From positions 172,215 to 236,214 of the forward strand of contig CAYFPM010000001.1 in assembly GCA_964345045.1 (NCBI GenBank): a stretch of DNA of 64,000 bases. Direction: 5' to 3'. Positions within the stretch are counted from its first letter, which is position 1; every line of letters starts with the position of its first letter. Positions 1-64,000 of this stretch are shown here, in pieces. Under the pieces are notes generated by a model, which made no database searches, was not told the origin of the DNA, and saw only the letters and a program-made list of their open reading frames with translations. This DNA comes from an uncultured Gammaproteobacteria bacterium. Its GTDB lineage: Bacteria > Patescibacteriota > Patescibacteriia > Magasanikbacterales > UBA922. The position numbers and the translations under genes are program-made.

Positions 1-2
1 AA

Positions 3-254
3 GCTGCGAGCAAAAAGAATCTGGAAGAAACCTTCTCGGCTTTTCTTGAGGCGGCTATTGATTTCCTAAAATATCCGATAAAAGATGTTGAAGAAGGAGA
101 CAAAGAGCTTCGTGATAGGCTTGTAAAGCAAAGACTTCGTGAACTTGAAGGACTCTTGCTTGGTATACATGTGTGGACGGATGAGGCGTTTGGAACTTCG
201 CCAGATATACAGTTCCAAAAGCTTCTTCGTATATTGGATATAAAAGAAGAATAG
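3..254 (+). CDS. 3' end of a hypothetical protein (partial; the window starts inside the gene)
   Basis: Open frame from the window edge to the TAG at 252-254. A hairpin plus T-run terminator follows at 313-346. No recognisable motifs. Confidence 0.3.
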   Translation, partial: AASKKNLEETFSAFLEAAIDFLKYPIKDVEEGDKELRDRLVKQRLRELEGLLLGIHVWTDEAFGTSPDIQFQKLLRILDIKEE

Positions 255-312
255 AAGTTTTCTGCCTTCTGACTAAGCCACAAGATTCTCAAGGAGGAAA
301 ATCAATTTGTCA

Positions 313-346
313 AAATCACCCCTTTGGGGGTGATTTTTGTTTTTCC
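313..346 (+). terminator. Rho-independent terminator (AATCACCCC-TTTG-GGGGTGATT followed by a T-run)
   Basis: Perfect 9-bp GC-rich stem and TTTTTGTTTTT read directly from the sequence. Confidence 0.6.
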
Positions 347-373
347 TTACAAAATTTGTGCTAGAATAGTCTT

Positions 374-2512
374 ATGAATCTAGAAACTCGCCTTACAGCT
401 CTAAACAAGGTTGGCAAAGTACTGTCTGGCCGACTAAAGAAATTGGGTCTTGTGACTGTAGAAGACCTGCTTTTTTATTTTCCATTTCGCTACGAAGATT
501 ATAGTCAAACCAAAAAAATCGCAGACCTAGAAGATGGAGAAGAAGTAACAATAAAAGGGAAAATAGAAATAATTGCCAATAAACGTAGCCCTAGAAAAAA
601 GATGATTATAACCGAAGCTATAGTAGTGGACGAGACCGATAGACTAAAAGTAGTTTGGTTTGGACAGCCTTTTATCGGCAAAACTTTGAAAGTTGGGGAT
701 ACAGTCTACCTGTCTGGCAAAGTAAAAGATGATCGATTTGGAATGCAGTTGGTGGGGCCGGCTTACGAAAAAGTGACCCCCGATACCCCTTCCCAGCCCT
801 CCCCTAAAAAGGGAGGGGGTTTTGGCTCGGCTCTGACCACGACTCATACTGCCAGGATAGTGCCGATGTATCCGCTAACTGCCGGGGTTACACAAAAACA
901 GATGCGTTTTTTGGTGAGTCAAATTATTGATGTAGCCAAAGTAGTAGATGAGTGGCTGCCAGAGGAGTTGCAAGACCGTGCCGATGTAATGCCACTAGCC
1001 GAAGCGATAGAGATGATTCATTTTCCAGAAAATGCCGAGAGTTTGCGTTATGCCGAACGAAGGTTAAAATTTGATGAATTGTTTATTTTGCAATTGCGGG
1101 CCGAGATGATAAGACAAAATCTAAAAAGATCCAAAGCAGAAAAATTAAAATTTAAAGAACAGGAAATTAAAAAATTTGTAGAGGCTCTGCCGTTTGCATT
1201 AACCAAAGGACAAAAGGTGGCTGCCTGGGAAATTTTGCAAGACATGGAGAAAAGTGAGCCTATGAATAGACTCTTGGAAGGGGATGTGGGAGCTGGTAAG
1301 ACTGTGGTAGCAGCTATGGCTCTCTACAACTGTGCTCTAAACAAATTACAAGCTGTGATTCTCGCCCCAACTGAGATTTTGGCCAAGCAGCATTTTGAGT
1401 CTTTGTGTGAATTGTTACCAGAGGTGAGTATTGGTTTGTTATCTAGATCCGAGCTTTTGGCTAATAACTATCCGCTAAAAGCTAAAAGTAAAGCTAAAAA
1501 GAAAGAAGAATTTTTGGAAGCGATTAAATCCGGACAGATTGAAATAATTGTAGGGACACACGCAGTGATACAAGAAAAAGTTCTGTTTAAAAATCTTGGT
1601 TTGGTGGTGGTAGACGAGCAACACCGATTTGGGGTAGAACAGAGGAAAAAAATTAAAGAAAAATCTGGCAATAAAAAAACTACGCCACACTTTCTCTCTA
1701 TGACAGCCACACCTATCCCAAGGTCTTTTGCCCTTACTATCTATGGCGACCTCGATGTTTCTATTCTAAAAGAAAAACCTGGTGGTAGAAAAGAAATTAA
1801 AACTAGATTGGTCGAGCCAAAAAATCGGCAAAAGGCTTATAATTTTATACGTGAACAAATTAAGTCTGGTCGGCAAGCATTTGTGATTTGTCCGCTTATA
1901 GACAATGAACAAGAAACAAGTGGCAAAGAACAAAATTCTGAAAAGAAATCTGTGCTGGCCGAGTATGACAAGCTTTCTAAAGAAATTTTTCCAGATCTTA
2001 AAATTGATTATTTGCATGGCAAAATGAAAGGAACAGAAAAAGATGAAAAAATGAATAAGTTTGCGGCGGGTGAAACAAACATTCTTATTGCCACTTCGGT
2101 AGTAGAGGTAGGGGTAAATATTCCAAATGCTAGCGTAATGATGATTGAAGATGCTGAGAGGTTTGGTTTGGCTCAGTTGCACCAGTTTCGCGGTAGGGTA
2201 GGGCGTAGTGATCACCAGTCATATTGTTTTGTTTTTTCCGATACAGATACAGACAAAGCCCTCGAGAGGTTGGGATTTTTTGAAAAAAATACCGATGGTT
2301 TCAAACTAGCGGAATATGATCTAGAGGTAAGAGGACCAGGCGAGGTGTATGGCCGGGCCCAAAGTGGTATGATGAATTTGAAATTAGCAACTATGCAAGA
2401 TGTAGAGATTATTAAATTGGCTAGAGAATTGGCTAAAGGGATTGATTTTGAAAATTATAAAATTCTTAAAGAAAAAGTAGAGGAGTGGGAGATTAATACT
2501 CATTTGGAATAA
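374..2512 (+). CDS. recG: ATP-dependent DNA helicase RecG
   Basis: 712 aa. N-terminal wedge/OB region, Walker A GAGKT, DEQHRFG (DEAH-type motif II), QLHQFRGRVGR helicase motif VI. Domain order and length are typical of RecG. Confidence 0.9.
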   Translation: MNLETRLTALNKVGKVLSGRLKKLGLVTVEDLLFYFPFRYEDYSQTKKIADLEDGEEVTIKGKIEIIANKRSPRKKMIITEAIVVDETDRLKVVWFGQPFIGKTLKVGDTVYLSGKVKDDRFGMQLVGPAYEKVTPDTPSQPSPKKGGGFGSALTTTHTARIVPMYPLTAGVTQKQMRFLVSQIIDVAKVVDEWLPEELQDRADVMPLAEAIEMIHFPENAESLRYAERRLKFDELFILQLRAEMIRQNLKRSKAEKLKFKEQEIKKFVEALPFALTKGQKVAAWEILQDMEKSEPMNRLLEGDVGAGKTVVAAMALYNCALNKLQAVILAPTEILAKQHFESLCELLPEVSIGLLSRSELLANNYPLKAKSKAKKKEEFLEAIKSGQIEIIVGTHAVIQEKVLFKNLGLVVVDEQHRFGVEQRKKIKEKSGNKKTTPHFLSMTATPIPRSFALTIYGDLDVSILKEKPGGRKEIKTRLVEPKNRQKAYNFIREQIKSGRQAFVICPLIDNEQETSGKEQNSEKKSVLAEYDKLSKEIFPDLKIDYLHGKMKGTEKDEKMNKFAAGETNILIATSVVEVGVNIPNASVMMIEDAERFGLAQLHQFRGRVGRSDHQSYCFVFSDTDTDKALERLGFFEKNTDGFKLAEYDLEVRGPGEVYGRAQSGMMNLKLATMQDVEIIKLARELAKGIDFENYKILKEKVEEWEINTHLE

Positions 2513-2516
2513 TTTT

Positions 2517-2987
2517 ATGAATAGACCAAGAAGACCAAGCCCAGAAGATATGGAAACCTGGGATGCTATATTAAAGAAAGAAGACCGTGGCATACTTACT
2601 CATAAAGAAGAAAGTATGGGAGTTAACTATGGAGCAGAAGGTGGTGATGCGGTGGTAGAAGAATCAACCAGCAAGATGGATAGAAGAATAGCTGAAAAGT
2701 TGAGAGAAGAGGGGGGAAATAATGAATTTGCTGGTTCTCCGGAAAATTATATTTTGCTGGAAGGGGCTGTTATTAATTTTGGTGAAATTTATGGATTTGC
2801 CAATTGCAAGCTTGGAGTTCATGAATCTTGTATTTCTTCTGATCCGTGTGTGGTTGTAAAAATTCCAGATGGGAAGAAATATCATTTTAATACTAGGAAA
2901 ATCAAAGGTTTTGACTCTTATACTTTTATAGAAAAAATGCAAGGATTAGGTTTTGATACTGTACCGGAAGATAAAATCCACGGCTGA
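2517..2987 (+). CDS. hypothetical protein (translationally coupled to recG)
   Basis: 156-aa ORF that starts 5 nt after the recG stop. Acidic N-terminus, no known motif. Confidence 0.45.
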   Translation: MNRPRRPSPEDMETWDAILKKEDRGILTHKEESMGVNYGAEGGDAVVEESTSKMDRRIAEKLREEGGNNEFAGSPENYILLEGAVINFGEIYGFANCKLGVHESCISSDPCVVVKIPDGKKYHFNTRKIKGFDSYTFIEKMQGLGFDTVPEDKIHG

Positions 2988-3041
2988 TTTTGCTTTGCAA
3001 AATTATTTTAGTTTGGTATGGTGGAGTAAAGGAGGCGACAA

Positions 3042-3485
3042 ATGCCAAAGAAAAAAGATCTGCCAAGTACAGAGGTTGACCATGCGGAAATCGCTCGCAA
3101 GAGGCTTTCTAGAGAAGATCCTCTTTGGGAGGGATATGTATTTTTGATCTATAAGGGGCAGCTGTGTGTTCACAGACCTCGGCATAGACCAGATCAATGC
3201 TATCCCCAAAAAGGTTGGTTGAGACTAGAAGTTAGACCAACTGGACATGCCGAAGTAAGGTGGACTCGCCCCGAAGATGTGGTGTTTTGGTTTCGGGATT
3301 TGACCGATCAGCTCACTGCGGGATTCCCACCAGAGCGTTTTCCAAACTGCAAAGTGATGTGGCGAGAGGTGGCAGCCGCGATCCAAGCAACCAAATCTAG
3401 TGACAACTACAGTGGACCTGTTACTGGAGCTGGTTTGGGGATGCCTCGTAGCTCTACCAGAGGTCGTCGCAACGGTGGTCGTTAG
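3042..3485 (+). CDS. hypothetical small basic protein (GC-enriched gene)
   Basis: Strong SD (AAGGAGG, 7 nt upstream of the ATG). 147 aa with an Arg/Gly-rich C-terminus. GC content is clearly above the flanks. Confidence 0.5.
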   Translation: MPKKKDLPSTEVDHAEIARKRLSREDPLWEGYVFLIYKGQLCVHRPRHRPDQCYPQKGWLRLEVRPTGHAEVRWTRPEDVVFWFRDLTDQLTAGFPPERFPNCKVMWREVAAAIQATKSSDNYSGPVTGAGLGMPRSSTRGRRNGGR

Positions 3486-3572
3486 CGTCTTTGAGAAACT
3501 ATAGATTTTTGCAACAGACGCTCCAAATTCAAATTTATTTTCTGTACCTTAGTGGTGCAGTTTTTTTATACT

Positions 3573-3601
3573 TGACAAAGACAATTTTTTGCTATATACT
3601 C
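3573..3601 (+). promoter_or_regulatory. Near-consensus sigma70-type promoter: TTGACA, 17-bp spacer, TATACT
   Basis: -35 TTGACA and -10 TATACT with a 17-bp spacer, read directly. About 55 nt upstream of the GC-rich ORF at 3656. Confidence 0.55.
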
Positions 3602-3655
3602 TTGCCAGCCAAAATCTCCAATTACTGGAGTGCGGCCGAAAGGAAACAATAAGAC

Positions 3656-3973
3656 TTGAGCAGCAAAGCAGCTGGAAAAATCAAGGGGCAGGGGACCTTG
3701 CTCCCGATCGTGTTCAAGCCGGTCGAGGGAGACGACCTCCAAGTCGGGTTCGTGGAGCCCAAGTGCGCCCCTACGAACGGGGTCTTCGAGGTCTTGGTTC
3801 GCAAGGGGCGTCGCGATGCAGAGCCGACGTTGATGAGTCTCGACAGCCTCACATTCCAACAGTTCGGACACATCGGGCTCGCCGGCTTCCGTCACGGTGG
3901 TGCCCATACCCCCCGGTGTGACCACAACAACGTCTTGGTCGATGCCCTCCACGGTAGCATGACCGCCAGTTAG
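3656..3973 (+). CDS. hypothetical protein encoded in a high-GC (GC3-rich) segment; TTG start
   Basis: Third-codon positions are almost all G/C in the + frame, which is the coding signature of a high-GC donor. Preceded by the consensus promoter and followed by two hairpins (3985-4030 and terminator 4045-4078). The antisense ORF 3566..3952 is less consistent with the GC3 pattern. Confidence 0.4.
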   Translation: MSSKAAGKIKGQGTLLPIVFKPVEGDDLQVGFVEPKCAPTNGVFEVLVRKGRRDAEPTLMSLDSLTFQQFGHIGLAGFRHGGAHTPRCDHNNVLVDALHGSMTAS

Positions 3974-4044
3974 CTCGAGTAGCCTCGCGTCCGCACAAAG
4001 GATCGTTCTACGATTTTGCGGACGCGAGCGCTTCCATCACAATC

Positions 4045-4078
4045 AAAAAATAAAACCCATAGAATGGGTTTTTTGTTT
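4045..4078. terminator. Bidirectional rho-independent terminator (AAAACCCAT-AGA-ATGGGTTTT, flanked by an A-run and a T-run)
   Basis: Perfect stem with A-run/T-run flanks. Serves the + GC-rich gene and radA (minus strand). Confidence 0.6.
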
Positions 4079-4092
4079 GGTTGAATAAAATT

Positions 4093-4169
4093 CCTCCCCT
4101 ACCAGGGGAGGCTAGGTGGGGTCAAATCGTACACCAGACCCCCTCCAGCTCCCCCTATTAGGGGGAGGG
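4093..4169. repeat. GC-rich modular hairpin repeat, copy 1 (hairpins CCTCCCCTACCAGGGGAGG and CTCCCCCTATTAGGGGGAG)
   Basis: Shares about 50 nt (GGGGGTCTGGnGTACGATTTGACCCCACCTAGCCTCCCCTGnTAGGGGAGG, as reverse complement) with 40813-40901. Its other module matches 20121-20187. Confidence 0.7.
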
Positions 4170-4177
4170 ATTATTTG

Positions 4178-5512
4178 TTAAGTCTGCCTAATCAATTCTT
4201 GAATATTTTTGACACTAATAATTTTTATTTTTTCACTACCAACCTTTCCTCTCGAACTAGTAATAATTTTATTCATCCCTAGCTGCTCACATTCTCTAAT
4301 TCGTTTTTCATTTTGCCGCACACTGCGGATCTCTCCACCTAGGCCTACCTCGCCAAACACGGCTAGGTCTTTGCCCAGGGCTTTGTCTTTGTAGGCGCTA
4401 GCAATAGCCAGAGCCACTGCTAGGTCGGCAGCTGGTTCGTTTGCCTTGACCCCACCAACTACGTTGATATGCACATCGTACTGGCCTAGTTGCAAACCAG
4501 CTCGTCTTTCTAGAACTGCTATTAACACATGAAGTCTATTGATATCAAAACCACTAGCTTTTCGTACTGGGTAACCAAAACTAGTTTTGTTGATTAGGGC
4601 TTGGATCTCTACCAAGATAGGTCTGGTGCCTTCTAGTAAGCATGTAACTATACTACCCGGCACGTCTTCGCCACGTTCTTCCAAAAGAAGCTGAGATGGA
4701 TTTTTAACTTCTTTTAGACCAGCTTCGGTCATATCAAAAATACCGACTTCGTCTGTGGAACCAAATCTATTTTTGCTAGCACGCAAAATTCGTAAGTTGT
4801 GATGCTGGTCTCCCTCTAGATAAAGAACTGTGTCTACAAGATGTTCCAAAGTTTTTGGCCCAGCTACATTGCCGTCTTTGGTAACGTGCCCAATCACTAC
4901 AATCGCAGTTTGGCCAGTTTTGGCAGCTTCCATAAGCTTGGCAGCACAAGCGCGCACTTGCGAAATATTGCCTGGCTCACCATCTACTTCTTCGGACCAA
5001 ATAGTTTGGATAGAATCAACAATAGCCAAAGTAGGCTTTTCTTTTTTTATGGTACTTATAACGGCTTCTACTTTTGTGGCGTTGGCAATTTTCAAACTAT
5101 TGTTTTTTAGACCCAATCTATCGGCTCTTAGTTTGATTTGCTCGGCTGATTCTTCGCCAGAGATGTACAGAGTATTTGGTAGCAAAAAGGAAAGCTGCAA
5201 AGATAGGGTAGACTTGCCAATGCCAGGCTCGCCCCCAAGCAAAATAAAACTACCAGGCACAACTCCACCACCAAGCACTCGGTCTAATTCACTAATATTG
5301 GTATTTGATCTTTTTATATTTGATCCAACCACTTGATTTATATTTTGTACTTCCAAACTTGGGTGTTGGGCTGTTTTAAGGGTTTCATGTTTTGATGATT
5401 TTATGCTTTCTTCTATAGATCCCCACTTGCCACACTCCATACACCTACCAGCCCATTTGGTATATTGGTAGTCACAGTTGGAACAAACAAATATACTATT
5501 ATTTTTTACCAT
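4178..5512 (-). CDS. radA: DNA repair protein RadA/Sms
   Basis: N-terminal C4 zinc finger (CSNCDYQYTKWAGRCMECGKWG), RecA-like Walker A GGEPGIGKSTL, KNRFG motif, C-terminal Lon-like domain. 444 aa. Confidence 0.9.
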   Translation of the reverse strand: MVKNNSIFVCSNCDYQYTKWAGRCMECGKWGSIEESIKSSKHETLKTAQHPSLEVQNINQVVGSNIKRSNTNISELDRVLGGGVVPGSFILLGGEPGIGKSTLSLQLSFLLPNTLYISGEESAEQIKLRADRLGLKNNSLKIANATKVEAVISTIKKEKPTLAIVDSIQTIWSEEVDGEPGNISQVRACAAKLMEAAKTGQTAIVVIGHVTKDGNVAGPKTLEHLVDTVLYLEGDQHHNLRILRASKNRFGSTDEVGIFDMTEAGLKEVKNPSQLLLEERGEDVPGSIVTCLLEGTRPILVEIQALINKTSFGYPVRKASGFDINRLHVLIAVLERRAGLQLGQYDVHINVVGGVKANEPAADLAVALAIASAYKDKALGKDLAVFGEVGLGGEIRSVRQNEKRIRECEQLGMNKIITSSRGKVGSEKIKIISVKNIQELIRQT

Positions 5513-5600
5513 ACTTAACTTTTTATATTGACTTTTGTTTATTATTTTGTTAGCTTAACTTTGCGGTGGTAATACCACTAGAAGATAGGAGAATCGAAGA

Positions 5601-5915
5601 ATGGAACATTGTGTTGCACCGAGAGAGACCGCCTATACCTGCCAAGGGTACTCTGGTGAATGCTACAGGTACACAAAGGTGGAGGAACGCGATTGCGACA
5701 ACCCTAGTTTGGTCATGTCTTTGACGCGCGCCAACGGAGCGGCTTTGCATAAGCCAGGCAAGAAAGAGGGGGATGAGCGTCAATGGGTGTACAACATCCA
5801 GATGCCTGGGAGAGAAGAACCAGAGCTCATGACTGAGGATCAGATAAAGAAAGTCTTCAAGCAAGAGCAAGTTCGAATTGCTCTAGCGGCAGATAAGGCT
5901 GCGAAGGACAAGTAA
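5601..5915 (+). CDS. hypothetical small protein (moderately GC-enriched)
   Basis: AGGAG about 12 nt upstream. 104 aa, Cys-rich N-terminus and Lys-rich C-terminus. A hairpin terminator lies downstream at 6009-6026. The antisense ORF 5550..5870 is an alternative reading. Confidence 0.35.
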   Translation: MEHCVAPRETAYTCQGYSGECYRYTKVEERDCDNPSLVMSLTRANGAALHKPGKKEGDERQWVYNIQMPGREEPELMTEDQIKKVFKQEQVRIALAADKAAKDK

Positions 5916-6033
5916 GAGAGCCTCTCGCTGATAGCTTTGCCAGCTCTAAAACGTCTTAGGTTTACTCACCACCGCACCCATCAATCATTAACAATTCTTG
6001 AAAAAGAAACCCGTCTAGCGACGGGTATTTATA

Positions 6034-7164
6034 TTATGAACAACTTTTTGACGGAAGTCCAGTCTCTTTGGTAATAGACGGCCGATTGGTACCGTATTCA
6101 AAATGCCAAAGTTCTGTAGAAAGTCTGCCAAATTTTTCGTCTGCTTGGTAAAAAGCATTGGCAAGGATAGTAGCATCCGATGGCAAAACTTTGTCACATT
6201 GGGTCTTGCCATTTACTTTTGGCCAAGCCCTTTCACCATCTTTTATAAGAACAGCATCTACAGCCCTACCATGCCCGTGACTAGAGTAGCCAGGTACTGC
6301 ATAAACCCTTTTTCTTTCTTTGGGGTCTGGATATTCATCTTTACCTTTGCCACACCAGAGAGATACTTGGCTTTCAAAAGATCTATGACTACCTACAATT
6401 TGCATGGCATAACCTTTGTTATGAAGTATTTCTCCGGCTTTGCAAATAGCCCTACCCATATCAGGAGTTACCTTGAACGTACCAATTACACCGCGTGGGC
6501 AGGTTTGGGTTCTTACATAAGCTTCGGGGATTACCCCAAGTTTGGGATAAGCCGCTCTTTTTTCTGGTTCGCAATCAAAAGCTTTTTCTCCCTCGGCTGT
6601 CCAAGTTGGTTTGGCAATATTTTCCGGAGAATAATTGGCATAGTCTACCAAATCATTTTCTGGCAAAACAAATTCTTTTTGTTCTACAAATAATATTCGC
6701 AAACTTCTAAATCTAACCAAGTCGGGGTTGATAGTATACAAAAGAACATAAGAGAGTAAGGCAATAGACAAACCAATAACTGCACCAGAGATTTGGCTTT
6801 TGGCTTTTTTGATATTTTCTTCTCGATCTCCAATTGGGAACATCCATAGCATGCCGGCAAAAAATATACCAATTACCGCCATAATGCTAACAACTACTAC
6901 CAAGTAGCGGTAGATTGTGCCGATATATTCGCTCAAAAAGGGAATATGCAGATAAGTTTCTCCGCCAGCTCCTTCTTCTATTTCCAAATCTTTGATATCG
7001 GTAAACTCTGTGCCTGGGATTTGGATTCTTGGTTGAGGTTTTTCCAAAATTTGTTGAATTTCGTCTATAGTTTGCTGAGCATTGGTTGGAATAGGCAACA
7101 AAAAGACAGTTCCCAAAAAAAGAGCCAAGATAAATATAAATATTTTTTTATTTAGTTTTTGCAT
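6034..7164 (-). CDS. membrane protein with a C-terminal peptidase M15 (VanY / D-Ala-D-Ala carboxypeptidase-like) domain
   Basis: N-terminal signal/TM, two internal TM helices, and a C-terminal VPGYSSHGHGRAVDAV segment that matches the LAS metallopeptidase SxHxxGxAxD zinc-binding motif. Confidence 0.55.
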   Translation of the reverse strand: MQKLNKKIFIFILALFLGTVFLLPIPTNAQQTIDEIQQILEKPQPRIQIPGTEFTDIKDLEIEEGAGGETYLHIPFLSEYIGTIYRYLVVVVSIMAVIGIFFAGMLWMFPIGDREENIKKAKSQISGAVIGLSIALLSYVLLYTINPDLVRFRSLRILFVEQKEFVLPENDLVDYANYSPENIAKPTWTAEGEKAFDCEPEKRAAYPKLGVIPEAYVRTQTCPRGVIGTFKVTPDMGRAICKAGEILHNKGYAMQIVGSHRSFESQVSLWCGKGKDEYPDPKERKRVYAVPGYSSHGHGRAVDAVLIKDGERAWPKVNGKTQCDKVLPSDATILANAFYQADEKFGRLSTELWHFEYGTNRPSITKETGLPSKSCS

Positions 7165-7167
7165 ATG

Positions 7168-7809
7168 TTACAAACCTAGTAAGCCTGCCCAACCTTCTTT
7201 GGTTAAGTTTGGGGTTACTCTAGTATTTTTCAAAAAAGCTTCGGGGACAGCTTGGATTCCCAAATCTCTAGCCAAGGTTTCTACTTTGGCTTGGTATTCT
7301 TCGGCTTTGCCAGAATTTAGACAAGTTTGTAGAGCTGTACTGTCTAGGTTTATTATCGTGGCAATTGTTTCCATGGTTGGGGTATCTAGTCGTCCTTCGG
7401 TAGTATAAACAGCTTCTTCAAATTCGTCGTACTTGTCTTGCTGATTGGCACAATAAGCATAGATATGAGCTGTTTCCGATGGGTGTGGAAATTGAGTTAC
7501 TGATAAATTCTTTACAATAACTTTTAGTTTGTTTGGATTTTCTTTAATTATTTGTCTAAGAGTTTTTATTTGTTGTTGGCAGGCTTCGCAAGCTAGATCT
7601 TCGAAAACTACGACTGTGTTTATAGCATTTTTTTTGCCAAGCAAAGGATCTTCTTTGAAAATAGGTATAAATATTTCAGTAGGGGATTCTTTTTTTGGAT
7701 TTTGTTTTTCGTAAAGCGGTTCATACTGAGTTACTCGTATAAAAAAAACAAGCGAAACCAAAAAAATGGCTGGCAAAAAGACAAAGATTAAGTGTTTTGT
7801 TTTTATCAT
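7168..7809 (-). CDS. DsbA-like thiol-disulfide oxidoreductase (thioredoxin fold), membrane-anchored
   Basis: N-terminal TM helix. CEAC (CxxC) active-site motif in the context VVVFEDLACEAC. Confidence 0.5.
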   Translation of the reverse strand: MIKTKHLIFVFLPAIFLVSLVFFIRVTQYEPLYEKQNPKKESPTEIFIPIFKEDPLLGKKNAINTVVVFEDLACEACQQQIKTLRQIIKENPNKLKVIVKNLSVTQFPHPSETAHIYAYCANQQDKYDEFEEAVYTTEGRLDTPTMETIATIINLDSTALQTCLNSGKAEEYQAKVETLARDLGIQAVPEAFLKNTRVTPNLTKEGWAGLLGL

Positions 7810-9032
7810 AAGTTAACTTGGAAAATGCCGGTTCTGTTTTTGTCGGTAAAGCTAATATTTTTGCCATCGTCACTAACAAATATTTGATCGATAGTATGGG
7901 TTTCGTCCAATGGTAAAGCTGTTTTGGCGCCAGTTTGGGTATCTATACGATAAAGAATGTCTGGAGTTTGATCTGCCAAAATAGGTTGGAAACCAGACCC
8001 AACTTCTAATCTGGTTGGCACACCACAATATATATACCGGTCATCACTAAAATTACATTTGTCTGCCCAAGTATTTAGCTCTAGTGGTCTACGGTTATTG
8101 CCAATACTGCCCGGGACAGCATCTACAATCCAAAGTTGTGGTTTGAAATCATTGTTAGCGTTGTAAACACTATATAACAATTGTTTACCACTTTTTGACC
8201 ATTCTGTTTGGAGGCCTCTACCTTCTACTATTAGTCCTTTAAAATTTTCACCTTGGGTACCAATTGGTAAGATTTGTTGTCTGTCTCCACCCAAAGATTC
8301 ACCAGTTCTAGACAAAGCGACAATTTGTTTGTTTGGTGACCAATCCACAGTTACTTTGTCTTGGTTTTCTCCCAAATGTTCCAAAAATTTTACATTGTTG
8401 CCATCTGGATCCGAAGCAATAAGCCAACGATTTTCTGGAGAAAGACCGACACTCTTGGAAGCGATTTGAAATCCATCCGAAGAAAAAGAAAAGTCTTCCC
8501 AATGTTTTGGTAAGGTAACTTGGCGTTTGGTTGCAAAGTTATAATAAATATTGGAACCGTCTGGATATTCTATAATAGATTCATTATCATTTGGTGACCA
8601 AGTTACATTTTCTACATTAAAAAAAACTTCGTCTGACAAAATTTGGGCTTGACCATCTTCTACTCGATAAAATTTGCCATCGGATCGGTTGTAAAATTGG
8701 ACTTGTCCGCTGGCAGTAAAATCTGGAGAAGTGATAACAGAATCGACTAGTTGAGTTTCTCTTCCTACGGGTTGACTAGGAATAAAGCTTTGACCGGTAC
8801 CAACTTCTACACTAGGTGGAAGTACTTCTACACCAGGAGGTTCGACTCTACCTGGGACACCTTCTCCTGCGGCAGGAAATTCTACTCCGGGAGTGGGGGC
8901 TACCACTCCGGGGACACCAGGCTCTACAGGAGGAAGAGTTGGTCGAGCAAAAAATACTCTGTACAAAATATAGCCAATTCCAAATGAGACTAATAAAAAT
9001 CCAATTATTAGAAGTATTCTTTTTTTGTCCAT
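7806..9032 (-). CDS. membrane-anchored protein with a Pro-rich linker and a TolB-like (PD40/WD40-like) beta-propeller
   Basis: N-terminal TM helix, PGV-rich linker, repeated DG/SPDG beta-propeller blade motifs. Overlaps the downstream gene by 4 nt (operon). Confidence 0.45.
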   Translation of the reverse strand: MDKKRILLIIGFLLVSFGIGYILYRVFFARPTLPPVEPGVPGVVAPTPGVEFPAAGEGVPGRVEPPGVEVLPPSVEVGTGQSFIPSQPVGRETQLVDSVITSPDFTASGQVQFYNRSDGKFYRVEDGQAQILSDEVFFNVENVTWSPNDNESIIEYPDGSNIYYNFATKRQVTLPKHWEDFSFSSDGFQIASKSVGLSPENRWLIASDPDGNNVKFLEHLGENQDKVTVDWSPNKQIVALSRTGESLGGDRQQILPIGTQGENFKGLIVEGRGLQTEWSKSGKQLLYSVYNANNDFKPQLWIVDAVPGSIGNNRRPLELNTWADKCNFSDDRYIYCGVPTRLEVGSGFQPILADQTPDILYRIDTQTGAKTALPLDETHTIDQIFVSDDGKNISFTDKNRTGIFQVNL

Positions 9033-9035
9033 ATG

Positions 9036-10490
9036 TTATTTATTTTTAGAACCTAGTCTAGCAACTTTGCGGTTGGCTAGTTTTTTTCCAGGGACTTTTT
9101 TTCTGGCAGAGCTAGCTTCGACAGCTTTTTTCAACATAGCCGAAGATTCTATCGCATCAAAAGCGTACATAGCAGCTATCAAAAAGATAGTATTGCTTAG
9201 AGCAAATACAATGGCTACCCAGTAAGGCCCGGCGGTCAAAGCTTTTTCTAGTAGGAGTTTAAAATCATCTTGAACATCTTTGTCTTGTCTTTTGTAAAAC
9301 CAAGCAGCTGCCAATATGGTTGGCAAAGTAGCTATGCCGGCGATAACAGGACCAATAACCGGGAAACCAATTGCTGGTATGGCTATTATATCACGGAATA
9401 CACAAAAGATTGAGAGGCTTGTAAAACCATCCAGTTCTCTAGCTTTTTTTCTTTTTTTTCGGGTAGCTTTTTCTTTTTCGGCTTCATCTTCGGCTTCTTC
9501 GGCTTTTCTTTGTCTTTTTTGTTTGCGGCGGTCTCTTTGTAGTTGTTCGGCTGCGGCTTTGTCTTTTTCTGGCGCCGTTGGTTCTTTTTCTTCTTCACCT
9601 TCTTCTTCGGTTGGGGCAGCTTCGGGTTCTGTTTCTTCTGGAGTTGGTTCTATAAAAGGTTTATAAGGTTTTTTTCCTTCTTCTTCCGGGATTTCCTCTC
9701 GAGGCTCAGCTTCTTCTGGTTCTTCTTCGGCTTCGGTTGGGACTTCGTCACTAGGTTCTTCCTCTTCTGGTTTTTCTTCCTCGACTGTGGTTGGGGCTTC
9801 ACCGCTAGGCTCAGCTTCTTCTGGTTCTTTTTTGTCTTCGGTAGGAACTTCGTCACTAGGTTCTTCTGGGAATTGTGTAAGAGGTTCTTCTTCTTTAGCC
9901 ACTGTTGGAATTTCTATACTAGGTTCGGCTGCAATTTCGGGTTCTTCTTTTGTAGGAGTGGGAGGGGCTGCTTCTTCTGGAGCTATTTCTTCTCCAACTT
10001 TTGTTGGGATTTCTTCGGTAGGTTCAACTGGTCCCTCCTCTTCTGCGGTTGGTATTTCAGCTTCTGGTTCAACTGGTGTAACTTCTTCCGTAGGTTCGGT
10101 TGCTTCTTCTATTTTAGGAGTTTCTGTTATTGGGGTTGGTTTGGCTGTTGGTGGGACTTCTGGTTCTTCTTTTTTTGGGATAGAAGGAGCTGCTTTGGGT
10201 GGCATTGGCGGTTCTTCGCCAAGTTCTTCGGGAAAGGCCAAATCAGGGGGAGCTGCGGTTGGTTTTTTTTCTTTGGTTTTTTCTTTTTCAACTACTTCGG
10301 TTTCAAATTCTAGATCTTTAAGTTCTTCTTCTATTTGTTTTTCCAAATCACTCTCAAGATTGGCTCCCAGTTGTTCTAGGGCTGCTTGGTCTTTGCGACG
10401 AGTTTCTCTTTTCTCTTTTTGCAGGCGCTCTGCTAATTCTTGCTCGTCTAATTCTTCATCATTTTTTTTCGCCAAAGAATTAGCGGCCAT
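9036..10490 (-). CDS. highly acidic E/P/K-rich repeat protein with C-terminal transmembrane helices
   Basis: 484 aa with reiterated EEPSDEVPTE / PEEAEP units. The DNA shows imperfect tandem repeats of about 96 bp around 9690-9880. The C-terminus carries 2-3 hydrophobic helices. Confidence 0.55.
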   Translation of the reverse strand: MAANSLAKKNDEELDEQELAERLQKEKRETRRKDQAALEQLGANLESDLEKQIEEELKDLEFETEVVEKEKTKEKKPTAAPPDLAFPEELGEEPPMPPKAAPSIPKKEEPEVPPTAKPTPITETPKIEEATEPTEEVTPVEPEAEIPTAEEEGPVEPTEEIPTKVGEEIAPEEAAPPTPTKEEPEIAAEPSIEIPTVAKEEEPLTQFPEEPSDEVPTEDKKEPEEAEPSGEAPTTVEEEKPEEEEPSDEVPTEAEEEPEEAEPREEIPEEEGKKPYKPFIEPTPEETEPEAAPTEEEGEEEKEPTAPEKDKAAAEQLQRDRRKQKRQRKAEEAEDEAEKEKATRKKRKKARELDGFTSLSIFCVFRDIIAIPAIGFPVIGPVIAGIATLPTILAAAWFYKRQDKDVQDDFKLLLEKALTAGPYWVAIVFALSNTIFLIAAMYAFDAIESSAMLKKAVEASSARKKVPGKKLANRKVARLGSKNK

Positions 10491-10498
10491 ATACTATT

Positions 10499-13018
10499 TT
10501 AAATTAGTTTGTATTGGTTGGCAGAATGAGTGAGGGTATAATTTTTTTTGCGTTTGTCTTTTTGCAAAATATTTATAAGCAATTCGTGCAAAACATTTTG
10601 GACTATATTGTCCAAGTTTCTCACGCCAGTGTCTTCTGTATAAGCGTTTTGGGCTAGCATTTTTATAACCTTGTTGTCTGGAACAATATTAAGATTTTGG
10701 GTTGATTTTAATTTTTGACTCATTTCTTCAATATTGTTTTTGATAATAGTTTCTACATGATTGGATTCTAGCGGATAAAAAGGAATAATATTTTGAATTC
10801 TAGCGGTGAGAGGATTACCAAATTCTGTTTTTATGGCATGCATTACACTTTTGTGAATTTCTTGGTTGTCTGATTTTTTTGTATTTCCAAATCCAATTCC
10901 GGCCGATTTGTAAAGTTCGGCACCAACATTACTAGTTAAGACAATTATAGAATGGTGTAGATATATTTTTTTACCGGCACTGTCTGTTAGTTCGCCTTCG
11001 TCTAGCATCTGCAAAAGCAATTTTTGAACATCTTTGTGAGCCCGATCAAATTCGTCAAAAAGCAAAACTGCATAAGGACGTTTTTTTAATTCGTCGGTAA
11101 AACGGTTTCTTTCTTTGTGACCAATGTATCCGGCGGGGGAACCAAGTAATTTTGATACACCGTGCGACTCAGCAAATTCGCTCATGTCTAGCTTTACCAA
11201 AGCTTTTTCATCTTTGAAAAGTTCCAAAGCTAGCTGCTTGGCCAAAGCTGTTTTGCCAACCCCACTAGGGCCTACAAACAAAAATGAAGCAAATGGTTTT
11301 TTATTGTTATGAAGTTTTAGATGAGATTGTTTTAAACTTTTTACCAAATTATTTATAACCGGATCTTGGCCAACTATATTCTTTTTCAAGTTTTCTTCGA
11401 TGGTGGATAGTTGTTCCCATTCATTTTTTAAAAGAAAATCTTTTGGGATATCTATTCTTCTGGCTACTACCTCTGCTACGTCTGCTTTGCCAACTTTGTC
11501 TTTTCTGTTTTTGGTTTTGCCACTTTGTTTTTTGGCTAGCATTATTTTTTGTCTAATTTCTTTTTCTTTGTTTTTTATAGTAAGTGCCAAATCAAATTTT
11601 TCGTGTTTTATAGCTTCTTCTTTTTGTTGTTCTATGTCTTCCAATTGTAGTTCTAATTTTTGTAATTTTTGTTCACCAAGAGGTGTTTTTCTTTTGGTGC
11701 GTACAGAGGCAGAAGCTTCGTCAATAAGATCAATAGCTTTGTCTGGCAAAAAATTGTCGTGAATATAGCGTTCGCTGTATTCTACCGCCGCTGCTATGGC
11801 ATCTTTGTCGATTTTTACGTTGTGAAATTCTTCGTAGTGTGGTTTGATTCCTTCCAAAATTTCTTTGGCTTCTTCGGTACTTGGTTCTTCTACATAAATT
11901 GGTTGAAATCTGCGTTCTAGAGCCGGATCACTGGTAATATGTTTTTTGTATTCGTCTAGGGTTGTAGCGCCTATACAATGCAATTTGCCTCGGGCCAAGG
12001 CTGGTTTCAATATGTTGGCAGCATCCATAGTGCCTTGGTTGGATCCAGCGCCAATAATGTTGTGGATTTCGTCTATAAAAAGAATGTAATCTGGTTTGCC
12101 AGAAACTTCGTCTATAATTTGCTTGAGCCTAGATTCAAACTCCCCACGATAAATTGTTCCAGCAATTAAGAGGGTTAGGTCTAGCGAAAGAATTTTTTTC
12201 TTTTTCAAAATATCTGGAACGTCTCCGGCTACAATACGTTTTGCTAGACCCTCTACAATAGCTGTTTTTCCTACACCTGGTTCTCCTAGTAAGACAGGAT
12301 TATTTTTGGTACGACGAGATAGTATATGAATTAATCTTTCGATTTCTTCTTCGCGACTAATAACCGGATCAGAGTTTTTGGCAATTTTTTTGTCGGTTAG
12401 ATTGGTGGCAAACATAGCTGTAGCCCCTGGAGATTTTTTGCTTTTGTTTTTTTGCAAACTTGGTAAGGGCGGCATTGGAGGGGGGTTGTCTTCTATCATG
12501 TCTTGCATTTGGTCCATGGTTTCTTCTATATCTTCGGCGTTTGGGAAACGATTGGTACTTTGCAAAACATTTTCTACTTCTTCTAGTACAGTTTCAAAAT
12601 TGATATTTTGGATAGAAAAAAGTTTGCTGACTTCTAAATCTGGATTTTTGGCAATGGCAGCCAAAAGGTGTTCGGTACCAATATAATTTTGTTCTCTTTC
12701 GTAGGCTATTAGCATAGCGCGCTCCAAAATTTTCTTGGTTTCGTTTGATAGTTCGGGCAGGGTAGTGGTAATGGCTTTTTTCTCTTTTACCACTGGTTCT
12801 ATTTTTTTCTCTTCCAAAAATTTTAGAATTATTTTGGTATCTAGTTTTAGTCTAAAAAGAATTTCGGAGGCAACAGCTCCGGTTTCTTCGGCCAAAGCCA
12901 ACAAAATATGCACGGGTTTTACTCTGGGGTGAGACAAACTGGCTGCAATAGAAATAGATCTGGCGATGGTGTTTTTGAGATGACTGGAGAAATTTTCTAA
13001 GAATTTTTCTGGTTTCAT
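10499..13018 (-). CDS. clpC: Clp ATPase chaperone, ClpC-type (two AAA+ modules, short UVR-like linker)
   Basis: Clp_N repeats. Walker A in D1 (GEPGVGKTA) and D2 (GPSGVGKTA). The linker between modules is about 50 aa ([22 protein letters not shown]), which is ClpC-like rather than the long ClpB M-domain. 839 aa. Confidence 0.8.
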
Positions 13019-13034
13019 AAGGACGCAGATTTCA

Positions 13035-13120
13035 CTGATTTTATCGAAAGATTACGCAGATTTTTATGCTAAATTTATAATCTGCGTAATCAAAATAAAT
13101 CTGAGAAATCAGTATTTAAA
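13035..13120. promoter_or_regulatory. Nested inverted repeats (candidate operator) in the clpC upstream region
   Basis: Outer ACTGATTT...AAATCAGT, inner TTACGCAGAT-N25-ATCTGCGTAA, plus a third direct ACGCAGAT copy at 13022-13029. Lies in the divergent promoter region between clpC and the PMM/PGM gene. Confidence 0.35.
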
Positions 13121-13210
13121 ATTGCCTAAATTATGCGGATAGTATATATTTGTAGGGGTATAAAGTCAACTGGGACTTTTGCTATTATTTAGCTAATTTA
13201 AAAGTTTTTT

Positions 13211-14572
13211 ATGCTTCCAAGCACTTTGTTTCGCAATTATGATATAAGAGGGGAATATGGCCAAGAATTAACAGCTGAAGCTGTTTATACTATTGCCAAA
13301 GCCTATGCCAAGCTAGCCAAGCCCAAAAAAGTTATTATTGGCTCAGACGCCAGAATTTCTTCGCCAGAATTAAAAGCCGCTGCTACCAAAGGCTTGCTAG
13401 AAATGGGGGTAGATGTAAGGGATGTAGGTATGGTGTCTACAGATGTAGTTTACTTTGCCACTTGGCACGAAAAATGTGATGGGGGAATTATGATTACGGC
13501 TTCTCACATGCCCAAACAGTTTAATGGCATGAAATTCTTGCGTTTGAATGACAAAGGTATGCTTGAGCCAATAGGTAAAGGTATGGGAATGGAAGAATTG
13601 GAACGAATAGTAAACGAAATGAATAAAGATGAAAAGGCAGAAAAGAATGGTGAATTGGTAGAAGAAAAAATTTGGGACAAGTACATTGATTTTGTAAAAA
13701 GTTTTGTAGACATGGATAGTATAAAAGGGTTGAAAGTGGTAATGGATGCAGGCAATGGTATGGGGGGGCTAGTAGCAGAAAAACTTTTTGCAGGGCTTGG
13801 TATAGAAATTGTGCCAATGTTTTTTGAACCAGATGGCACTTATCCAAATCACGAGCCAAATCCTTTTATTGCCAAAAATAGATTAGATATCGAAAATAAA
13901 ATTAGAGAAACTGGAGCAGACATTGGGATAGCTTGGGATGCAGATTGTGATCGTTGCTACTTTTTGGACGAGAATGCCAAGTTTGTAAACGGCGATTTGA
14001 TTACTGCTTTCTTGGCAATTGATTTTATAAAGAAAAATCCAGGCACAGCTATTGTCTACGATTTGCGTTCTTCTTGGGCTGTAAAAGATTGGATAGAAAA
14101 ACTAGGAGGCAAAGCTATAATTGAAAAAGTTGGTCACTCTTATATAAAGGCTACTATGGCCAAGCACGATGCAGTGTTTGGGGGCGAGGTCAGTGGTCAT
14201 TATTATTTTTCCAAAAACAAGTACATGGACAATGGTTTTATACCAGCGGTAATTGTGCTAGAAATGCTAGCCAAGTCTGGAAAGAAGTTTTCCGAAATGA
14301 TTGCTGAGCTAGGTGAATACAATTTGTCTGGGGAGATTAATTTTAAAGTTGCCGACACGCAAGTTATTTTGGAAAAAATAGAAGCAGCTTTTGCTGATGC
14401 TAGCTTAAATAAGCTAGATGGTTTATCTGTAGACTATGCTGATTGGCATTTCAATGTGCGTCCTTCGGCCAACGATCCAGTGCTGCGACTTAATCTCGAA
14501 GCCAAGAGTGCAGAGCTTTTGCAAGAGAAGCTAGAAGTTGTAAGAGGGATTATTGGTGGGGAGGAGGTTTAG
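13211..14572 (+). CDS. phosphomannomutase/phosphoglucomutase family protein
   Basis: Active-site serine loop ITASHMP (TASHNP-type), metal-binding DADCDR loop, four-domain length of 453 aa. Confidence 0.75.
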   Translation: MLPSTLFRNYDIRGEYGQELTAEAVYTIAKAYAKLAKPKKVIIGSDARISSPELKAAATKGLLEMGVDVRDVGMVSTDVVYFATWHEKCDGGIMITASHMPKQFNGMKFLRLNDKGMLEPIGKGMGMEELERIVNEMNKDEKAEKNGELVEEKIWDKYIDFVKSFVDMDSIKGLKVVMDAGNGMGGLVAEKLFAGLGIEIVPMFFEPDGTYPNHEPNPFIAKNRLDIENKIRETGADIGIAWDADCDRCYFLDENAKFVNGDLITAFLAIDFIKKNPGTAIVYDLRSSWAVKDWIEKLGGKAIIEKVGHSYIKATMAKHDAVFGGEVSGHYYFSKNKYMDNGFIPAVIVLEMLAKSGKKFSEMIAELGEYNLSGEINFKVADTQVILEKIEAAFADASLNKLDGLSVDYADWHFNVRPSANDPVLRLNLEAKSAELLQEKLEVVRGIIGGEEV

Positions 14573-14578
14573 TCTTTT

Positions 14579-15271
14579 ATGGAAGAAAAAACTACAAATG
14601 TTTCGGCAGGTGAACTGAATTATGATTCTTACGAATCAAATATTTATGACGAAGATATTGTTCGTTCGATTCCTGGACATGAAGAACTGCACCAAGAAAT
14701 AGAAAAAGTTATAGAAGAGAAAAAACCAGAAAGAATTTTAGAGCTGGGTGTGGGGACTGGTCTTACTTCGGAAAAGATTTTAAAGATTGTACCGGAGGCA
14801 AAATTAATTGTAGTTGATTTTTCCGGGCAGATGCTAAGTGGTGCAAAAAAGAGATTAGAAAATTTCGAGGTTGAGTTTATTTTGGGAGATTATTCGGAAA
14901 TTGATTTTGGAAAAGATTTTGATATGGTGGTGTCTATAATTGGTATACATCATCAAAAACACGAAGGCAAGAAAAAACTTTTTAAAAAGATTTTTGAATC
15001 TTTAAAAGATGGTGGAGTGTTTGTCTTTGGAGATCTTATGACTTATGAAGACAAGAAAAAAGCTGCTTTTAACGATGCCAAGCATTTTCATCACTTGGTA
15101 GAGAATGCTAGAAGTGAAGAAGCTTTGGAAGACTGGGCACATCATCACAAATACTTAAATTTGTTAGCGCCATTAAAAGACCAAACTAAGTGGCTAGAAG
15201 AAATTGGTTTTTCTAAGGTAGAAAAACTTTATGAAAAATTTAATACAGTGCTTTTGGTGGCTACGAAATAA
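14579..15271 (+). CDS. class I SAM-dependent methyltransferase
   Basis: Motif I ILELGVGTGLTS. About 230 aa Rossmann-fold methyltransferase. Confidence 0.6.
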   Translation: MEEKTTNVSAGELNYDSYESNIYDEDIVRSIPGHEELHQEIEKVIEEKKPERILELGVGTGLTSEKILKIVPEAKLIVVDFSGQMLSGAKKRLENFEVEFILGDYSEIDFGKDFDMVVSIIGIHHQKHEGKKKLFKKIFESLKDGGVFVFGDLMTYEDKKKAAFNDAKHFHHLVENARSEEALEDWAHHHKYLNLLAPLKDQTKWLEEIGFSKVEKLYEKFNTVLLVATK

Positions 15272-15272
15272 A

Positions 15273-15303
15273 AAAATCATCCTGAGTCAGGATGATTTTT
15301 TTA
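15273..15303. terminator. Bidirectional terminator hairpin (ATCATCCTGA-GT-CAGGATGAT with A/T runs)
   Basis: Perfect palindrome between convergent genes (methyltransferase + / DMT-like -). Confidence 0.6.
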
Positions 15304-15705
15304 TAAAGAAAGTAAGATTATCGCAGATACTCCAAGGAGTATTCCTGCCAATTTTGTAAGAGTTATTTTTTCGGCCAAAAATAGCACGCCAAGCAGAATT
15401 GTGACTAGCAAGGCTAAGTTTCTAATAGGTACTACCACATGTAGTTTGCCTGTTTTTAGAGCTAAAAAAAAGAATACTTGAGCCAAACCTGCTAGCAAAC
15501 CACCAATGATTAAGAATTTTAAATCTCCGGTGTTAAATTTTGTTTTTTCTATAATTGCCAATGATCCTAGAATCACCAAGTGACTAGCAATAAAAATACT
15601 GGCTCCAATTCCAACCGAGAAATTTGGTGTTCCTAATTTGTAAAAGAAAACTCCCGAACCAAAGAAAACCATGGCCAAAAGAGAGTACAAAATAGATGCA
15701 GACAT
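15301..15705 (-). CDS. small 4-TM membrane protein, EamA/DMT-like
   Basis: 134 aa with four predicted helices, resembling a single EamA domain. Confidence 0.4.
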   Translation of the reverse strand: MSASILYSLLAMVFFGSGVFFYKLGTPNFSVGIGASIFIASHLVILGSLAIIEKTKFNTGDLKFLIIGGLLAGLAQVFFFLALKTGKLHVVVPIRNLALLVTILLGVLFLAEKITLTKLAGILLGVSAIILLSL

Positions 15706-15777
15706 AATTTAAAAAATGTTATATAGAACACAAAGAGATCCTTCGACTCCGCTGCGCTTCGCTCAGGATGACTTTTG

Positions 15778-16341
15778 CTAGAATATTTTGTTTTTTAATT
15801 CTTCCAAATTATTGTTTAGTTTACTCTTGGTAACTAGATCGGAGATTTCTTTGCCTAGAAAGTCGTCGCTAAGGACAGCTTCTACAAATTCGTCAAAATT
15901 AACTTCTTTAACTTCTATAATCTCGCCAGCATCTAGTTTTTGTTCGGCTACTTTGTGGCAGCCCTTGGCAATGTAGAGGTAAATATGCCAATCCATTTTG
16001 GTATAGGGCTCTACTACTTTTACCAGCTCCCAGCTCTTGGCCGCTAGCCCAGCTTCTTCTAGCAGTTCTCTTTTGGCAGCGTCCATTGGGTCTTCGCCTT
16101 CGTCTACTCGGCCACCAAATAGAGTTAAAAAATTTTTCTTGGTGGGTTGAGATTCTAGCCCAATAAAAACTTTTTCATTTTCGCCAGTGGCAATTATTTG
16201 TACAGTGTCCGGACGCTTGAGCATTTCAAAAATTTCTTTGGAACCATCGAACATTTCTTGCTCCCACTGGTAGGTGTCAAACATTACTCCTTTAAAAACT
16301 AATTTGGCGTTGTCTGGGATTTTCATAAGCGCTGATTTCAT
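15778..16341 (-). CDS. NUDIX hydrolase
   Basis: Nudix box GGRVDEGEDPMDAAKRELLEEAGL (GX5EX7REUXEEXGU). Confidence 0.7.
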   Translation of the reverse strand: MKSALMKIPDNAKLVFKGVMFDTYQWEQEMFDGSKEIFEMLKRPDTVQIIATGENEKVFIGLESQPTKKNFLTLFGGRVDEGEDPMDAAKRELLEEAGLAAKSWELVKVVEPYTKMDWHIYLYIAKGCHKVAEQKLDAGEIIEVKEVNFDEFVEAVLSDDFLGKEISDLVTKSKLNNNLEELKNKIF

Positions 16342-16371
16342 TGATTATATATAGATTACACAAATTGTTTG

Positions 16372-16890
16372 TTACATTTTTCTAGAGTCATAAGCCCAGT
16401 GGAGTAGGGCTTGGCGTTGTTTGGGGCGGCAGGTGGTGTCTCCTTTGCGACAATTTTTCTTTATTTGGGCAGCGTGTCTTCTTATAGCTTTCCAGCGTTT
16501 TATTTGTCTTTGGTCTTCTTCTGGCAAACGCCTACCCATGTAGTAGCGACAGTACCATTGGAACCAGCCGCGTGGATCATGTTCTTCGTTGATCCAGCCT
16601 TTTTTTCTCCAAACAGAAATAGGTTGTGAAGCCCGAATCCCAAAGTAGTTTAGACTATCATCGTGTTTGTCTTTTGACATTTTGGCACGAGCAAACCAGC
16701 TTTTTGGGAATTCTTTTTGGCAATCTGTTAGATACTGTCCACCAAATACTCCAAGTTCTAGCATCTCTTTGGGGGTGAGCTGTGGTTTGAATTCTTTATC
16801 AAAATTTTTGCCTACGGGTTCGGTTAGTTCGTATTTGTAACCTTTTTGTCGGGTGTCAGTTATTTTGATTATTTTTTTCTTCCCTCGCAT
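16372..16890 (-). CDS. conserved hypothetical protein (basic, Trp/Cys-rich C-terminus)
   Basis: 172-aa ORF with GWFQWYCRYYMGRR and Cys pairs. No family assigned from sequence alone. Confidence 0.45.
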   Translation of the reverse strand: MRGKKKIIKITDTRQKGYKYELTEPVGKNFDKEFKPQLTPKEMLELGVFGGQYLTDCQKEFPKSWFARAKMSKDKHDDSLNYFGIRASQPISVWRKKGWINEEHDPRGWFQWYCRYYMGRRLPEEDQRQIKRWKAIRRHAAQIKKNCRKGDTTCRPKQRQALLHWAYDSRKM

Positions 16891-16916
16891 ATTTTTATCA
16901 TGTTATTTTTGCCTGT

Positions 16917-16998
16917 TATTGCGAGGGAGCGATAGCGACCGTTGCAATCTCGTAAAGAAAGTATTAGAGATTGCTACGCCCTTCGGGCTCGCAATGAC
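16917..16998. repeat. Inverted pair of ~35-nt elements (GATTGCnACnCCCTTCGnnCTCGCAATGAC family) forming a long hairpin
   Basis: ATTGCGAGGGAGCGATAGCGACCGTTGCAATCTC ... GAGATTGCTACGCCCTTCGGGCTCGCAATG. Related single copies occur at 20040-20105 and (partial) 15737-15775. Confidence 0.4.
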
Positions 16999-17009
16999 AG
17001 AATAGAAAA

Positions 17010-17735
17010 CTATCTTTTTAATTTTTTACTTAACTTTTTGATTTCTTTGCCAATGCTAAAATTTAATTTGTCATCTATATAAGCGGCAACTAGTGCCATA
17101 ATAGTAAATAGTAGAGCAAATTGGCAATAGATAGAAGGGAACTGAGCCTCTAGGGCTGGGAAGATCATAATAAGCAAAAGTGGGGGAGCAATGGTAATAA
17201 GAACGGTAATCATGATTACTAAATGGGAGATTATTTTTCTTTTGTTGCTTTCGTTTTTGATTTGGAATAATAGATAAAAAAGCATGGCGACTATAAAAGA
17301 GAAATAATAAAGCCAATAAACAATAGCCGGCCAGCCACTAATTTCTGGAGTGGTAAAAAAGTTTTGTGAGATTATAAACAAATGGCCACATTCGGCGTTA
17401 GCAACAAAATTATTGTTGGCCAAAGCTATAACGACAAAAATAAAAACCGGTAGATAAACTAAAAATCGGTTGAATTTTTTTTTGGTATAAACCAATACAA
17501 AGTCCAAGCCCAAGGCTGGCAAGAAAGTATAGGTGATAAAGCCAATTTTGCCCCAGGTCTGGTAGTCGCCAGTGGTACAAAACATAAATTCGCTAAATTG
17601 GTAGAAGCCAAGAGTAAAAATAAACAGAGCCAAAAATCTGGCAAAGGTAGATTTTTGGTAGCGGATATAGATAAAGGCGGCAACGGCAAATTCTATGGCC
17701 GCAGTCGATAAGGATATTTTTGGGGTGTAACACAT
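17010..17735 (-). CDS. polytopic membrane protein, hypothetical
   Basis: 241 aa with about 7 hydrophobic helices. Confidence 0.45.
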   Translation of the reverse strand: MCYTPKISLSTAAIEFAVAAFIYIRYQKSTFARFLALFIFTLGFYQFSEFMFCTTGDYQTWGKIGFITYTFLPALGLDFVLVYTKKKFNRFLVYLPVFIFVVIALANNNFVANAECGHLFIISQNFFTTPEISGWPAIVYWLYYFSFIVAMLFYLLFQIKNESNKRKIISHLVIMITVLITIAPPLLLIMIFPALEAQFPSIYCQFALLFTIMALVAAYIDDKLNFSIGKEIKKLSKKLKR

Positions 17736-17775
17736 ATTTTGGTTGATTAGTTGATTGGTTTATTGGGCTAATATT

Positions 17776-18783
17776 TTATAAAAATAAATTAAACAAATAA
17801 CCGATTAATAAAACTTGAGGAACAGTAATAATTGGCAGCCAAATAGCTGTACGTTTGCCGATGTTGGTCCAGATTAATCCGATCTCTGTGTAGTCTGTTA
17901 CTGCCCCAGCCATAAGGAATACAAAAGGGTTCCCAAGTGAACCAACTTGTTTATAAATTTCAAAGGCTATTGGAGAACTACCTTCGCTACAGATTTCTAT
18001 AATGGTAGCTACAACAAGGGTCAAGAGCAATCCCCAAAAACTTGCATTGAGGTAATGTACAAATACATGGCCTGGTACATAGGCTTGGATAAATACTGCT
18101 GCCAAAAAACCAATTAGAATCCACCACAAAACCATGTTTGAAAGGCTGACTGTGCCGGCTAGCACACCATGCAAACTTTGTTTAAAATTAAAGTTTTTAA
18201 ATCTTTCCCAGTTATATTTTTCTTGCAAATTAATATTTAAACTACTTTCTACAAGTTTTAATTTTTCTAGCAAAGTAAAAGTAAACCCAGTTATAACCGC
18301 AACTAGCATGGCTGCCAAAATAAAGTAGACAGCTCCCCATCCAAAAAAGCTAAAAAGTAAAATAGTAACAGGTAGATTGGCCCAGGGGGATGCAAGTAGA
18401 AATGTAATAATGGCTGGAATGCTGGCGCCTTTTTTGTAGAGTTGAATAGAAATTGCCAGTATTCCGTGCGAGCAGGCAGAGAGCAAGAATCCAGCGATAA
18501 CTGCAAAAAGGATTGAGCTTTTTTTCTTTTGTCCTAGGTATTTGTAAATAAATTGATCGGGAACAAAGTAATCGATAATGCCACCAAAAAACAGACCTAG
18601 CAAAACTGCCCACCAAATTAGTTTGGCGTAGCTAAGAAAACTTTGGTTTAAGTTTTCTAGACCGGGTATAAATGAAACTGCAAATAGAATAATAAATATT
18701 AAGCTAGTAATTTTTAACTTTTTGCCCAGCTTTATTTTTGGCTGTCTTTTTGTGTTTGGGTTGTGGCAGCTATGATTCTCCAT
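17776..18783 (-). CDS. putative permease (UPF0718/DUF318-like, two repeated CS-x-G...P half-domains)
   Basis: SACSHGILAIS...IPAIITFL and CSEGSSPIAFEIY repeats within a polytopic membrane protein. Confidence 0.45.
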   Translation of the reverse strand: MENHSCHNPNTKRQPKIKLGKKLKITSLIFIILFAVSFIPGLENLNQSFLSYAKLIWWAVLLGLFFGGIIDYFVPDQFIYKYLGQKKKSSILFAVIAGFLLSACSHGILAISIQLYKKGASIPAIITFLLASPWANLPVTILLFSFFGWGAVYFILAAMLVAVITGFTFTLLEKLKLVESSLNINLQEKYNWERFKNFNFKQSLHGVLAGTVSLSNMVLWWILIGFLAAVFIQAYVPGHVFVHYLNASFWGLLLTLVVATIIEICSEGSSPIAFEIYKQVGSLGNPFVFLMAGAVTDYTEIGLIWTNIGKRTAIWLPIITVPQVLLIGYLFNLFL

Positions 18784-18870
18784 AGTTGTCGTAGTTCTCG
18801 TTCATTAATTGACTAGAATGTTTTTATGTCCATCTATTTTATCACAATTTGGCTTTATTATTGACATTTT

Positions 18871-19227
18871 TTGTTTTTTCATTTAGTTTCGATAGTGGAG
18901 GTGTCCATGGACAATTTGCAAAAACTCATCAGTGGTTTTGAGCGAGATGTACGCTATCCGATGCATACTCTGCGAGCCGAAGTGGGGAGGTCTACAGCTT
19001 CTCAGCAGATTCAAAAGATGGGGACAGCGGCCTTTGCGGCGATTGCCGAGCACTTGGCAGCAATCCCTCCTGGAGATCGTGATTCAAATCTATGCGAAGC
19101 TTGGATCCTGTTGTTGTGTTGGATGGGGCAGGATCTGAATATCGCTAGAGAAGATATGCCAAATGGTATCACTCACCAGTTTACCGACGATTGGATCGAG
19201 TGGGCTCGTAGCAACGCAGCCAACTAA
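18871..19227 (+). CDS. hypothetical protein (GC-rich island gene; the true start may be the internal Met at 18907)
   Basis: GC3-rich frame. A hairpin terminator follows at 19284-19316. Confidence 0.4.
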   Translation: MFFHLVSIVEVSMDNLQKLISGFERDVRYPMHTLRAEVGRSTASQQIQKMGTAAFAAIAEHLAAIPPGDRDSNLCEAWILLLCWMGQDLNIAREDMPNGITHQFTDDWIEWARSNAAN

Positions 19228-19407
19228 GGGGATTCCCGTAGCTACAATTCTTTTACCGGCAAGAGAGGCTCGGGAAAATTCAAAAACAGCTTTTCGTAAA
19301 GGCTGTTTTTGTTTGGTATAATTAAAAAGTTAGCCACAGCTCCCCCTTGACAAAAAGGGGAGAATATATTAACAATAAGTTAGGCGTAAAGCCAAAAGGA
19401 GTCGTTC

Positions 19408-19929
19408 GTGAACTGGGAAAATTTTGTCGCAAACTTTGCGAGTCTTTCTATCTTCGCAGGGGTTGTGGCAGTATTGCTTGTAGGTTTGGTCTATTGGGCC
19501 AATACCAACAGCAAAATCTCGTTCACAAAATCTCGGTTGCCCGATGTGGGGAGACCGGGAGACCCCAGCGGTTTTATCATGAGCTCTTGTCGAGCTCCGC
19601 CCGAGCCGATCGAGCTACCCTCTCGGCTACCATCATTCAACCAGCCAAAGCCTGGGCCGGTATTGGTGGTGCGGGGTGTACCTGCGGATCCTGTCCCAGT
19701 ATATCCGACTGAGGACGAGCCAATTACTCTAGAGGTGGATAATAGCCTTGGTGATCCCAACCAAGACAACAGGGATCACACTTTCCGCCCCGGACCAGCG
19801 ACTGGTTCGGTAGAGCTGGTGCACTGCCCCGAACATGGCGATGTAGGTATCATTGCCATAGGGAAATCGGTGGTCTGCCCTGGTTGCAGATCTCGTATTC
19901 CTGTCCCGGGCAAGCAGAAGTCCGCCTGA
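19408..19929 (+). CDS. hypothetical membrane-anchored Pro-rich protein with a C-terminal Cys4 cluster
   Basis: N-terminal TM helix, proline-rich middle, CPEHG...CPGCRSR zinc-ribbon-like C-terminus. GC-rich. A terminator follows at 19988-20021. Confidence 0.4.
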   Translation: MNWENFVANFASLSIFAGVVAVLLVGLVYWANTNSKISFTKSRLPDVGRPGDPSGFIMSSCRAPPEPIELPSRLPSFNQPKPGPVLVVRGVPADPVPVYPTEDEPITLEVDNSLGDPNQDNRDHTFRPGPATGSVELVHCPEHGDVGIIAIGKSVVCPGCRSRIPVPGKQKSA

Positions 19930-20120
19930 CTTCTTTCTAACAGAAAATCCGACGCTAATTGAAATGTGGCGCGTCGGAAAAATTCAAAAGCAACCTAAAG
20001 ATAGGTTGCTTTTGATTTTTAGATTTTACAAAAGTCGATATGTGAGATTGCCACCCTTCGACTTCACTCAGGGCAGGCTCGGACACAACGATTCTAGCAA
20101 TGATAGTAAAGAGAGGTTGT

Positions 20121-20187
20121 CTACTCCCAGACCCCCTCCCCGATGCTTCGATCGGGGCAGGCCAGCTCCCCCTAATAGGGGGAGAGT
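20121..20187. repeat. GC-rich modular hairpin repeat, copy 2
   Basis: Contains CCCCGATGCTTCGATCGGGG and CTCCCCCTAATAGGGGGAG hairpins. The module GCCTGCCCCGATCGAAGCATCGGGGAGGGGGTCTGG is shared (reverse complement) with 40813-40901. Confidence 0.7.
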
Positions 20188-20301
20188 TTTATATGCTACT
20201 ATTGACATATTGGCTAGATTATGGTAATTTTGTTAGTCGCTAAGGTTTGTTTTTTGGCTGCGTTTTTTGCGGCCACCTTGTGACTTTTTTGGAGGTTAAC
20301 T

Positions 20302-20682
20302 ATGCTTTTGGCAAGATGCCAGGCAGAGCTATGGGTACTCTATTCCAAAATAGAGTATCTGGAAAGAGAATTCGCAGCTGAATATAACACTGGCTGCAGT
20401 GGACTCGACCTAATCGTCCCTTTTTTGGAAACAGAAGTCCTTTCCCCCAAGAAACCTGTCTGGCAGAAGGAAGAGGCTCTAGAGAGGCTGAAAAAGTCTT
20501 GTAAAGATCTAGAGGCCTTGGAAAGACAGCTTCTACGGGATCATCCGCAAGCTCGTTTCGAGAAACTTCGTTTCCTCGATGAGCAGTTGAGACTTATGGA
20601 CGAAGGTGAAGAGAAACACGAGCTACGCCTAAGTCATGCCCGAATGACCACCAAGCTCGCAGAATTAAGAAGAGCTGCTTGA
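20302..20682 (+). CDS. hypothetical coiled-coil protein (GC-rich island gene)
   Basis: 126 aa, Glu/Arg/Leu-rich heptad-like sequence. GC3 is elevated. Confidence 0.35.
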   Translation: MLLARCQAELWVLYSKIEYLEREFAAEYNTGCSGLDLIVPFLETEVLSPKKPVWQKEEALERLKKSCKDLEALERQLLRDHPQARFEKLRFLDEQLRLMDEGEEKHELRLSHARMTTKLAELRRAA

Positions 20683-20791
20683 GTGGACTACCTCCCCTCG
20701 CTTTCGACCCCGCCACCACAGGCTGGGTCGGAGCAACAATCAAAAAATAAACAATCCTGCACCATTTTGGTGCAGGGTTTTTTGTTTTGGG

Positions 20792-21331
20792 TTATTTTTG
20801 TTTTTCTGATAAGTTTATTAAATTATTTATGGTTTTCCAGTTTCTGGTAGTTGCAACTACTCCTGTTTTTTTCTCCAAGAATGTATTTGTTAATTTTGTT
20901 TTTCCATAACCATTGGGACAAAATATATAAATTTCTGTGGGAGTTATAAATATTTTTTCGGTTTTATCTTGTTTCTTTTCTATTTCTTCGGTAGCTATAT
21001 TTTTTGGTTTTGTTTCAAACAATGTAACATATAGTTTGGTTGTGTCTGCCTTTGGGAAGGGATTGCCCTTTACAATTTTTTTAAGATCCTGGTTATTTTT
21101 TAAGATAACCGATACTTCGTAGCCCCAGGTTTTTTTGATATTTTTTTCTATTAATTGGGTTATATTTTTTTTACTCTTTATTTTGGAAGAAAAAATAACA
21201 TTGCCACTTTGTATATAAGTTTGTACATTTTCAAAACCTAAAGATTGGTAGAGATCTTTAAGCTCGATCATTTTTATCTTTTTTTGTCCACTTACATTTA
21301 TTCCTCGAAGTAGAGAAATATAGGTTGGCAT
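20792..21331 (-). CDS. DUF1697 family protein
   Basis: N-terminal LLRGINVSGQKKIKM...LGFENVQTYIQSGNVIF is characteristic of DUF1697. Confidence 0.7.
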   Translation of the reverse strand: MPTYISLLRGINVSGQKKIKMIELKDLYQSLGFENVQTYIQSGNVIFSSKIKSKKNITQLIEKNIKKTWGYEVSVILKNNQDLKKIVKGNPFPKADTTKLYVTLFETKPKNIATEEIEKKQDKTEKIFITPTEIYIFCPNGYGKTKLTNTFLEKKTGVVATTRNWKTINNLINLSEKQK

Positions 21332-21348
21332 ATTAGATTTATTATTTT

Positions 21349-21723
21349 TTAATACATTGTATTATTGTTGGCCGATTCTTTTGGTATTTCTTGCATGGCG
21401 TCCCAGTGTTCTACGATCTTGCCATTTTTATCAAAGCGGAAAAAATCCATAGTCACGTACTCTTCGTCACCTGGCCAGACTTGGTGGGTGTGAACGGCTA
21501 CCAGATTGTCTTCGGCTATGGCTCTTACAAATTCTATGGTTTTGTCGGGGTATTCTTTGGCCATTCTTTCGAAGTATTCTATAAAGGGTTCGGTGCCATT
21601 GCCAACTAGGGGATTGTGTTGGATGTATTCGTCGCCTACGTATAGTTCTACTGCTTGGCGAGGGTTTCCTTCGAAAGCTAGTTTATAAAAGGCAATGGCG
21701 TTTTGTTTGTTTTGTAAGTGCAT
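21349..21723 (-). CDS. SnoaL-like / NTF2-fold protein (ester cyclase-like)
   Basis: 124 aa. The pattern AFYKLAFEGNPRQAVELYVGDEYIQHNP...AEDNLVAVH is typical of SnoaL-like domains. Confidence 0.6.
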   Translation of the reverse strand: MHLQNKQNAIAFYKLAFEGNPRQAVELYVGDEYIQHNPLVGNGTEPFIEYFERMAKEYPDKTIEFVRAIAEDNLVAVHTHQVWPGDEEYVTMDFFRFDKNGKIVEHWDAMQEIPKESANNNTMY

Positions 21724-21757
21724 AAATGATTTTGCTTTTGGGATTATTTCGTTTTTT

Positions 21758-22330
21758 TTAATTTTTCTTCCTGGCTCTACGAGTCATATACGCCTCTATA
21801 AGTTGACTCGCAATAACTCCTAGAATTAAGGCGAGTAGGTAGAGGCCGAGTAGGATAAAAAATGACTGGGGCAAGAAGCGCTTCATCATGGCTATACCAA
21901 AGGCAGTGTACCAAGAGACAAAAGATATGCCACCCAGGCCAAAGGCTAGTTTGTGCCATTTGCGGCCCATCTTCTTATGGTGCTCCATATTTAGGTGTAG
22001 CAGATACGGGGCGACAAAGGCGTGGAGCAGGCCGCCGTTTACAGCCAGCACCACCACGACTATCATTTTGACAGCAAAGGCTGGGGAGGCGTTGTAGCTA
22101 GCGGTGCTAGACAGGTAGATTCCGGCTCCGGTAACTACTACGGCAATAAGGGATCCAAGGATAACGTTTTTTAAGATATGCAAAACTTCTTGCTCTTTTT
22201 TTGATATTCGAAAGTCTTTGAGAAAGCGGAAGAAGAGTATATCCGAGATGGTAGCACCACCAAGGCCAATGGCCATGGCGAGGATGTGGAGGGTGAGGAT
22301 TTGGGGGAAAAGGGATTGTAGAGAGGGCAT
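21758..22330 (-). CDS. membrane protein, hypothetical
   Basis: 190 aa, 5 predicted TM helices. Confidence 0.45.
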   Translation of the reverse strand: MPSLQSLFPQILTLHILAMAIGLGGATISDILFFRFLKDFRISKKEQEVLHILKNVILGSLIAVVVTGAGIYLSSTASYNASPAFAVKMIVVVVLAVNGGLLHAFVAPYLLHLNMEHHKKMGRKWHKLAFGLGGISFVSWYTAFGIAMMKRFLPQSFFILLGLYLLALILGVIASQLIEAYMTRRARKKN

Positions 22331-22402
22331 AGGTTATTCGAAGTATAAAGGAGTCTTTAGTATAGGCCATAGCGTCTACTGACGCAAAGGAGAGAGTCCT
22401 AC

Positions 22403-22600
22403 ATGGCATTGAGAAATCGAGGAAGCGACGGGGTTGGCTACCAGCACGTGAACGTCAACAATGGTGGCTACACGAGCGTGGTCGTCCACGATGATGGGAG
22501 GGTGACCTCCTCGGGCTACGAGGTCCGCGACGAGCGGGTCGCCGAGCAGGCCAGGCGGGAGGCCGCCAAGGACAACGGCAAGGGCCGCCGCAGAGGCTGA
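22403..22600 (+). CDS. tiny GC-rich hypothetical protein (65 aa, Gly-rich)
   Basis: AAGGAG SD 9 nt upstream. Third positions almost all G/C. A perfect 15-bp-stem terminator follows immediately. Confidence 0.35.
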   Translation: MALRNRGSDGVGYQHVNVNNGGYTSVVVHDDGRVTSSGYEVRDERVAEQARREAAKDNGKGRRRG

Positions 22601-22604
22601 TCTG

Positions 22605-22656
22605 GGGGCCGGGTCGACGTACAACGTCGACCCGGCCCCATTCAATTATTTTTTAG
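22605..22656 (+). terminator. Strong hairpin terminator (GGGGCCGGGTCGACGT-ACAA-CGTCGACCCGGCCCC, then a T-run)
   Basis: Perfect 15-bp GC stem read directly from the sequence. Confidence 0.55.
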
Positions 22657-22869
22657 AAGTGCAGTGAGACTGTGCTTTTTTATTTATAAATTTTTTGATA
22701 AATAATATGATTCTATCAATAGTTTTGTGAATGATTCTGTAAAGTAGAAAAAGTAAGGATAAATAGAAAAAAATTATAGAGTTTAAAAATATTTGTAGAT
22801 TATCGTTATATTTTGCAATAAAGTATATGACGGCGCCTATATTTGCTACTAGTAATAGTAATGAGGGTA

Positions 22870-23121
22870 TTAGCCAATTGAATATTTTTTTGTTTTGCTA
22901 AGGTGATCGAAAAGTAAATTTAGGGGGGATATTACAAAGATTGTAATTGCGAAAGATATGCTTAGTAATCGTAAATATGCAAACAACAATTCTGAACTGG
23001 TGGTAGCATCATCAATAATGAAAACACCCGCTATTGGTAGAGTTATGAGTAGGTAGGGAATAAAAATACAACTACTTATTAGTAGTATGGTTATTATATG
23101 TTTTAGTGAGTTTTTGGGCAT
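22870..23121 (-). CDS. small two-TM membrane protein (third gene of the candidate defence operon)
   Basis: 83 aa with two hydrophobic helices. The start overlaps the upstream nuclease gene by spacing (stop at 23125, start at 23121). Confidence 0.4.
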   Translation of the reverse strand: MPKNSLKHIITILLISSCIFIPYLLITLPIAGVFIIDDATTSSELLFAYLRLLSISFAITIFVISPLNLLFDHLSKTKKYSIG

Positions 23122-23124
23122 AGA

Positions 23125-23571
23125 TCATTTAATCCTAATTATTGCACCCTTGGGTATTTCTCTCAAGTCGTAGTTAAATCCTTGCCATCCTTTTCGTTTT
23201 GCTGTTGGTGAGAGGGGATTTCTTGGTTTGAACATTTCGGGGACTTGGAGATCGGCAGAGAGATAATAGATAGAACTATTTTTGCCGTTTACTAGCACTA
23301 TATAAAGGGGGAAATATATTCCAGCATCCATGCGTTTTTTTTGGGGAGCCCAGGCTGCCCCCAAAATTGTAGAGGGTAATTGTTCTATATTGGAAACGTT
23401 TTTGGTTTTTACTTGAGCTACATACCCACAAAAATCGCATACCAAATCTGCGCATTTGAAATTGGTTGGCAAGGCTTTTAGGGTTTTACCTTTTTTACAC
23501 TTTGGGCAGACGCAATGCCTGGCAACGAATTTTTCTCCTTGGGTACCGAGTTTTTGTTTTTCGGTGGGCAT
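23125..23571 (-). CDS. PD-(D/E)xK-type nuclease-like protein (Hjc/YraN-like core) with an inserted CxxC...CxxC zinc ribbon
   Basis: GTQGEKFVARH (the G..GE..A motif of the YraN/Hjc family), a CPKC...CDFC zinc ribbon, ADLVCDF...AQVKT as a D...(E/Q)xK catalytic-motif candidate. 148 aa. Confidence 0.4.
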   Translation of the reverse strand: MPTEKQKLGTQGEKFVARHCVCPKCKKGKTLKALPTNFKCADLVCDFCGYVAQVKTKNVSNIEQLPSTILGAAWAPQKKRMDAGIYFPLYIVLVNGKNSSIYYLSADLQVPEMFKPRNPLSPTAKRKGWQGFNYDLREIPKGAIIRIK

Positions 23572-23633
23572 AATGAGGGCTTAACTTTTATTTATATAAC
23601 CAATGCCGGCTAGGTGGAAGAGGGTGCTTTTTT

Positions 23634-25913
23634 TCATATATTTGTAGAATTATTTGAAATGGAAACCATTTCATCGTAGTGTTTTTTATCTAAGTTTTCA
23701 ACAATTTCAAAAATGTTGCTTATAATATTATCTGATTCACCTATTAAATTATTTTCTGAATTTTCATAATCTTCTAGGGGCAAGTGGGAGTATTTATTAA
23801 TAAATCTATATATTTTCTCTTCAATATCTACATCAAGATCAACAGAGTTAATTAAAGCTCTGAAATCGTTTCTTTTTTTAGGGAATTTAAAACTCAAAAA
23901 AGATTCCAACAGTTTTCTGCTCAGGTTTGCAACTTGAAAAGATTTTTCTAAATCCAGTGTTTCGTAATTATTAAAAGAATAAAGTTTTGAAAAAACAAAA
24001 TGGTATTCTGAATTGTATAGGAGTAGTGTTTCCGGGATATTTTTAATAGCGGATTCTCTTGGTGTTTTTGGTAGAATATCGATTTGAAAAAAACTAGATT
24101 TTATATCACTTTTTTTATTTTTTCCTTTAAACCAATCTCTTATTAATCTGAAGAATGTAAAGTTATGAGTTAGCACAAAAAGTTGTTTTGCATTTTCTAG
24201 ATCAGCCTTTATGTATGAATATGCACTAAATAAATTATTAGAATCAAAACTTGATATTGGGTCATCAATTATAACTATTTCATTTTGAATTTGAGATTTT
24301 TCTTTTAGTTTTATTAAAAAGAAAATAAAAGCTATCGCAGTTTTTTCACCTTCACTCAAATTTTTTGCTTTCTTTTCATGGTGTGGCCTGTACACTTCAT
24401 AACCTTTGAGTTGTGGATTAAATTTAAGTTCAATTTCACTATGACTAATAAATTTTGCTAAATTTTTATTGAATTCCTCAGCACCTAGTTCTTCATTTGA
24501 AAGATCTGCTGTCAAATCAAAAATTGTTTTTGATAGAGCATTAATTTCTTCAACTAAAGTTTCTGAGTCCAATCTTGCCTTATTAATATCGTCTAATTGT
24601 TTAAGAAATAAAATGTCCTTTTCAAATTCAGTAGCGTAATGTAACTCCAACTTCTTTTGATTTTTTTTGTATTCCTCATCAAAATTTTTCCAGCTATTAT
24701 TGTGGGAAGATATTGTTTTTTCCAGGATCTCTTTTTTCTCATTGTATTTATCTAAAAAATTTTCTTTGATTTCTTTTTTCAAACCGAGAGGTTTTGAAGG
24801 ATTTTTAAATTTTTCTTCTAAAAGGACTTTCCATTCTTTAAAGAAAATATTTAATTCTTCTATTTCAATATCAAATTGTATCTTTGCATCTAAGAAATCT
24901 CTCTGAAATTCTTTGTAAAAAAGTTCTTTTTCTATCTTTATTTCTTCTTGAATAAGATTAGTTTGAATCCACATTTTTTCCTCTTCAATTCTATTGCGTA
25001 ATTTTTCTAGTTCATCACTAAAATGTTCTTTAAGTTTTTTGATGTGTGCTAGATCAATTTCGTTACCGCAAAATTCACATTTTTGGTCACTATATTTTTC
25101 ATGTATTTTTAGTCCTTTTTCTACCCATTCAGAAATATCTGAATTTTCTTTTAGACGCTCTATTATGCCAACCGATAAATCAAATTCGAGTATTTTTTTA
25201 ACCTTGACTTCCACTTGTCTTAAGGCGTTTAAATCCATTTTTTTGAGTGTATAATCAATGACATCTTTTTCATTCGGTCTAACTCTGTCTATTAGATTCA
25301 ATAATTCTGTTTCATTCAATTTGCCGCTACCTTTCTTAATTTCCTCTTGATTATCTAGAATAAAATTTTTAAATTTTGTTCTGTCATAGTTAAAGTAAGT
25401 TTTGTCTTCAGGTGAAATTGATTGAAAACTATTTTTAATTTCACTAGCTTTTTTTGAAAGTTCTTTTTTTATTTTATCACCGGTTTCTTTAATATATTTG
25501 TTTAGTGTAGCTAGTTTTTTGTTCTTTTCCTCATTTATTTTCTTGTTTGCATCAAGTTTGTTTTTTTCGTCTATTTTTTTAGCTGAAATAAGAAGAATAC
25601 TTTCAATTTTATTGTCCCAATCAATGTTTTCTTTAACGTATTCTTCGTTAAATACATTTATATTTTCTAGTTCTATTAAATCTAATTGGGTCAGGGTGTC
25701 ATTATCTATTTGAATTTTATACTCTACGTTTTCAAATTCACTTGGTAGGCTTCTTTCTTTATGCAAACTATTAAAAAATTTTGACAAGGTGGTCTTTCCA
25801 CACCCATTCCATCCATAGAAAAGATTAAATTTGGAGAATTTATTTAACCTAACATCTGCATTATAATTTGAAAATATCCCTAGATTTTTTAGTTGTTTTA
25901 TTTTGTATATCAT
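23634..25913 (-). CDS. RloC/PrrC-like AAA_13 ABC ATPase with a coiled-coil zinc hook and a C-terminal anticodon-nuclease-like motif
   Basis: N-terminal Walker A FYGWNGCGKTT, long Lys/Glu-rich coiled coil containing KCEFCGNE (CxxC hook), signature LSEGEKTAIAFIFFL, Walker B IVIIDDPISSFD, H-loop VLTHN, and a C-terminal LSRKLLESF...KYSHLP segment that fits the PrrC/RloC ACNase Arg-x3-Glu...His triad. About 25% GC. Confidence 0.55.
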   Translation of the reverse strand: MIYKIKQLKNLGIFSNYNADVRLNKFSKFNLFYGWNGCGKTTLSKFFNSLHKERSLPSEFENVEYKIQIDNDTLTQLDLIELENINVFNEEYVKENIDWDNKIESILLISAKKIDEKNKLDANKKINEEKNKKLATLNKYIKETGDKIKKELSKKASEIKNSFQSISPEDKTYFNYDRTKFKNFILDNQEEIKKGSGKLNETELLNLIDRVRPNEKDVIDYTLKKMDLNALRQVEVKVKKILEFDLSVGIIERLKENSDISEWVEKGLKIHEKYSDQKCEFCGNEIDLAHIKKLKEHFSDELEKLRNRIEEEKMWIQTNLIQEEIKIEKELFYKEFQRDFLDAKIQFDIEIEELNIFFKEWKVLLEEKFKNPSKPLGLKKEIKENFLDKYNEKKEILEKTISSHNNSWKNFDEEYKKNQKKLELHYATEFEKDILFLKQLDDINKARLDSETLVEEINALSKTIFDLTADLSNEELGAEEFNKNLAKFISHSEIELKFNPQLKGYEVYRPHHEKKAKNLSEGEKTAIAFIFFLIKLKEKSQIQNEIVIIDDPISSFDSNNLFSAYSYIKADLENAKQLFVLTHNFTFFRLIRDWFKGKNKKSDIKSSFFQIDILPKTPRESAIKNIPETLLLYNSEYHFVFSKLYSFNNYETLDLEKSFQVANLSRKLLESFLSFKFPKKRNDFRALINSVDLDVDIEEKIYRFINKYSHLPLEDYENSENNLIGESDNIISNIFEIVENLDKKHYDEMVSISNNSTNI

Positions 25914-25915
25914 GT

Positions 25916-26803
25916 TTACACCCCCCTCAACCTATTAACCCTCTCCTGTATCGGCGGATGAGTACTAAAAAGCTTCGAAAAGTTTTTCTTTTTGAAAGGA
26001 TTGGAAATAAAAAGATGAGCCGTAGCTGTGCTAGCCCGCTCTAGCGGCACATTGGACTGGCTAATCTTCTCTAGCGCCCGCGCCAACCCCTCTGGATACC
26101 GGGTCAGTAGCGCCCCACTCGCATCGGCCAAGAATTCGCGCTTACGAGAAATAGCTAGCTTGATCAGCTCGGCAACAATAGGGGAGAGAATAAGGAATAC
26201 CAGCGCTACAATCGCCATAATCGCTCCAGCCCCACCCTGCCTGTCGTTACTCCTGCGACCACCAAAGAGTTGGGCTCGCCAAAACATGTCGCCAATAAGA
26301 GCAATAATTCCTACCAGCACCACCACCACCGTCATAACCCGAATGTCGTAGTTCTGTACATGCGATAACTCGTGGGCAATGACACCCTCTAGCTCTTCAT
26401 TCTCTAGCGCCTCGATAATCCCCGTAGTCACAGCAATCGAAGCATGCTCTGGATCGCGGCCAGTAGCAAAGGCATTGAGTGCCGGGGAGTCTATAATATG
26501 TACGCGCGGCATAGGCATGCCAGCGGTAATCGCCAAATTCTCGACCATACGGTACACATACGGGTTGTCGTCTTTTTTAATCTCTTTGGCCCCACTACTC
26601 ACGAGCGCCACCTTGTCGCCACCATAGTAACTACCAATAGACATAAGACTAGAGATAACCACGGCAATCACAATAAAACTATAACCACCCTCGCCATAAT
26701 ACAGACTAAGTGCATAAGCCACCGCAATAATAAGCGCCCCAAAAATACCAATTAGGAGCCAGGTTTTGCGTTTGTTGTGGTCGATTTGTTGATAGATGTT
26801 CAT
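25916..26803 (-). CDS. htpX: protease HtpX (peptidase M48)
   Basis: HELSHVQNYD (HExxH), N-terminal TM helices. Paired with the upstream LemA gene. Confidence 0.85.
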   Translation of the reverse strand: MNIYQQIDHNKRKTWLLIGIFGALIIAVAYALSLYYGEGGYSFIVIAVVISSLMSIGSYYGGDKVALVSSGAKEIKKDDNPYVYRMVENLAITAGMPMPRVHIIDSPALNAFATGRDPEHASIAVTTGIIEALENEELEGVIAHELSHVQNYDIRVMTVVVVLVGIIALIGDMFWRAQLFGGRRSNDRQGGAGAIMAIVALVFLILSPIVAELIKLAISRKREFLADASGALLTRYPEGLARALEKISQSNVPLERASTATAHLFISNPFKKKNFSKLFSTHPPIQERVNRLRGV

Positions 26804-26920
26804 AGAATATGGCGAAAAGCTAAATGCGAAAAGCGGAAAGGGAAAAATTTATAACAACAATTACTTTTAGCTGTTAGCTATTAGCTTTCAGCTCTCGTAC
26901 ACTATTAGCTGTTCGCTTTT

Positions 26921-27490
26921 TTACGCCCCCAAATCCACCTTCACATTCTCTCTCTCACTCGCATCTTCAATCTCAAAAAACTCAAACTTCTCAAAACTCA
27001 TCATTTTGGCGAATAGATTATTTGGAAAAGTTTCAATCTTGGTATTAAAGTCACGGACCATGCCGTTGTAAAATCTTCTAGAAGCTTGGATCTTGTTCTC
27101 GGTATCACTTAGCTCGTCCATAAGCTGGGCTACATTTTGGTTAGCTTTAAGATCTGGGTAGGCCTCGACAGCAATTTGCAATTTGCCTAGCATGCCACCA
27201 AGCATACTTTCGGCACTAGCTAATTCAGCTGTGTTGCCAGCCTCCTGGGCAGCCATAGCCTGGCTTCTGTACTTAGTTACATTTTCTAGCAGCTCACGTT
27301 CGTGTTTCATGAACCCTTTTACACTATTTACCAAGTTTGGAATTAGGTCGTGACGGCGTTTTAGTTGCACATCTATGTCGCTCCAACCTTCTTTGGTGCG
27401 GTTTTTAAGTTTTACGAGGGCGTTGAATACGGCAATACCCCATAGTACTAGGGCAGCTACAACTGCCAATACTATATATAATGTGTTCAT
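26921..27490 (-). CDS. lemA: LemA family protein
   Basis: N-terminal TM helix plus a conserved LemA core (NALVKLKNRTKEGWSDIDVQLKRRHDLIPNLV). Confidence 0.8.
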   Translation of the reverse strand: MNTLYIVLAVVAALVLWGIAVFNALVKLKNRTKEGWSDIDVQLKRRHDLIPNLVNSVKGFMKHERELLENVTKYRSQAMAAQEAGNTAELASAESMLGGMLGKLQIAVEAYPDLKANQNVAQLMDELSDTENKIQASRRFYNGMVRDFNTKIETFPNNLFAKMMSFEKFEFFEIEDASERENVKVDLGA

Positions 27491-27668
27491 ACATTTATTA
27501 GTTAATTGGTCCTATTGAACCATTGTTCCATTGACCCATTGATTTTTTACAATGGCACAATGAAACAATAGAACAACAAATATTTAAGATATCTTGAAAA
27601 AGACCTTAATCTATGGCATAATCACCCCATTATATTAAGATTATCTACCTATTTAGTCAACTTGCCTT

Positions 27669-28844
27669 ATGGCCACAGTAATTATCTTTATCCTCATCCT
27701 ATCTCTGCTAGTAATTGTCCACGAAGCAGGGCATTTTGTAATGGCCAAGAAGTTTGGCATGAAAGTGTACGAATTTGGTATCGGTTTTCCACCCAGAGCT
27801 TTGGGATTTTACAAAAACAAAAAAACCGGCAAGTGGGTAAAAGTTTCTGGTAAGGGAAAAAATAGTCTCAAAGAAACAGTCGGTGGCGACGAAAGAGTAG
27901 AAGAGTACCCAAATACTTTGTGGAGTTTTAATTGGTTGCCATTGGGAGGATTTGTAAAAATAAAAGGAGAAAGTGGCGAAGACGCCAAAGACGAAGATAG
28001 TTTTGCTCACAAAAAACCTTGGCAAAGAATAGTAGTTTTGGTAGCCGGAGTAGTAATGAATTTTATTTTGGCAGCCGTTCTTTTGTCTGTGGGCTTTATG
28101 ATTGGTTTGCCCACAGATGTAACCGACGGTATTCCAGAAGGAGTAACCATAGTAGAACCAAAAGCCGTAGTAATCCAACAAGTAATGCCAGATTCGGCTG
28201 GAGACGTAGCTGGTCTAGAACCAGGAGACAAAGTTTTGCAAATAAATAATAATCTAATCGGCAGTTCAGCCGAAATGGTAGAAGTAATAAAAGAAGTTGG
28301 AACTACAGAAATTACTTTGCATATAAAAAGAGGTACAGAAAAACTTAATTTGACAGCAGCTCCATTTGCTATAGAGGGAGAAGGCGAAGATCCAAGATTG
28401 GGGGTGCTTTTGGCAGACGCCGCAGTAATTCGCTATCCTTGGTATAGAGCAATTTTTCAAGGTTTTGTTTCGGCATTTTTTGCACTAATTGGAATATTTG
28501 TTTCATTTTTTATCCTTATCAAACAATTAATTTTGGGCAATGGCCTGGCTTTTGAAGTATCTGGTCCGGTTGGCATTGCCAGTGTAGTTGGACAAAGCGC
28601 CAAGCTAGGTATAAACTATTTAATAAATGTAACCGCCATGATTTCACTTTCTTTGGCTGTAATTAACATTTTGCCGATACCGGCTCTAGATGGTGGACGA
28701 GCGCTCTTTGTAATAATTGAAAAGATAATCAGACGACCCGTACCAATGAAGTACGAACAAACCGCCCATACAATTGGATTTTTGTTGCTGATGCTTTTGG
28801 TGATTGTGGTGACGGTTCGGGATGTGTTGGGGTTGGTAGGGTGA
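27669..28844 (+). CDS. rseP: RIP metalloprotease RseP-like (site-2 protease, peptidase M50) with a PDZ domain
   Basis: HEAGH (HExxH) in the first TM helix, PDZ-like middle, conserved C-terminal LDGG motif. Confidence 0.8.
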   Translation: MATVIIFILILSLLVIVHEAGHFVMAKKFGMKVYEFGIGFPPRALGFYKNKKTGKWVKVSGKGKNSLKETVGGDERVEEYPNTLWSFNWLPLGGFVKIKGESGEDAKDEDSFAHKKPWQRIVVLVAGVVMNFILAAVLLSVGFMIGLPTDVTDGIPEGVTIVEPKAVVIQQVMPDSAGDVAGLEPGDKVLQINNNLIGSSAEMVEVIKEVGTTEITLHIKRGTEKLNLTAAPFAIEGEGEDPRLGVLLADAAVIRYPWYRAIFQGFVSAFFALIGIFVSFFILIKQLILGNGLAFEVSGPVGIASVVGQSAKLGINYLINVTAMISLSLAVINILPIPALDGGRALFVIIEKIIRRPVPMKYEQTAHTIGFLLLMLLVIVVTVRDVLGLVG

Positions 28845-28882
28845 ATGTAATTAGTAAATTGTAATGAGTAAATAGATTAACT

Positions 28883-29257
28883 ATGGAAGGTGGGGCTATA
28901 AAACATTTTACAGATCTTAATGCTTGGAAAGTTAATCATGAATTTGTAAAGGTTGTGTACCAAATAACAAAAGATTTTCCAGAAGAAGAAAAATTTGGAC
29001 TCAGGTCACAATTAAGAAGAGCAGCTTCCTCGATTACTGCCAATGTAGCAGAAGGATTTGGAAGATACTACATGAAGGACAGAATCAGATTTTATTACCA
29101 GGCAAGAGGATCAAATACAGAGTGTCAAAATCATTTGATATTGGCGTATGAGCTTGGTTATATCAATAAAGAAAATTACGAGGTGTTAAAGAATAAAGTT
29201 TTTGTAGGTTACAAATTATTGTGTGGTTTAATAAGAAGTTCAGAAAATAATATTTAA
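28883..29257 (+). CDS. four helix bundle protein (23S rRNA intervening-sequence protein family)
   Basis: The whole 124 aa matches the family pattern (DLxAWK...NIAEG-like SITANVAEGFGR). Confidence 0.8.
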   Translation: MEGGAIKHFTDLNAWKVNHEFVKVVYQITKDFPEEEKFGLRSQLRRAASSITANVAEGFGRYYMKDRIRFYYQARGSNTECQNHLILAYELGYINKENYEVLKNKVFVGYKLLCGLIRSSENNI

Positions 29258-29301
29258 ACGGAATACAATTTACTGTTTACAGTTTACTATTTACTGGTTC
29301 T

Positions 29302-30333
29302 ATGAACGATCAACTAAAAAAAATAAAAAAAGATTTTGAAAAGGGTATTGGTGACGTAGCCAGTCTTTTTGATTTGGAAAAATTGGAGCAAAAATTCTTT
29401 TCTAGAAAATCTGGTGAGTTTACACAGATAATGAAAAACCTGAAGGATCTTTCTGGAGAAGCTAAAAAAGAATTTGGAAAACTTGCCAACGAAATTAAAA
29501 AAGAATTGGAAGAAGTAATGCTGGGGAAAGAAGAAGAATTGAAAGAAAAAGAAATGGGAGAAAGTTATAAAAAAGAATCAATCGATGTAACTCAACCAAA
29601 ATTACCAAAAGCAAGAGTTGGTCATATCAACCCACTTAGCCAAATCCAATATGCTATTGAAGATTTTTTTCGTTCAATGGGATTTTTAGTTTTGGATGGA
29701 CCAGAGATGGAAGGAGAATATTTTAATTTTGATGCCTTAAATATCCCGGCAGATCATCCGGCTCGAGATATGCAAGATACTTTTTTTGTAAAAGATTTGC
29801 CAAACACTGTGATGCGTACCCATACTTCCAATGTCCAGGTAAGAGCTATGCAAGAGCATGGTGCCCCAATCAAGGCAATTATTCCGGGCAAATGTTTTCG
29901 CAACGAAGCTACCGATGCCAGACACGAACACACTTTTTTTCAAATAGAAGGTTTGGTAGTAGACAAAGATATATCTTTTGCCAATCTAAAAGGAGTGTTG
30001 GAAGCTTTTGCCAAACATCTTTATGGTGAAAAAACCGAAGTTAGGCTACGTCCAAAATTTTATCCGTTTGTAGAACCTGGAGTAAATGGAGAAGTGACTT
30101 GCTTTTTGTGTGGTGGAAGTGGTTGCAAAGTTTGCAAAAATACCGGTTGGTTGGAACTTTTTGGAGCGGGTATGGTACACCCCAATGTTTTGCGAAATGG
30201 GGGAGTTGATCCAGAAGAATACTCCGGTTTTGCCTTTGGTTTTGGTTTGAATAGATTAGCTATGCTGAAATATGGCATAGAAGATGGCAGGCATTTTATG
30301 TCTGGAGATCTTAGATTTGTAAAACAGTTTTAA
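29302..30333 (+). CDS. pheS: phenylalanine--tRNA ligase alpha subunit
   Basis: Class II aaRS motifs FRNEATDARHEHTFFQIEG and GFAFGFGLNRLAM. Confidence 0.9.
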   Translation: MNDQLKKIKKDFEKGIGDVASLFDLEKLEQKFFSRKSGEFTQIMKNLKDLSGEAKKEFGKLANEIKKELEEVMLGKEEELKEKEMGESYKKESIDVTQPKLPKARVGHINPLSQIQYAIEDFFRSMGFLVLDGPEMEGEYFNFDALNIPADHPARDMQDTFFVKDLPNTVMRTHTSNVQVRAMQEHGAPIKAIIPGKCFRNEATDARHEHTFFQIEGLVVDKDISFANLKGVLEAFAKHLYGEKTEVRLRPKFYPFVEPGVNGEVTCFLCGGSGCKVCKNTGWLELFGAGMVHPNVLRNGGVDPEEYSGFAFGFGLNRLAMLKYGIEDGRHFMSGDLRFVKQF

Positions 30334-30334
30334 T

Positions 30335-32788
30335 ATGTTAATTAGTAAAAATTGGTTAGAAAAATTTGTGAATTTGGATGATTTGGAATCACACGAGATT
30401 GCCAAGGCTCTTACCATGAAAACTGTGGAGGTAGAGGATGTAAAAGAATCTGGTAAATTTTTGGATGGAGTGGTAGTCGGAGAAATTTTGGATATAAAAA
30501 AACATCCAAACGCAGACAAGCTTAGTATTGCTCAGGTAAATGTAGGAGAAGAAAAAAACAGACAAATAATTTTTGGGCAAATGTTAGAGATGGAAGTAGG
30601 GTATAGAGTCCCGGTAGCTTTGGCTCCAACAGTATTGCCAGGGGACAAGGAAATAAAAAAAACCAAGATGAGAGGCGAGACTTCCGAAGGGATGCTTTGT
30701 TTGGATCAAGAACTAGGTCTTTTGGACGAGGGAGTAAGTATCCAATTTTTTGAAAAAGATGTTAATCCAGGGACTCCAATTATAGAAGCTTTGAAATTGA
30801 AAGATGTTATTTTTGAAGTAGATAATAAATCACTTTCCAATCGACCAGATCTTTGGGGACATTATGGAATTGCCAGAGAAGTGGCTGCAATTTTTGAGAG
30901 AAAATTAAAAAAATACGAGACAATCAAAATCAAATCAGGCAAAGATGAAAATTTGAATATAAAAGTAGAAGACGAAAAGCTTTGTACAAGGTATATGGGG
31001 GTAGTGGTTGATGGAATAAAAATTGAACCATCTCCAGATTGGCTCCAACAAAGTTTGATTGCTATAGGCCAAAGACCGATAAATAACATAGTAGATATTA
31101 CCAACTACGTTATGTTTGAGTTGGGTCAACCTACTCATGCGTTCGACTTTGCTAAATTAGCAAGAAACAAGAAACAAGAAACAAATATTATTATTAGAAA
31201 AGCTAAGAAGTCAGAAAAATTTAAAACACTCGACGATGTAGACAGAAAACTTGGCGAAGATATGCTAGTGATTGCAGACGAAGAAAAGGCTTTGGCAATT
31301 GCCGGGGTGATGGGAGGTCAAAATAGCGAAGTGAATGAAAATACTACCAAAGTGATTTTTGAATCAGCTAATTTTTTGGCAAGCAGTATCCGTACTACTT
31401 CTACCAAACTTGGTCTTCGTACAGAAGGATCGGCTAGATGGGAAAAAAGTCTTGATCCAAACAATGCAGAAATTGGTTTGAAACGTTTATTAGAACTTAC
31501 CCTACAAATTTGTCCAGGAGCCCAAGTAGTTAGTAATGTTGTGGACGAATCAAATTTTTCATTAAACCAAGGTCCAATTGAAATTTCTTTAGAATTTATA
31601 AATCAAAGAATTGGTAAAGAAGTAAACAAAGTAGAAGTTCTGGGTATATTGCAAAGATTAGGATTTGGAGTAAAAGAAAAAAAGGGGAAATTGAAAGTAA
31701 TTGTACCAAGCTGGCGAGCAACCCGCGACATTTCTATTGCCGAAGATTTGGTAGAAGAAATTTTGCGTATTCATGGTTACGAACAAGTATCGGGAATTAT
31801 GCCAAATATGCCAATGGCAAGCCCGGAATCAAATGAACTAAGAGGCTTGGAAAGAAAACTAAAAGAATTTTTGTCTTACCAATTTGGTTATGACGAGGTT
31901 TATAATTATTCTTTTGTAGCTAGAGAATGGTTGGAAAAATTGGGTGAAGAAACCAAAAATCATTTGGAACTAGACAACCCAATTGCCAAAGATAGAACGC
32001 TTTTGCGTAGACACTTGGTAGACAATATGCTTTTAAATATAGAAGACAGTTTGCATCGTTTTGACGAAGCAAAAATTTATGAAATTGGAAAAGTATATAC
32101 AAAAGAAGAAAAAGGAGAACTTGCCTTTGTCAGCTCTGCGGCTGACGACGGCGTTGTAAAAAAAGATTCTAGTAAACATTTGCCAAAGCAAAATACACTT
32201 TTTGCTATGATGTATAGTCAAAAAGGAGACGAGAATCCTTTTGCCGAGGCTGCTAGTGATTTTGTGGGAGTAATGGAGAGATTGGGGCTACCAGTAGATT
32301 TCAAAAAATCAGAAGGATCTCATTTTGTGCATCCTGGTAGATTTGCCGAGATTTATATAAAAGGAGTTAAAATTGGTTTGATCGGTGAATTGGGAACCGT
32401 ACTACAAAAAAAGATTGGGATCCCGTATAGAGTGGCCATGTTGGAAGTAAATTTGAATAATGTTTTGCCATTGCTTTTTGCTGAATCTAATTATCAGGCT
32501 TTGCCAAGTTATCCGAGTGCGGAAAGAGATATTGCGATTGTGGTAGACACCGATGCCGAGCATATGGACATCAAAAATGCTTTGCAAACTTTGGATCCTC
32601 TTTTGGCGAGTGTAGAATTGTTCGACGTATACCAAGGAGACAAAATGGAAAGTGGCAAAAAAAGTATGGCCTACCATCTTACTTATCGCGCTCCAGACAG
32701 AACACTGTCTGCCGAAGAAGTAGACCAAGTACAACAAAGAGTAATTAAGACTTTGGAGAAAAAATTTGGCGCCCAGATTAGGGAGTAG
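30335..32788 (+). CDS. pheT: phenylalanine--tRNA ligase beta subunit
   Basis: N-terminal tRNA-binding domain, B3/B4, B5 and C-terminal FDX-ACB. 817 aa, immediately downstream of pheS. Confidence 0.9.
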   Translation: MLISKNWLEKFVNLDDLESHEIAKALTMKTVEVEDVKESGKFLDGVVVGEILDIKKHPNADKLSIAQVNVGEEKNRQIIFGQMLEMEVGYRVPVALAPTVLPGDKEIKKTKMRGETSEGMLCLDQELGLLDEGVSIQFFEKDVNPGTPIIEALKLKDVIFEVDNKSLSNRPDLWGHYGIAREVAAIFERKLKKYETIKIKSGKDENLNIKVEDEKLCTRYMGVVVDGIKIEPSPDWLQQSLIAIGQRPINNIVDITNYVMFELGQPTHAFDFAKLARNKKQETNIIIRKAKKSEKFKTLDDVDRKLGEDMLVIADEEKALAIAGVMGGQNSEVNENTTKVIFESANFLASSIRTTSTKLGLRTEGSARWEKSLDPNNAEIGLKRLLELTLQICPGAQVVSNVVDESNFSLNQGPIEISLEFINQRIGKEVNKVEVLGILQRLGFGVKEKKGKLKVIVPSWRATRDISIAEDLVEEILRIHGYEQVSGIMPNMPMASPESNELRGLERKLKEFLSYQFGYDEVYNYSFVAREWLEKLGEETKNHLELDNPIAKDRTLLRRHLVDNMLLNIEDSLHRFDEAKIYEIGKVYTKEEKGELAFVSSAADDGVVKKDSSKHLPKQNTLFAMMYSQKGDENPFAEAASDFVGVMERLGLPVDFKKSEGSHFVHPGRFAEIYIKGVKIGLIGELGTVLQKKIGIPYRVAMLEVNLNNVLPLLFAESNYQALPSYPSAERDIAIVVDTDAEHMDIKNALQTLDPLLASVELFDVYQGDKMESGKKSMAYHLTYRAPDRTLSAEEVDQVQQRVIKTLEKKFGAQIRE

Positions 32789-32861
32789 ATGTTAGGTTTT
32801 AGTTTGTAGTGGGTAGTGAGTAGGTTGTAGTCATCCTGAGCTTGATAAATAAGTAATTGCA

Positions 32862-32891
32862 TGATATGTTGAGATCTCAACATATCATGTA
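32862..32891. repeat. 30-bp perfect palindrome CATGATATGTTGAGATCTCAACATATCATG
   Basis: Read directly; no mismatches. Sits at the pheT / GC-moderate island boundary. Confidence 0.7.
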
Positions 32892-33015
32892 CATCATGGA
32901 GATATATGTGATATTTGATACGGTCTTTTATAATTTTAGTAACGGAAGAAGGGAGCAAGGCCAGATTTTTTGTTCGAATGTAACCATCTAAACCCAAACA
33001 AAGGAGACTGAAGCA

Positions 33016-35436
33016 GTGCAGCGTCTAAACAATCTTAATCTTTCATCCCTGATCCTGTTGTCGTTCTTGACTATGGATTTCGGGTGTTTTGACGATGAAA
33101 TTCTCGTAAAAGTCACCAAAGGATTTTCTGTGAATAAACAGGTAGTCGACTTTGGTGATGTGGAAGTTGGCTCAAGTAGAGAGCTTGTCCTTACTGTTAA
33201 TAGTAGTCTACAGGGGCAAGTCATGTTTACCATGATACCACCAATCGATCCGTTTTTTGCGGATCCGGTTGAGATTCAAGATTTTGTTCTGGCAGGAGGA
33301 GGTAGTATGGATATAACGCTAACCTTTACTCCAACATCTACAGGAAGTCGAAATAGTTTCGTTACTTTTCGTACCAACGCAGATAGCGAGACAGAAAAAC
33401 AAGTGACTGTAGAACTTGTAGGTAGTGGTGTGGAGCGATCCGAGGTGGATTTTGTTACCCTCATGGTCGTTGCAACAGATGGCGTCGTGAATATCTCTAC
33501 ATCTGACACTCAGATACAAAGTTGTGTTGATGAATGTTCGATTCAGTTTGTCACAGGGACAAGGATCACTCTTACTGCCACAACAAGTCAGGAGTGTATT
33601 GAGTTTTTGGGATGGGCTGATCAGAATTGCGATGAGTCAGAGAGTGTATGTGAGTTGACGCTTGATAGAGACAAACAAGTTCAAGCAGAGTTCGATGAGT
33701 CTGAATTTGTCCTCACTATGCAGGCAACTGGTGAGGGGGGAGGATTACTCCTACCAAACGGATTTGTTTGTGACTCGACGCAAGATCAATGTTCTTTTGA
33801 TGTCGCCTGTGGCGAAATAGTGACCGTTACGGCTACAACAACTGATCATTGTTTGAATGCCACCGATCCTTTTTGGGGTGGGGTATGCAGTGGTGAGACT
33901 GGTATGACCTGCACCACAACAATGAGCGAGTCTAGAAACATAACGGCGCGATTTGAACGTCATGAGTACGATTTGCATTTGACTACAATTGGTTCGGGTG
34001 GGTTGATGCCTAATCCTAGGGGGGATAACTGCGGGTCTGGTTGTTTTCGTTACGACTGTGACACTGTGGTAGATATTTCTTCCCTGGCAGACATCTGTCA
34101 AGACAGATCGTGGTCTGGGGATTGTGTGCAGACATCATCTTCCTCCGACTGTCAGTTAGTCATGAGTTCAGATCATGCGGTTGGTATAGAACTAACTCAC
34201 CGTTCTGTTGATTTGACTGTTAACGTCTTCGGTACAGGAAACGAAACTGTTACAGATCAAAATTCAGGATTTTCTTGTGTGTCTGGACAGTCCTGTACAC
34301 AGACATTTCAATGTGGTGATTCTGTTACGCTTACACCGATTGAGTCGCCATGCGGAGTGTTTGATAGTTGGTCTGTGGGAACTTGTACGAGTACCGCACC
34401 ATGTTCTTTGGTTTTGAACCAGGACGAAAATGTAACAGCGACATTTGTTTCTGGCCAGGGGATTACTGGTCGGATTCATGTAATGGGGGGGAGTAGATAT
34501 TCTTCTACTCTTGATGAAGTTGTTGTATCGGATATAAGTTGTGATGGGATACTTGGCCCTTGGAGGTCAACTACACCATTGCCCTTGGCATTGCTGTCGG
34601 CCAGCGCTGTCCGGATGGGCGAATACATTATTGTCCTTGGGGGTAATCAACTTTTTTCCACTCCAAGAAGAAATGTTTGGATTGGTCAAATCGATGCTCT
34701 GGGCAACGTCAGTTCTTGGGTATCAGGGCCTACATTGCCAAATGGTGTTGAGCGTTCTAGGGCTGTTACGTGGAATGGTCACGTATGTTTGACGGGCGGT
34801 TTGACTGGCAGTGGAGCTACTTCCGATATACTCTGTGCGCGGTTTGACACTACTCAAGGTATTTTTGTGGGCTCTTGGTCATTGGTTGCCTCTTTATCGA
34901 CTGCTCGATTTTTTCACGGCGCGGTCACTTTTGGTGACAATTTGTATATCCTCGGTGGAACCACTTCATCATGGGGATCGTCCAGTATCCTAGATGATGT
35001 CCAAATGTCAACTTTCAGTATTAGTGGGAGTTCGTTGCCACAGCTTACAGCATGGGTCCAACAACCGAACATGAACCCAGGACGTTTGGGTCATTCTACC
35101 GTTGTGAACGGGCGAACGATTTATACTAGCGGAGGATATGGACAAGGGGTTGGATTTATCAATTCTGTACAGTCCGCGAACATTTCCAGCGGAGGGACCG
35201 TCTCTAGTTGGGTCAACACTTCTACTTTGAGTCAGCCACGCTCATATCATAGTATGTTGGCGCACAATGGTTACCTCTATGTCATTGGAGGAGATGACAC
35301 ACCTCAAGGATCTCCCAATGAAACAGCAGATGTGCAGTATTCACAGGCTAATGCCTCAGGTCGTATTGGGAGATGGTTGTCTACAACTTCTCTTCCTCGG
35401 CCAAGAGTATTTCATTTTGCTGTTGTAGGGCCGTAG
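33016..35436 (+). CDS. secreted surface protein with divergent InlB B-repeat-like Cys-containing domains and a C-terminal Kelch-type beta-propeller (possible C-terminal frameshift)
   Basis: Hydrophobic N-terminus. Repeated units of the form ...VTVTATTTDHC...C...ITARFE. Five to six Kelch blades (H..V..G..LYILGG). A +2 frame through the stop reads ...RRPKLVVFGG*, which would complete the last blade. About 50% GC. Confidence 0.55.
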   Translation: MQRLNNLNLSSLILLSFLTMDFGCFDDEILVKVTKGFSVNKQVVDFGDVEVGSSRELVLTVNSSLQGQVMFTMIPPIDPFFADPVEIQDFVLAGGGSMDITLTFTPTSTGSRNSFVTFRTNADSETEKQVTVELVGSGVERSEVDFVTLMVVATDGVVNISTSDTQIQSCVDECSIQFVTGTRITLTATTSQECIEFLGWADQNCDESESVCELTLDRDKQVQAEFDESEFVLTMQATGEGGGLLLPNGFVCDSTQDQCSFDVACGEIVTVTATTTDHCLNATDPFWGGVCSGETGMTCTTTMSESRNITARFERHEYDLHLTTIGSGGLMPNPRGDNCGSGCFRYDCDTVVDISSLADICQDRSWSGDCVQTSSSSDCQLVMSSDHAVGIELTHRSVDLTVNVFGTGNETVTDQNSGFSCVSGQSCTQTFQCGDSVTLTPIESPCGVFDSWSVGTCTSTAPCSLVLNQDENVTATFVSGQGITGRIHVMGGSRYSSTLDEVVVSDISCDGILGPWRSTTPLPLALLSASAVRMGEYIIVLGGNQLFSTPRRNVWIGQIDALGNVSSWVSGPTLPNGVERSRAVTWNGHVCLTGGLTGSGATSDILCARFDTTQGIFVGSWSLVASLSTARFFHGAVTFGDNLYILGGTTSSWGSSSILDDVQMSTFSISGSSLPQLTAWVQQPNMNPGRLGHSTVVNGRTIYTSGGYGQGVGFINSVQSANISSGGTVSSWVNTSTLSQPRSYHSMLAHNGYLYVIGGDDTPQGSPNETADVQYSQANASGRIGRWLSTTSLPRPRVFHFAVVGP

Positions 35437-35544
35437 ACCCAAACTAGTCGTCTTTGGCGGTTGAGTTAAATATTAGGGCTTGGTCACCCAAAATTCCCAG
35501 TGTTTCTAAGTTGTATTGAAATAGTGGAAATCAAAAAAACTCTT

Positions 35545-35616
35545 TATAAGAGTTTTTTTGTACACAAACTAGAGAATAAAAATCCCTTGATTAAAATCAA
35601 GGGATTTTGGTTTTTG
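35545..35616. terminator. Two tandem hairpin terminators (AACTCTT-TATA-AGAGTT plus T-run; AATCCCTTGATT-AAA-ATCAAGGGATT plus T-run)
   Basis: Both read directly. Between convergent genes. Confidence 0.55.
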
Positions 35617-35672
35617 AATTGGTGCGAGGCTGGTGGTGGTAGTCAGGTCTCCGACTCGCGGTTCTCCTTGGT

Positions 35673-36179
35673 TTATTGTTTGTGGGCAGCGTACTCCGCA
35701 AGCCGGCGGTAAACCGTAGCTCTTCCTATTTTGAGGAGTCTGGCGGCTCTTTCTACACTACCACCGGTTGCGCGGAGAGCGTGTTGAATAGCTCGCTTTT
35801 CTAGTTCTCGAATGGGGATGATTTCTCCCGTTTGTTCAGGAGGCAGTATGGAGTTGTCTAGCCCCACAAACGTCACAGCGGCTCGTACTGCCGATGAGAT
35901 GTTCTCCATTTGCCCTACGAAGGTAAGGCCCACCTGTCCCGTCACTACTAGGCTATCCGAGAGAGCCCCTGGCATGAAAAGTACCAAGATCGACAAAGGC
36001 CTTTGGGGCTGTGCCAGGGCCTCGCGCACTGAGTGGCAAAGGCCGACCGGTTGGTCACCACACGCCAGTTTTCGTAGATTGTCGCTGATTAGACTGGTTG
36101 CTCTATCTTTGTCCTCCTTCATGCAGACAAGGATAATGGCTGGACGGTTTTCCTCTTGGTTTGGTACAAAAGTTTGCAT
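35673..36179 (-). CDS. small DNA-binding protein with a C-terminal Fis-type (HTH_8) helix-turn-helix
   Basis: The C-terminal ELEKRAIQHALRATGGSVERAARLLKIGRATVYRRL is typical of NtrC/Fis HTH. About 58% GC with GC3 bias. Confidence 0.5.
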   Translation of the reverse strand: MQTFVPNQEENRPAIILVCMKEDKDRATSLISDNLRKLACGDQPVGLCHSVREALAQPQRPLSILVLFMPGALSDSLVVTGQVGLTFVGQMENISSAVRAAVTFVGLDNSILPPEQTGEIIPIRELEKRAIQHALRATGGSVERAARLLKIGRATVYRRLAEYAAHKQ

Positions 36180-36261
36180 TTGTATGGAGTCTCCCTTGGT
36201 TTTAATATTTACTTGTTTTTGTAAGTTTTGTCAACCATTTCGCTCAAAAAACAAAAATATG

Positions 36262-36270
36262 TTATAATAA
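36262..36270 (+). promoter_or_regulatory. Extended -10 promoter element TGTTATAAT
   Basis: TGn-TATAAT lies about 30 nt upstream of the AAGGAG SD and the ATG of the 36301 gene. Confidence 0.4.
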
Positions 36271-36300
36271 TCTCACATAAATTTTAAGGAGCCTGTCCCT

Positions 36301-36648
36301 ATGTTACTTTCATCAAGTCAGGATTTACTATATGTCGTTTTGGCATTGTCTATCCTGTGGTTTACAATCTTTCTGTGCTGGCTACTATACCAAGCCGCCA
36401 GAGTCCTCAAAAACGCCAACGACATAATAGAAAGCGTTTCACAAAAATTAGAAATGCTAGTCGACGCTGTGGAATTTATGAAAGAAAAAGTCGATGGTAT
36501 GTCTAGCCACATGGGAGTGGTTGGTCGTTTGGCCTCTGGGTTTGTAGAAAAATTTGTAGTAGGAAAGCTAGAAGACGCGTTCGATGCCAAGCTAACTAGC
36601 AAAAAGAGTAAACCCAAGAAGAAATCTACCAAATCCAAGAAAAAGTAA
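36301..36648 (+). CDS. small membrane protein with a Lys-rich C-terminal tail
   Basis: N-terminal TM helix, KKSKPKKKSTKSKKK tail. A terminator follows (GCCCCGAAAATTCGGGG plus T-run at 36667-36693). Confidence 0.45.
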   Translation: MLLSSSQDLLYVVLALSILWFTIFLCWLLYQAARVLKNANDIIESVSQKLEMLVDAVEFMKEKVDGMSSHMGVVGRLASGFVEKFVVGKLEDAFDAKLTSKKSKPKKKSTKSKKK

Positions 36649-36688
36649 TTTTTCAATCAAAAAATAAGCCCCGAAAATTCGGGGTTTT

Positions 36689-37174
36689 TTGATCTTTGAT
36701 TTTTGTTGCTACTCTGGTAATATAGAGCAAATTATGGAATATACAGTTGCTTTTGTTTTCAATCAAGATTTATCCAAGATCCTGCTTTTGAACCCTACTA
36801 GTCCAGAGTGGCAGGTGGGCAAACTAAATGGATTAGGTGGCAAATTCGAATCCGACGAGTCTGTTTTTGAGTGTGCAAAAAGAGAAGTTTACGAAGAATC
36901 TGGTTTAGAAACCAGTCTGGAAGATTGGGTTTATATAGCCAAAGAGTTTTGGCCTGATTTGGGGGATAACATTCATTTTTTGGCTTATGTACACAATCAA
37001 CCCGAAACAAATTTTGAAAGCAGCGTAGAAGGAGAATTAGAGTGGGTACTGGTAAATAATTTACCAGAGAGAGTTATTTCTAATCTAAAGTGGCAAATAC
37101 CATTGGCAGTTGATTTTATAAAAAGAGGGAAAATAAAAAAAGAAATTGTAATAGAATGTAAAGGGAATTATTAA
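36689..37174 (+). CDS. NUDIX hydrolase (the likely true start is the Met at 36734)
   Basis: Nudix box GGKFESDESVFECAKREVYEESGL. Confidence 0.6.
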   Translation: MIFDFCCYSGNIEQIMEYTVAFVFNQDLSKILLLNPTSPEWQVGKLNGLGGKFESDESVFECAKREVYEESGLETSLEDWVYIAKEFWPDLGDNIHFLAYVHNQPETNFESSVEGELEWVLVNNLPERVISNLKWQIPLAVDFIKRGKIKKEIVIECKGNY

Positions 37175-37176
37175 TT

Positions 37177-40100
37177 ATGGCGTTTACACATTTACATGTT
37201 CACTCTCATTATTCTCTTTTGGACGGCTTGCCAAAGATAAAAGAGCTAGTTAAAGCTGCCAAGAAAAAAGGATTTAGTTCTGTAGCTATAACTGACAGCG
37301 GAGCTATGTATGGAGCTATAGAATTTTACAAAGCTTGTGAGGCCGAAGATATAAAACCAATAATCGGTTTTGAGGCTTATGTTGCTCCAAATAGCATGGA
37401 AGACAAAGATCCTCAAAAAGACAAAGAGGTTTATAGTTTAATTTTATTGGCCGAAAATTACGAAGGTTATAGAAACTTGATGGTGCTTTGTTCCGAGGCG
37501 CATCTGCGAGGATTTTTTAATGGTAAGCCAAGACTCGACAAAGAGACTTTGAAAAAATATTCAAAAAATATAATAGCACTCTCTGGAGATATCCGTGGAG
37601 AAGTACCAAGTTTGTTGAAAGAAAATAAAATAGAAGCAGCCAAAGTAGCTGCCAAAGAGTATTATGAAATTTTTGGACACGACAATTTTTATTTGGAATT
37701 ACAAGATCATCCGGCCATACCTGGTCAAATAGATGTGAACACCAAAATGATTCAGTTAAGTGAGGAACTAAATATTCCAATGGTGGTAACGAGAGATGTT
37801 CATTATATAGAACCAGACGATGCCGAAGCACAAGATATTCTTACTTGTATTAGCAATGGTTGGAAAGTTTTTCAATCCGATCGCGAAGATTATAGACAAG
37901 TAGATAGATCACTCAACAGCGAAGCCGATATCCGCTCGCGTTTTCGTCATGTAGAAGAAGCTGTAGACAATGCTGGCAAAATTGCCGACAGAATTAATGT
38001 AGAAATAGAATTAGACAAGTGGCACTTTGCCCCAGTAGATTTGCCACCTGGCAAAGATGCCAATGAGCATTTGCGAGACGAAGCTTACAAATACGTAGGA
38101 AATTTTTACGACGAAGTAACAGACGAGATTAAAGAAAGAATAGAATACGAACTAGATATTATAAAAACCAAAGGTTACTCGCCATACTTTTTGTGTGTGG
38201 CCGATTATGTACGCTATGCCAAATCCAATGGGATTGTAGAATCTACTCGTGGATCGGCTGCCGGCTCACTGGTGTCTTATGTTTTGGGGATTACTACGGT
38301 AGATCCTATGCGTTTCAAACTTCCGTTTGAACGTTTTCTCAATCCCTTTCGTCCTAGTCCACCCGATGTCGATACTGACTTTGCCGATGACAGGAGAGAA
38401 GAAATGATCGAATATGTAACCAAAAAATACGGCAAAGAAAAAGTTGCCCAGATTATTACCTTTGGAACCATGGCTGCCAGAGCCAGTGCTCGTGACGTTG
38501 GTAGAGCTTTGGGGCTTTCTTATAGTTTTTGTGATCAGGTGGCCAAGCTTATTCCTATGGGAGCCCAAGGATTCCCCATGACTATAGAGAGAGCTCTAAA
38601 AGAAGAACCAGATCTTAAAAAACTTTATGACTCTAACGAAGATGTAAATCGTCTACTTACCTTGGCCCAAAAAGTAGAAGGGTGTGCACGCCACACTTCT
38701 ATTCATGCTGCCGGAGTGGTAATCTCTCCTACACCATTAACAGATTTTACTCCAGTGCAGTACGAAACAGGGGGAGACAGACTAACCACCCAATATAGCA
38801 TGTACGATGTAGAGGCAGCCGGAGTACTAAAAAACGATTTTTTGGGTATTCGTAACTTGGCTATTTTGGGAAACGCTGTAGAAATAGTAGCAAAAACAAC
38901 CGGAGACAAAGTGGATGTTTACAACTTGCCACTAGACGACGAAAAAGTTTACAAAATGCTGGCTCGTGGAGAAACCATGGGAGTGTTTCAGCTAGCTGGT
39001 TCTGGTATGACTAGGTGGCTAAAAGAACTAAAACCAACCAACATCAATGATATCATGGCCATGGTGGCGCTTTATCGTCCGGGGCCTATGGATGCTATTC
39101 CAGAATATATTAAAAGAAAATATAATCCAGAGTTTGTAACATTTTTGGACGAAAGACTAAAAAAGATTTTGGATGCTTCTTATGGTCTTTTGGTTTATCA
39201 AGACGATGTAATGCTTACGGCCATAGAATTAGCTGGTTACGATTGGATGGAGGCCGACAAGTTTAGAAAAGCTATGGGAAAGAAAATCCCAGAAGAGATG
39301 GCCAAGCAAAAGGTTAAGTTTTATGATGGTTGTAAGAATCATGGCAAAGTACCAAAAGAAATAATTGATCAACTTTGGCACGCTATAGAACCATTTGCTG
39401 CTTATGGGTTCAACAAAGCACATGCTGCCAGTTATGGAATTGTGGCCTACCAGACAGCCTACATGAAGGCTCACTACCCAGTGCAGTATATGACCTCTAT
39501 TTTGCAAGCCGAGTTTGGAGACACAGACAAAGTAGCTGCCATTGTCCATGCTTGCAGCAAAATGGATATAGATGTTTTGCCACCGGACGTAAACGAAAGT
39601 TTTCGTAATTTTGCCATGGTTTCTAAGCAAGGAGAAAAAGGTAGAATTAGATTTGGTTTGTCGGCTATCAAAAATGTGGGTGAACACATTTGTGATGTGA
39701 TTTATGAAGAAAGAAAAACCAATGGTTCTTACAAAGATATAGAAGATTTTTTGCAAAGAGTAAAAGACAAAGATTTGAATAAAAAATCAATTGAAAGTCT
39801 TATCCAAGCCGGAGCCCTAGATTGTTTTGGGCACGATAGAGGAGTACTTTTGGCCAACATAGATAATGTTTTGTTTTTTTCCAAACAAGCCAAAGAAAAA
39901 GCCACGAGTAATCAAAATTCTTTGTTTGCCGGAACCGACATTGCGTTTGACTCCAAAGTTACTTTGAAAGAAGCTCCTGACGCCACTATGGACGAAAAGC
40001 TAGTTTGGGAAAAGAAATTGCTTGGTTTGTATGTATCTTCTCATCCGTTTGCAGATTATGAAAAAATAATGAAAGAAGCTCTAACACCACTAGAAGAGGT

Positions 40101-40653
40101 AGAAGAATACAATCGCGACGAGTGGATTACTGTAGGAGGAGTAGTAGAAAAAATATTTAAAAAAATTACCAAAAAGGGGAGTGTAATGCTGTTTGTAACC
40201 TTGGCAGATTTGTCTGGTTCTATGGAACTTTTGGTCTTTCCCAAAACTTACGAAAAAACCCAAAGCTTGTGGGAAGAAGGTAAGCTAGTTTGCGTGGTAG
40301 GTAAAACTCCAAGAGAAGAAGGGGATAATAAAATTTTTGTAGAAAATGTTTATGTTTTGGACAAAAGCAATGCCGAATCTATTGCCAGACAAGTTTATCT
40401 GGGAGCTAATACAAAAATAGAAAAGAAAAAAGACAAAAAGGAAAAATTTATAAAAATTAAAATCAGCAAAGAAGAAATGAAAGAAAATACTGATTTTCTA
40501 AAAAAAGTTTTTGCTGATTTTCCAGGGGAATTCCAAGTTTATTTTTCTATTGACGGAGCCGATGTAAAGACAGAAGTAAGAGTAGATTGTAATCCAGAGT
40601 TTGCAAGAGAGATAGAGGACAAGTTGGGAGAGGAGAGGATTGTTATTTCTTAG
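37177..40653 (+). CDS. dnaE: DNA polymerase III alpha subunit
   Basis: N-terminal PHP domain (HLHVHSHYSLLDG), polymerase core, OB fold. 1158 aa. Confidence 0.9.
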   Translation: MAFTHLHVHSHYSLLDGLPKIKELVKAAKKKGFSSVAITDSGAMYGAIEFYKACEAEDIKPIIGFEAYVAPNSMEDKDPQKDKEVYSLILLAENYEGYRNLMVLCSEAHLRGFFNGKPRLDKETLKKYSKNIIALSGDIRGEVPSLLKENKIEAAKVAAKEYYEIFGHDNFYLELQDHPAIPGQIDVNTKMIQLSEELNIPMVVTRDVHYIEPDDAEAQDILTCISNGWKVFQSDREDYRQVDRSLNSEADIRSRFRHVEEAVDNAGKIADRINVEIELDKWHFAPVDLPPGKDANEHLRDEAYKYVGNFYDEVTDEIKERIEYELDIIKTKGYSPYFLCVADYVRYAKSNGIVESTRGSAAGSLVSYVLGITTVDPMRFKLPFERFLNPFRPSPPDVDTDFADDRREEMIEYVTKKYGKEKVAQIITFGTMAARASARDVGRALGLSYSFCDQVAKLIPMGAQGFPMTIERALKEEPDLKKLYDSNEDVNRLLTLAQKVEGCARHTSIHAAGVVISPTPLTDFTPVQYETGGDRLTTQYSMYDVEAAGVLKNDFLGIRNLAILGNAVEIVAKTTGDKVDVYNLPLDDEKVYKMLARGETMGVFQLAGSGMTRWLKELKPTNINDIMAMVALYRPGPMDAIPEYIKRKYNPEFVTFLDERLKKILDASYGLLVYQDDVMLTAIELAGYDWMEADKFRKAMGKKIPEEMAKQKVKFYDGCKNHGKVPKEIIDQLWHAIEPFAAYGFNKAHAASYGIVAYQTAYMKAHYPVQYMTSILQAEFGDTDKVAAIVHACSKMDIDVLPPDVNESFRNFAMVSKQGEKGRIRFGLSAIKNVGEHICDVIYEERKTNGSYKDIEDFLQRVKDKDLNKKSIESLIQAGALDCFGHDRGVLLANIDNVLFFSKQAKEKATSNQNSLFAGTDIAFDSKVTLKEAPDATMDEKLVWEKKLLGLYVSSHPFADYEKIMKEALTPLEEVEEYNRDEWITVGGVVEKIFKKITKKGSVMLFVTLADLSGSMELLVFPKTYEKTQSLWEEGKLVCVVGKTPREEGDNKIFVENVYVLDKSNAESIARQVYLGANTKIEKKKDKKEKFIKIKISKEEMKENTDFLKKVFADFPGEFQVYFSIDGADVKTEVRVDCNPEFAREIEDKLGEERIVIS

Positions 40654-40687
40654 GCAAGTTTTGTCATTTATAAGTTTTATATTTTAA

Positions 40688-40719
40688 GACAGACCCTGCA
40701 TAGGTCTGTCTTTTTTTTG
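40688..40719 (+). terminator. Rho-independent terminator of dnaE (AGACAGACC-CTGCAT-AGGTCTGTCT plus T8)
   Basis: Read directly. Confidence 0.65.
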
Positions 40720-40722
40720 AAG

Positions 40723-40810
40723 ACCACGTTGGCTCCATAGTCCACGCAGTGGCTGTGGAGCCGAGATGCTGCAATATGGCTCCACAGGGCTACGCCACTA
40801 TGGAGCCGGC
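40723..40810. repeat. Nested inverted repeats (GGCTCCATAG/CTATGGAGCC and CTGTGGAGCC/GGCTCCACAG) forming an extended stem-loop structure
   Basis: Four copies of a 10-mer in the order A, B', B, A'. Adjacent to hairpin repeat copy 3. Confidence 0.5.
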
Positions 40811-40812
40811 TT

Positions 40813-40901
40813 GAGGGGGAGCAGGCCTGCCCCGATCGAAGCATCGGGGAGGGGGTCTGGAGTACGATTTGACCCCACCTAGCCTCCCCTGATAGGGGAG
40901 G
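40813..40901. repeat. GC-rich modular hairpin repeat, copy 3 (longest; contains both shared modules)
   Basis: GAGGGGGAGCAGGCCTGCCCCGATCGAAGCATCGGGGAGGGGGTCTGGAGTACGATTTGACCCCACCTAGCCTCCCCTGATAGGGGAGG matches copies 1 and 2 piecewise. Confidence 0.7.
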
Positions 40902-40950
40902 AAATTGATTTAAAGATTTTTCCTTTGCCTCGTAATGACAATTTTAAAAA

Positions 40951-41895
40951 CTAAATCTCATTCAGCGATTTCATGCTTTCGTTGCCATGAATTCTTCGGA
41001 TAGCTTCGGCGAATTTTTTGGTAACAGAAACTACTTCGTGATTCTTTAGAGTACTATTTTCTCTCATTGGGATAGTATCTGTACTTACAAATTTTTCGAT
41101 AGGAGAATTATTTAATTTATCAGCGGCGTTTGGACCTAGAGCCGGATGGACTATACAAGCGTCTACAGACATCGCTCCCGCTTCTTGCATTAAATATTCT
41201 GCATCTTTTATCAGTGTCCCGCCACTTACAGTCTCATCGTCTATTAGCAAAACTTTTTTATTTTTTACATCCCCAATCACTCCTTTTATTTTTACAGTTT
41301 CGTCATTGCTTTCGCGGCGTTTGTCCATAATAGCTACTGGTAGGTTTAGGCCATCGGCATAGTCTTTTAGCATTTTGGCAGCGCCAGCGTCTCCGGCTAC
41401 CAGGCAATAATTTTCCAAATTCCAATTTTCTTTTAGGTGTTTGATTATTTCCGGGGCAGCTACTAGCTCGTCTGTGCGAATAGAAAAAAATCCTTGCACT
41501 TGGGGGGAGTGCATATCCATCATCATCACTCTATTTGCTCCAGCAGCTTCTAGCATGTCGGCTATTAGTCTAGAAGTTATACAAACTCTGGGTTGGTCGC
41601 GTTTGTCCGACCTAACGTAGGGTAGGTAGGGAAGCACGGCAGTAATGCGTTTGGCATTGGCATCGCGCAGGGTTCTTATAATTATAAATAATTCCATGAG
41701 ATGCTTGTCTACTGGGGCCGACTGAGTTTGGATTACAAACACGTCATCGCCACGCACAGGTTCGTCAATTGATACAAATAGGTTGTCGTTGCTAAAAGTT
41801 TTGATGGTGGTTTGGGTTTCTTTTACACCCAAGTGCTCACAAACTTGTTTGGTAAATTCTTGGTGGCTGCTGCCACTGATAATGCGTAGGTTCAT
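40951..41895 (-). CDS. prs: ribose-phosphate pyrophosphokinase
   Basis: 314 aa, conserved PRPP synthetase N- and C-terminal PRT domains (PRPP-binding loop DDETVSGGTL-like). Confidence 0.9.
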   Translation of the reverse strand: MNLRIISGSSHQEFTKQVCEHLGVKETQTTIKTFSNDNLFVSIDEPVRGDDVFVIQTQSAPVDKHLMELFIIIRTLRDANAKRITAVLPYLPYVRSDKRDQPRVCITSRLIADMLEAAGANRVMMMDMHSPQVQGFFSIRTDELVAAPEIIKHLKENWNLENYCLVAGDAGAAKMLKDYADGLNLPVAIMDKRRESNDETVKIKGVIGDVKNKKVLLIDDETVSGGTLIKDAEYLMQEAGAMSVDACIVHPALGPNAADKLNNSPIEKFVSTDTIPMRENSTLKNHEVVSVTKKFAEAIRRIHGNESMKSLNEI

Positions 41896-41935
41896 ATAGT
41901 TGTAATCGTAAATCTAAAGTCTAAAATTAAAAAAT

Positions 41936-43060
41936 TTAATATACCCTCCAATTTGGATCGACTTTTATGTCTTGCCAATTGGTGAATTCTTTTTTAATAG
42001 CTTTGTAATAACCGGCCACAGCAATCATAGCAGCGTTGTCCATTGAATAGTTTGTAGTTGGTAGTAAGTAGTGAGTAGGCGTTTCTAATTTTTTGATTTC
42101 AGTTTCTAAAGTTTCGCGAAGTTTGGGATTGGCGCTTACTCCACCGCCAAGCAAAATTGTTTTTGGTTTGTATTTTTTGGCTGCACCTATAGTTTTGCTA
42201 ACCAAACTATCTACAATTGCCCACTCAAAACTGGCACAAAAATCATTTAGAGTGGTTTCATGTTTATTTATGCCAAAAATTCCAGCTGCAAATTTTGCTA
42301 GAGGATTAGTATTTATAGCGGCTAGTTTGTTATCACGGAGCCAATAAAGAGCAGCAGTTTTTAAACCAGAAAAACTAAAATTAAAATTATCTTTTTTGTT
42401 CATAGCTCTGGGGAAGGCAATAGCATTTGTATTCCCATCTTTGGCAAGTTTGGAAATTTTTGGTCCACCAGGATACTCAAAACCGAGTAGCTTGCCAACT
42501 TTGTCAAAAGCTTCACCAGCAGCATCGTCTTGGGTTTTGCCAATTAGTTCAAAATTTTCTGGGCTTTTTAGATGCAAAATTTCGGTGTGCCCGCCACTTA
42601 CTACTAGAGCTAGAGCGGGGTATTCGATATCTGATTTTTGATTTTGAACAAGAGCAGAAAGTGCGTGGCCAGCAATGTGATTGGTAGCGACCAGCGGAAC
42701 ATCCCACAAGTAAGACAAAGCTTTGGCAGCTTCTACCCCAATTACTAGCCCGGTGACCAAACCAGGACCCGCCGTAACTGCAATCACATCTGGTTTAAAC
42801 TCAGATTTTTGATTTAGGATTTTAGATTTATGATTTTCTAACACGGCTTCTATTACTGGAAAAATGTTTTCGGCGTGCTGGCGGCCAGCCACTTCCGGTA
42901 CCACTCCGCCGTACTTTTTATGTACTTCTATCTGGCTAGCTGTTTTTTCGGCTATTACAAAAAATCCTTTGTCCGAGCAATCGACCAAGGCTACAGAGGT
43001 ATCGTCGCAAGATGATTCTATGGCTAAGACTTTCATAAAAACACTAAATTTTGAAATCAT
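41936..43060 (-). CDS. tsaD: tRNA N6-adenosine threonylcarbamoyltransferase TsaD (Kae1/Gcp family); the likely start is the internal MKVLAIESS
   Basis: LAIESSCDDTSVALV, two HxxH-like metal ligands (NHIAGH), ASKH fold length. Confidence 0.85.
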   Translation of the reverse strand: MISKFSVFMKVLAIESSCDDTSVALVDCSDKGFFVIAEKTASQIEVHKKYGGVVPEVAGRQHAENIFPVIEAVLENHKSKILNQKSEFKPDVIAVTAGPGLVTGLVIGVEAAKALSYLWDVPLVATNHIAGHALSALVQNQKSDIEYPALALVVSGGHTEILHLKSPENFELIGKTQDDAAGEAFDKVGKLLGFEYPGGPKISKLAKDGNTNAIAFPRAMNKKDNFNFSFSGLKTAALYWLRDNKLAAINTNPLAKFAAGIFGINKHETTLNDFCASFEWAIVDSLVSKTIGAAKKYKPKTILLGGGVSANPKLRETLETEIKKLETPTHYLLPTTNYSMDNAAMIAVAGYYKAIKKEFTNWQDIKVDPNWRVY

Positions 43061-43134
43061 TAAATCAAGCTTAGTCTAACAAAAAAGTGGCCTTGTGGCC
43101 ACCTGATTGATTGCTATTATATATAGCGAAGAAT

Positions 43135-43318
43135 TTATAGCGTGTAGCCCGTAGGGGAATCTCACGTCGCTTGCTTCGCAGCTCCTGGGGAACTTTCCAG
43201 TTCCCCAGCCCTCCATCGCAAGTAAGGGGCTTTGCCCCTTACCATCCCCCGTTCGCTTCCCTTATATGAATCAGCAAAAAACAAAAAGACCAGCTTTCAG
43301 CTGATCTTTTTGTTTTTC
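43135..43318 (+). ncRNA. candidate small structured RNA or leader (GC-rich hairpins GGGGAACTTTCCAGTTCCCC and TAAGGGGCTTTGCCCCTTAC, ending in a terminator hairpin plus T-run at 43283-43316)
   Basis: No ORF. The TTGATT...TATATA promoter-like sequence upstream (43106-43126) and the three consecutive hairpins plus intrinsic terminator were read directly. Identity unknown. Confidence 0.2.
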
Positions 43319-43727
43319 GTAGACGACGGGGGAGACAGCTCGAACAAACTAATCGAAGAAGTCATGGCGTGGTCCAGAGTCGTGGACTCCAGCGACGAGC
43401 AAAACGAGGCAGTGTAGAAGGTGCCGCGCGGTCGGAGCCTGGAGAGTGGAGGGCCAGGAGGCCGAGAGCACGGGAGTTCGGACGACTCGCCCCAAGTCCG
43501 CGGAACATCGTCCCACAACATCTGTGGCAGAAGCTGGTGATCCCGAGCCAGTTCGTCGTGAAACCGGCCCTGCGGGATCGAATCTCGCCGTCACTACCCG
43601 CCGCCCCCAAGTCTTGTGAGACGATCCACGAAAACTCTGGAGCACTGGCGCCCCCGATACCGCGCTCAACCAAGAGCCGACCCTCCTATTGCAGGCCGCC
43701 GTCTGCATCCTGTAGAATAGATGGCCT

Positions 43728-45344
43728 ATGCCTCCGACTATCATAAGACTCTCGACCTACGCTCTGGAAGTCGATATCTCATCCAAAGACCTCGTCATTC
43801 TCGGTGCGAATGGCTCAGGAAAGTCGACGCTCGGGATAGAAGTCGCACAGAGCAGCCAGGCAATTCGGATCTCGGCACGTCGCACCCTGGATCTCGCCGA
43901 CTCAATCCCGATGAACTCGCTGCACGATGCAACCAAGAGCTATGAGCAAACTAGTGCGCAGAGCCTTCGCAACCGTATAAGTCAGCAGAATGACTTCGGT
44001 CAGGCTCTTGTGTTGCTACTGGCGCACGAGACCGAACATGGGAACAGCCTTCTCGCTAGAGTCAGAGCTGCGGAAGAGACGCGCTTGACGAGACAAGAGG
44101 GCTACACGAAACTCTCGCAGGCAGTGGAGGTGTGGGAGGCACTTTTCCCCGGTCGTCGCCTGACTTTCAACCGCCATCAGCCGAGGGTAACCCAGGATGG
44201 CTCGACGGGATTTCCCGCGCAGACATACGGGCAGACGCAAATGAGCGACGGCGAGAAGCAGGCGCTCTATCTAATAGCGAAGATACTCCTTGTGTCGAGC
44301 GGCAACATAATAGTAGTAGATGAGCCGGAAACGCACTTGCATTCAGCGCTCGCCCGGGAGCTCTGGGATCGCCTTCGAGCTCTACAGCCGGAACGAAAGT
44401 TCATCTACATAACGCATGACGTCCCTTTCGCGTTGAGCAGAGCGAACGCAAAGCTCCTCTTTCTGCACTCGAGGAATAGGGCGACTGTTGTCGATGATCT
44501 GGCTGACCTGCCTGCGAGCGCCATCGAGTCGCTTGTTGGCGCTGCCACGTCTTCCGTTAAGAATAGTAAAATCGTGTTGTGCGAGGGGACCTCCTCTTCG
44601 CTCGACTACTCGATCCTCAGCGCATGGTACTCCAGTGAGGACGTAAGCGTTGTTCCTGTAGGAAGTTGCGACACCGTTCAGGCCTGCATGTTGGCACTTC
44701 CAACCTCCCAAGTGCTGGCGGGGGCGTCTTTCCTCGGGGTGGTCGATCGAGACCAACGTAGCCAGCCGGAGCTCCAGCACATCAAGAGGCAGGGTATACA
44801 CATCCTTGGGGTCTCCGAGATTGAGCACCTCCTGGTGCTTCGCGGTGTGATACGACAGATCGCTTCGGTCCAAAAGTCAGAGTCTGCTGATGCCGCAGAC
44901 AGGGCGATTGACGCAGTGCGCGCCCGCATTCGGCAGCACCATGGTAGCCGGCTCCATATTGCCGCATTCGAGTACGCCAAGGAAGCAGCCCGGTGGCAGT
45001 TCACGTTCCCCAAGGGGAGGCTGTCACCGGGGAGCACGCTCGATGAAGCAAAGCAGAGCCTGCAAGGCGGCATGGGGAACCTCCCCAGTACCTCGCAGGT
45101 CGGCAATTTCGTTGACGACGCACACTCGCAGCTGAAGGCGGTTCTCGACCGGGGGGAGCTGGAGGAGATGCTGAAGCACCTCCAGCTCAAAGGGCTCCAT
45201 GGCTTGGCTGCTTCGCCCTTGGGGCTAACCGCCGATGGATACAAGAGTGTGTTCATCGGCGTCCTTCGCGGTATGCACGGCGATGGGGCGCGCAATTCAA
45301 TGCGCCAGGTCCTAGCGGATTTCCTGCCGCCGCTAGCTCCGTAA
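43728..45344 (+). CDS. ABC-type ATPase fused to a TOPRIM/DUF4435-like domain (OLD-family / Gabija GajA / PARIS AriAB-like ATP-dependent nuclease)
   Basis: Walker A GANGSGKST, signature MSDGEKQALYL, Walker B IIVVDEPETHLH, H-loop IYITHD. C-terminal IVLCEGTSSSLDYSIL (TOPRIM Glu), VVPVGSCDTV and GVVDRDQRS (DxD). A TAGAAT -10 lies immediately upstream (leaderless-like). Confidence 0.55.
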   Translation: MPPTIIRLSTYALEVDISSKDLVILGANGSGKSTLGIEVAQSSQAIRISARRTLDLADSIPMNSLHDATKSYEQTSAQSLRNRISQQNDFGQALVLLLAHETEHGNSLLARVRAAEETRLTRQEGYTKLSQAVEVWEALFPGRRLTFNRHQPRVTQDGSTGFPAQTYGQTQMSDGEKQALYLIAKILLVSSGNIIVVDEPETHLHSALARELWDRLRALQPERKFIYITHDVPFALSRANAKLLFLHSRNRATVVDDLADLPASAIESLVGAATSSVKNSKIVLCEGTSSSLDYSILSAWYSSEDVSVVPVGSCDTVQACMLALPTSQVLAGASFLGVVDRDQRSQPELQHIKRQGIHILGVSEIEHLLVLRGVIRQIASVQKSESADAADRAIDAVRARIRQHHGSRLHIAAFEYAKEAARWQFTFPKGRLSPGSTLDEAKQSLQGGMGNLPSTSQVGNFVDDAHSQLKAVLDRGELEEMLKHLQLKGLHGLAASPLGLTADGYKSVFIGVLRGMHGDGARNSMRQVLADFLPPLAP

Positions 45345-45622
45345 ACTCAAATGAATGCAGATTCCCTGGACTGATGGGATAGTACGAGACCGGCGCATGT
45401 GCGCCGGTCTTGTGGGTGGTGGAGATGGATGGAAGGCGTCGAACATGCACGGAGCGGGCCCTTCGGATGCGACGGGGTTTGTGACTCCAGGGTGTCTTGG
45501 GATACTTCGGCAAGCGAAGGAGTACAGATGTAGTGCGGGCTCGCCGTGGTCATGAGGCCTGTGGGAGCTGCAGCAGCGTTGCGCCTCCATGAGCGGACGG
45601 CCATTGTACGGGGTGCTCTTGG

Positions 45623-46192
45623 CTAGAGTCTACGCTCAAAGGTCAATGGTCCGATCAACATATTACCAGACTCCGTTGTATCCTCTGTTACGTAGTGTCC
45701 CTCTATCGGGCCTTCTGGCGTGATGTGGATAGCCCCGATTCCACGCCAGCTGGTCGTGTCGTCGCCGGCTGTCGTACCCTTATAGATCATGTAGGCCGTC
45801 CGACCTTGCTTAACACCGCTGCCCTCGATCTGAGACGTCACCGAGGGGCCGCCGTCCAGCGGTACTGCCGTCATCGAGGCCGCGATATCAACGCGCCCAT
45901 CCGAACACTCACCAATCTTCCCTCCAGAGAATCGATACCGAAACTTTGGTGTCATCCCCTGGATGGCGAGGTCTCCGGCCTCGCCAATCACGCTGATTTC
46001 ACGCCGGTCCTTGCAGAGCTTCTTCTCTCGGTCGTAGCCCTCGCAAAACTCTAACATGAAGCTGGGGCGACCGAGACTCGCAAAAACAACACTGGCCAGG
46101 AGACTCGTGCACACTCCGAGGAAGAAGGCCAAGGCCCTGCCTGGCGGCTTGCGATCATCATGTAGTTGCATCTGTCGCTCCAGATCCCGCAT
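45623..46192 (-). CDS. exported hypothetical protein (start taken at the internal MRDLERQ... Met before the signal-like helix)
   Basis: Hydrophobic LAFFLGVCTSLLASVVFA near the N-terminus. GC3-rich. The longer ORF 45623..46393 probably includes 5' non-coding sequence. Confidence 0.35.
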   Translation of the reverse strand: MRDLERQMQLHDDRKPPGRALAFFLGVCTSLLASVVFASLGRPSFMLEFCEGYDREKKLCKDRREISVIGEAGDLAIQGMTPKFRYRFSGGKIGECSDGRVDIAASMTAVPLDGGPSVTSQIEGSGVKQGRTAYMIYKGTTAGDDTTSWRGIGAIHITPEGPIEGHYVTEDTTESGNMLIGPLTFERRL

Positions 46193-46517
46193 AGTAGCGG
46201 AGGTCGGCGGAGTCAATAATGGGGCAAACGACCCAGTCGCGGTGCTTCGGTGCGTCGAAGTCCCAGAGGGGGGAGAGGTCGCTCGAGCTTGAGCCCGGCG
46301 TGCGCTCTGAGTTCGTAGGCTGGAACACAATTGCAGACGCGGCACGAGCGTGGAGCAGCGCACCTTGCGAATGTCTGCACTCTGATGGCCCATACTATTC
46401 CTGGCAGGCGGTAGCTCCGGTGAGGCCTACCAAGCCTCTTTGATGCTGGCGAGTTCCGATAGCAGCATAGATGGCTTGCGCTCGTTGGTGCTCTCAGTGA
46501 TGTACATGAGCATGCGT

Positions 46518-46866
46518 CGGGCTCGTGTAACCGCAACGGTTCCAAGAACTCCATCGGGTCGTCGTGGAGCAAGCCCTCTTGCCGCAGCCAGCGGCAGAAC
46601 GAGACCAGCCCCCAGTAGCGGTGGTTGAAGGCAGCTCTCGAATCGCCCGACGAGTCGGTCAAAAAGCGGCTCACCATGGCCGTTGATGGAGAGCTGAGCT
46701 CTGCGGCCTCGCCGATGGCCTCGAGCGATAGAAAGGACTCGAAGTCCGCCACCACCCGAGCGTAACGTCGGGTCACGGCCGGAGCGAGCTTCCTCCCTCC
46801 TCGCAGGTAGACCTCGAAGTTGGCCACCAGGTCCCTATCCATAGAGTGCAGATCTTTGGCAAGCAC
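46518..46866 (-). pseudogene. tyrosine recombinase N-terminal (SAM-like/core-binding) domain remnant; catalytic domain absent
   Basis: LAPAVTRRYARVVADFESFL...RAAFNHRYWGLVSFCRWLRQEGLLHDDP matches the integrase N-terminal domain. The downstream continuation (to 46213) shows no R-K-H-R-H-Y catalytic signatures. Confidence 0.4.
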
Positions 46867-47202
46867 GACGCCCGGAGCTTAGGCGCCCACTGAAGTCGTC
46901 GTCAATCCAATTATGCCCGATACACCCAGATTGGGCAGAACTACCTCGACTCACAGAGTCCCTACTGTAGGATGTGATCCCCGTTCTTTCGAAATCGAAG
47001 ACAAGCGACTTCTCGGCTCGGTTCTGCCTCGTTTCCGACCATGTGGTGCATCGGGTGCACGCAAGTGTACTTGCTGGAGCGCAGCTCTACCCGCGACGTC
47101 GGGAAAGCCAACCTGCTCGATGGGACAGGTTCGGAGGAAAGCTGGCTGTCGCCTCATTCGGGGGATTGTCACACCTGCGGAGCTTCGCGCACTACGACAG
47201 TC

Positions 47203-47595
47203 GTGGAAAAGGGAAGAACTACCATCGCCCTTCTCGACGATGATGCCGCCCTGCGTCGCCCGCTCGCGAAGTTCCTGCGGAGAGAGGGCTACCGTTGCTT
47301 GGAGTTCAGCTCGGCCGAGGAGTTCCTTGAGGCGAAGCCTCTCGTCTCACTTGTCGTCTCGGACGTGGAGATGGGGGCGATGTCTGGCCTCGAGTTGCGC
47401 AAGCGGTTGGCGGGTGCCACAACGGTTGTCCTTATGTCTGGCTCGGGAGAAGTCGAAGTTGACTTGCCGAAGCCGTTCCCGATCTCGAAGCTCACGACCG
47501 TAGTGGAGGCTGCCTTGCAGAGCGCAGCCATGCGCCCGGTTGATCGCGGAGCCAGTCCGGAGCCGAGTTTGCTCTCGATCATGGCCGGTGGTTGA
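47203..47595 (+). CDS. single-domain response regulator (CheY-like receiver); the annotated ORF begins at 47041 but the receiver starts near a GTG at 47203
   Basis: IALLDDDAALRRPLAKFL...LVVSDVEMGAMSGLEL...VVLMSG are receiver-domain acidic-pocket and phospho-Asp motifs. No output domain. Confidence 0.45.
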   Translation: MEKGRTTIALLDDDAALRRPLAKFLRREGYRCLEFSSAEEFLEAKPLVSLVVSDVEMGAMSGLELRKRLAGATTVVLMSGSGEVEVDLPKPFPISKLTTVVEAALQSAAMRPVDRGASPEPSLLSIMAGG

Positions 47596-47710
47596 CCTGA
47601 CGAAGCGGCCCAGTGTTGGGCAGCGGAACTCCACCCCCGCGGAGTGGTAGTTGCGGGTCTTCAGTGCGTATCGGCGCGAGAGGTTCGCTGGTATGCAGGA
47701 GGTCCGTGAC

Positions 47711-48379
47711 CTACTTCGCGATACCAGTGCCCAAGATCTTCTCAATGGCCGCGCTTTCTAACGCTTTCAGTTCATTGATGTGCGATTCAATCGTCGGCTT
47801 GCGTGGGTGCACGACTCTCAGTCTCTCGAGTTGGACGCCAGCCACCTCGATGGTATAGCGGCGAAGAGTGCCGTTACTATAGTAGTCCGCGTCGACTGCT
47901 GTGATGACCCCAGCGATTTCCAGCCTCACTCGGACCTTTGGGACTGAGATGAGTAGCTTGCTGCACTTCTTCTGCTGTTCTATGAGTCTCTCGATCTGTT
48001 TGCTGAGTTTCTTCAGCGAGGGATGGTCTGAAGTGATCTTCCAGTAGCCCTCTGAGGCGTCGAAGCTGATTGGAGCTCCTCTGAGGTGTAAGACAGGTAT
48101 GTCGCTGTCGATGTTGATTCGCCTTCGACCTATGAGGCGGGCGCAGATGAATGTTTCGCGGGTTGCGGGGTCATACCTCCCGAGAGCTTTGAGGAACTGC
48201 TCGATCGTAGAGTGGGTTTCGTCGTGCTCCGCCGCAAAGAGCTTGCAGACTTGGCTGTCGTTTTCATTTCTGCAGACTTGGAGCCTCCGTGTTCTGCATT
48301 TCTCACGACTGTCTGCACCAGCAGCTGGTCGTGGCGTTAGAGCAACTCCAAGTAGCAGCGCTAGTACTGCCGGCCGCAC
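47711..48379 (-). CDS. exported hypothetical protein (signal peptide)
   Basis: N-terminal MRPAVLALLLGVALTPRPAAGA. GC3-rich. Confidence 0.4.
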   Translation of the reverse strand: MRPAVLALLLGVALTPRPAAGADSREKCRTRRLQVCRNENDSQVCKLFAAEHDETHSTIEQFLKALGRYDPATRETFICARLIGRRRINIDSDIPVLHLRGAPISFDASEGYWKITSDHPSLKKLSKQIERLIEQQKKCSKLLISVPKVRVRLEIAGVITAVDADYYSNGTLRRYTIEVAGVQLERLRVVHPRKPTIESHINELKALESAAIEKILGTGIAK

Positions 48380-49020
48380 TACAGAGGGCTCCCGAATAGG
48401 GTTTCGAACGCCTGGTTGGACCTGGGGGATCGCTCCAGAAGTAGCAGAGTGTTGTTTCTTGGCGTGTCAGGCCTAACTACTAGAATCGGCTCGTTGTCCT
48501 CACTCCAGACAGTCAAGGTTCGATCGTATTGCAGCCGAGCCCACCCCCGGAACGCAGTATCTACAAATACGAGCCTGCCGTCGTTCTTGAGTAGTAGATG
48601 TCCCCCGATGGGGAGGGTGATCCTGTCATTCTGTAGTAGTGAATGGAACTTGATACGAAAGACACGTCCAGGAATGACAGCATCCGGCTTGACTTCGACT
48701 CGAAGTGACGATGCTGAAATTTCTAGGCCGCGTGCCGTTCGAATGGTCTGGCCGGATGTTCCGCGGAAGGAGAATCGATTTCCGGTCCCGCGCGAACTGC
48801 GGTCAGGACGACTGCGACGTGTGAAGTAGCCAACGACCGCGTATCCCGTGGTGGCAACGTCGTACGCGGTCATAGCAATGCGGATTGGTGCGGCAAGTTT
48901 GACTGCAAAGCGTGCTGTCCGAAATAGCCAGGAGTCTTTCGCGTGTACTTGCCTGGAGACTGCGAGAACTGGTGATGCAGCGAGGGCAAGTAGTAGCAAA
49001 CGTCGGTTTATGAGGTCCAT
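48379..49020 (-). CDS. exported hypothetical protein (signal peptide), co-transcribed with the 47711..48379 gene
   Basis: N-terminal MDLINRRLLLLALAASPVLAVS. The stop overlaps the downstream start. Confidence 0.4.
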   Translation of the reverse strand: MDLINRRLLLLALAASPVLAVSRQVHAKDSWLFRTARFAVKLAAPIRIAMTAYDVATTGYAVVGYFTRRSRPDRSSRGTGNRFSFRGTSGQTIRTARGLEISASSLRVEVKPDAVIPGRVFRIKFHSLLQNDRITLPIGGHLLLKNDGRLVFVDTAFRGWARLQYDRTLTVWSEDNEPILVVRPDTPRNNTLLLLERSPRSNQAFETLFGSPL

Positions 49021-49201
49021 ATGTCTGCCGTGAGTGGGCGATCTACAGGGTTATCGCCTGGAAATTGAGAATAGCACAGCTGAGTGGCGGTCGGGATGTG
49101 GTAGCCGCGACCACCCAACGGAATCAGGATTGGCCTTAGCGAAGCGAACAGCTCTCGGAACACGAAGAAGGGAGCCACCTGGATAGGGGCTCCCTTGGAG
49201 A

Positions 49202-49867
49202 TCACTCGAGCGTGAACGGCTGTCCGCAGCTGTCGCAGCGGATGGTCGTATCTGTGAGCGTCTTTCGGCTCACCCGAATGATGTAGGGGCAGGCACAAGT
49301 CGCCTTGCGGCTGCGGGTCTTGGATTGTCCTTCGGTTGGTGACGATGGGTCCGTGGTCGGATCCGGTGACGTGGTTGGTCGGAACGACCGTCGGTGTATG
49401 AGCACCGAGTCGAGTCGAGCGATCTCCTTGGCGTAGCGGTCAGCGGTCTCGTATGGCATCCGCGTCAGGGCGAAGCCGTAGTGCTGGACCTGATTGACCA
49501 CGAGGCCGAGTTCCTCGGCCGCCGCCTTGAAGAGGCGGTTGTGGTACTGGTTCCGGCTGCAATCCCGCTTGCCAAGAGCGAAGTTCATGGCATGAGCGGC
49601 CTCGTGAACGAGGGTCTCGACCACGTCTTCGGCCCCGCGGTTCAGGTGCTCGGCCACGACCACCACTTCGTGCAGTAGCTGGTCGTCGGTTCGGCGCACC
49701 TGCCAGCGCAGGGGGGCGAAATGCCCCAGGATGCGGCTTCCGCCCGGGCCCCTGGGCGCCGGGGCGGGCAAGAGCACTACGTTCGGTACCCGAGGGTGCC
49801 GGGCTTGGATGGCGCGCCAGACGGCCTGGAGAGCCGTGATGAGCTCGACGCTCGAGGTCTCATCCAT
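49202..49867 (-). CDS. SprT-like zinc metallopeptidase with a C-terminal zinc ribbon
   Basis: HEAAH (HExxH) in the context ETLVHEAAHAMNF. C-terminal CACP...CDSCGQ. Confidence 0.4.
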   Translation of the reverse strand: MDETSSVELITALQAVWRAIQARHPRVPNVVLLPAPAPRGPGGSRILGHFAPLRWQVRRTDDQLLHEVVVVAEHLNRGAEDVVETLVHEAAHAMNFALGKRDCSRNQYHNRLFKAAAEELGLVVNQVQHYGFALTRMPYETADRYAKEIARLDSVLIHRRSFRPTTSPDPTTDPSSPTEGQSKTRSRKATCACPYIIRVSRKTLTDTTIRCDSCGQPFTLE

Positions 49868-50135
49868 GGCAGTCTCCGACCGGTTCGGCCGCGACCAGGA
49901 GCCCCGGCTGAGGGAGGTGGGCGTACTTGACCTGGTTCCGACGCAGTTGCCGGAAGCAGCGGTGCATGTGCTGGTTGATCATGTGCTCGTAGGCGCCGGC
50001 CACGATGTGCAGCCGGCCGACCTCTGAGGTCTCGAGCAGTCCAGTACGCTCGAGAGCGTTCATGATCCGAGCCCGGTCGACGACCGTGCCCGGGGCAAAC
50101 GGGTAGAGTTCCACCACGATCGTGATGTTCAGCAT
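49860..50135 (-). CDS. hypothetical protein
   Basis: 91-aa GC3-rich ORF between the primase and SprT-like genes on the same strand. Confidence 0.3.
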   Translation of the reverse strand: MLNITIVVELYPFAPGTVVDRARIMNALERTGLLETSEVGRLHIVAGAYEHMINQHMHRCFRQLRRNQVKYAHLPQPGLLVAAEPVGDCHG

Positions 50136-50182
50136 GTTGTCTCCTTGTGCTTGGGGTCGACCGTGCAGCCGACCAATGACAG

Positions 50183-51277
50183 TCAGGTTGCAGATTCGTC
50201 CTCGGACAAAGGGAAGGCGAAGTTGACCTCGGCGAGGTCAAGCTGACGCAGGCCGTTCACCAGCCAGCGCACGAGGCGCGGCGGCAGGTCGTCCGGCTCG
50301 ATATCCCTCGGGAGCCGAGCCAGTCGGGTCGTGACGCCGAGAGCGGTGAGCTTCTCGGCCGCGACTGCGGCGCCTCGTTCGCCGGCTTCGTTGCCGTCGA
50401 ACATGATGACGACGTCCCTGGCCTCGGTGAGAAGCACGGCCTGGGCGTCCGACAATTCGGCGCCCATGGCGGCAACGACGTTCTCGAGGCCGGCCTCAAG
50501 GAGCTTCAGCACAGTGAAGAAGCCCTCCACCAGGACGACGCCCTCTGTCGCCGCCGCCTCGCGGCAGCGGTGCCAGTTGTAGAGCACCAGTTCCTTGCGG
50601 AAGCCTTTGGGCAGCTTGTACTTACCGAACTGAGCCGCGTCCGAGGGACGCAGGCGGCGGCCAGCATAGGCCACGAGGCCCCCCGCCTCGTCGTGGATGG
50701 GAAAGGCTACGCAGCCGCGCATCATGCCGCGAGAGCAGTAGCCCACGCCGAAGTGGTCGAGGGTCTCTGGGCGGAGCCCGCGGTCTTCGATGAGGTGCGG
50801 GTGCTCGCGCTTCAGGTTCAGCTTGACCGAGATGACCGGGTTCTTGGCGGGCGGCTCGTCGGCTTCCTCTTCGTCCGAGGTCTCAGCCTCGTCCGGCGAG
50901 GGAGCCGGCCGCTCGGTCTGGCGTGGCCTGGCTGCGGGCCTCTGGGCTCGGCTCTTCGAGGTCGGTTTCGGAGTCGGCGTGTCCACGAAGTAGTCGCGCA
51001 AGCGCAAGGCCGCTTCCCGTATGCCGACGCCCTCCTTCCGGGCGACGAAGTCGAGCTGGTTACCCCCGCCTTGGCACTTGGAGAAGCAGTGCCAAACGTC
51101 CTTGCCGAGGTCGGCGTGGAAGGCGCGGGGGTTGTCACCACCGTGCACCGGGCAGGGGCCAACCACCTTGTGATCGTGCCGCTTGAGCCCCTCGAGCTGG
51201 TAGAACTCGAAGAGCACCATCTCGAGGGAGACCCGGTCGCGGATCTCTTTGAAGTTGATCCAGTCCTTCTTGGACAT
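50183..51277 (-). CDS. DNA primase-like protein (CHC2 zinc finger + TOPRIM)
   Basis: CPVHGGDNPRAFHADLGKDVWHCFSKCQGGGNQLDFV (zf-CHC2). C-terminal VVLVEGFFTV...VIMFDGNEAGERGA (TOPRIM Glu and DxD-like motif). Confidence 0.6.
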   Translation of the reverse strand: MSKKDWINFKEIRDRVSLEMVLFEFYQLEGLKRHDHKVVGPCPVHGGDNPRAFHADLGKDVWHCFSKCQGGGNQLDFVARKEGVGIREAALRLRDYFVDTPTPKPTSKSRAQRPAARPRQTERPAPSPDEAETSDEEEADEPPAKNPVISVKLNLKREHPHLIEDRGLRPETLDHFGVGYCSRGMMRGCVAFPIHDEAGGLVAYAGRRLRPSDAAQFGKYKLPKGFRKELVLYNWHRCREAAATEGVVLVEGFFTVLKLLEAGLENVVAAMGAELSDAQAVLLTEARDVVIMFDGNEAGERGAAVAAEKLTALGVTTRLARLPRDIEPDDLPPRLVRWLVNGLRQLDLAEVNFAFPLSEDESAT

Positions 51278-51497
51278 AGGTTGTCTCCATGGTCACCGAG
51301 AGGTAACGCAGGTTAGGTTGCCTACCGGAGTCCCGGCAGGGGGCGGCAAAGCCGTCCCCCCTGAGCACCGACACGGTCACTGGCCTGACCAAGGTCGATG
51401 CGCCGCGCCGGGGAACAGCCCGAGGCAGCTCGCAAAGAGCTGTGGACGCCCTTCGTGATCAGGGGGGATGGCCCGATCAAGTGATCGGGTTGGGGGT

Positions 51498-52847
51498 CTA
51501 AACACCGAGCTCGGGGAACAGCTCGTCTCGCCGTCGGGCGAAGCGCTCTCGCGATAGCCGGCGGATCAGGTCAGCGCGCTCGCGGCCACCAGGTGGAGGC
51601 GTTCGGGGCGGCAGCATGCGGGCCGTGAGGGGCGCGAGCTCTTGTCCCTCGGCCAGGAGGCGAACTGCGGCGTGGTGCGCCGGCAGGTCACGCAGGTGGC
51701 TGGCGGTGAGCGTCGGCTCGAAGCCCGGTCCGAGGTACTGAGCATCCTCAGCGCCGAGGCGGAAGACCAGGGACGAGCCGACGTTGCCGACGACCGCGTC
51801 CCGGATTTGGTCAGGCAGTTGGCCGAAGTACTGGTGGGCGAGAACCAGTCCGAGACCGAACTTGCGAGACTCGGACAGCATGGTGGCGATGGAGCCCGAG
51901 ACGAAGCGCTGGAACTCGTCGATGTAGACGAAGAACGGCGGCTGGGCTCGTCCTCGTGACCAGGCCGCCAGTTGGATTGACGACAACAAGAGCGCGCCGA
52001 GCAAGCGACTGGCGTCTTCGCCAATACCTCCCGTAGAGAGGTTGGCGAGGACAATGGCCTGGCGATCGATGAGGTCGGCGAAGTCCACCCGGGAGCGCAC
52101 CTGGCCGACGATGCTGCGGACGATGGGGTTCCCCACGAAGGTGCCGAGCTTGTTCAGGACGGGCGCCACAGCCTCAGCCTGGAGGCTCTTGCCGTAGCCC
52201 GGGAACTCCTCCTGCCAGAAGGCGAGGACAGCCGGGTCGGTGACACGCTCAAGGGTCTTCTCCCGCAGAGCTTCGTCGGTCAGGAAGCGGTAGAGGTAGA
52301 CCAGGCTCGCATCGGGCCCTTCGGCCACGGCCAGGATGGCCTGGCGGAGGACATGCTCGAGCCGCGGTCCCCAGCTGTCGCTCCAAAGGGAGCGGAAGGC
52401 GGACAACAACTCCGAAGCCAGCAGCGTTCGCGAGGGATGCGGACGCCGCCCGGCCCGGAAGACGTTGAAGGAAACCGGCCAGGCCTCGTCTTCGGGGGCG
52501 AACAGCAGGACATCTCCGAGTCGGTGCGAGGGCACCAGCCGGAGAACGGTCTCAACCAACTCGCCGTGCGGGTCGAGGAGCGCCAGTCCGCGGCCGGCCG
52601 CGAGATCCTGGGAAATGAGGTTAGCAAGCAAGGTTGACTTGCCTGACCCCGTCTTCCCGATAACGTGCAGGTGCCGCAGTCGGTCAGCCGGGTGTAGGCC
52701 GAAGCGTTCCCGCCGTCGGCGAAAGGCGGTCTGGCCGAGGACGTAGAGCGGTTGGCTCGCTTCGTCGAAGCTGGCCGAGGGCGGAGTGACCCGCGGCAGA
52801 TCCGGCACCTCGGGCACCGGGGACAGGCCGGGAATGGGAGCGAGCAC
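51498..52847 (-). CDS. HerA/FtsK-superfamily (DUF87-like) P-loop ATPase, putative DNA translocase of the element
   Basis: IGKTGSGKSTLL...LLDPHGEL, Walker B VYIDEFQRF, ESRKFGLGLVLAHQ (arginine-finger region conserved in HerA/FtsK-like ATPases). Confidence 0.55.
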   Translation of the reverse strand: MLAPIPGLSPVPEVPDLPRVTPPSASFDEASQPLYVLGQTAFRRRRERFGLHPADRLRHLHVIGKTGSGKSTLLANLISQDLAAGRGLALLDPHGELVETVLRLVPSHRLGDVLLFAPEDEAWPVSFNVFRAGRRPHPSRTLLASELLSAFRSLWSDSWGPRLEHVLRQAILAVAEGPDASLVYLYRFLTDEALREKTLERVTDPAVLAFWQEEFPGYGKSLQAEAVAPVLNKLGTFVGNPIVRSIVGQVRSRVDFADLIDRQAIVLANLSTGGIGEDASRLLGALLLSSIQLAAWSRGRAQPPFFVYIDEFQRFVSGSIATMLSESRKFGLGLVLAHQYFGQLPDQIRDAVVGNVGSSLVFRLGAEDAQYLGPGFEPTLTASHLRDLPAHHAAVRLLAEGQELAPLTARMLPPRTPPPGGRERADLIRRLSRERFARRRDELFPELGV

Positions 52848-52858
52848 AGGCAGTGGGG

Positions 52859-53473
52859 TTAGCTCTCCCGAGCTTGGTCAGGGGAGATGATTGAATGGAC
52901 CTCGCCTTGGCCGTCGACCCACCTCGGGTCGAGGATCATGTCCGGGGCGAGGATGGAGATCTCGAAGCCGTCCTCGTTCTTGTCCGCGTAGTGGCCGAAC
53001 CAGAAGAGGCCTCGGCCGTGGGGCAGTGCCTCTGCCAGGCCTCGGTAGCGTTCAGCTCGGCTCGGGGTGGTGGTGGCAAAGATGACTGCCCGCAGGCGCT
53101 CATGGCCGTAGGCCTCCTTGAAGAAGCCCTGAACGAAGCGGGCGAGCTGGGGCAGCCGGTCGAGTAGCTCAGACACGAGTTCGTGCGTGGTGGCCTCCCG
53201 ACGTCCGGTGAGCCGAGCCTTGGCAGCTTCGAGCTCGAGCGAATCGGTAGAGCCCCCGCAGCGGCCAAGGGCGCCGGTGACGAGCACGGTCTCGACGCCG
53301 TAGCCCGTAGCCAGCTTGCGCACGAGGCGGATGGCCTCGTCCTCTCCTCCCTGCGCCAGGCTGCCGATCCAAGCTCGTTCGAGGAGCCAGAGATCCGAGC
53401 CGTCGAGGATGGCCAGATTGAGCGCCGGGTAGCGGTAGACCGCGACCAGGAGCCGCCGTTCCCTACAGGGCAT
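52859..53473 (-). CDS. hypothetical protein (start taken at the internal MPCRERR Met)
   Basis: GC3-rich ORF. The upstream part of the longer ORF overlaps the XRE gene. Confidence 0.35.
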   Translation of the reverse strand: MPCRERRLLVAVYRYPALNLAILDGSDLWLLERAWIGSLAQGGEDEAIRLVRKLATGYGVETVLVTGALGRCGGSTDSLELEAAKARLTGRREATTHELVSELLDRLPQLARFVQGFFKEAYGHERLRAVIFATTTPSRAERYRGLAEALPHGRGLFWFGHYADKNEDGFEISILAPDMILDPRWVDGQGEVHSIISPDQARES

Positions 53474-53804
53474 GGCTCCCGCCGGTGGCGTCCTCTTGGT
53501 CATCCGGGGCCAGCCCCAGCTCGAGTCGCCGAGCTTCGACATCGGCTCGGCGCTCGTCGAGGTAGTCGGGCGAGAAGAGGTTCTCGATCGGGACCTCAAG
53601 AGCGAGAGCTAACGAGGTCAGGATCTCAATGGGACGGGGAACGTCCCGGCAGGTCTCGTACTCGTAGAGCTGGCGGACAGACAGTCCGGCCAGCTCAGCC
53701 AGGTCTTTCTGGGGGAGCCCATGCTCTCCGTACCACTGCCGTAGCCTACGGATGTGGAGTTGGAGCGGGCGAGAATCCTCGTCTCCTCCTTGGTTTGTGT
53801 TCAT
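53463..53804 (-). CDS. XRE-family helix-turn-helix transcriptional regulator
   Basis: QKDLAELAGLSVRQLYEYE is a classic Cro/C1-type HTH. First gene of the minus-strand operon, divergent from the recombinase. Confidence 0.6.
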   Translation of the reverse strand: MNTNQGGDEDSRPLQLHIRRLRQWYGEHGLPQKDLAELAGLSVRQLYEYETCRDVPRPIEILTSLALALEVPIENLFSPDYLDERRADVEARRLELGLAPDDQEDATGGSHAL

Positions 53805-54078
53805 AGTTATCCACAGCAGACCAGTCGACAGAAGTCGTCTCGTTTGCTATGGTGCGTTGTCACCTCCTTCTTTGTGAGTTATGCAGCTTGCCGCCCTCCT
53901 GGCGCTCATAGCTACACGTTGGAGGTGGCCAGCTGACAACAAACTCGGTCACTCGGCCAATCTCCCACGTGTTCGACATGCCTTTCATGATACCGCATGA
54001 CGGAACGAGCGGGAGAGCAGGAACCGGAGGGATTCCGCCGGTTCTGTGGATAGGTCGCGACTTGAGATGAACACAACA

Positions 54079-54105
54079 AAACTCCGCCCATGTAGGCGGA
54101 GTTTT
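54079..54105. terminator. Bidirectional hairpin (AAAACTCCGCC-CATGTA-GGCGGAGTTTT)
   Basis: Perfect 11-bp stem flanked by A- and T-runs. Confidence 0.5.
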
Positions 54106-54345
54106 GTTGTTGTATGCCTCCGGTTTCTGCTGTTCGCAGCTAGACCTCTGGCAGGTACGATAGTTCTCTATGAAACGAGGACATGTGCCTGACAACTTGC
54201 CTGTGGCCGAAGAGGACATCCGTCCCATCGAACGCCACGAGCATCCAATTCAAAATCGCGAGCAGACCGTGAAAGCTCTGGCTCGCGTCCTGCTGGATAC
54301 GCTCATCGAGCACTATGCCAGTGGTGGTAACGATGAAGATATTCT

Positions 54346-55995
54346 ATGACTACACATTACAACGTGGGTTCCGCCGGGCCACGGCATGGTGTCGGCTACC
54401 CGCGCGTCTCTGGGGCAGCCCAGGTTCACGGTACGTCGCTCGACATGCAGGAGCGAGAGATCGCTAGCTACTTCGAGCGAAACGGCATCGTGGTTGACCG
54501 GATGTTTCGCGAAGAGGGGCAGTCCGCCAAGACGAGAGACCGTAGAGCGATGCTCGACGCTCTCGACTACTGCCGGCGAAACCAGAACCGGATCACGGAC
54601 TTCGCGGTCTACAAGGTCGACCGCTTCGCTCGACAGGTTGAGGACCACTTCTACCTTCGCGGCGAACTCGCAAAGTACGGCATCAAACTCCACTCGGTGG
54701 CGGAGCCAATCTCCGATTCGCCGATAGGGAAGTTCACGGAGACCACCTTGGCGGCCTTCGCCGAGTTCGACAACGCGGTGCGAGCTGTCCGCTGCGTCAA
54801 CGGCATGAAGGAGCGCCTTGCTCAGGGGATATACCCCTTCAAACCACCAGTCGGCTACATCTGCGCTCGGCACCGAGCGAGCGGAGAAAAGAAGCGAACA
54901 CCAGATCTCCCAGATCCGAAGCTGTTCCCGATGATCCAGCGGGGGCTCAGGCTCTTCCTCACTGGAGCCTGTCGCGAGTCCGAGCTGGCCGAGAAGCTCA
55001 ACGTTTGGGGCTTCGGGGCAGAGCGGGGGAGGCCTGCTACGGTGAACCTCGTGGACAAGATGCTCGGCCAGTATCTCCTTTTCTACGCTGGAGTATTGGT
55101 GAACCCTTGGACAGGCGAGGAGATTCCTGGCCAGCACGAGCCGATGATTACCCGGCAGGATGCCGATGTGATCCGAGCGATACGAAGCGGCGTGGTTCAA
55201 CGCCCCAAGAAAGAACGTTTCAGCAGCGAGTTCCCGCTCCGTGGACTCGTGCGATGCGAGTCGTGTCGTGGCCTGCTCACTGCGAGCTACTCACGCGGGA
55301 AGCGGGGGACCCGCTATCCCTACTACCACTGTCAACGATCAGGATGCTCCAGTCGGACTCGACGAGATGACCTGCACGAGAGCTTCACCGGGCTTCTTGC
55401 ATGCCTCACCCCCGACCCGGCCTTCCTCGAAGAGCTCTTCGCCGAGGCAGATGCTCAATGGGCGCACGAAAAAGCCGCCCTTGAGGGGCGACGAGATCAC
55501 CTTCGTCGACGTATTGCCGAGCTGGAGCACCGACGCGAACGGGTCTTCGAACTCTACGAGGGCGGGGCGTACGACAAAGCAGTGTTCCAGGAGCGCAAGC
55601 AGACACTCGAGTCCGAGATCGCCGTTCTGCGGCTTCAGTCCCGGCCGACCGAGGAAGATGTGGCCGAGAAGATGGACATCTCAACGACCGCCGGGAAAGT
55701 TATCGAACTCGTCAGGAACCTCCCGAATGCCTGGAGGAAACTCCCAGTTCAGCGCTTCCGAGAGATCGCCAGACTGGCCTTTCCGGAACCTGTGCTCTAC
55801 TCCCGAAATCGGGGTTATCGAACACCTGTTCTGTCGCTAATTTATGCGGAAATACAAGGCGCTGAGCGCCGCAGTTCTCCAGTGGTAGACCACAGCACTG
55901 ACCATTGGAACCTTTTCATTGAAGAAATAAGGCAATGGAGCCTTTTGATTCCTTCTGTATTCAGAGAATGTGATCTTTCTTGTGAGCAATTATAG
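54346..55995 (+). CDS. large serine recombinase (resolvase-domain integrase)
   Basis: N-terminal resolvase catalytic domain (YPRVSGAAQ...SLDMQ), recombinase domain, CESCRGLL...YYHCQRSGC zinc ribbon, coiled-coil. The last ~35 codons are AT-rich and probably flanking DNA. Confidence 0.8.
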   Translation: MTTHYNVGSAGPRHGVGYPRVSGAAQVHGTSLDMQEREIASYFERNGIVVDRMFREEGQSAKTRDRRAMLDALDYCRRNQNRITDFAVYKVDRFARQVEDHFYLRGELAKYGIKLHSVAEPISDSPIGKFTETTLAAFAEFDNAVRAVRCVNGMKERLAQGIYPFKPPVGYICARHRASGEKKRTPDLPDPKLFPMIQRGLRLFLTGACRESELAEKLNVWGFGAERGRPATVNLVDKMLGQYLLFYAGVLVNPWTGEEIPGQHEPMITRQDADVIRAIRSGVVQRPKKERFSSEFPLRGLVRCESCRGLLTASYSRGKRGTRYPYYHCQRSGCSSRTRRDDLHESFTGLLACLTPDPAFLEELFAEADAQWAHEKAALEGRRDHLRRRIAELEHRRERVFELYEGGAYDKAVFQERKQTLESEIAVLRLQSRPTEEDVAEKMDISTTAGKVIELVRNLPNAWRKLPVQRFREIARLAFPEPVLYSRNRGYRTPVLSLIYAEIQGAERRSSPVVDHSTDHWNLFIEEIRQWSLLIPSVFRECDLSCEQL

Positions 55996-56045
55996 GTTAT
56001 TTTGGTGAAAATGTCAATGTTTTGTAATGGTTAATACAAATATAA

Positions 56046-56072
56046 AAGCCTTTCCCAAATGGAGAGGCTTTT
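56046..56072 (-). terminator. Hairpin terminator downstream of the 1300-aa gene (AAAAGCCTTTCC-CAAAT-GGAGAGGCTTTT)
   Basis: Read directly; one mismatch in the stem. Confidence 0.45.
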
Positions 56073-56097
56073 ATAAGAACTTTTTGACTTAGGTAGT

Positions 56098-59000
56098 TTA
56101 TACTTGTTGTCGGTTCTCAAACCGTACAAAGTAAAAATCTTCTCCGTCCATGTACTTAGGTTTTTTCTCGTTTTTTGTAAGATAAAATCCTCGTGATTCA
56201 AACCAACTTCTTACACTGTCATTCATAAGCATGGCGTATGATGTACTTGCACGGGCTTCCGCTTCTATTGCAACATTGTACGCAGTAGCTACATCAAGAA
56301 CTCTTTCCATCATTTGACGAGCTAAGCCCTTGCCCTGGAATTCTGGGAGAATAGCCATGTCATGAACATGGGCACATTTTTCTCCTGGTTGCACCTCTGA
56401 GTCTTCAGGAAGCATGAGTAGATAGCCTACTGCTTCATTACCTTGTCTAATCACAAAGCTTGAGGCCGCTCCAGGTACATCCAATTCTCTTTGTTTTTGA
56501 ATAATATCGAGAATGTGAGCCTTTCCTTGTGTCATACCCTCTGGGTAGATTTTTGCTTCCAATTCTGCAATAAGTTGTGCATCTCTTTCGGTCAAGTTAG
56601 CAAATGTAACAATTTCATCAAGAGATTCTACACCTCTCATTTTCGGTAGATCATAAATTTGTGCACCGTTTGCGTCAGAATATGAGAGTGGTGTCTTTGA
56701 ACGATAGTTATTTCCTTCAAGTTTTCCGCCTGGAGGAATCAAGTCGGAATAACCAGTACCAACTTTTACTGCTTTACTCGTATACTCTGTCCAAAATACT
56801 TGATATGCACGTGCTAGCTGTGGTGATAATTTCTTATAGTTATTTGCGACTTCGATGTTATCGAGTATAACAACATCTTTACCATCACGCGAATCTACAC
56901 CATCTACCACTACTGATTGAGCTACTATTCGTCCATTATACTTAACCGTAAAATACTGTGTAGACCTATTAAACATGTAATCGTCATTATTTGACGCACC
57001 AAATGGCATACAGCAATCTGTATAGTTACCACAAACCCAACCTTCTGGGTCAGATTTTGCGTGTACTTGTGCCTCAATAATAGGTCCTACATCAACATTT
57101 TGATCACGTAAAAGTTTAATAATTTCTTCCTCAAGTTCAACAGGGATATTATCAAGTAAATCTGTAACTTGCATTTTTCGCCCTTCTTTCCCTACTGTTT
57201 TTCCTTTAACAAGCTGATTTAGTTCGTGGAATAGCTTACGAACAGATTGTGCCGTACCTTCAATTTTCAATTTACGAGAGCCTAGCCCCTCACGTAATGA
57301 TTGTGTCAGATCAAGACCAGCAAATACACGAGTGTGGGGTTTAAATGGTTGTTCTTTATCCATTTTACCTTCGACAAGATCTTGAAAGTCTGCACGTCGT
57401 CGCAAGCTCTCCAATGCAGCGAGATTAAACCCTGGTGCGGTAGTAATTTCGAAAATTTCAGGGGGCAATTCAGAAAGGTCAATGTTAGACTCAATAGCAA
57501 GGATACGCTTCTTTAATTCTCTGATGGATTGCACTGGACCATGTTCAGTCAAAGGATCACGTTCTTTACTATATCGAGGTAAGAGAGCAATAAATTCTTG
57601 GTTATCATCCATTGTTTGGATCCCCGTGAGAATAGATTTTGCTTCCCCAGCTTCCAGCTTTCGAATATTTGGTACCCAAAATAGGACATCATGCCAGTTT
57701 GCAAGCCTGCCTTCTGTATCACGAGTTGCGTTAAAGCGTAGTAGATAGTCTTGCACTGTTGCACCACCAACATACTCAGCCGCTTCTTTATACCAACTAC
57801 GTATTTCTTCCGTTTGAGAGCCAAGACAAATTCTAAAGTCAAGTTCGCTTTTTTGTTGTGGATCTTGTTCAAATACACTAGACCAATTTTTACCTTCAGG
57901 AGTCGCTCGCCATTCAGCATATTTCGCAAGTCCATTAGGATCAAGTTGTACATAGTCGTTTGCATAATCGTAGTACAACTCGATTTCTCCTTGTGTAACT
58001 GATTCTCTCCATTCTTCTGGCCAATCAGCAAGTGCGAATTCTAAATCATTTTCCACTTCACCCTTTATTAAGCCTTCAAGATAGCGTTCTTTATCATGAG
58101 CCAGGGCTACACCACGTAAATCTTGCCCTCTTTCCAGTGCTTGAATAATCAATCCAAGAGTGGCTCCTTTTCCTTTTTTAGCTTCACCTACTTGTGCTCC
58201 ATAACGATCTTGTTCAGCTCCTTGTCCTAACAACACAATAATGAGATTTTTGTGTTTATCAAGATATTCACTTAATTTTTCATCGGGTACATCTGCCTTA
58301 GATAAATCGTAACGGCTCCAGTCAACATACGAATCTTGATGATAAAAACGATCATCTTGACTGTGGTGTGGACTTTTAATAAATACCTGTTGAGCCAGCC
58401 AATACATTCGCTTACCTTCTCGGAATAAATTCCTCGCTTTTCTTTTACTTTCTGAGGCAAGCCAATCTTGCTCACTCATGCGTACTTCTTCTGAATCAGC
58501 CCCTTGTGACCGTTCATGAAGATATCGCCATATATTTGCTCGATTCAATTTATGTGCTTCATGCAATTGTTTTTTTACTCTTGTAGGTTCCCAATCTTGC
58601 AAGTTGTATCCAAGAGCCTGCAAGTATCCAAAACCAGCCATTTGCTCTGAAACATTTCTGTCATCAGCGTCTAGTATTTCAGAGGCACGTTCCGCTCCAA
58701 CATGGCGGATAAAATCATATACCTGATGATCATTGTAAAAATAAGGTGACTGTTCTCCACGACCACATCTATAACGAGCAAATGCTTCAGAAACAACAGG
58801 ATCTGCCTCCGCTGCTTTTTGTGCAAGAACATCACGAACTCCTCCTTTTGCTTGTGATACAAGAGAGTCTATTTCAAAATTACCCCACACAATGGTTGGC
58901 TTTTTGAACAAATCAGAATGAACAAAACGGAGAGTTGTTCCACTCTTTTCTTCGTCAGTGGGTTCACTTAGTAATTTCTCTATCCGTCTATGTCCAGAAC

Positions 59001-60000
59001 GATTAAATTTTTCGTAATCATCGACAGGGTTACTGCCTGTAACCCCATATTTACGTGCAATTCGGTCATATTGAAAATGGAGTTGTGTACTTACTTTTCT
59101 AACGGGGATAGCCTCCATTATTAAGTCTCTATCTTTTGGGTGTTCTTGTAAATGAGCAGAAATTGCCTCAACAACACGTAATGAAATTTCACGTTCCATT
59201 TCTGTGTGTACTCTTTCATATTCAGTACGGTAAGCGTTCCAATCTTGTATATCTGCTTGGTTTGGAAATTCTGTTTCCGCTTGTACTTCTTCTCTAATTT
59301 TTTCAACTAGCGGACGAAACGCATTATCAAGATTTTCTTTCACACGATCAAATTGTCTTCCTACCGTCTGAACAAAAGGAGCAACGTCATTACTTTCGCC
59401 CTCCACCATTCGACCTTCTTCCTCGTCGTATCTTCTCATTCCGAAATCATTTTTACAAAGGTACCTATTTTGTGATTTAAGAAAATATCTATGTGAAACA
59501 GACCCACCGATTCTATCTGCTTCACTTTGAGTATCCATTCGTAAAGAGTGTTTTGCCCACCCAAGAGCTAGTAAGTCGGCGTTTGAAACACCATTGTAAT
59601 CGTTTTCGTATACCCGTCTACCATCAGGATTATACTCGTCCGCTTGGTAAATAGCTGGACGACCATTTTCTTCGCCAATGAAGTAATTCGCACCAAGTAA
59701 CCCTATTTGTTCATTTGTAATTCCTAAACTTCTAATAAGGTGAGCATGTGAAGCTTGGTTTGCTAATAGAACTGGCAAAATTTTATCAAAATTTCTTTCA
59801 ATAAATTCTTTTGCTTCTCTTTCTACATCCTCACGGCGAAGTGGAGACTCTGAAACTTCCACTTCAAAAGATTCCGCTAATTCAGGATGAAGCCCCTCTT
59901 TGCTTTTTGGAGAGGATAGATAATCTATGACACCTTCCTCTATCTCTCTTTGTCCCATTTTTTTTGATAGCGATGGAGGTGTTGAAAAACGTTCACGCAT
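56098..60000 (-). CDS. very large hypothetical protein (1300 aa) with a C-terminal GNAT N-acetyltransferase domain
   Basis: Uninterrupted 3.9-kb ORF. The C-terminal HVHDMAILPEFQGKGLARQMM is a GNAT acetyl-CoA-binding motif. The rest has no recognisable domains. Confidence 0.55.
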   Translation of the reverse strand: MRERFSTPPSLSKKMGQREIEEGVIDYLSSPKSKEGLHPELAESFEVEVSESPLRREDVEREAKEFIERNFDKILPVLLANQASHAHLIRSLGITNEQIGLLGANYFIGEENGRPAIYQADEYNPDGRRVYENDYNGVSNADLLALGWAKHSLRMDTQSEADRIGGSVSHRYFLKSQNRYLCKNDFGMRRYDEEEGRMVEGESNDVAPFVQTVGRQFDRVKENLDNAFRPLVEKIREEVQAETEFPNQADIQDWNAYRTEYERVHTEMEREISLRVVEAISAHLQEHPKDRDLIMEAIPVRKVSTQLHFQYDRIARKYGVTGSNPVDDYEKFNRSGHRRIEKLLSEPTDEEKSGTTLRFVHSDLFKKPTIVWGNFEIDSLVSQAKGGVRDVLAQKAAEADPVVSEAFARYRCGRGEQSPYFYNDHQVYDFIRHVGAERASEILDADDRNVSEQMAGFGYLQALGYNLQDWEPTRVKKQLHEAHKLNRANIWRYLHERSQGADSEEVRMSEQDWLASESKRKARNLFREGKRMYWLAQQVFIKSPHHSQDDRFYHQDSYVDWSRYDLSKADVPDEKLSEYLDKHKNLIIVLLGQGAEQDRYGAQVGEAKKGKGATLGLIIQALERGQDLRGVALAHDKERYLEGLIKGEVENDLEFALADWPEEWRESVTQGEIELYYDYANDYVQLDPNGLAKYAEWRATPEGKNWSSVFEQDPQQKSELDFRICLGSQTEEIRSWYKEAAEYVGGATVQDYLLRFNATRDTEGRLANWHDVLFWVPNIRKLEAGEAKSILTGIQTMDDNQEFIALLPRYSKERDPLTEHGPVQSIRELKKRILAIESNIDLSELPPEIFEITTAPGFNLAALESLRRRADFQDLVEGKMDKEQPFKPHTRVFAGLDLTQSLREGLGSRKLKIEGTAQSVRKLFHELNQLVKGKTVGKEGRKMQVTDLLDNIPVELEEEIIKLLRDQNVDVGPIIEAQVHAKSDPEGWVCGNYTDCCMPFGASNNDDYMFNRSTQYFTVKYNGRIVAQSVVVDGVDSRDGKDVVILDNIEVANNYKKLSPQLARAYQVFWTEYTSKAVKVGTGYSDLIPPGGKLEGNNYRSKTPLSYSDANGAQIYDLPKMRGVESLDEIVTFANLTERDAQLIAELEAKIYPEGMTQGKAHILDIIQKQRELDVPGAASSFVIRQGNEAVGYLLMLPEDSEVQPGEKCAHVHDMAILPEFQGKGLARQMMERVLDVATAYNVAIEAEARASTSYAMLMNDSVRSWFESRGFYLTKNEKKPKYMDGEDFYFVRFENRQQV

Positions 60001-60150
60001 ACAATTTATGTTAGGTAAATAAAAAACACCTCACAATGAGGTGCTGATAACAACATAAAAAACAACAAAACGTTTTGCTGATGTTTTTGCTGTTTTTAAG
60101 TTTTTTTGACTAAACCAAAAAAATTGGTCTGAGTTTTGTAGTATTGGCAT

Positions 60151-60320
60151 ACCCTTGGTCGGATTTATAAATATGCCTTATTTTGCTGGCGTGGAAATGC
60201 TTGTAAACACAAAGCTCCCCGCCAGCGATGACCCCGAAGGATCACCCATACCCCTTTCGGGGTACGACCGACCAAGGTATCTGAGCGGAGAGCTTAATAC
60301 CTTGGTCGGGTTTGTGTGCC
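60151..60320 (+). ncRNA. candidate structured cis-regulatory RNA: three copies of CCTTGGTCGG (direct/inverted/direct) enclosing two internal hairpins
   Basis: P1 CCTTGGTCGG(60153)-CCGACCAAGG(60268). Inside lie GCTGGCG...CGCCAGC and CCCCGAAGG...CCTTTCGGGG hairpins. A third CCTTGGTCGG (60300) can alternatively pair with CCGACCAAGG, which is an antiterminator/terminator-like topology. About 60% GC in an AT-rich spacer. Confidence 0.25.
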
Positions 60321-60530
60321 ATACCCTAAAAGATAAATCCTCTAGGGGTTAGGCTTGAATTGTCGAAATAATATCAAATCATCAAAAAAATTTACAAATG
60401 TGAATTTGATATGTAGCGATCATACTATATTTTTTGTTTTATATCAAGAGAATAATATACGCACTTCTTTTTTATCCACATTCGGACAATTTTGCTATTC
60501 GGTATATTTTCGGGTATACTAAATTTACCT

Positions 60531-61130
60531 ATGCAGATACTTACAAAACGACAAAAGGAAATATTATCCTATATCAAGGAATATATTGAGGATCACGATT
60601 ATGCTCCCTCGTTTGAGGAAATAGCCGAACATTTCGGGCTATCCGCCGTATCCACCATTCATGAACATGTTAGTGCTTTAGTATCTAAAGGGTATCTCGA
60701 ACGATATGATAGAAAGGAGCGTGGACTTTCTTTAGCAACAAAAAGAAAGCCTTACATGGAAATTCCACTTGTCGGCGTTATTGCCTGCGGGGAACCGATT
60801 GAAGCTATTGAAGACAGAGGGCAAGCCGTAAAGGTAGCACGGGACGCCGCGCTGCGTGGCAACCTTTACGCTCTCAAAGCAAAAGGAGATTCAATGATCG
60901 GCGAGGGTATTTTTGACGGAGATACTATTATTGTAAAAAGACAGGAAACGGCGGAAAACGATGATACGGTTGTCGCCATTATCGACGACAACGAAGCGAC
61001 GCTCAAAAAATACTATATGGAAAAAGACAGAATACGCCTGCAACCTGCAAACCCCAATTTTAAACCATTTTATAGAAAAGAAGTCGAGATCAGAGGTGTC
61101 GTGGTAAAGATTATCAGAGACTTGAAATAA
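60531..61130 (+). CDS. lexA: LexA-like repressor (HTH + S24 peptidase)
   Basis: N-terminal winged HTH, Ala-Gly cleavage-site region (VIACGEP), Ser-Lys dyad (KGDSM ... TLKKY). The ORF is annotated from 60492, but the Met at 60531 is the likely start. Confidence 0.7.
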   Translation: MQILTKRQKEILSYIKEYIEDHDYAPSFEEIAEHFGLSAVSTIHEHVSALVSKGYLERYDRKERGLSLATKRKPYMEIPLVGVIACGEPIEAIEDRGQAVKVARDAALRGNLYALKAKGDSMIGEGIFDGDTIIVKRQETAENDDTVVAIIDDNEATLKKYYMEKDRIRLQPANPNFKPFYRKEVEIRGVVVKIIRDLK

Positions 61131-61173
61131 CCGCGCTGTTCTATGCTTTACGTTATTCATACAATAGTGTCTC

Positions 61174-61989
61174 ATGAAACTTTCTCCCGATACAATCAAG
61201 CAAAACATGCTCGAATTTACCCAGCTATTCTCCATCGAGCGAAATGTGTTTCAGCGGTTTGTGATTGTGTACAGGTACATATATTTTTTGAATAGCGATC
61301 CAATTACGAAAGGGATTCTTCAAAAGATATTCGACAGTACGGCGAAAGTTATAGGAACAGACACGGATGAGTGTCTCAATGAAGAAGAATTTCTCGCTGT
61401 CAAAGGCGAGGCTATTTTTTCTCGGCAGTTTTGGATTTACTACACCAATCTTGAACTGATCTACGAGAAGATGAAAAAAGTAAAAAAATGTGAAATTGAC
61501 GATGAAATAGAATTTGAAAACCTCTGTCGGTTGTTTTCTAAACCATACTCAAAAGAAATGCTTGAGCTTTCTTTCAAGGTGGTAAATAGTGAGGTATTTA
61601 CCAGACTCGATAAAGAAGATTTTCTCAATGAGGATAGACTGCACGGAGAGACCCACTTTGACGAACGAAACAGTATCTTGGTGGTGAAAGGTAAAAGAAT
61701 CCAAATCAATAAACTGGGAAAAATAACCAACGCACATAAGATACTTCATCATGTCTTTGTCACTCACAAAAAGAATATAACAGATGACTTTTACTACGCT
61801 GAAATCGCAGAAGATGAATTTGGTGAATTAGAGTATGGAAAGAGGCAGAATAGCTGGCGAACCTATCACAATGCGTGTATGGCTATCAATACAAAGGTTG
61901 AAAAACAAACAAATGGACTTATTGCAGATTTTTTACACTGTACCACGGGCAAAACAGGCAAAGTGAGCATAAATCAACGTTTTTTATAG
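61174..61989 (+). CDS. hypothetical protein
   Basis: 271-aa ORF between the lexA and Fic genes; no motifs recognised. Confidence 0.45.
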   Translation: MKLSPDTIKQNMLEFTQLFSIERNVFQRFVIVYRYIYFLNSDPITKGILQKIFDSTAKVIGTDTDECLNEEEFLAVKGEAIFSRQFWIYYTNLELIYEKMKKVKKCEIDDEIEFENLCRLFSKPYSKEMLELSFKVVNSEVFTRLDKEDFLNEDRLHGETHFDERNSILVVKGKRIQINKLGKITNAHKILHHVFVTHKKNITDDFYYAEIAEDEFGELEYGKRQNSWRTYHNACMAINTKVEKQTNGLIADFLHCTTGKTGKVSINQRFL

Positions 61990-62053
61990 ATACTCGACAA
62001 AGTGAGCTTAATATGGTATAGTGTAGAAAATGACTTAAACCATATTAAAGAAT

Positions 62054-63004
62054 ATGACCTATTTAGACCACAACTTTATAGATCGTCTCGATGAAAAGCT
62101 GGCACGCCTCAATGCACTCCGTCCGCTCCCAAAGTCGGCAGTGGAAAAGCTCCGTGAACAGCTACGCATTGAAATGACCTACAATTCAAATGCGATTGAA
62201 GGCAATTCTCTTACATTACGAGAGACGTTTCTTGTCATTAACGAGGGGCTAACTGTTAAAGGAAAACCACTCAAAGACCACCTCGAAGCCAAGGATCATT
62301 ATAGTGCTCTTGCATATCTGTATGAGCTTATTGAGCATGGAAAGAAAAACACCCTCTCTGAACACCTCATTAAACAGATTCACACCATTATTGTACAAGA
62401 GACAGATAAAGAATGGGCTGGACGATATAGAAATTCAAATGTGATTATCGGCGGTGCGGATCATACACCACCAGACGCACTGGATGTCCCGAACCTTATG
62501 CAGAATCTTATTGCATGGATTTCTAAAGAAAAGAAGCACATGCACGTGGTAGAACTTGCGGCACTTGTGCATCACAAGTTTGTCTATATCCATCCGTTCT
62601 TTGATGGAAATGGTCGAACCTCACGACTACTCATGAACCTTATTCTCATGCAGGCTGGATTTCCGTTGTCTATTGTTCTCAAAAATGACAGAAAGAAATA
62701 TTACCGTGTACTGGCACAGGCTGACAAAGAGAATCTTGAACCGTTTGTGCGTTTCATCGCCCAAACAGTGGAACGCTCTCTCGACATATATTTGAAAACA
62801 CTGACACCGACAAGCAAAAAACGAGAGAAGTTTATCAAGCTGGCAGACATTGCAGAGGATACCCCATATTCAGCGAAGTACCTCAATCTTCTTGCCCGAC
62901 AAGGCAAGCTCGAAGCGCATAAAGAGGGGCGTGATTGGGTAACCACAAAAGAAGCGGTTGAGAGATATATGGACAATCGAGAACGACAACGAGACGTCGA
63001 ATAA
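62054..63004 (+). CDS. Fic family protein (class II, N-terminal inhibitory helix) with a C-terminal wHTH
   Basis: FIC motif HPFFDGNGRTSRLL. Inhibitory (S/T)xxxE(G/N) motif NSNAIEGN. C-terminal DNA-binding-like helix pair. Confidence 0.8.
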   Translation: MTYLDHNFIDRLDEKLARLNALRPLPKSAVEKLREQLRIEMTYNSNAIEGNSLTLRETFLVINEGLTVKGKPLKDHLEAKDHYSALAYLYELIEHGKKNTLSEHLIKQIHTIIVQETDKEWAGRYRNSNVIIGGADHTPPDALDVPNLMQNLIAWISKEKKHMHVVELAALVHHKFVYIHPFFDGNGRTSRLLMNLILMQAGFPLSIVLKNDRKKYYRVLAQADKENLEPFVRFIAQTVERSLDIYLKTLTPTSKKREKFIKLADIAEDTPYSAKYLNLLARQGKLEAHKEGRDWVTTKEAVERYMDNRERQRDVE

Positions 63005-63172
63005 TTCTACAACGTTTAGCCTCAAAAAAGCTCTTATTAAAGGGCTTTTTTGTTTTTCTACAACTTCTTCTACAGAACGTTTGGGAACCCTATTGTTTTA
63101 TGATTCAACCATCGTAAAACCTAAAGGTCGATTTACGAACCAGAAGATTATTCATCAGTAAATATAAACACT

Positions 63173-63433
63173 ATGTTTGTGTTGAAAGGGACTCTGAAAA
63201 AAGAGTCCATCAAAGAATTTACACGCCGAGACGGCACACCAGGGCAAAGTCGGGAGCTATATATAGAACCCGAGGGAAGCCTCTACCCAGTCAAAGTAAG
63301 CGTATCGGATATGGACATGAAAATCGGTAAAGAGGGTGATGTGATCACACTCAATGTCGAGGTCTTTCCGTATACGTTCCAAGACAAGAAACGTAAAAAG
63401 GCATTCTTGGATGTCTACGTCCCTAATAAATAG
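63173..63433 (+). CDS. hypothetical small protein
   Basis: 86-aa ORF. Confidence 0.35.
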   Translation: MFVLKGTLKKESIKEFTRRDGTPGQSRELYIEPEGSLYPVKVSVSDMDMKIGKEGDVITLNVEVFPYTFQDKKRKKAFLDVYVPNK

Positions 63434-63438
63434 CATGT

Positions 63439-63857
63439 ATGGATTTCTTCACCGTAACAACAACGACATTGTCACTTACAGACGACGCACTGGATCTCAT
63501 CAATTTCTTTAGCCAGTTTGCGACCGTCTCTTTTGGCATGGTCTTTGCACTGCTTACGGTGATAATCCTCTTGCTTATCTATAAAACATGAGTATGACAG
63601 GACTACTAAACAATCTCTTTGAGGGATTCGGTCTCAGCCTTGTGTTTCCACTCATTTTATTCATCGTCATAAGCGTGTTTATGACAATAACGGCGGGCAA
63701 GTAGTATGTGTTCCTCAAATATCTTACTCAACAACTCGTGTTACATAGATAATTTCCTAATGATAGGACAGGTCTATGCTCATGCGATTGTCCTCGGTTT
63801 GATCCTCGGAACAGTGGTCGGCGTACTACTGTTATTCATTAAACACATGAAAGGCTA
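63439..63857 (+). CDS. cluster of three tiny single-TM ORFs (63439-63590, 63588-63704, 63759-63857), reported together
   Basis: Each encodes 32-50 aa dominated by one hydrophobic helix. The first two overlap via ATGA. Confidence 0.25.
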
Positions 63858-63862
63858 ACCCT

Positions 63863-64000
63863 ATGACTAACACACTTAGTCGCCTAGCTCAAAGCACAAA
63901 AGCAAAAGTCGCAATGTTTGGACTTGCTCTTGCTGGCGGACTCGCCGCAGGAACCAATGCTTTTGCAGCGGTTGACCCCGATGTCGTTTCCAGTACCGCC
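63863..64000 (+). CDS. 5' end of a secreted/pilin-like protein (partial at the window edge)
   Basis: MTNTLSRLAQSTKAKVAMFGLALAGGLAAGTNAFAA is signal-peptide-like with an Ala-rich cleavage region. Resembles TrbC/VirB2-type or other pilin precursors, but too short to call. Confidence 0.25.
   Translation, partial: MTNTLSRLAQSTKAKVAMFGLALAGGLAAGTNAFAAVDPDVVSSTA

Follow-up and report, generated by a model that had tools for sequence, protein, structure and literature searches.

We analysed a 64,000-nucleotide stretch of DNA (the window) from the AT-rich chromosome of an uncultured, ultra-small bacterium, a member of Ca. Magasanikbacteria (CPR/Patescibacteria). An earlier reading, made from the sequence only, had described an integrative element here, with GC content rising at about 43320 and falling at about 55900. 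The step is real, and its breakpoints lie within about 10 bp of those positions. The block, hereafter E1, spans 12,566 bp (43325-55890, ~12.6 kb) and has a GC content of 0.613, versus 0.395 to its left (1-43137) and 0.400 to its right (55891-64000); inside it, the cargo is at 0.584 and the backbone at 0.639. Identical copies of the hexamer GTAGAC lie at the two edges, the sole 6-mer common to both 35-nt breakpoint windows. Nothing else is shared by the junctions, and a scan for dyad symmetry gave a weak signal. The edge hexamers, together with a split recombinase gene and its displaced tail, bear out the description as an integrative element. Gene calls were checked against Pfam, PADLOC and PHROGs, and the features are as follows.

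43144-43161, minus strand: exact 18-nt copy of the 3' end of tRNA-Glu(ttc), beside the tsaD promoter
43162-43317: flank X, left of the left junction (J1), comprising a GC-rich hairpin segment (43162-43276, GC 0.565) and then a palindrome (43277-43317, 19-bp arms)
43319-43324, plus strand: GTAGAC core of J1 (attL), tttttcGTAGACgacggg
43319-43417, plus strand: displaced native C-terminal tail of the E1 recombinase, VDDGGDSSNKLIEEVMAWSRVVDSSDEQNEAV and stop, GC-rich and in frame with the core, located with a tail-motif regular expression
43728-45344, plus strand: fused PARIS-type defence protein (AriA ATPase plus AriB/DUF4435 Toprim; Pfam AAA_21 and DUF4435, PADLOC AriAB), cargo
46213-46866, minus strand: ORF weakly resembling the N-terminal SAM-like domain of tyrosine integrases (Phage_int_SAM_1, sub-threshold), status uncertain
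47041-47595, plus strand: stand-alone receiver-domain protein (Response_reg, 3.2e-09), cargo
47711-49020, minus strand: two cargo ORFs of 222 and 213 aa with hydrophobic N-termini, no family match
49202-49867, minus strand: SprT-like metallopeptidase, backbone, 58% identical to its counterpart in the related locus L145
50183-51277, minus strand: DnaG-type primase (CHC2 zinc finger plus Toprim), backbone, 57% identical to that of L145
51351-51472: 18-nt inverted repeat pair between the primase and T4CP-like genes, candidate oriT or origin
51498-52847, minus strand: T4CP-like (TrwB/DUF87) P-loop ATPase, backbone marker
52859-53599, minus strand: Replic_Relax-family remnant, homology limited to the C-terminal ~120 aa
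53463-53804, minus strand: XRE/HTH_3 regulator, divergent from the recombinase gene
54170-54349, plus strand: 59-aa ORF overlapping the recombinase start codon (ATGA), possible accessory or directionality factor
54346-55890, plus strand: body of the E1 large serine recombinase (LSR1), residues 1-515, core included
55885-55890, plus strand: GTAGAC core of the right junction (J2), ccagtgGTAGACcacagc
55891-55995, plus strand: low-GC tail (HSTDHWNLFIEEIRQWSLL... to the stop), the displaced native tail of the recombinase of the neighbouring element E0, now the 3' end of the LSR1 ORF
55891-64000: leftmost ~8 kb of E0, an inovirus-like prophage with low GC and a length of ~14.2 kb

Profile searches confirmed the XRE repressor, DUF87-like ATPase, CHC2-Toprim primase, SprT-like protein and receiver domain of the sequence-only reading. 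The nuclease that it had called OLD/PARIS-like proved to be a fused AriAB (PADLOC PDLC02982, E = 1.6e-66, profile positions 42-552 of 570), and by its domains, an ABC-type ATPase joined to a DUF4435/Toprim part, it is a predicted PARIS (AriA/AriB) system. Two other assignments held in part: the supposed tyrosine-integrase remnant is merely a sub-threshold Phage_int_SAM_1 match (E = 0.012, 16.4 bits, cut-off 22.3), and the two proteins described as carrying signal peptides do have hydrophobic N-termini but matched no family. The T4CP-like ATPase scored above the TrwB_AAD_bind cut-off (30.5 versus 20.5 bits) and shows no obvious N-terminal membrane segment. E1 has its own integrase and defined att junctions, as integrative mobilizable elements (IMEs) do; on the relaxase/oriT side it carries this ATPase, the C-terminal Replic_Relax remnant and the candidate-oriT inverted repeat at 51351-51472. 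Mating-pore genes are absent from E1, and a canonical MOB relaxase is not among its annotated genes. Judged by gene content, E1 appears to be of a mobilizable, non-viral type and partly decayed. Since its relaxase-like gene is truncated and no canonical MOB relaxase is annotated, mobilisation of E1 is conjecture. PHROGs families do match its integrase, repressor, primase, SprT-like protein and ATPase, as they might if E1 were a prophage and not a plasmid-like or mobilizable element. However, genes for capsid, portal, tail, lysis or inovirus morphogenesis are absent from E1 and its syntenic relatives, and a terminase-like match covers only the P-loop region (residues 52-97, E = 5.6e-08); we regard a prophage as extremely unlikely.

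The gene repertoire had also been called actinobacterial in style, which the relatives of E1 contradict. Homology searches with the ATPase returned uncultured nearest relatives, the named ones mostly Patescibacteria; the named members of the recombinase clade are Patescibacteria, Smithella and Acidobacteria, with no actinomycetes among them. More than 100 uncultured homologues match the backbone proteins at 56-66% identity, again mostly Patescibacteria where named; the best match among plasmids of cultured organisms reached 37%. Syntenic GC-rich islands lie in Patescibacteria contigs of 963 kb and 241 kb, between flanks of 0.40-0.46 GC. The closest relatives of E1 are equally GC-rich, and their host, where named or where flanks are visible, is a lower-GC Patescibacteria genome. 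A recent cross-phylum import of an AICE-like element of actinobacterial type would fit the high GC content (61%), a gene set that superficially resembles an AICE (integrase, repressor, replication gene and one DNA-translocase-like ATPase), the distant T4CP homologues on Streptomyces, Rhodococcus and Embleya plasmids (29-33% identity), and a backbone relative, L150, that lies in uniformly GC-rich (~0.6) DNA of unknown host. It is nevertheless very unlikely given the nearest homologues, the syntenic islands and the makeup of the recombinase clade; moreover, the FtsK_SpoIIIE match is sub-threshold (E = 0.0015, 18.5 bits versus a cut-off of 24) and the primase is of DnaG type.

LSR1 has the parts of a large serine recombinase: a resolvase domain with the catalytic serine (Pfam Resolvase, 4e-24) and a zinc ribbon (Zn_ribbon_recom, 1.8e-05) with an embedded coiled-coil. 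PF07508 was not detected in LSR1 itself and was found in its homologues. We aligned LSR1 with relatives in sets of 16 and 51 sequences; R20 and S22 are invariant in the smaller set and conserved in at least 90% of the larger, and among the zinc-ribbon cysteines C304, C307 and C334 are invariant, with C329 conserved in at least 90% of sequences. The AF2 model (pLDDT 87.7) predicts long helices at 358-432, a linker at 510-518 with pLDDT below 50, and a terminal helix at 521-542. Foldseek matched the model over its full length to 9dxh (1.3e-15), 9iu2, 9tep and 4kis, the full-length fold matches being the SPbeta, Bxb1, PhiC31 and A118 integrases. Like phiC31, Bxb1, A118 and SPbeta SprA, to which its identity is at most 26%, LSR1 combines an N-terminal resolvase domain bearing a catalytic serine with a four-cysteine zinc ribbon and a long coiled-coil. 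The elements that carry those integrases also resemble E1, with the integrase gene at the element's end and few bases common to the junctions, as expected for a short staggered crossover.

The present LSR1 ORF (54346-55995) runs for about 35 codons into AT-rich DNA and encodes a chimeric protein of 549 aa. The sequence-only reading had taken this run-on for an att junction, which it is; however, the DNA beyond the junction is no ordinary host flank, since it is the coding tail of the recombinase of E0. The gene is cut at codon ~514, and the 30 GC-rich codons that natively end it are found at the other edge of E1, on the left. Across the whole window in six frames, the family tail motif matched only there and at 55906, and when the two parts are rejoined, the resulting native form (544 aa) can be aligned with the tail of the family. 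LSR1 was split by strand exchange within GTAG(AC), leaving codons 1-515 at the right end facing outward and the 30-codon tail at the left end, and the displaced tail of E0 has completed the ORF. The displaced native tail, the tandem prophage and a tRNA-Glu target 14 kb to the right had all been missed, so that the earlier account of E1 was incomplete.

A composite or contaminated assembly had also been raised. An artefact of assembly or binning, with a foreign GC-rich contig joined to a CPR contig, could account for the extreme GC step, and one assembly (ERZ930070) does break within the block at window 48818. However, both junctions are reproduced by different assemblers and runs, recurring in three assemblies of two sequencing runs: J1 is identical in a Logan contig (0 mismatches over 5,738 nt) and J2 in MEGAHIT contigs of two runs. 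Analogous islands also occur in independent MAGs. The junctions follow the logic of site-specific recombination base for base: they have a core in common, the recombinase gene is split with its tail displaced yet in frame, and a relative has the site empty. The last of these came from the search for an uninterrupted site that had been proposed: in the related genome L020, homology to the right flank (87% over 143 nt) begins exactly at GTAGAC, and L015 is similar. As far as sequence allows, an artefact is excluded, and we give it a negligible probability. Neither an LSR1 copy that retains its native tail nor a variant of this same strain lacking E1 was found in the collections.

We conclude that E1 is very probably a GC-rich integrative element, inserted by LSR1 through an attP inside the 3' end of the LSR1 gene and standing in tandem with E0. 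The attP (ccagtgGTAGACgacggg-type) would lie within the codons for the flexible linker (residues ~510-518) that precedes the conserved C-terminal helix, and LSR1 would have recombined it with the tRNA-Glu 3' end or with a site made of GTAGAC and the E0 tail. Unlike phiC31-type integrases, LSR1 carries attP inside its own coding sequence, so that integration swaps its last ~30 residues, and its relatives target the 3' ends of tRNA genes. The integrase genes of myxophage Mx8 (IntP/IntX) and of fusellovirus SSV-type elements are likewise reported to extend across attP, with the protein altered (Mx8) or split (SSV) and with tRNA targets (PMC4383910). LSR1 shares with them an attP within the integrase gene, a protein changed at integration and tRNA targets. 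They are tyrosine recombinases with long identity blocks, whereas LSR1 is a serine recombinase with 4-6 bp of identity and is predicted from the AF2 model to exchange only a C-terminal helix after a disordered linker. The likeness is an architectural analogy and not family membership; the chemistry differs. By analogy with IntP/IntX, swapping the helix at integration may change recombinase activity and so provide a built-in switch between integrated and excised states. Elements of the E1 type might excise, replicate by means of their primase and Replic_Relax proteins, and be mobilised by the T4CP-like ATPase via the type IV secretion system encoded in CPR chromosomes; the present copy would have lost part of its replication/mobilisation module.

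E1 stands head-to-tail with E0, a prophage of the same design. Inside the window E0 encodes a 1300-aa GNAT protein, LOOT RNA, a LexA/CI-like repressor and SoFic; right of it follow Zot/pI, a rolling-circle Rep, its recombinase LSR0 and then tRNA-Glu. This second LSR with its antisense tRNA had been predicted and was found 14 kb to the right. The nearest match for E0 is the CPR inovirus-like prophages (Roux et al. 2019, PMC6813254), with which it shares a Zot/pI-like morphogenesis ATPase, rolling-circle Rep, repressor, serine recombinase and tRNA integration; it differs in its large cargo (the GNAT protein, SoFic and LOOT RNA) and in a recombinase gene split by its own attP. The LSR0 ORF reads into the antisense strand of the intact tRNA-Glu (window-equivalent 70110-70184, 14 kb right of E1). 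The 3' end of this tRNA, ...CTAC, matches the core when reverse-complemented. The 18-nt tRNA-Glu fragment at 43144-43161 forms the outer direct repeat for the ~27-kb composite insert as a whole, and L015 has the same layout. This fragment and the hairpin segment left of J1 do not fit a simple GTAG crossover.

Recombination of attP with attL or attR is not a reaction of canonical LSRs, and therefore either order of arrival needs a tolerant half-site. E1 probably entered the tRNA-Glu 3' end first, with E0 arriving later between E1 and the tRNA; this order is favoured because LSR0 then keeps the conserved tRNA half-site. Excision of E0 would then yield the junction ccagtgGTAGCCcgtagg (attR1) alongside circular E0. 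The opposite order, with the same element and mechanism, is possible though rather unlikely: E0 would have been resident at tRNA-Glu, and E1 would have entered its left junction, attL0 (flank X, GTAGAC and the E0 tail), taking as its attB the stretch that encodes the recombinase tail of a related element. The sequences of all three junctions fit this order equally well, the GTAGAC identity between the E1 attP and attL0 (6 bp) exceeds the GTAG shared with the tRNA, and the relatives L020 and L015 have E1-free left ends of E0 type, making E0-type elements the more widespread residents here. However, integrated relatives in the LSR1 clade read into tRNAs and not into recombinase tails, LSR1 would have lost the conserved tRNA half-site, and E1 appears more decayed than E0 (truncated Replic_Relax, missing genes).

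Patescibacteria carry 5,713 T4CP homologues across 2,918 genomes, most of them located far from virB4, and relaxases are few (PMC12102498). Our results set many of these thousands of orphan genes in the concrete context of a mobile element. Like IMEs and these orphan T4CPs, E1 combines an integrase, a regulator, a replication/relaxase-like gene and a T4CP-like ATPase without mating-pore genes; unlike them, its family stands 15-25 GC points above its CPR hosts and has no canonical MOB relaxase annotated, the Replic_Relax of E1 being truncated. Why the family should differ so much from its hosts in composition is a puzzle, one with a bearing on how genes pass between episymbionts and other bacteria. 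One speculative reading, which we hold to be improbable as a whole, is that E1 belongs to a large, persistently GC-rich mobilizable family, the source of many orphan Patescibacteria T4CP genes, that keeps its foreign composition by shuttling, via the type IV secretion system of CPR bacteria, from AT-rich episymbionts to their GC-rich bacterial hosts and back; the helix exchange would be its direction switch, and with stacking at the same tRNA the older recombinase would gain a fresh tail that works. If the shuttling were true, GC-rich islands would mark who lives on whom.

By the textbook rule, tyrosine integrases target tRNA genes, a use that is not known for serine integrases (PMC4383910, PMC7192596); our literature search found no description of serine integrases with an attP in the gene or an ORF ending in antisense tRNA. 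The LSR0 and LSR1 clades, with only 28% identity between them, nevertheless share one design, an attP in the linker before the C-terminal helix and a crossover exactly at the 3' terminus of a tRNA gene. Comparison of homologues indicates that this placement of an LSR attachment site inside its own gene is common at tRNA genes in CPR bacteria, with dozens to hundreds of related LSRs ending in antisense-tRNA sequence. Finding a recombinase ORF that runs into an antisense tRNA is thus a rule for mapping mobile elements exactly in CPR genomes, and such natural LSR/att pairs with predictable attP are of interest for genome engineering. An integrase ORF spanning its crossover, the architecture of the Mx8/SSV type, was found in this window, in L055, which is the second example of a split LSR gene, and in ten loci where the LSR ORF overlaps an antisense tRNA by 10-117 nt. 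Tails resembling tRNA occur in 101 of 120 LSR0 homologues and 44 of 119 LSR1 homologues, about 145 of the 239 sampled overall.

The 1-kb GC profile of the window stays at 0.27-0.51 except between 43 and 56 kb, where it reaches 0.54-0.67, and 100-nt windows place the two steps at ~43.32 kb and ~55.90 kb. Exact values are 0.395 for positions 1-43137, 0.613 for 43325-55890 (the GC-rich element E1) and 0.400 for 55891-64000. By these profiles the block limits proposed in the sequence-only reading were correct to within about 10 bp, and most of its gene calls stand after Pfam, PADLOC and PHROGs analysis, as listed here. The tyrosine-integrase remnant that it also named is a sub-threshold match only (E = 0.012), and its two signal-peptide proteins are secreted-looking ORFs that match no family. 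No tRNA gene was found inside the window, and the cargo ORFs of E1 had no homologues among the loci fetched for comparison.

Genes of E1 identified by Pfam, PADLOC and PHROGs
43728-45344, fused PARIS AriAB
47041-47595, receiver domain
49202-49867, SprT-like protein
50183-51277, CHC2+Toprim primase
51498-52847, TrwB/DUF87-type ATPase (T4CP-like)
53463-53804, XRE regulator
54346-55995, large serine recombinase LSR1

Genes on the left flank of the block are tsaD and prs. Since the closest relatives of TsaD (53-61% identity) belong to MAGs of Ca. Magasanikbacteria or Patescibacteria, the background genome is that of a CPR bacterium. A chimeric or composite assembly had been raised as an alternative source of the GC shift. 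The same DNA was, however, found in three assemblies: a Logan contig from run ERR2281803 covers window 40832-46569, left junction included, with 0 mismatches; a MEGAHIT contig from the same run extends from window 44346 across the right junction and has 4 mismatches in 19.6 kb; and a MEGAHIT contig from run ERR2281802 also spans the right junction, with 0 mismatches. Two assemblers and two samples would all have had to yield one identical chimera, and the junctions carry an exact recombination signature, which argues against this alternative. One of the two MEGAHIT assemblies breaks within E1 (ERZ930070 k127_30324 starts at window 48818, inside the gene of a 213-aa secreted protein), possibly because the cargo half of E1 varies within the population. 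An E1-free variant of this strain was sought via TsaD, a 1300-aa protein and an 86-aa protein of the neighbouring element E0; none was found, and all contigs reaching the block carry E1.

Alignment of LSR1 with 15 homologues (40-44% identity) revealed that the family is conserved up to the C-terminus, where it carries the motif ...S-x-V-V/D-(5-6 residues)-W-N-Q-I-I-x-E-L-R-x-W.... The AT-rich tail of LSR1 retains this motif (HWNLFIEEIRQWSLL). Three homologues depart just past S-x-V-V, and their sequence then resembles a reverse-complemented tRNA; in locus L054 the recombinase ORF shares 35 nt with a complete tRNA-Met in antisense. These tRNA-like tails suggested that attP lies inside the gene, so that the native LSR1 tail was predicted at the opposite end of the block. 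It was found at that left edge (43319-43417, + strand), GC-rich and in frame with the core, as VDDGGDSSNKLIEEVMAWSRVVDSSDEQNEAV followed by a stop. A regular expression for the tail motif, run in six frames over the 64-kb window, matched only two places, both of them block edges. The left junction J1 reads tttttcGTAGACgacggg (GTAGAC core 43319-43324) and the right junction J2 reads ccagtgGTAGACcacagc (core 55885-55890), GTAGAC being the sole hexamer common to both breakpoint windows. Together, the two cores and the displaced native tail give an element of 12,566 bp and a reconstructed pre-integration recombinase of 544 aa; the present LSR1 has 549 aa. In the AlphaFold model (pLDDT 87.7) the crossover-encoded residues 510-518 form a low-confidence linker and residues 521-542 the C-terminal helix, and the model matches full-length serine integrases (SPbeta 9dxh, 1.3e-15; Bxb1, PhiC31 and A118). 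LSR1 with its native tail is absent from the protein collection, where its cluster has one member and the next match is 44-45% identical. Read from the junctions, insertion of E1 was a site-specific, LSR-type crossover within GTAG(AC) that split the recombinase gene at a linker and made LSR1 chimeric. The earlier view of an integrative element with an att junction inside its recombinase ORF was therefore right at its core.

Junctions reconstructed in silico (1, E1; 0, E0)
attP1, ...ccagtgGTAGACgacggg...
attP0, ...cccttttgGTAGACcacagc...
attR1, ...ccagtgGTAGCCcgtagg...
attL0/attB1, ...tttttcGTAGACcacagc...
ancestral attB, ...tttttcGTAGCCcgtagg...

Should the AT-rich tail itself have been displaced from a recombinase, another element of the same kind would be expected, with its start at J2 and, at its far end, a recombinase whose ORF runs into the target. 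Such an element, E0, was indeed present along the 134-kb contig (locus L058); it measures ~14.2 kb between J2 and J3 with a GC content of 0.40. Its recombinase LSR0 (511 aa, window-equivalent 68615-70150) is 28% identical to LSR1 in an end-to-end alignment as far as ...KSLLV, and its ORF shares 41 nt with a complete tRNA-Glu(ttc) in antisense; this junction, J3, reads cccttttgGTAGCCcgtagg. The next chromosomal genes past the tRNA are rplJ and rplL. Native tails are rare in the LSR0 clade; where present (e.g. P0336, ...VNYCLTNWNSLIDEIRRWHH), they match the tail in the window, and 101/120 LSR0 homologues end in antisense tRNA of the V-x-PRGIEPLLPG type. E0 encodes a 1300-aa GNAT protein, LOOT RNA, a LexA/CI-like repressor, SoFic, a Zot/pI-like ATPase, an ArdC-N fragment, a rolling-circle Rep and LSR0. 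It is an inovirus-like prophage, a type known from CPR bacteria (PMC6813254).

Several minor features accompany E0. The LOOT RNA (Rfam RF03000, 78 bits; 60227-60355, minus strand) precedes the gene of the 1300-aa GNAT-domain protein by 227 nt, so that the motif is here carried on a mobile element. The Fic-domain protein (62054-63004) matches the SoFic defence family (PADLOC, 4.5e-46), and Fic genes adjoin the tail junction in L015 and L020 too. Directly upstream of the target tRNA is a small GIY-YIG homing-endonuclease-like gene (L058 16991-17342, window-equivalent ~70163-70514) flanked by a 30-nt repeat of the 5' part of tRNA-Glu; L054 has a GIY-YIG gene (6996-7539) between two tRNA-Met genes. 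The GIY-YIG gene looks like a separate tRNA-associated mobile cassette.

A search for the empty site in related genomes, as suggested in the sequence-only reading, was productive, since two MAG loci hold the tail region without E1. In L020, homology to the right flank of the window (87% over 143 nt) has its exact start at GTAGAC, and the sequence before it is a long, unrelated palindrome; L015 carries ...ctaccgtGTAGACcactccactgaccattgg... at the tail region. On their left, E0-type elements are thus bounded by GTAGAC plus tail, and this boundary is precisely where E1 is located. By this comparison of sequences, E1 and E0 are in tandem, not nested. A nested arrangement, in which the left end of E0 would be an 18-nt tRNA fragment farther left, was rejected on the exact start of homology in L020 and on the match of native LSR0-clade tails (P0336) to the AT-rich tail at J2. 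In L007, tRNA-Glu lies directly upstream of tsaD, which makes the whole ~27 kb an insertion into an ancestral tRNA-Glu/tsaD neighbourhood, as a tandem array at tRNA-Glu. All three junctions fit crossovers inside GTAG, the reverse complement of the tRNA terminal ...CTAC. E1 probably entered the tRNA first and E0 then entered the E1/tRNA junction; the reverse order, with E0 first and E1 then inserting into the left junction of E0, is possible. We favor E1 first because integrated members of both clades read into tRNAs, which points to the tRNA half-site as the conserved determinant and to the other half-site as variable. A second reason is that E1 looks older: compared with its syntenic relatives, it keeps only the C-terminal ~120 residues of Replic_Relax and lacks two small genes.

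Between the tsaD promoter and J1, the 3' end of tRNA-Glu is repeated exactly over 18 nt (43144-43161). To its right come a GC-rich hairpin segment of 115 nt and then a palindrome, reaching 43317, whose arms measure 19 bp. L015 (1068-1180) has the same layout. This double-hairpin segment has an RNA fold z-score of -7.95, and no known RNA was found at the left junction in Rfam searches (gathering thresholds over the whole window, permissive ones on 43040-43340). Since a GTAG crossover duplicates nothing, this arrangement would be either a structured RNA downstream of the tRNA or the trace of an earlier event that used an 18-bp identity block.

The split-gene design is not confined to E1. In L055 a second split gene was found, with a solo tail (HG, then VDFVRFSWNQVLEELRLW...) 6.6 kb upstream of its recombinase; the common core is GGTGG and the reconstruction reads SQVVDFVRFSWNQ. 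This related ~8-kb element (L055 ~3000-11160) carries a diversity-generating retroelement (bAvd + reverse transcriptase) as cargo. An attP with a tRNA mimic extending to the T-loop (P0108 vs P0087) was considered and set aside; in E1, E0 and L055 the divergence begins at the V-V/D codons. Among LSR1 homologues, tRNA-like tails end 44/119 and native tails 51/119. A metagenome scan with T4CP returned distant relatives only (31-44%) owing to pattern bias and was used for examples of tRNA-adjacent recombinases; no further solo tail in its loci was convincing. Recombinase ORFs overlap antisense tRNAs by 10-117 nt in ten loci (Glu x2, Met x2, Ser, Pro, Leu, Tyr, Val, Thr). In published accounts, tyrosine integrases alone "are known to target tDNAs" (PMC4383910), and of t(m)RNA genes as targets of serine integrases (14/297 cases) one paper says that this "has not been reported previously" (PMC7192596). 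Mx8 and SSV have tyrosine integrases whose genes run through attP (PMC4383910), whereas in E1 it is a serine integrase gene that does so, and our literature search returned no account of such a layout among serine integrases or CPR bacteria. The main interest is architectural: a serine integrase gene spanning attP, tRNA targeting, element stacking and a GC-rich family in CPR genomes.

The T4CP-like ATPase has >1,600 homologues, and the top 120 are 56-66% identical. The few named ones among these are Patescibacteria (one labelled Bacilli), and all 120 have a GC-rich amino-acid composition, unlike the LSR0 clade. On plasmids of cultured organisms the highest identity is 37%, with values of 29-33% for those of actinomycetes. 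Syntenic relatives share the order XRE, Replic_Relax, T4CP, primase, SprT and have a GC content of 0.56-0.70. In AT-richer surroundings lie L145-147 (flank 0.47 GC), where a recombinase of another clade reads through an antisense tRNA-Tyr; L148/149, on a 963-kb Patescibacteria contig (flank 0.44), where the recombinase abuts tRNA-Val; and L151, on a 241-kb Patescibacteria contig (JGI 3300029288; flanks 0.40-0.46, island 0.51-0.64). An exception is L150, a relative in uniformly ~0.6 GC DNA. These homologues and relatives place E1 in a GC-rich element family recurring in AT-richer CPR genomes, not among actinomycete AICEs, and the actinobacterial-style origin first proposed was wrong. A 2025 survey listed 5,713 T4CP homologues in Patescibacteria, most of them lying away from virB4, and few relaxases (PMC12102498). 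Elements of the E1 type supply a context for at least part of these orphan genes. The L151 island (~7000-17500) has XRE, T4CP, primase and RadC, with neither recombinase nor tRNA nearby; it is apparently a stranded relic, and such islands apparently outlast loss of the integrase.

In a working model of the E1 life cycle, XRE would control the divergent recombinase operon, in which a 59-aa ORF coupled to LSR1 may encode an accessory factor. Tail exchange would modulate recombinase activity, by analogy with IntP/IntX of Mx8. The excised circle would be replicated or processed by the primase and Replic_Relax proteins and linked by the T4CP-like ATPase to a host type IV system, with PARIS as putative defence cargo. 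In the present copy the right junction holds the E0 arm in place of the tRNA and the relaxase-like gene is truncated; precise LSR1-driven excision may be compromised.

Other features of the window were recorded. The primase and T4CP genes are separated by a region with a pair of 18-nt inverted repeats (51351-51472), a candidate oriT or origin, and a perfect 16-bp hairpin (54073-54110) separates the XRE gene from the recombinase operon. Just past the recombinase stop, a perfect sigma-70 consensus (TTGACA-17-TATAAT, 12/12; 55989-56017, minus strand) points leftward, in antisense through the last part of the recombinase gene and over the att core. The 0.39-GC chromosome also contains two other small patches of high GC, at ~3050-4100 (peak 0.63) and ~18900-20700 (peak 0.58); their ORFs had no homologue among the fetched loci, and they may be remnants of other GC-rich mobile DNA.

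Follow-up and report, generated by a model that had tools for sequence, protein, structure and literature searches.

A probable single-polypeptide PARIS protein of the fused AriAB type on an integrative element of a CPR bacterium

The gene at one edge of a high-GC mobile element in a Candidatus Magasanikbacteria-like CPR bacterium likely encodes an intact and probably functional single-polypeptide PARIS protein, the merged AAA_21+DUF4435 form of AriAB, carried as accessory cargo of a serine-recombinase integrative element. The single-protein anti-phage family to which it belongs has been catalogued before, and the protein is a divergent yet ordinary representative of it. Little that is scientifically new comes from the ariAB gene, the value of which is modest. 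What is more unusual is not the gene itself but its carrier, a high-GC mobile element that sits in a tiny CPR bacterium with a low-GC genome. Few defence genes are recognisable on mobile elements of CPR genomes, and ariAB is one of them. Relatives are publicly labelled 'ABC transporter ATP-binding protein' or 'DUF4435 protein', and the gain for annotation is a name in place of these, fused PARIS AriAB defence protein. DefenseFinder names the merged subtype PARIS_II_merge.

Gene and domain organisation

A sequence-only reading of this DNA had proposed a fused ABC ATPase and TOPRIM/DUF4435 protein of 538 aa, and the open reading frame is exactly this, with both AAA_21 and DUF4435 matched above their cut-offs. 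Coordinates refer to the window, that is the whole stretch of 64,000 nucleotides analysed.

43728..45344, + strand: fused ariAB gene, ATG start, 538 aa plus stop (ORF list and direct reading of the DNA)
43728..44513, + strand: N-terminal ABC ATPase half of AAA_21 type, aa 1-262 (Pfam AAA_21 and ABC_tran, Foldseek)
43803..43829, + strand: Walker A (P-loop) GANGSGKST, aa 26-34 (translation, conservation)
44241..44258, + strand: ABC signature motif MSDGEK, aa 172-177 (conservation)
44307..44342, + strand: Walker B with catalytic Glu and D-loop, IIVVDEPETHLH, aa 194-205 (conservation)
44409..44420, + strand: H-loop ITHD, aa 228-231 (conservation)
44532..45341, + strand: C-terminal DUF4435 half, aa 269-538
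44568..44615, + strand: first acidic motif of the TOPRIM domain, IVLCEGTSSSLDYSIL, aa 281-296, with E286, G287 and D293 (conservation)
44736..44762, + strand: TOPRIM DxD motif GVVDRDQRS, aa 337-345 (D340 and D342 invariant)
44814..44831, + strand: third acidic motif SEIEHL, aa 363-368 (E364 and E366 invariant)

The frame runs uninterrupted for 538 codons and keeps every residue that is invariant in the family, and the AlphaFold2 model of the protein has a pLDDT of 91.2 and a pTM of 0.83. In that model the secondary structure of the ATPase half shows a sole insert, short and helical (helices 65-81, 84-114 and 122-139). In the C-terminal half a TOPRIM core spans aa ~281-370, and behind it aa ~372-530 form a domain of helices only. 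Within the translation VVDEPETHLH lies at aa 196-205 and VVPVGSCDTV at aa 308-317.

Family assignment

By its sequence the protein belongs to PARIS, as a fused AriAB of the 'merged' type that combines AAA_21 with DUF4435. The PADLOC AriAB model PDLC02982 is matched at E=1.6e-66 (223 bits), with aa 18-521 of the query aligned to positions 42-552 of the 570 in the profile, and the earlier guess of a defence class resembling OLD, GajA or PARIS was thus right and is now narrowed to fused AriAB. The other fused model in PADLOC, PDLC02981, has 694 positions and matches at only 2.5e-16, and the PADLOC profiles for GajA, PtuA, AbiLi, mad3 and HEC-01A cover the ATPase motif region only (E 1e-6 to 1e-15). 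The protein had also been taken to be shorter than fused AriAB, which it is not, given a modal clade length of ~535-540 aa and that profile of 570 positions. Nor is a minimal single-gene variant novel as such, fused ariAB having been published as two merged PARIS clades (PMC11464382), with single-gene merged clades also in PMC9122126; an experimental test of any fused AriAB was not found in the literature searched.

The profile searches that had been suggested as a check divide. AAA_21 matches at 1.7e-12 (48.5 bits against a cut-off of 27) and DUF4435 (PF14491) at 2.5e-6 over aa 284-410, a marginal pass with 27.9 bits against a cut-off of 27; the failure of the C-terminal half to match, which would have spoken against the reading, thus did not occur. 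AAA_15, with 31.4 bits, stays under its 32.1 cut-off, and Toprim_Old (PF20469) is not among the matches listed at E<=1. ABC_tran passes as well (26.7 bits against 25), and SMC_N at 23.9 bits falls under its 40-bit cut-off. The PARIS detection thresholds of Rousset et al. 2022 (at least 27 bits for AAA_21 and at least 27 for DUF4435; PMC9122126) are both reached by the one 538-aa chain.

Structure and remote profile searches see the ATPase half more readily than the nuclease half. Foldseek matches the former to PtuA, OLD, GajA and the heads of Rad50/SMC proteins, with PtuA in the top ranks, and a family profile run against the PDB finds Ec83 PtuA at 4e-10, OLD (6p74) at 6.7e-6 and AriA (8ux9_B) at 1.3e-4. 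AriA of E. coli B185 is reached by sequence only at E ~1e-4 to 6e-3, through the stretch from the signature over Walker B to the H-loop. AriB was not reached by sequence in the PDB with the protein, the full family profile or a C-terminal-only family profile, and so its residue-level mapping is left as inference; Foldseek against AriB is weak (E ~0.06, TM ~0.3), with OLD structures lower still. The C-terminal half does carry the AriB fold and the TOPRIM acidic cluster. In that mapping E286 and D293 of IVLCEGTSSSLDYSIL would correspond to AriB E26 and D30, D340 and D342 of GVVDRDQRS to D88 and E90, and the SEIEHL motif to E122. Mutation of the first of these AriB residues, E26A, abolishes defence (PMC11464382).

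The protein could instead work as a DNA nuclease like the class 1 OLD proteins, nicking or degrading phage or host DNA under the modulation of ATP rather than cutting tRNA, an activity of the kind proposed for P2 Old and Thermus OLD; this reading is judged unlikely. With Toprim_Old absent from the listed matches and OLD structures scoring under AriB, the protein does not belong to class 1 OLD. Gabija was considered and set aside, as the GajA profiles are partial (ATPase motif region) and the island ORFs include no GajB UvrD-like helicase; this bears out the earlier remark that no GajB-like helicase stands nearby, and the island ORFs and PADLOC show no other recognisable defence partner either. 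Septu was likewise rejected, for want of an HNH partner.

Conservation and genomic contexts of the relatives

The motifs quoted in the earlier reading are not chance likenesses. All of them are present in the translation, and in an alignment of 40 relatives (23-38% identity) they are invariant or nearly so. In the ATPase half the invariant columns are M172, S173, G175, E176, D198, E199, P200, H205, T229 and H230, with G26, N28, G29, S30, G31 and K32 of Walker A each at least 90% conserved, as are D174, E201, H203 and D231. In the C-terminal half E286, G287, D293, D340, D342, E364, E366 and K488 are invariant, and these include the residues that had been read as the catalytic Glu (E286) and DxD (D340, D342) of a TOPRIM nuclease. 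AAA_21 is matched by all 40 relatives and DUF4435 by 32 of them, at best with 3e-20.

The closest relative among ~15 billion proteins shares only 34-39% identity with the 538-aa protein, which is a deep branch of fused AriAB and, at 39% identity or less to anything known, serves as a very divergent representative of the fused clade. The clade itself holds at least 443 clusters at 50% identity. The nearest protein relatives come from Pseudomonadota, Planctomycetota, Chloroflexota, Actinomycetota and Gemmatimonadota.

No partner gene is conserved over 79 genome loci of the relatives, where all-against-all clustering of 413 neighbour genes gave 375 clusters, the largest of them present in 4-5 of the 79 loci. 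What recurs are mobile elements and restriction-modification genes. Homologs were found on 60 plasmids and also on integrative elements, one sits at a temperate-phage accessory locus downstream of lysin and holin genes, and genes of type I or III restriction-modification lie within four genes in at least 10 of the 79 loci. A recurrent insertion point of the relatives lies between the methylase or specificity genes and the restriction genes of type I and III operons: in one case a type III Mod and Res flank the gene on a Tn916-like element, in others it lies between hsdM-hsdS and hsdR (one locus; also L012). The homologs are therefore not the consistently housekeeping proteins that would have spoken against a defence role, and a RecF/SbcC/SMC-like housekeeping protein is rejected on the sub-threshold SMC_N score and on contexts that vary and are dominated by mobile elements and restriction-modification. 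A Rhizobium plasmid pair (an ATP-binding protein plus a DUF4435 protein) was tried as a two-gene sister, and is more likely a disrupted fused gene because its pieces measure only 207 and 274 aa.

The integrative element, its host and expression of the gene

The first supposition, that an integrative element carries the gene as cargo, is borne out by a high-GC island with a serine recombinase at its right end.

43340..55900 (approximate edges), no strand: high-GC integrative element of ~12.6 kb carrying ariAB (GC contrast)
50183..51277, - strand: DnaG-type primase of the element (Pfam Zn_ribbon_DnaG, DNAG_N, Toprim_2/4)
51498..52847, - strand: type IV coupling-protein-like (TrwB/VirD4/FtsK-HerA) ATPase (Pfam TrwB_AAD_bind, DUF87)
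54346..55995, + strand: large serine recombinase, at the element's right end (Pfam Resolvase 4e-24, Zn_ribbon_recom 1.8e-5)
43713..43718, + strand: TAGAAT, a putative -10-like hexamer, read from the sequence 9 nt before the ATG

The GC content of the element is 54-72% against ~39% in its flanks, and this base composition suggests a distant high-GC lineage as its source. Its edges are approximate because no direct or inverted repeat of at least 9 bp links the two, as expected for a serine recombinase; neither a tRNA in the window nor an Rfam match at the left junction was found that could mark an RNA gene as integration target. PADLOC gives no other match on the island, including the 57-aa ORF at 43446-43619 upstream of ariAB, and no restriction-modification system was found among the island ORFs. 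Plasmid matches of the coupling-protein-like ATPase are annotated as T4SS DNA-binding domain proteins. A search for the element family through this ATPase gave 50 metagenome loci with full-length matches at ~27-44% identity, none of which shares the primase/SprT/AriAB set, and a serine recombinase is near in only 5 of the 50. The presence of ariAB on a high-GC conjugative-type element within a ~39% GC genome may reflect a recent cross-phylum transfer into the CPR bacterium, the source possibly being the CPR bacterium's own bacterial host.

The upstream region had been read as a leaderless promoter, with TAGAAT immediately abutting the start codon in the manner of high-GC actinobacteria. Little of this holds: 9 nt separate the hexamer from the ATG at 43728, a promoter scan returned neither a promoter-like site nor a -35 for ariAB on the + strand, and the host, identified through homologs of its Prs, belongs to the CPR, with the nearest protein relatives in five phyla. 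A Shine-Dalgarno-like motif is also missing before the ariAB ATG, and is no defect here because the flanking host genes likewise lack one.

A rival reading takes the gene for a recent passenger, silent or non-functional in its host and possibly never expressed, or even the island for an assembly artefact. The GC3 of ariAB (0.67, against 0.25-0.39 in host genes), the lack of a + strand promoter-like site and of a Shine-Dalgarno motif, and the origin of all assemblies with the island in two runs of one project (ERR2281802 and ERR2281803) speak in this direction. Against it stand the intact 538-codon frame with each invariant family residue in place and the absence of Shine-Dalgarno motifs from host genes too; an artefact is countered by low-GC host DNA on both sides of the island within one contig and by the left junction, which is reproduced in an independent Logan assembly made with a second assembler (L002). 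The island sequence recurs with 4 SNPs in an ENA assembly (L001). A dead passenger or an artefact is accordingly very unlikely, and an intact, probably functional cargo gene is preferred.

A proposed mechanism of action

The steps of a mechanism can be taken by analogy from the PARIS system of E. coli B185 (PMC11464382, PMC12409363). Two ATPase heads would pair head-to-tail with ATP sandwiched between them, and at rest the TOPRIM active site would be kept inactive against the nucleotide-binding domain. With the catalytic Glu E286 only ~55 residues past the H-loop, the fusion would hard-wire the interface that AriB makes through its N-terminus with the ATP site of AriA. A phage-encoded trigger, plausibly an anti-restriction protein, would alter the state of the ATPase, upon which the TOPRIM domains could adopt an active dimeric arrangement for two-metal catalysis and cut host nucleic acid, most likely the anticodon stem-loop of tRNA, leading to a stop of translation and abortive infection. 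The position of relatives inside type I and type III restriction-modification operons lends indirect support to a trigger such as the anti-restriction protein Ocr. B185 AriB cleaves host tRNA, namely tRNA-Lys(UUU) and others in E. coli (PMC11464382, PMC12409363).

Quite how an unreleasable nuclease stays off, how it switches on and what is sensed are the questions raised by an insertion-poor fusion. With a covalent link between the halves, activation must proceed through a switch of conformation or of oligomeric state and not through a release of the nuclease, and since the ATPase is without the ~186 residues of the AriA insertions, another surface must serve to recognise the trigger. This compact clade of AriAB fusions may therefore work by something other than a scaffold that releases its nuclease. 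From the missing insertions, the missing TOPRIM release and the repeated insertion inside restriction-modification operons, fused AriAB may be a cis-autoinhibited sentinel of the restriction-modification complex or of its inhibition, with a different sensing surface and oligomeric state, and possibly the clade has a different nucleic-acid target from that of published PARIS. This non-release sentinel mechanism and, separately, the cross-phylum transfer into a CPR bacterium make a tentative reading, which we regard as possible and somewhat doubtful.

A restrained nuclease could also serve a selfish addiction module of the toxin-antitoxin kind, where the ATPase half holds back a toxic nuclease half, loss or disturbance of the element leads to cell death and phage defence plays a minor part or none. 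In the PDB entries 8v45/8v46 AriA is called an 'antitoxin' by the depositors, the Pfam description of AAA_21 mentions the AbiEii type IV TA toxin, and the gene lies at the edge of a mobile element, with relatives common on plasmids and integrative elements. However many relatives lie inside restriction-modification operons, a defence context, and two-gene PARIS is experimentally an anti-phage system. Further, a fused toxin and antitoxin are equally stable, so the logic of a labile antitoxin and a stable toxin cannot operate. An addiction module is thus highly improbable, and the anti-phage reading is retained.

Comparison with known systems

Class 1 OLD proteins (P2 Old; Thermus scotoductus OLD, PDB 6P74) are also single chains with an ABC ATPase and a C-terminal TOPRIM domain, are of similar size (512-586 aa), and give significant fold and profile matches. 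The AAA_21-type ATPase PtuA of Septu and retron systems gives the best sequence-profile and Foldseek matches to the ATPase half, but its nuclease partner is a separate HNH protein, PtuB, and it lacks a TOPRIM/DUF4435 domain, whereas the 538-aa protein has no HNH partner.

The two-gene PARIS of E. coli B185 consists of AriA (464 aa) and AriB (~305 aa), with structures in PDB entries 8UX9 and 8V45-8V49, and forms an AriA6:AriB3 complex from which the nuclease is released on triggering. The ABC ATPase motifs of AriA align with those of the 538-aa protein, and its acidic series E...D...DxD...ExE follows the same order as E26, D30, D88, E90 and E122 of AriB. In contrast to B185 the halves are covalently fused and the ATPase is of AAA_21 type, where the published AriA tree uses the AAA_15 profile (sub-threshold here) for B185 AriA (PMC11464382). 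In Lactococcus a two-gene PARIS with an AAA_21-type ATPase is active. In AriA the central-pore residues R116/R119 bind Ocr and F230/F234/F238/Y304 form the trimerisation face (PMC11464382). Walker A and the signature are separated by 310 aa in AriA and by 124 aa in the 538-aa protein (alignment coordinates), and the ~186 residues fewer come from the region of the Ocr-binding pore and the trimer-of-dimers contacts. Neither the insertion domains of B185 AriA nor a release of the nuclease has a counterpart here, and because the pore and trimerisation segment is missing the B185 model of hexamer and sensing is not transferable.

Closest is the merged AriAB clade. The 538-aa protein differs from it in its deep branching, its marginal DUF4435 score, its CPR genome and an island without restriction-modification; members of the clade are likewise solitary genes, carried by mobile elements or located in restriction-modification loci, and the fused AriAB of PDLC02982 is the same single ABC ATPase plus DUF4435/TOPRIM chain of ~535-540 aa, matched end to end.

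The protein and its family assignment

The open reading frame at 43728-45344 (+) has an ATG start and 538 codons, as the sequence-only reading had it, and all of the motifs quoted there are present in its translation.

Motifs in the translation of 43728-45344 (+)
aa 26-34, Walker A, GANGSGKST
aa 172-177, MSDGEK
aa 196-205, VVDEPETHLH
aa 228-231, ITHD
aa 281-296, IVLCEGTSSSLDYSIL
aa 308-317, VVPVGSCDTV
aa 337-345, GVVDRDQRS

The N-terminal half is a complete ABC ATPase head. Covalently fused to it is a TOPRIM domain of the AriB fold, in which six acidic residues are invariant. When 40 relatives with merely 23-38% identity to the window protein are aligned, the invariant columns are M172/S173/G175/E176, D198/E199/P200/H205 and T229/H230 in the ATPase and E286/G287, D293, D340/D342 and E364/E366 in the C-terminal half, and conservation of the P-loop residues is 90% or more. 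Because these columns are functional motif positions across 40 divergent relatives, a chance resemblance is, judged by the alignment, ruled out. After the first beta-strands, at aa 51-52 (window 43878-43883), there is a conserved 'A-Q-R' position with Gln in most family members, Arg in the window protein (SARR) and its nearest relative P0002 (GARR), and Leu or Met in the next closest relatives; if this site is the Q-loop, the canonical glutamine would have been lost in this subclade.

The defence class guessed at earlier (OLD, GajA or PARIS AriAB-like) can be narrowed to fused AriAB. The Pfam profiles AAA_21 (48.5 bits, cut-off 27), ABC_tran (26.7 bits, cut-off 25) and, in the C-terminal half as had been proposed, DUF4435 (aa 284-410, 27.9 bits, cut-off 27) all match, and the window protein reaches both scores of the original PARIS detection rule, at least 27 bits each for AAA_21 and DUF4435 (PMC9122126). 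Among the 40 family members AAA_21 is matched in all and DUF4435 in 32, down to 3e-20. The PADLOC library holds two fused-AriAB profiles, of which PDLC02982 (570 positions) matches over aa 18-521 (E=1.6e-66, 223 bits) and PDLC02981 (694 positions) only at 2.5e-16, and its GajA, PtuA, AbiLi, mad3, HEC-01A and ATPase-Toprim_I-B profiles match the ATPase motif stretch alone. AlphaFold2 models the full-length protein with confidence (pLDDT 91.2, pTM 0.83), and the ATPase half of the model has PtuA, OLD, GajA and Rad50/SMC heads as structural matches. For the C-terminal half, below the top rank, come PH0156 (7.3), OLD C-terminal regions (7.0, 6.9) and GajA (6.3), and the top five of Foldseek include, weakly (E 0.02-0.09), the same OLD chains and AriB chains. 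From these structure comparisons the modelled C-terminal half resembles AriB beyond the TOPRIM core. An OLD-like DNA nuclease activity is a less likely rival reading, as both the domain matches and the fold point to AriB rather than OLD. The window protein is thus very probably a fused AriAB of the AAA_21 plus DUF4435 type.

Place within the family and genomic contexts

An indexed search returned 122 relatives, mostly of 527-544 aa, homologous ORFs in 79 reference-genome loci have a median of about 535 aa, and HMMER, run exhaustively over 1.84 billion cluster representatives, gave 443 clusters with E<=1e-30 and 1601 with E<=1e-10. Single-gene ariA-ariB fusions have been described (PMC9122126) and form two 'merged' clades with a single origin from a two-gene clade (PMC11464382). 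In view of these family lengths, cluster counts and published fusions, the idea of a new minimal variant, shorter than fused AriAB, fails; in length and architecture the window protein is ordinary for the family. With 34-39% identity to its nearest relative it is, by sequence, a deep branch. It is a new, divergent representative of a catalogued kind. The gene itself would be no surprise to a specialist; mild surprises are that a conjugative-type island of high GC carries it within a CPR genome, and how fused, insertion-poor AriAB proteins work, on which no experimental work was found in the literature searched.

The family is scattered over Pseudomonadota, Bacillota, Actinomycetota, Bacteroidota, Planctomycetota, Chlamydiota and CPR lineages. 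On Rhizobium binae plasmid p4 (4944-6570 of locus L143) a relative is annotated as an 'ATP-binding protein' of 207 aa and a 'DUF4435 domain-containing protein' of 274 aa, 178 nt apart, which is probably a disrupted fused ariAB and not a genuine two-gene system.

That the gene lacks an obvious partner, as first noticed, holds across the family: when ORFs were called in the 79 loci and three neighbours per side clustered, no conserved partner gene emerged (413 neighbours fell into 375 clusters, the largest present at 4-5 loci), as expected for a 'loner' system, and no other ORF of the island has a PADLOC match. By Pfam labels, a 538-aa homolog of the Ruthenibacterium type (L085-L088) lies between a type III mod methylase and a Res helicase on a Tn916-like integrase/excisionase element, and a 539-aa homolog (L089-L092) lies between hsdM-hsdS and hsdR with a large serine recombinase alongside. 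BLAST to labelled genes places an hsdS/hsdR sandwich around the Peregrinibacteria homolog (L012) too, and in a Saccharibacteria genome a C5-methyltransferase-like gene, assigned by motif, adjoins the homolog. Type I or III R-M genes lie at most four genes away in at least 10 of the 79 loci and recombinases occur in at least 6, both being lower bounds from single BLAST seeds. Relatives are also found on 60 plasmids, labelled just 'DUF4435 domain-containing protein' or 'AAA family ATPase', and in Oenococcus phage phi9805 directly 3' of the lysin and holin genes. These contexts and the spread are those of a horizontally mobile defence gene. They are not the pattern of a housekeeping RecF/SbcC-like protein, the possibility raised against a defence role, and the other refuting outcome named with it, a C-terminal half without a TOPRIM/DUF4435 match, did not occur either. 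The position inside R-M operons is reminiscent of further abortive-infection genes that sit within type I loci, and it fits an 'anti-anti-restriction' guard role.

Island, host and expression

An island of about 12.6 kb (~43.34-55.9 kb), with 54-72% GC against about 36-45% in the rest of the window, carries the gene at its left edge.

Other features of the island
54346-55995, large serine recombinase, right end
50183-51277, DnaG-type primase
51498-52847, type IV coupling-protein-like ATPase
SprT-like protein
Lone receiver domain

The description of the gene as cargo of an integrative element is borne out. GC3 is mosaic across the island (0.56-0.86): it stands at 0.67 in ariAB and in the recombinase and at 0.80-0.86 in the primase/ATPase/SprT core, against 0.25-0.39 in host genes, a pattern that fits ariAB as accessory cargo. 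Just downstream, the ORF at 46213-46866 (-) matches the whole Phage_int_SAM_1 N-terminal domain below threshold (E=0.012, 16.4 bits) and lacks a tyrosine-integrase catalytic domain; it may be an integrase remnant marking an older nested insertion. At locus L084 a short Phage_integrase fragment lies immediately upstream of P0002.

Host flank genes are prs, tsaD and, further left, dnaE, and the named close Prs relatives (62-70% identity) are all Candidatus Magasanikbacteria or Parcubacteria, which by sequence makes the host a CPR bacterium. A high-GC island in this ~39% GC genome suggests that an element with serine recombinase, primase and coupling protein was recently acquired from another phylum. 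An assembly artefact is unlikely because low-GC DNA flanks the island on both sides within one contig, the ENA assembly (L001) differs by only 4 SNPs over 21.6 kb spanning it, and the prs-tsaD-ariAB junction recurs exactly in a Logan assembly made independently. All of these assemblies, however, draw on two runs of one project. The four differences from L001 are packed into a single 48-bp stretch (51815-51862) of the coupling-protein-like ATPase gene; either strain variation or a local difference between the assemblies could explain them.

Over its last ~45 codons (55860-55995) the ORF of the large serine recombinase runs through low-GC DNA like that of the host, so the recombination crossover may fall inside its 3' end, and integration would then change the protein's C-terminus. 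Between tsaD and the island edge, a stretch of ~50% GC (43105-43290) contains two perfect hairpins of 9-10 bp and is bracketed by terminator-like hairpins. On either strand its folding is better than that of shuffled controls (z -3.0, -4.0). It has no match in Rfam and could represent a small RNA or the region targeted by the recombinase. The sole Rfam match in the window is a LOOT RNA (RF03000) at 60227-60355 (-), with 78.1 bits against a gathering score of 46.4, just upstream of the gene for a 1300-aa host protein (56098-60000, -) in which a C-terminal GNAT acetyltransferase domain (aa ~1135-1272) alone is recognisable, the first ~1100 residues having no Pfam match. No tRNA gene was found in the 64-kb window, and further GC peaks (44-51%) stand in its low-GC part at about 3-4, 19-20, 26-27 and 33-36 kb.

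The TAGAAT at 43713-43718, said to abut the start codon, is separated from the ATG at 43728 by 9 nt. A consensus scan found no promoter-like site on the + strand, and no Shine-Dalgarno-like motif precedes the ariAB ATG; such a motif is also absent in the 3 host genes examined, and GGAG occurs in several island core genes. The transcript might be leaderless or have a very short leader, and the start-site features have no tie to Actinobacteria, of which they had been called typical. Possibly ariAB is silent in its present host, which would leave the identity of the gene unchanged.

Proposed mechanism and comparison with two-gene PARIS

In PARIS of E. coli B185, AriA dimers bind ATP and hold the N-terminal region of AriB, with its catalytic E26, over the ATP sites. 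Binding of AriA by a phage protein, for instance Ocr, ejects AriB, and the freed AriB dimerises into a two-metal ribonuclease whose nicks in the anticodon stem of tRNA-Lys(UUU), and of some further tRNAs, arrest translation (PMC11464382, PMC12409363). By analogy, the ATPase heads of the window protein would pair head-to-tail with the tethered TOPRIM domain, whose E286 is ~55 residues past the H-loop, kept inactive against the nucleotide-binding domain; once a trigger altered the ATPase cycle, two TOPRIM domains could take the active arrangement, and host tRNA would be cleaved and the infection aborted. Across the family ariAB genes are solitary in defence and mobile contexts. A pure addiction-module role is unlikely in a fused protein, and defence through trigger-activated nuclease toxicity is the likely role, with roughly an even chance that tRNA is the substrate.

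Compared with two-gene PARIS the window protein is compact. HMMER aligns its residues 10-37 with AriA 17-44 and 161-235 with AriA 354-429, and therefore the spacer from P-loop to signature motif is 124 aa, whereas in AriA it is 310 aa and holds the Ocr-binding pore residues R116/R119 and an aromatic face, F230, F234, F238 and Y304, through which the trimer of dimers is built (PMC11464382). In contrast to the ejection of AriB in B185, covalent joining of ATPase and TOPRIM makes release of the nuclease impossible, and because the AriA insertions for sensing and trimerisation are also missing, the activation step and trigger-binding surface must, on this comparison, differ from those of B185.
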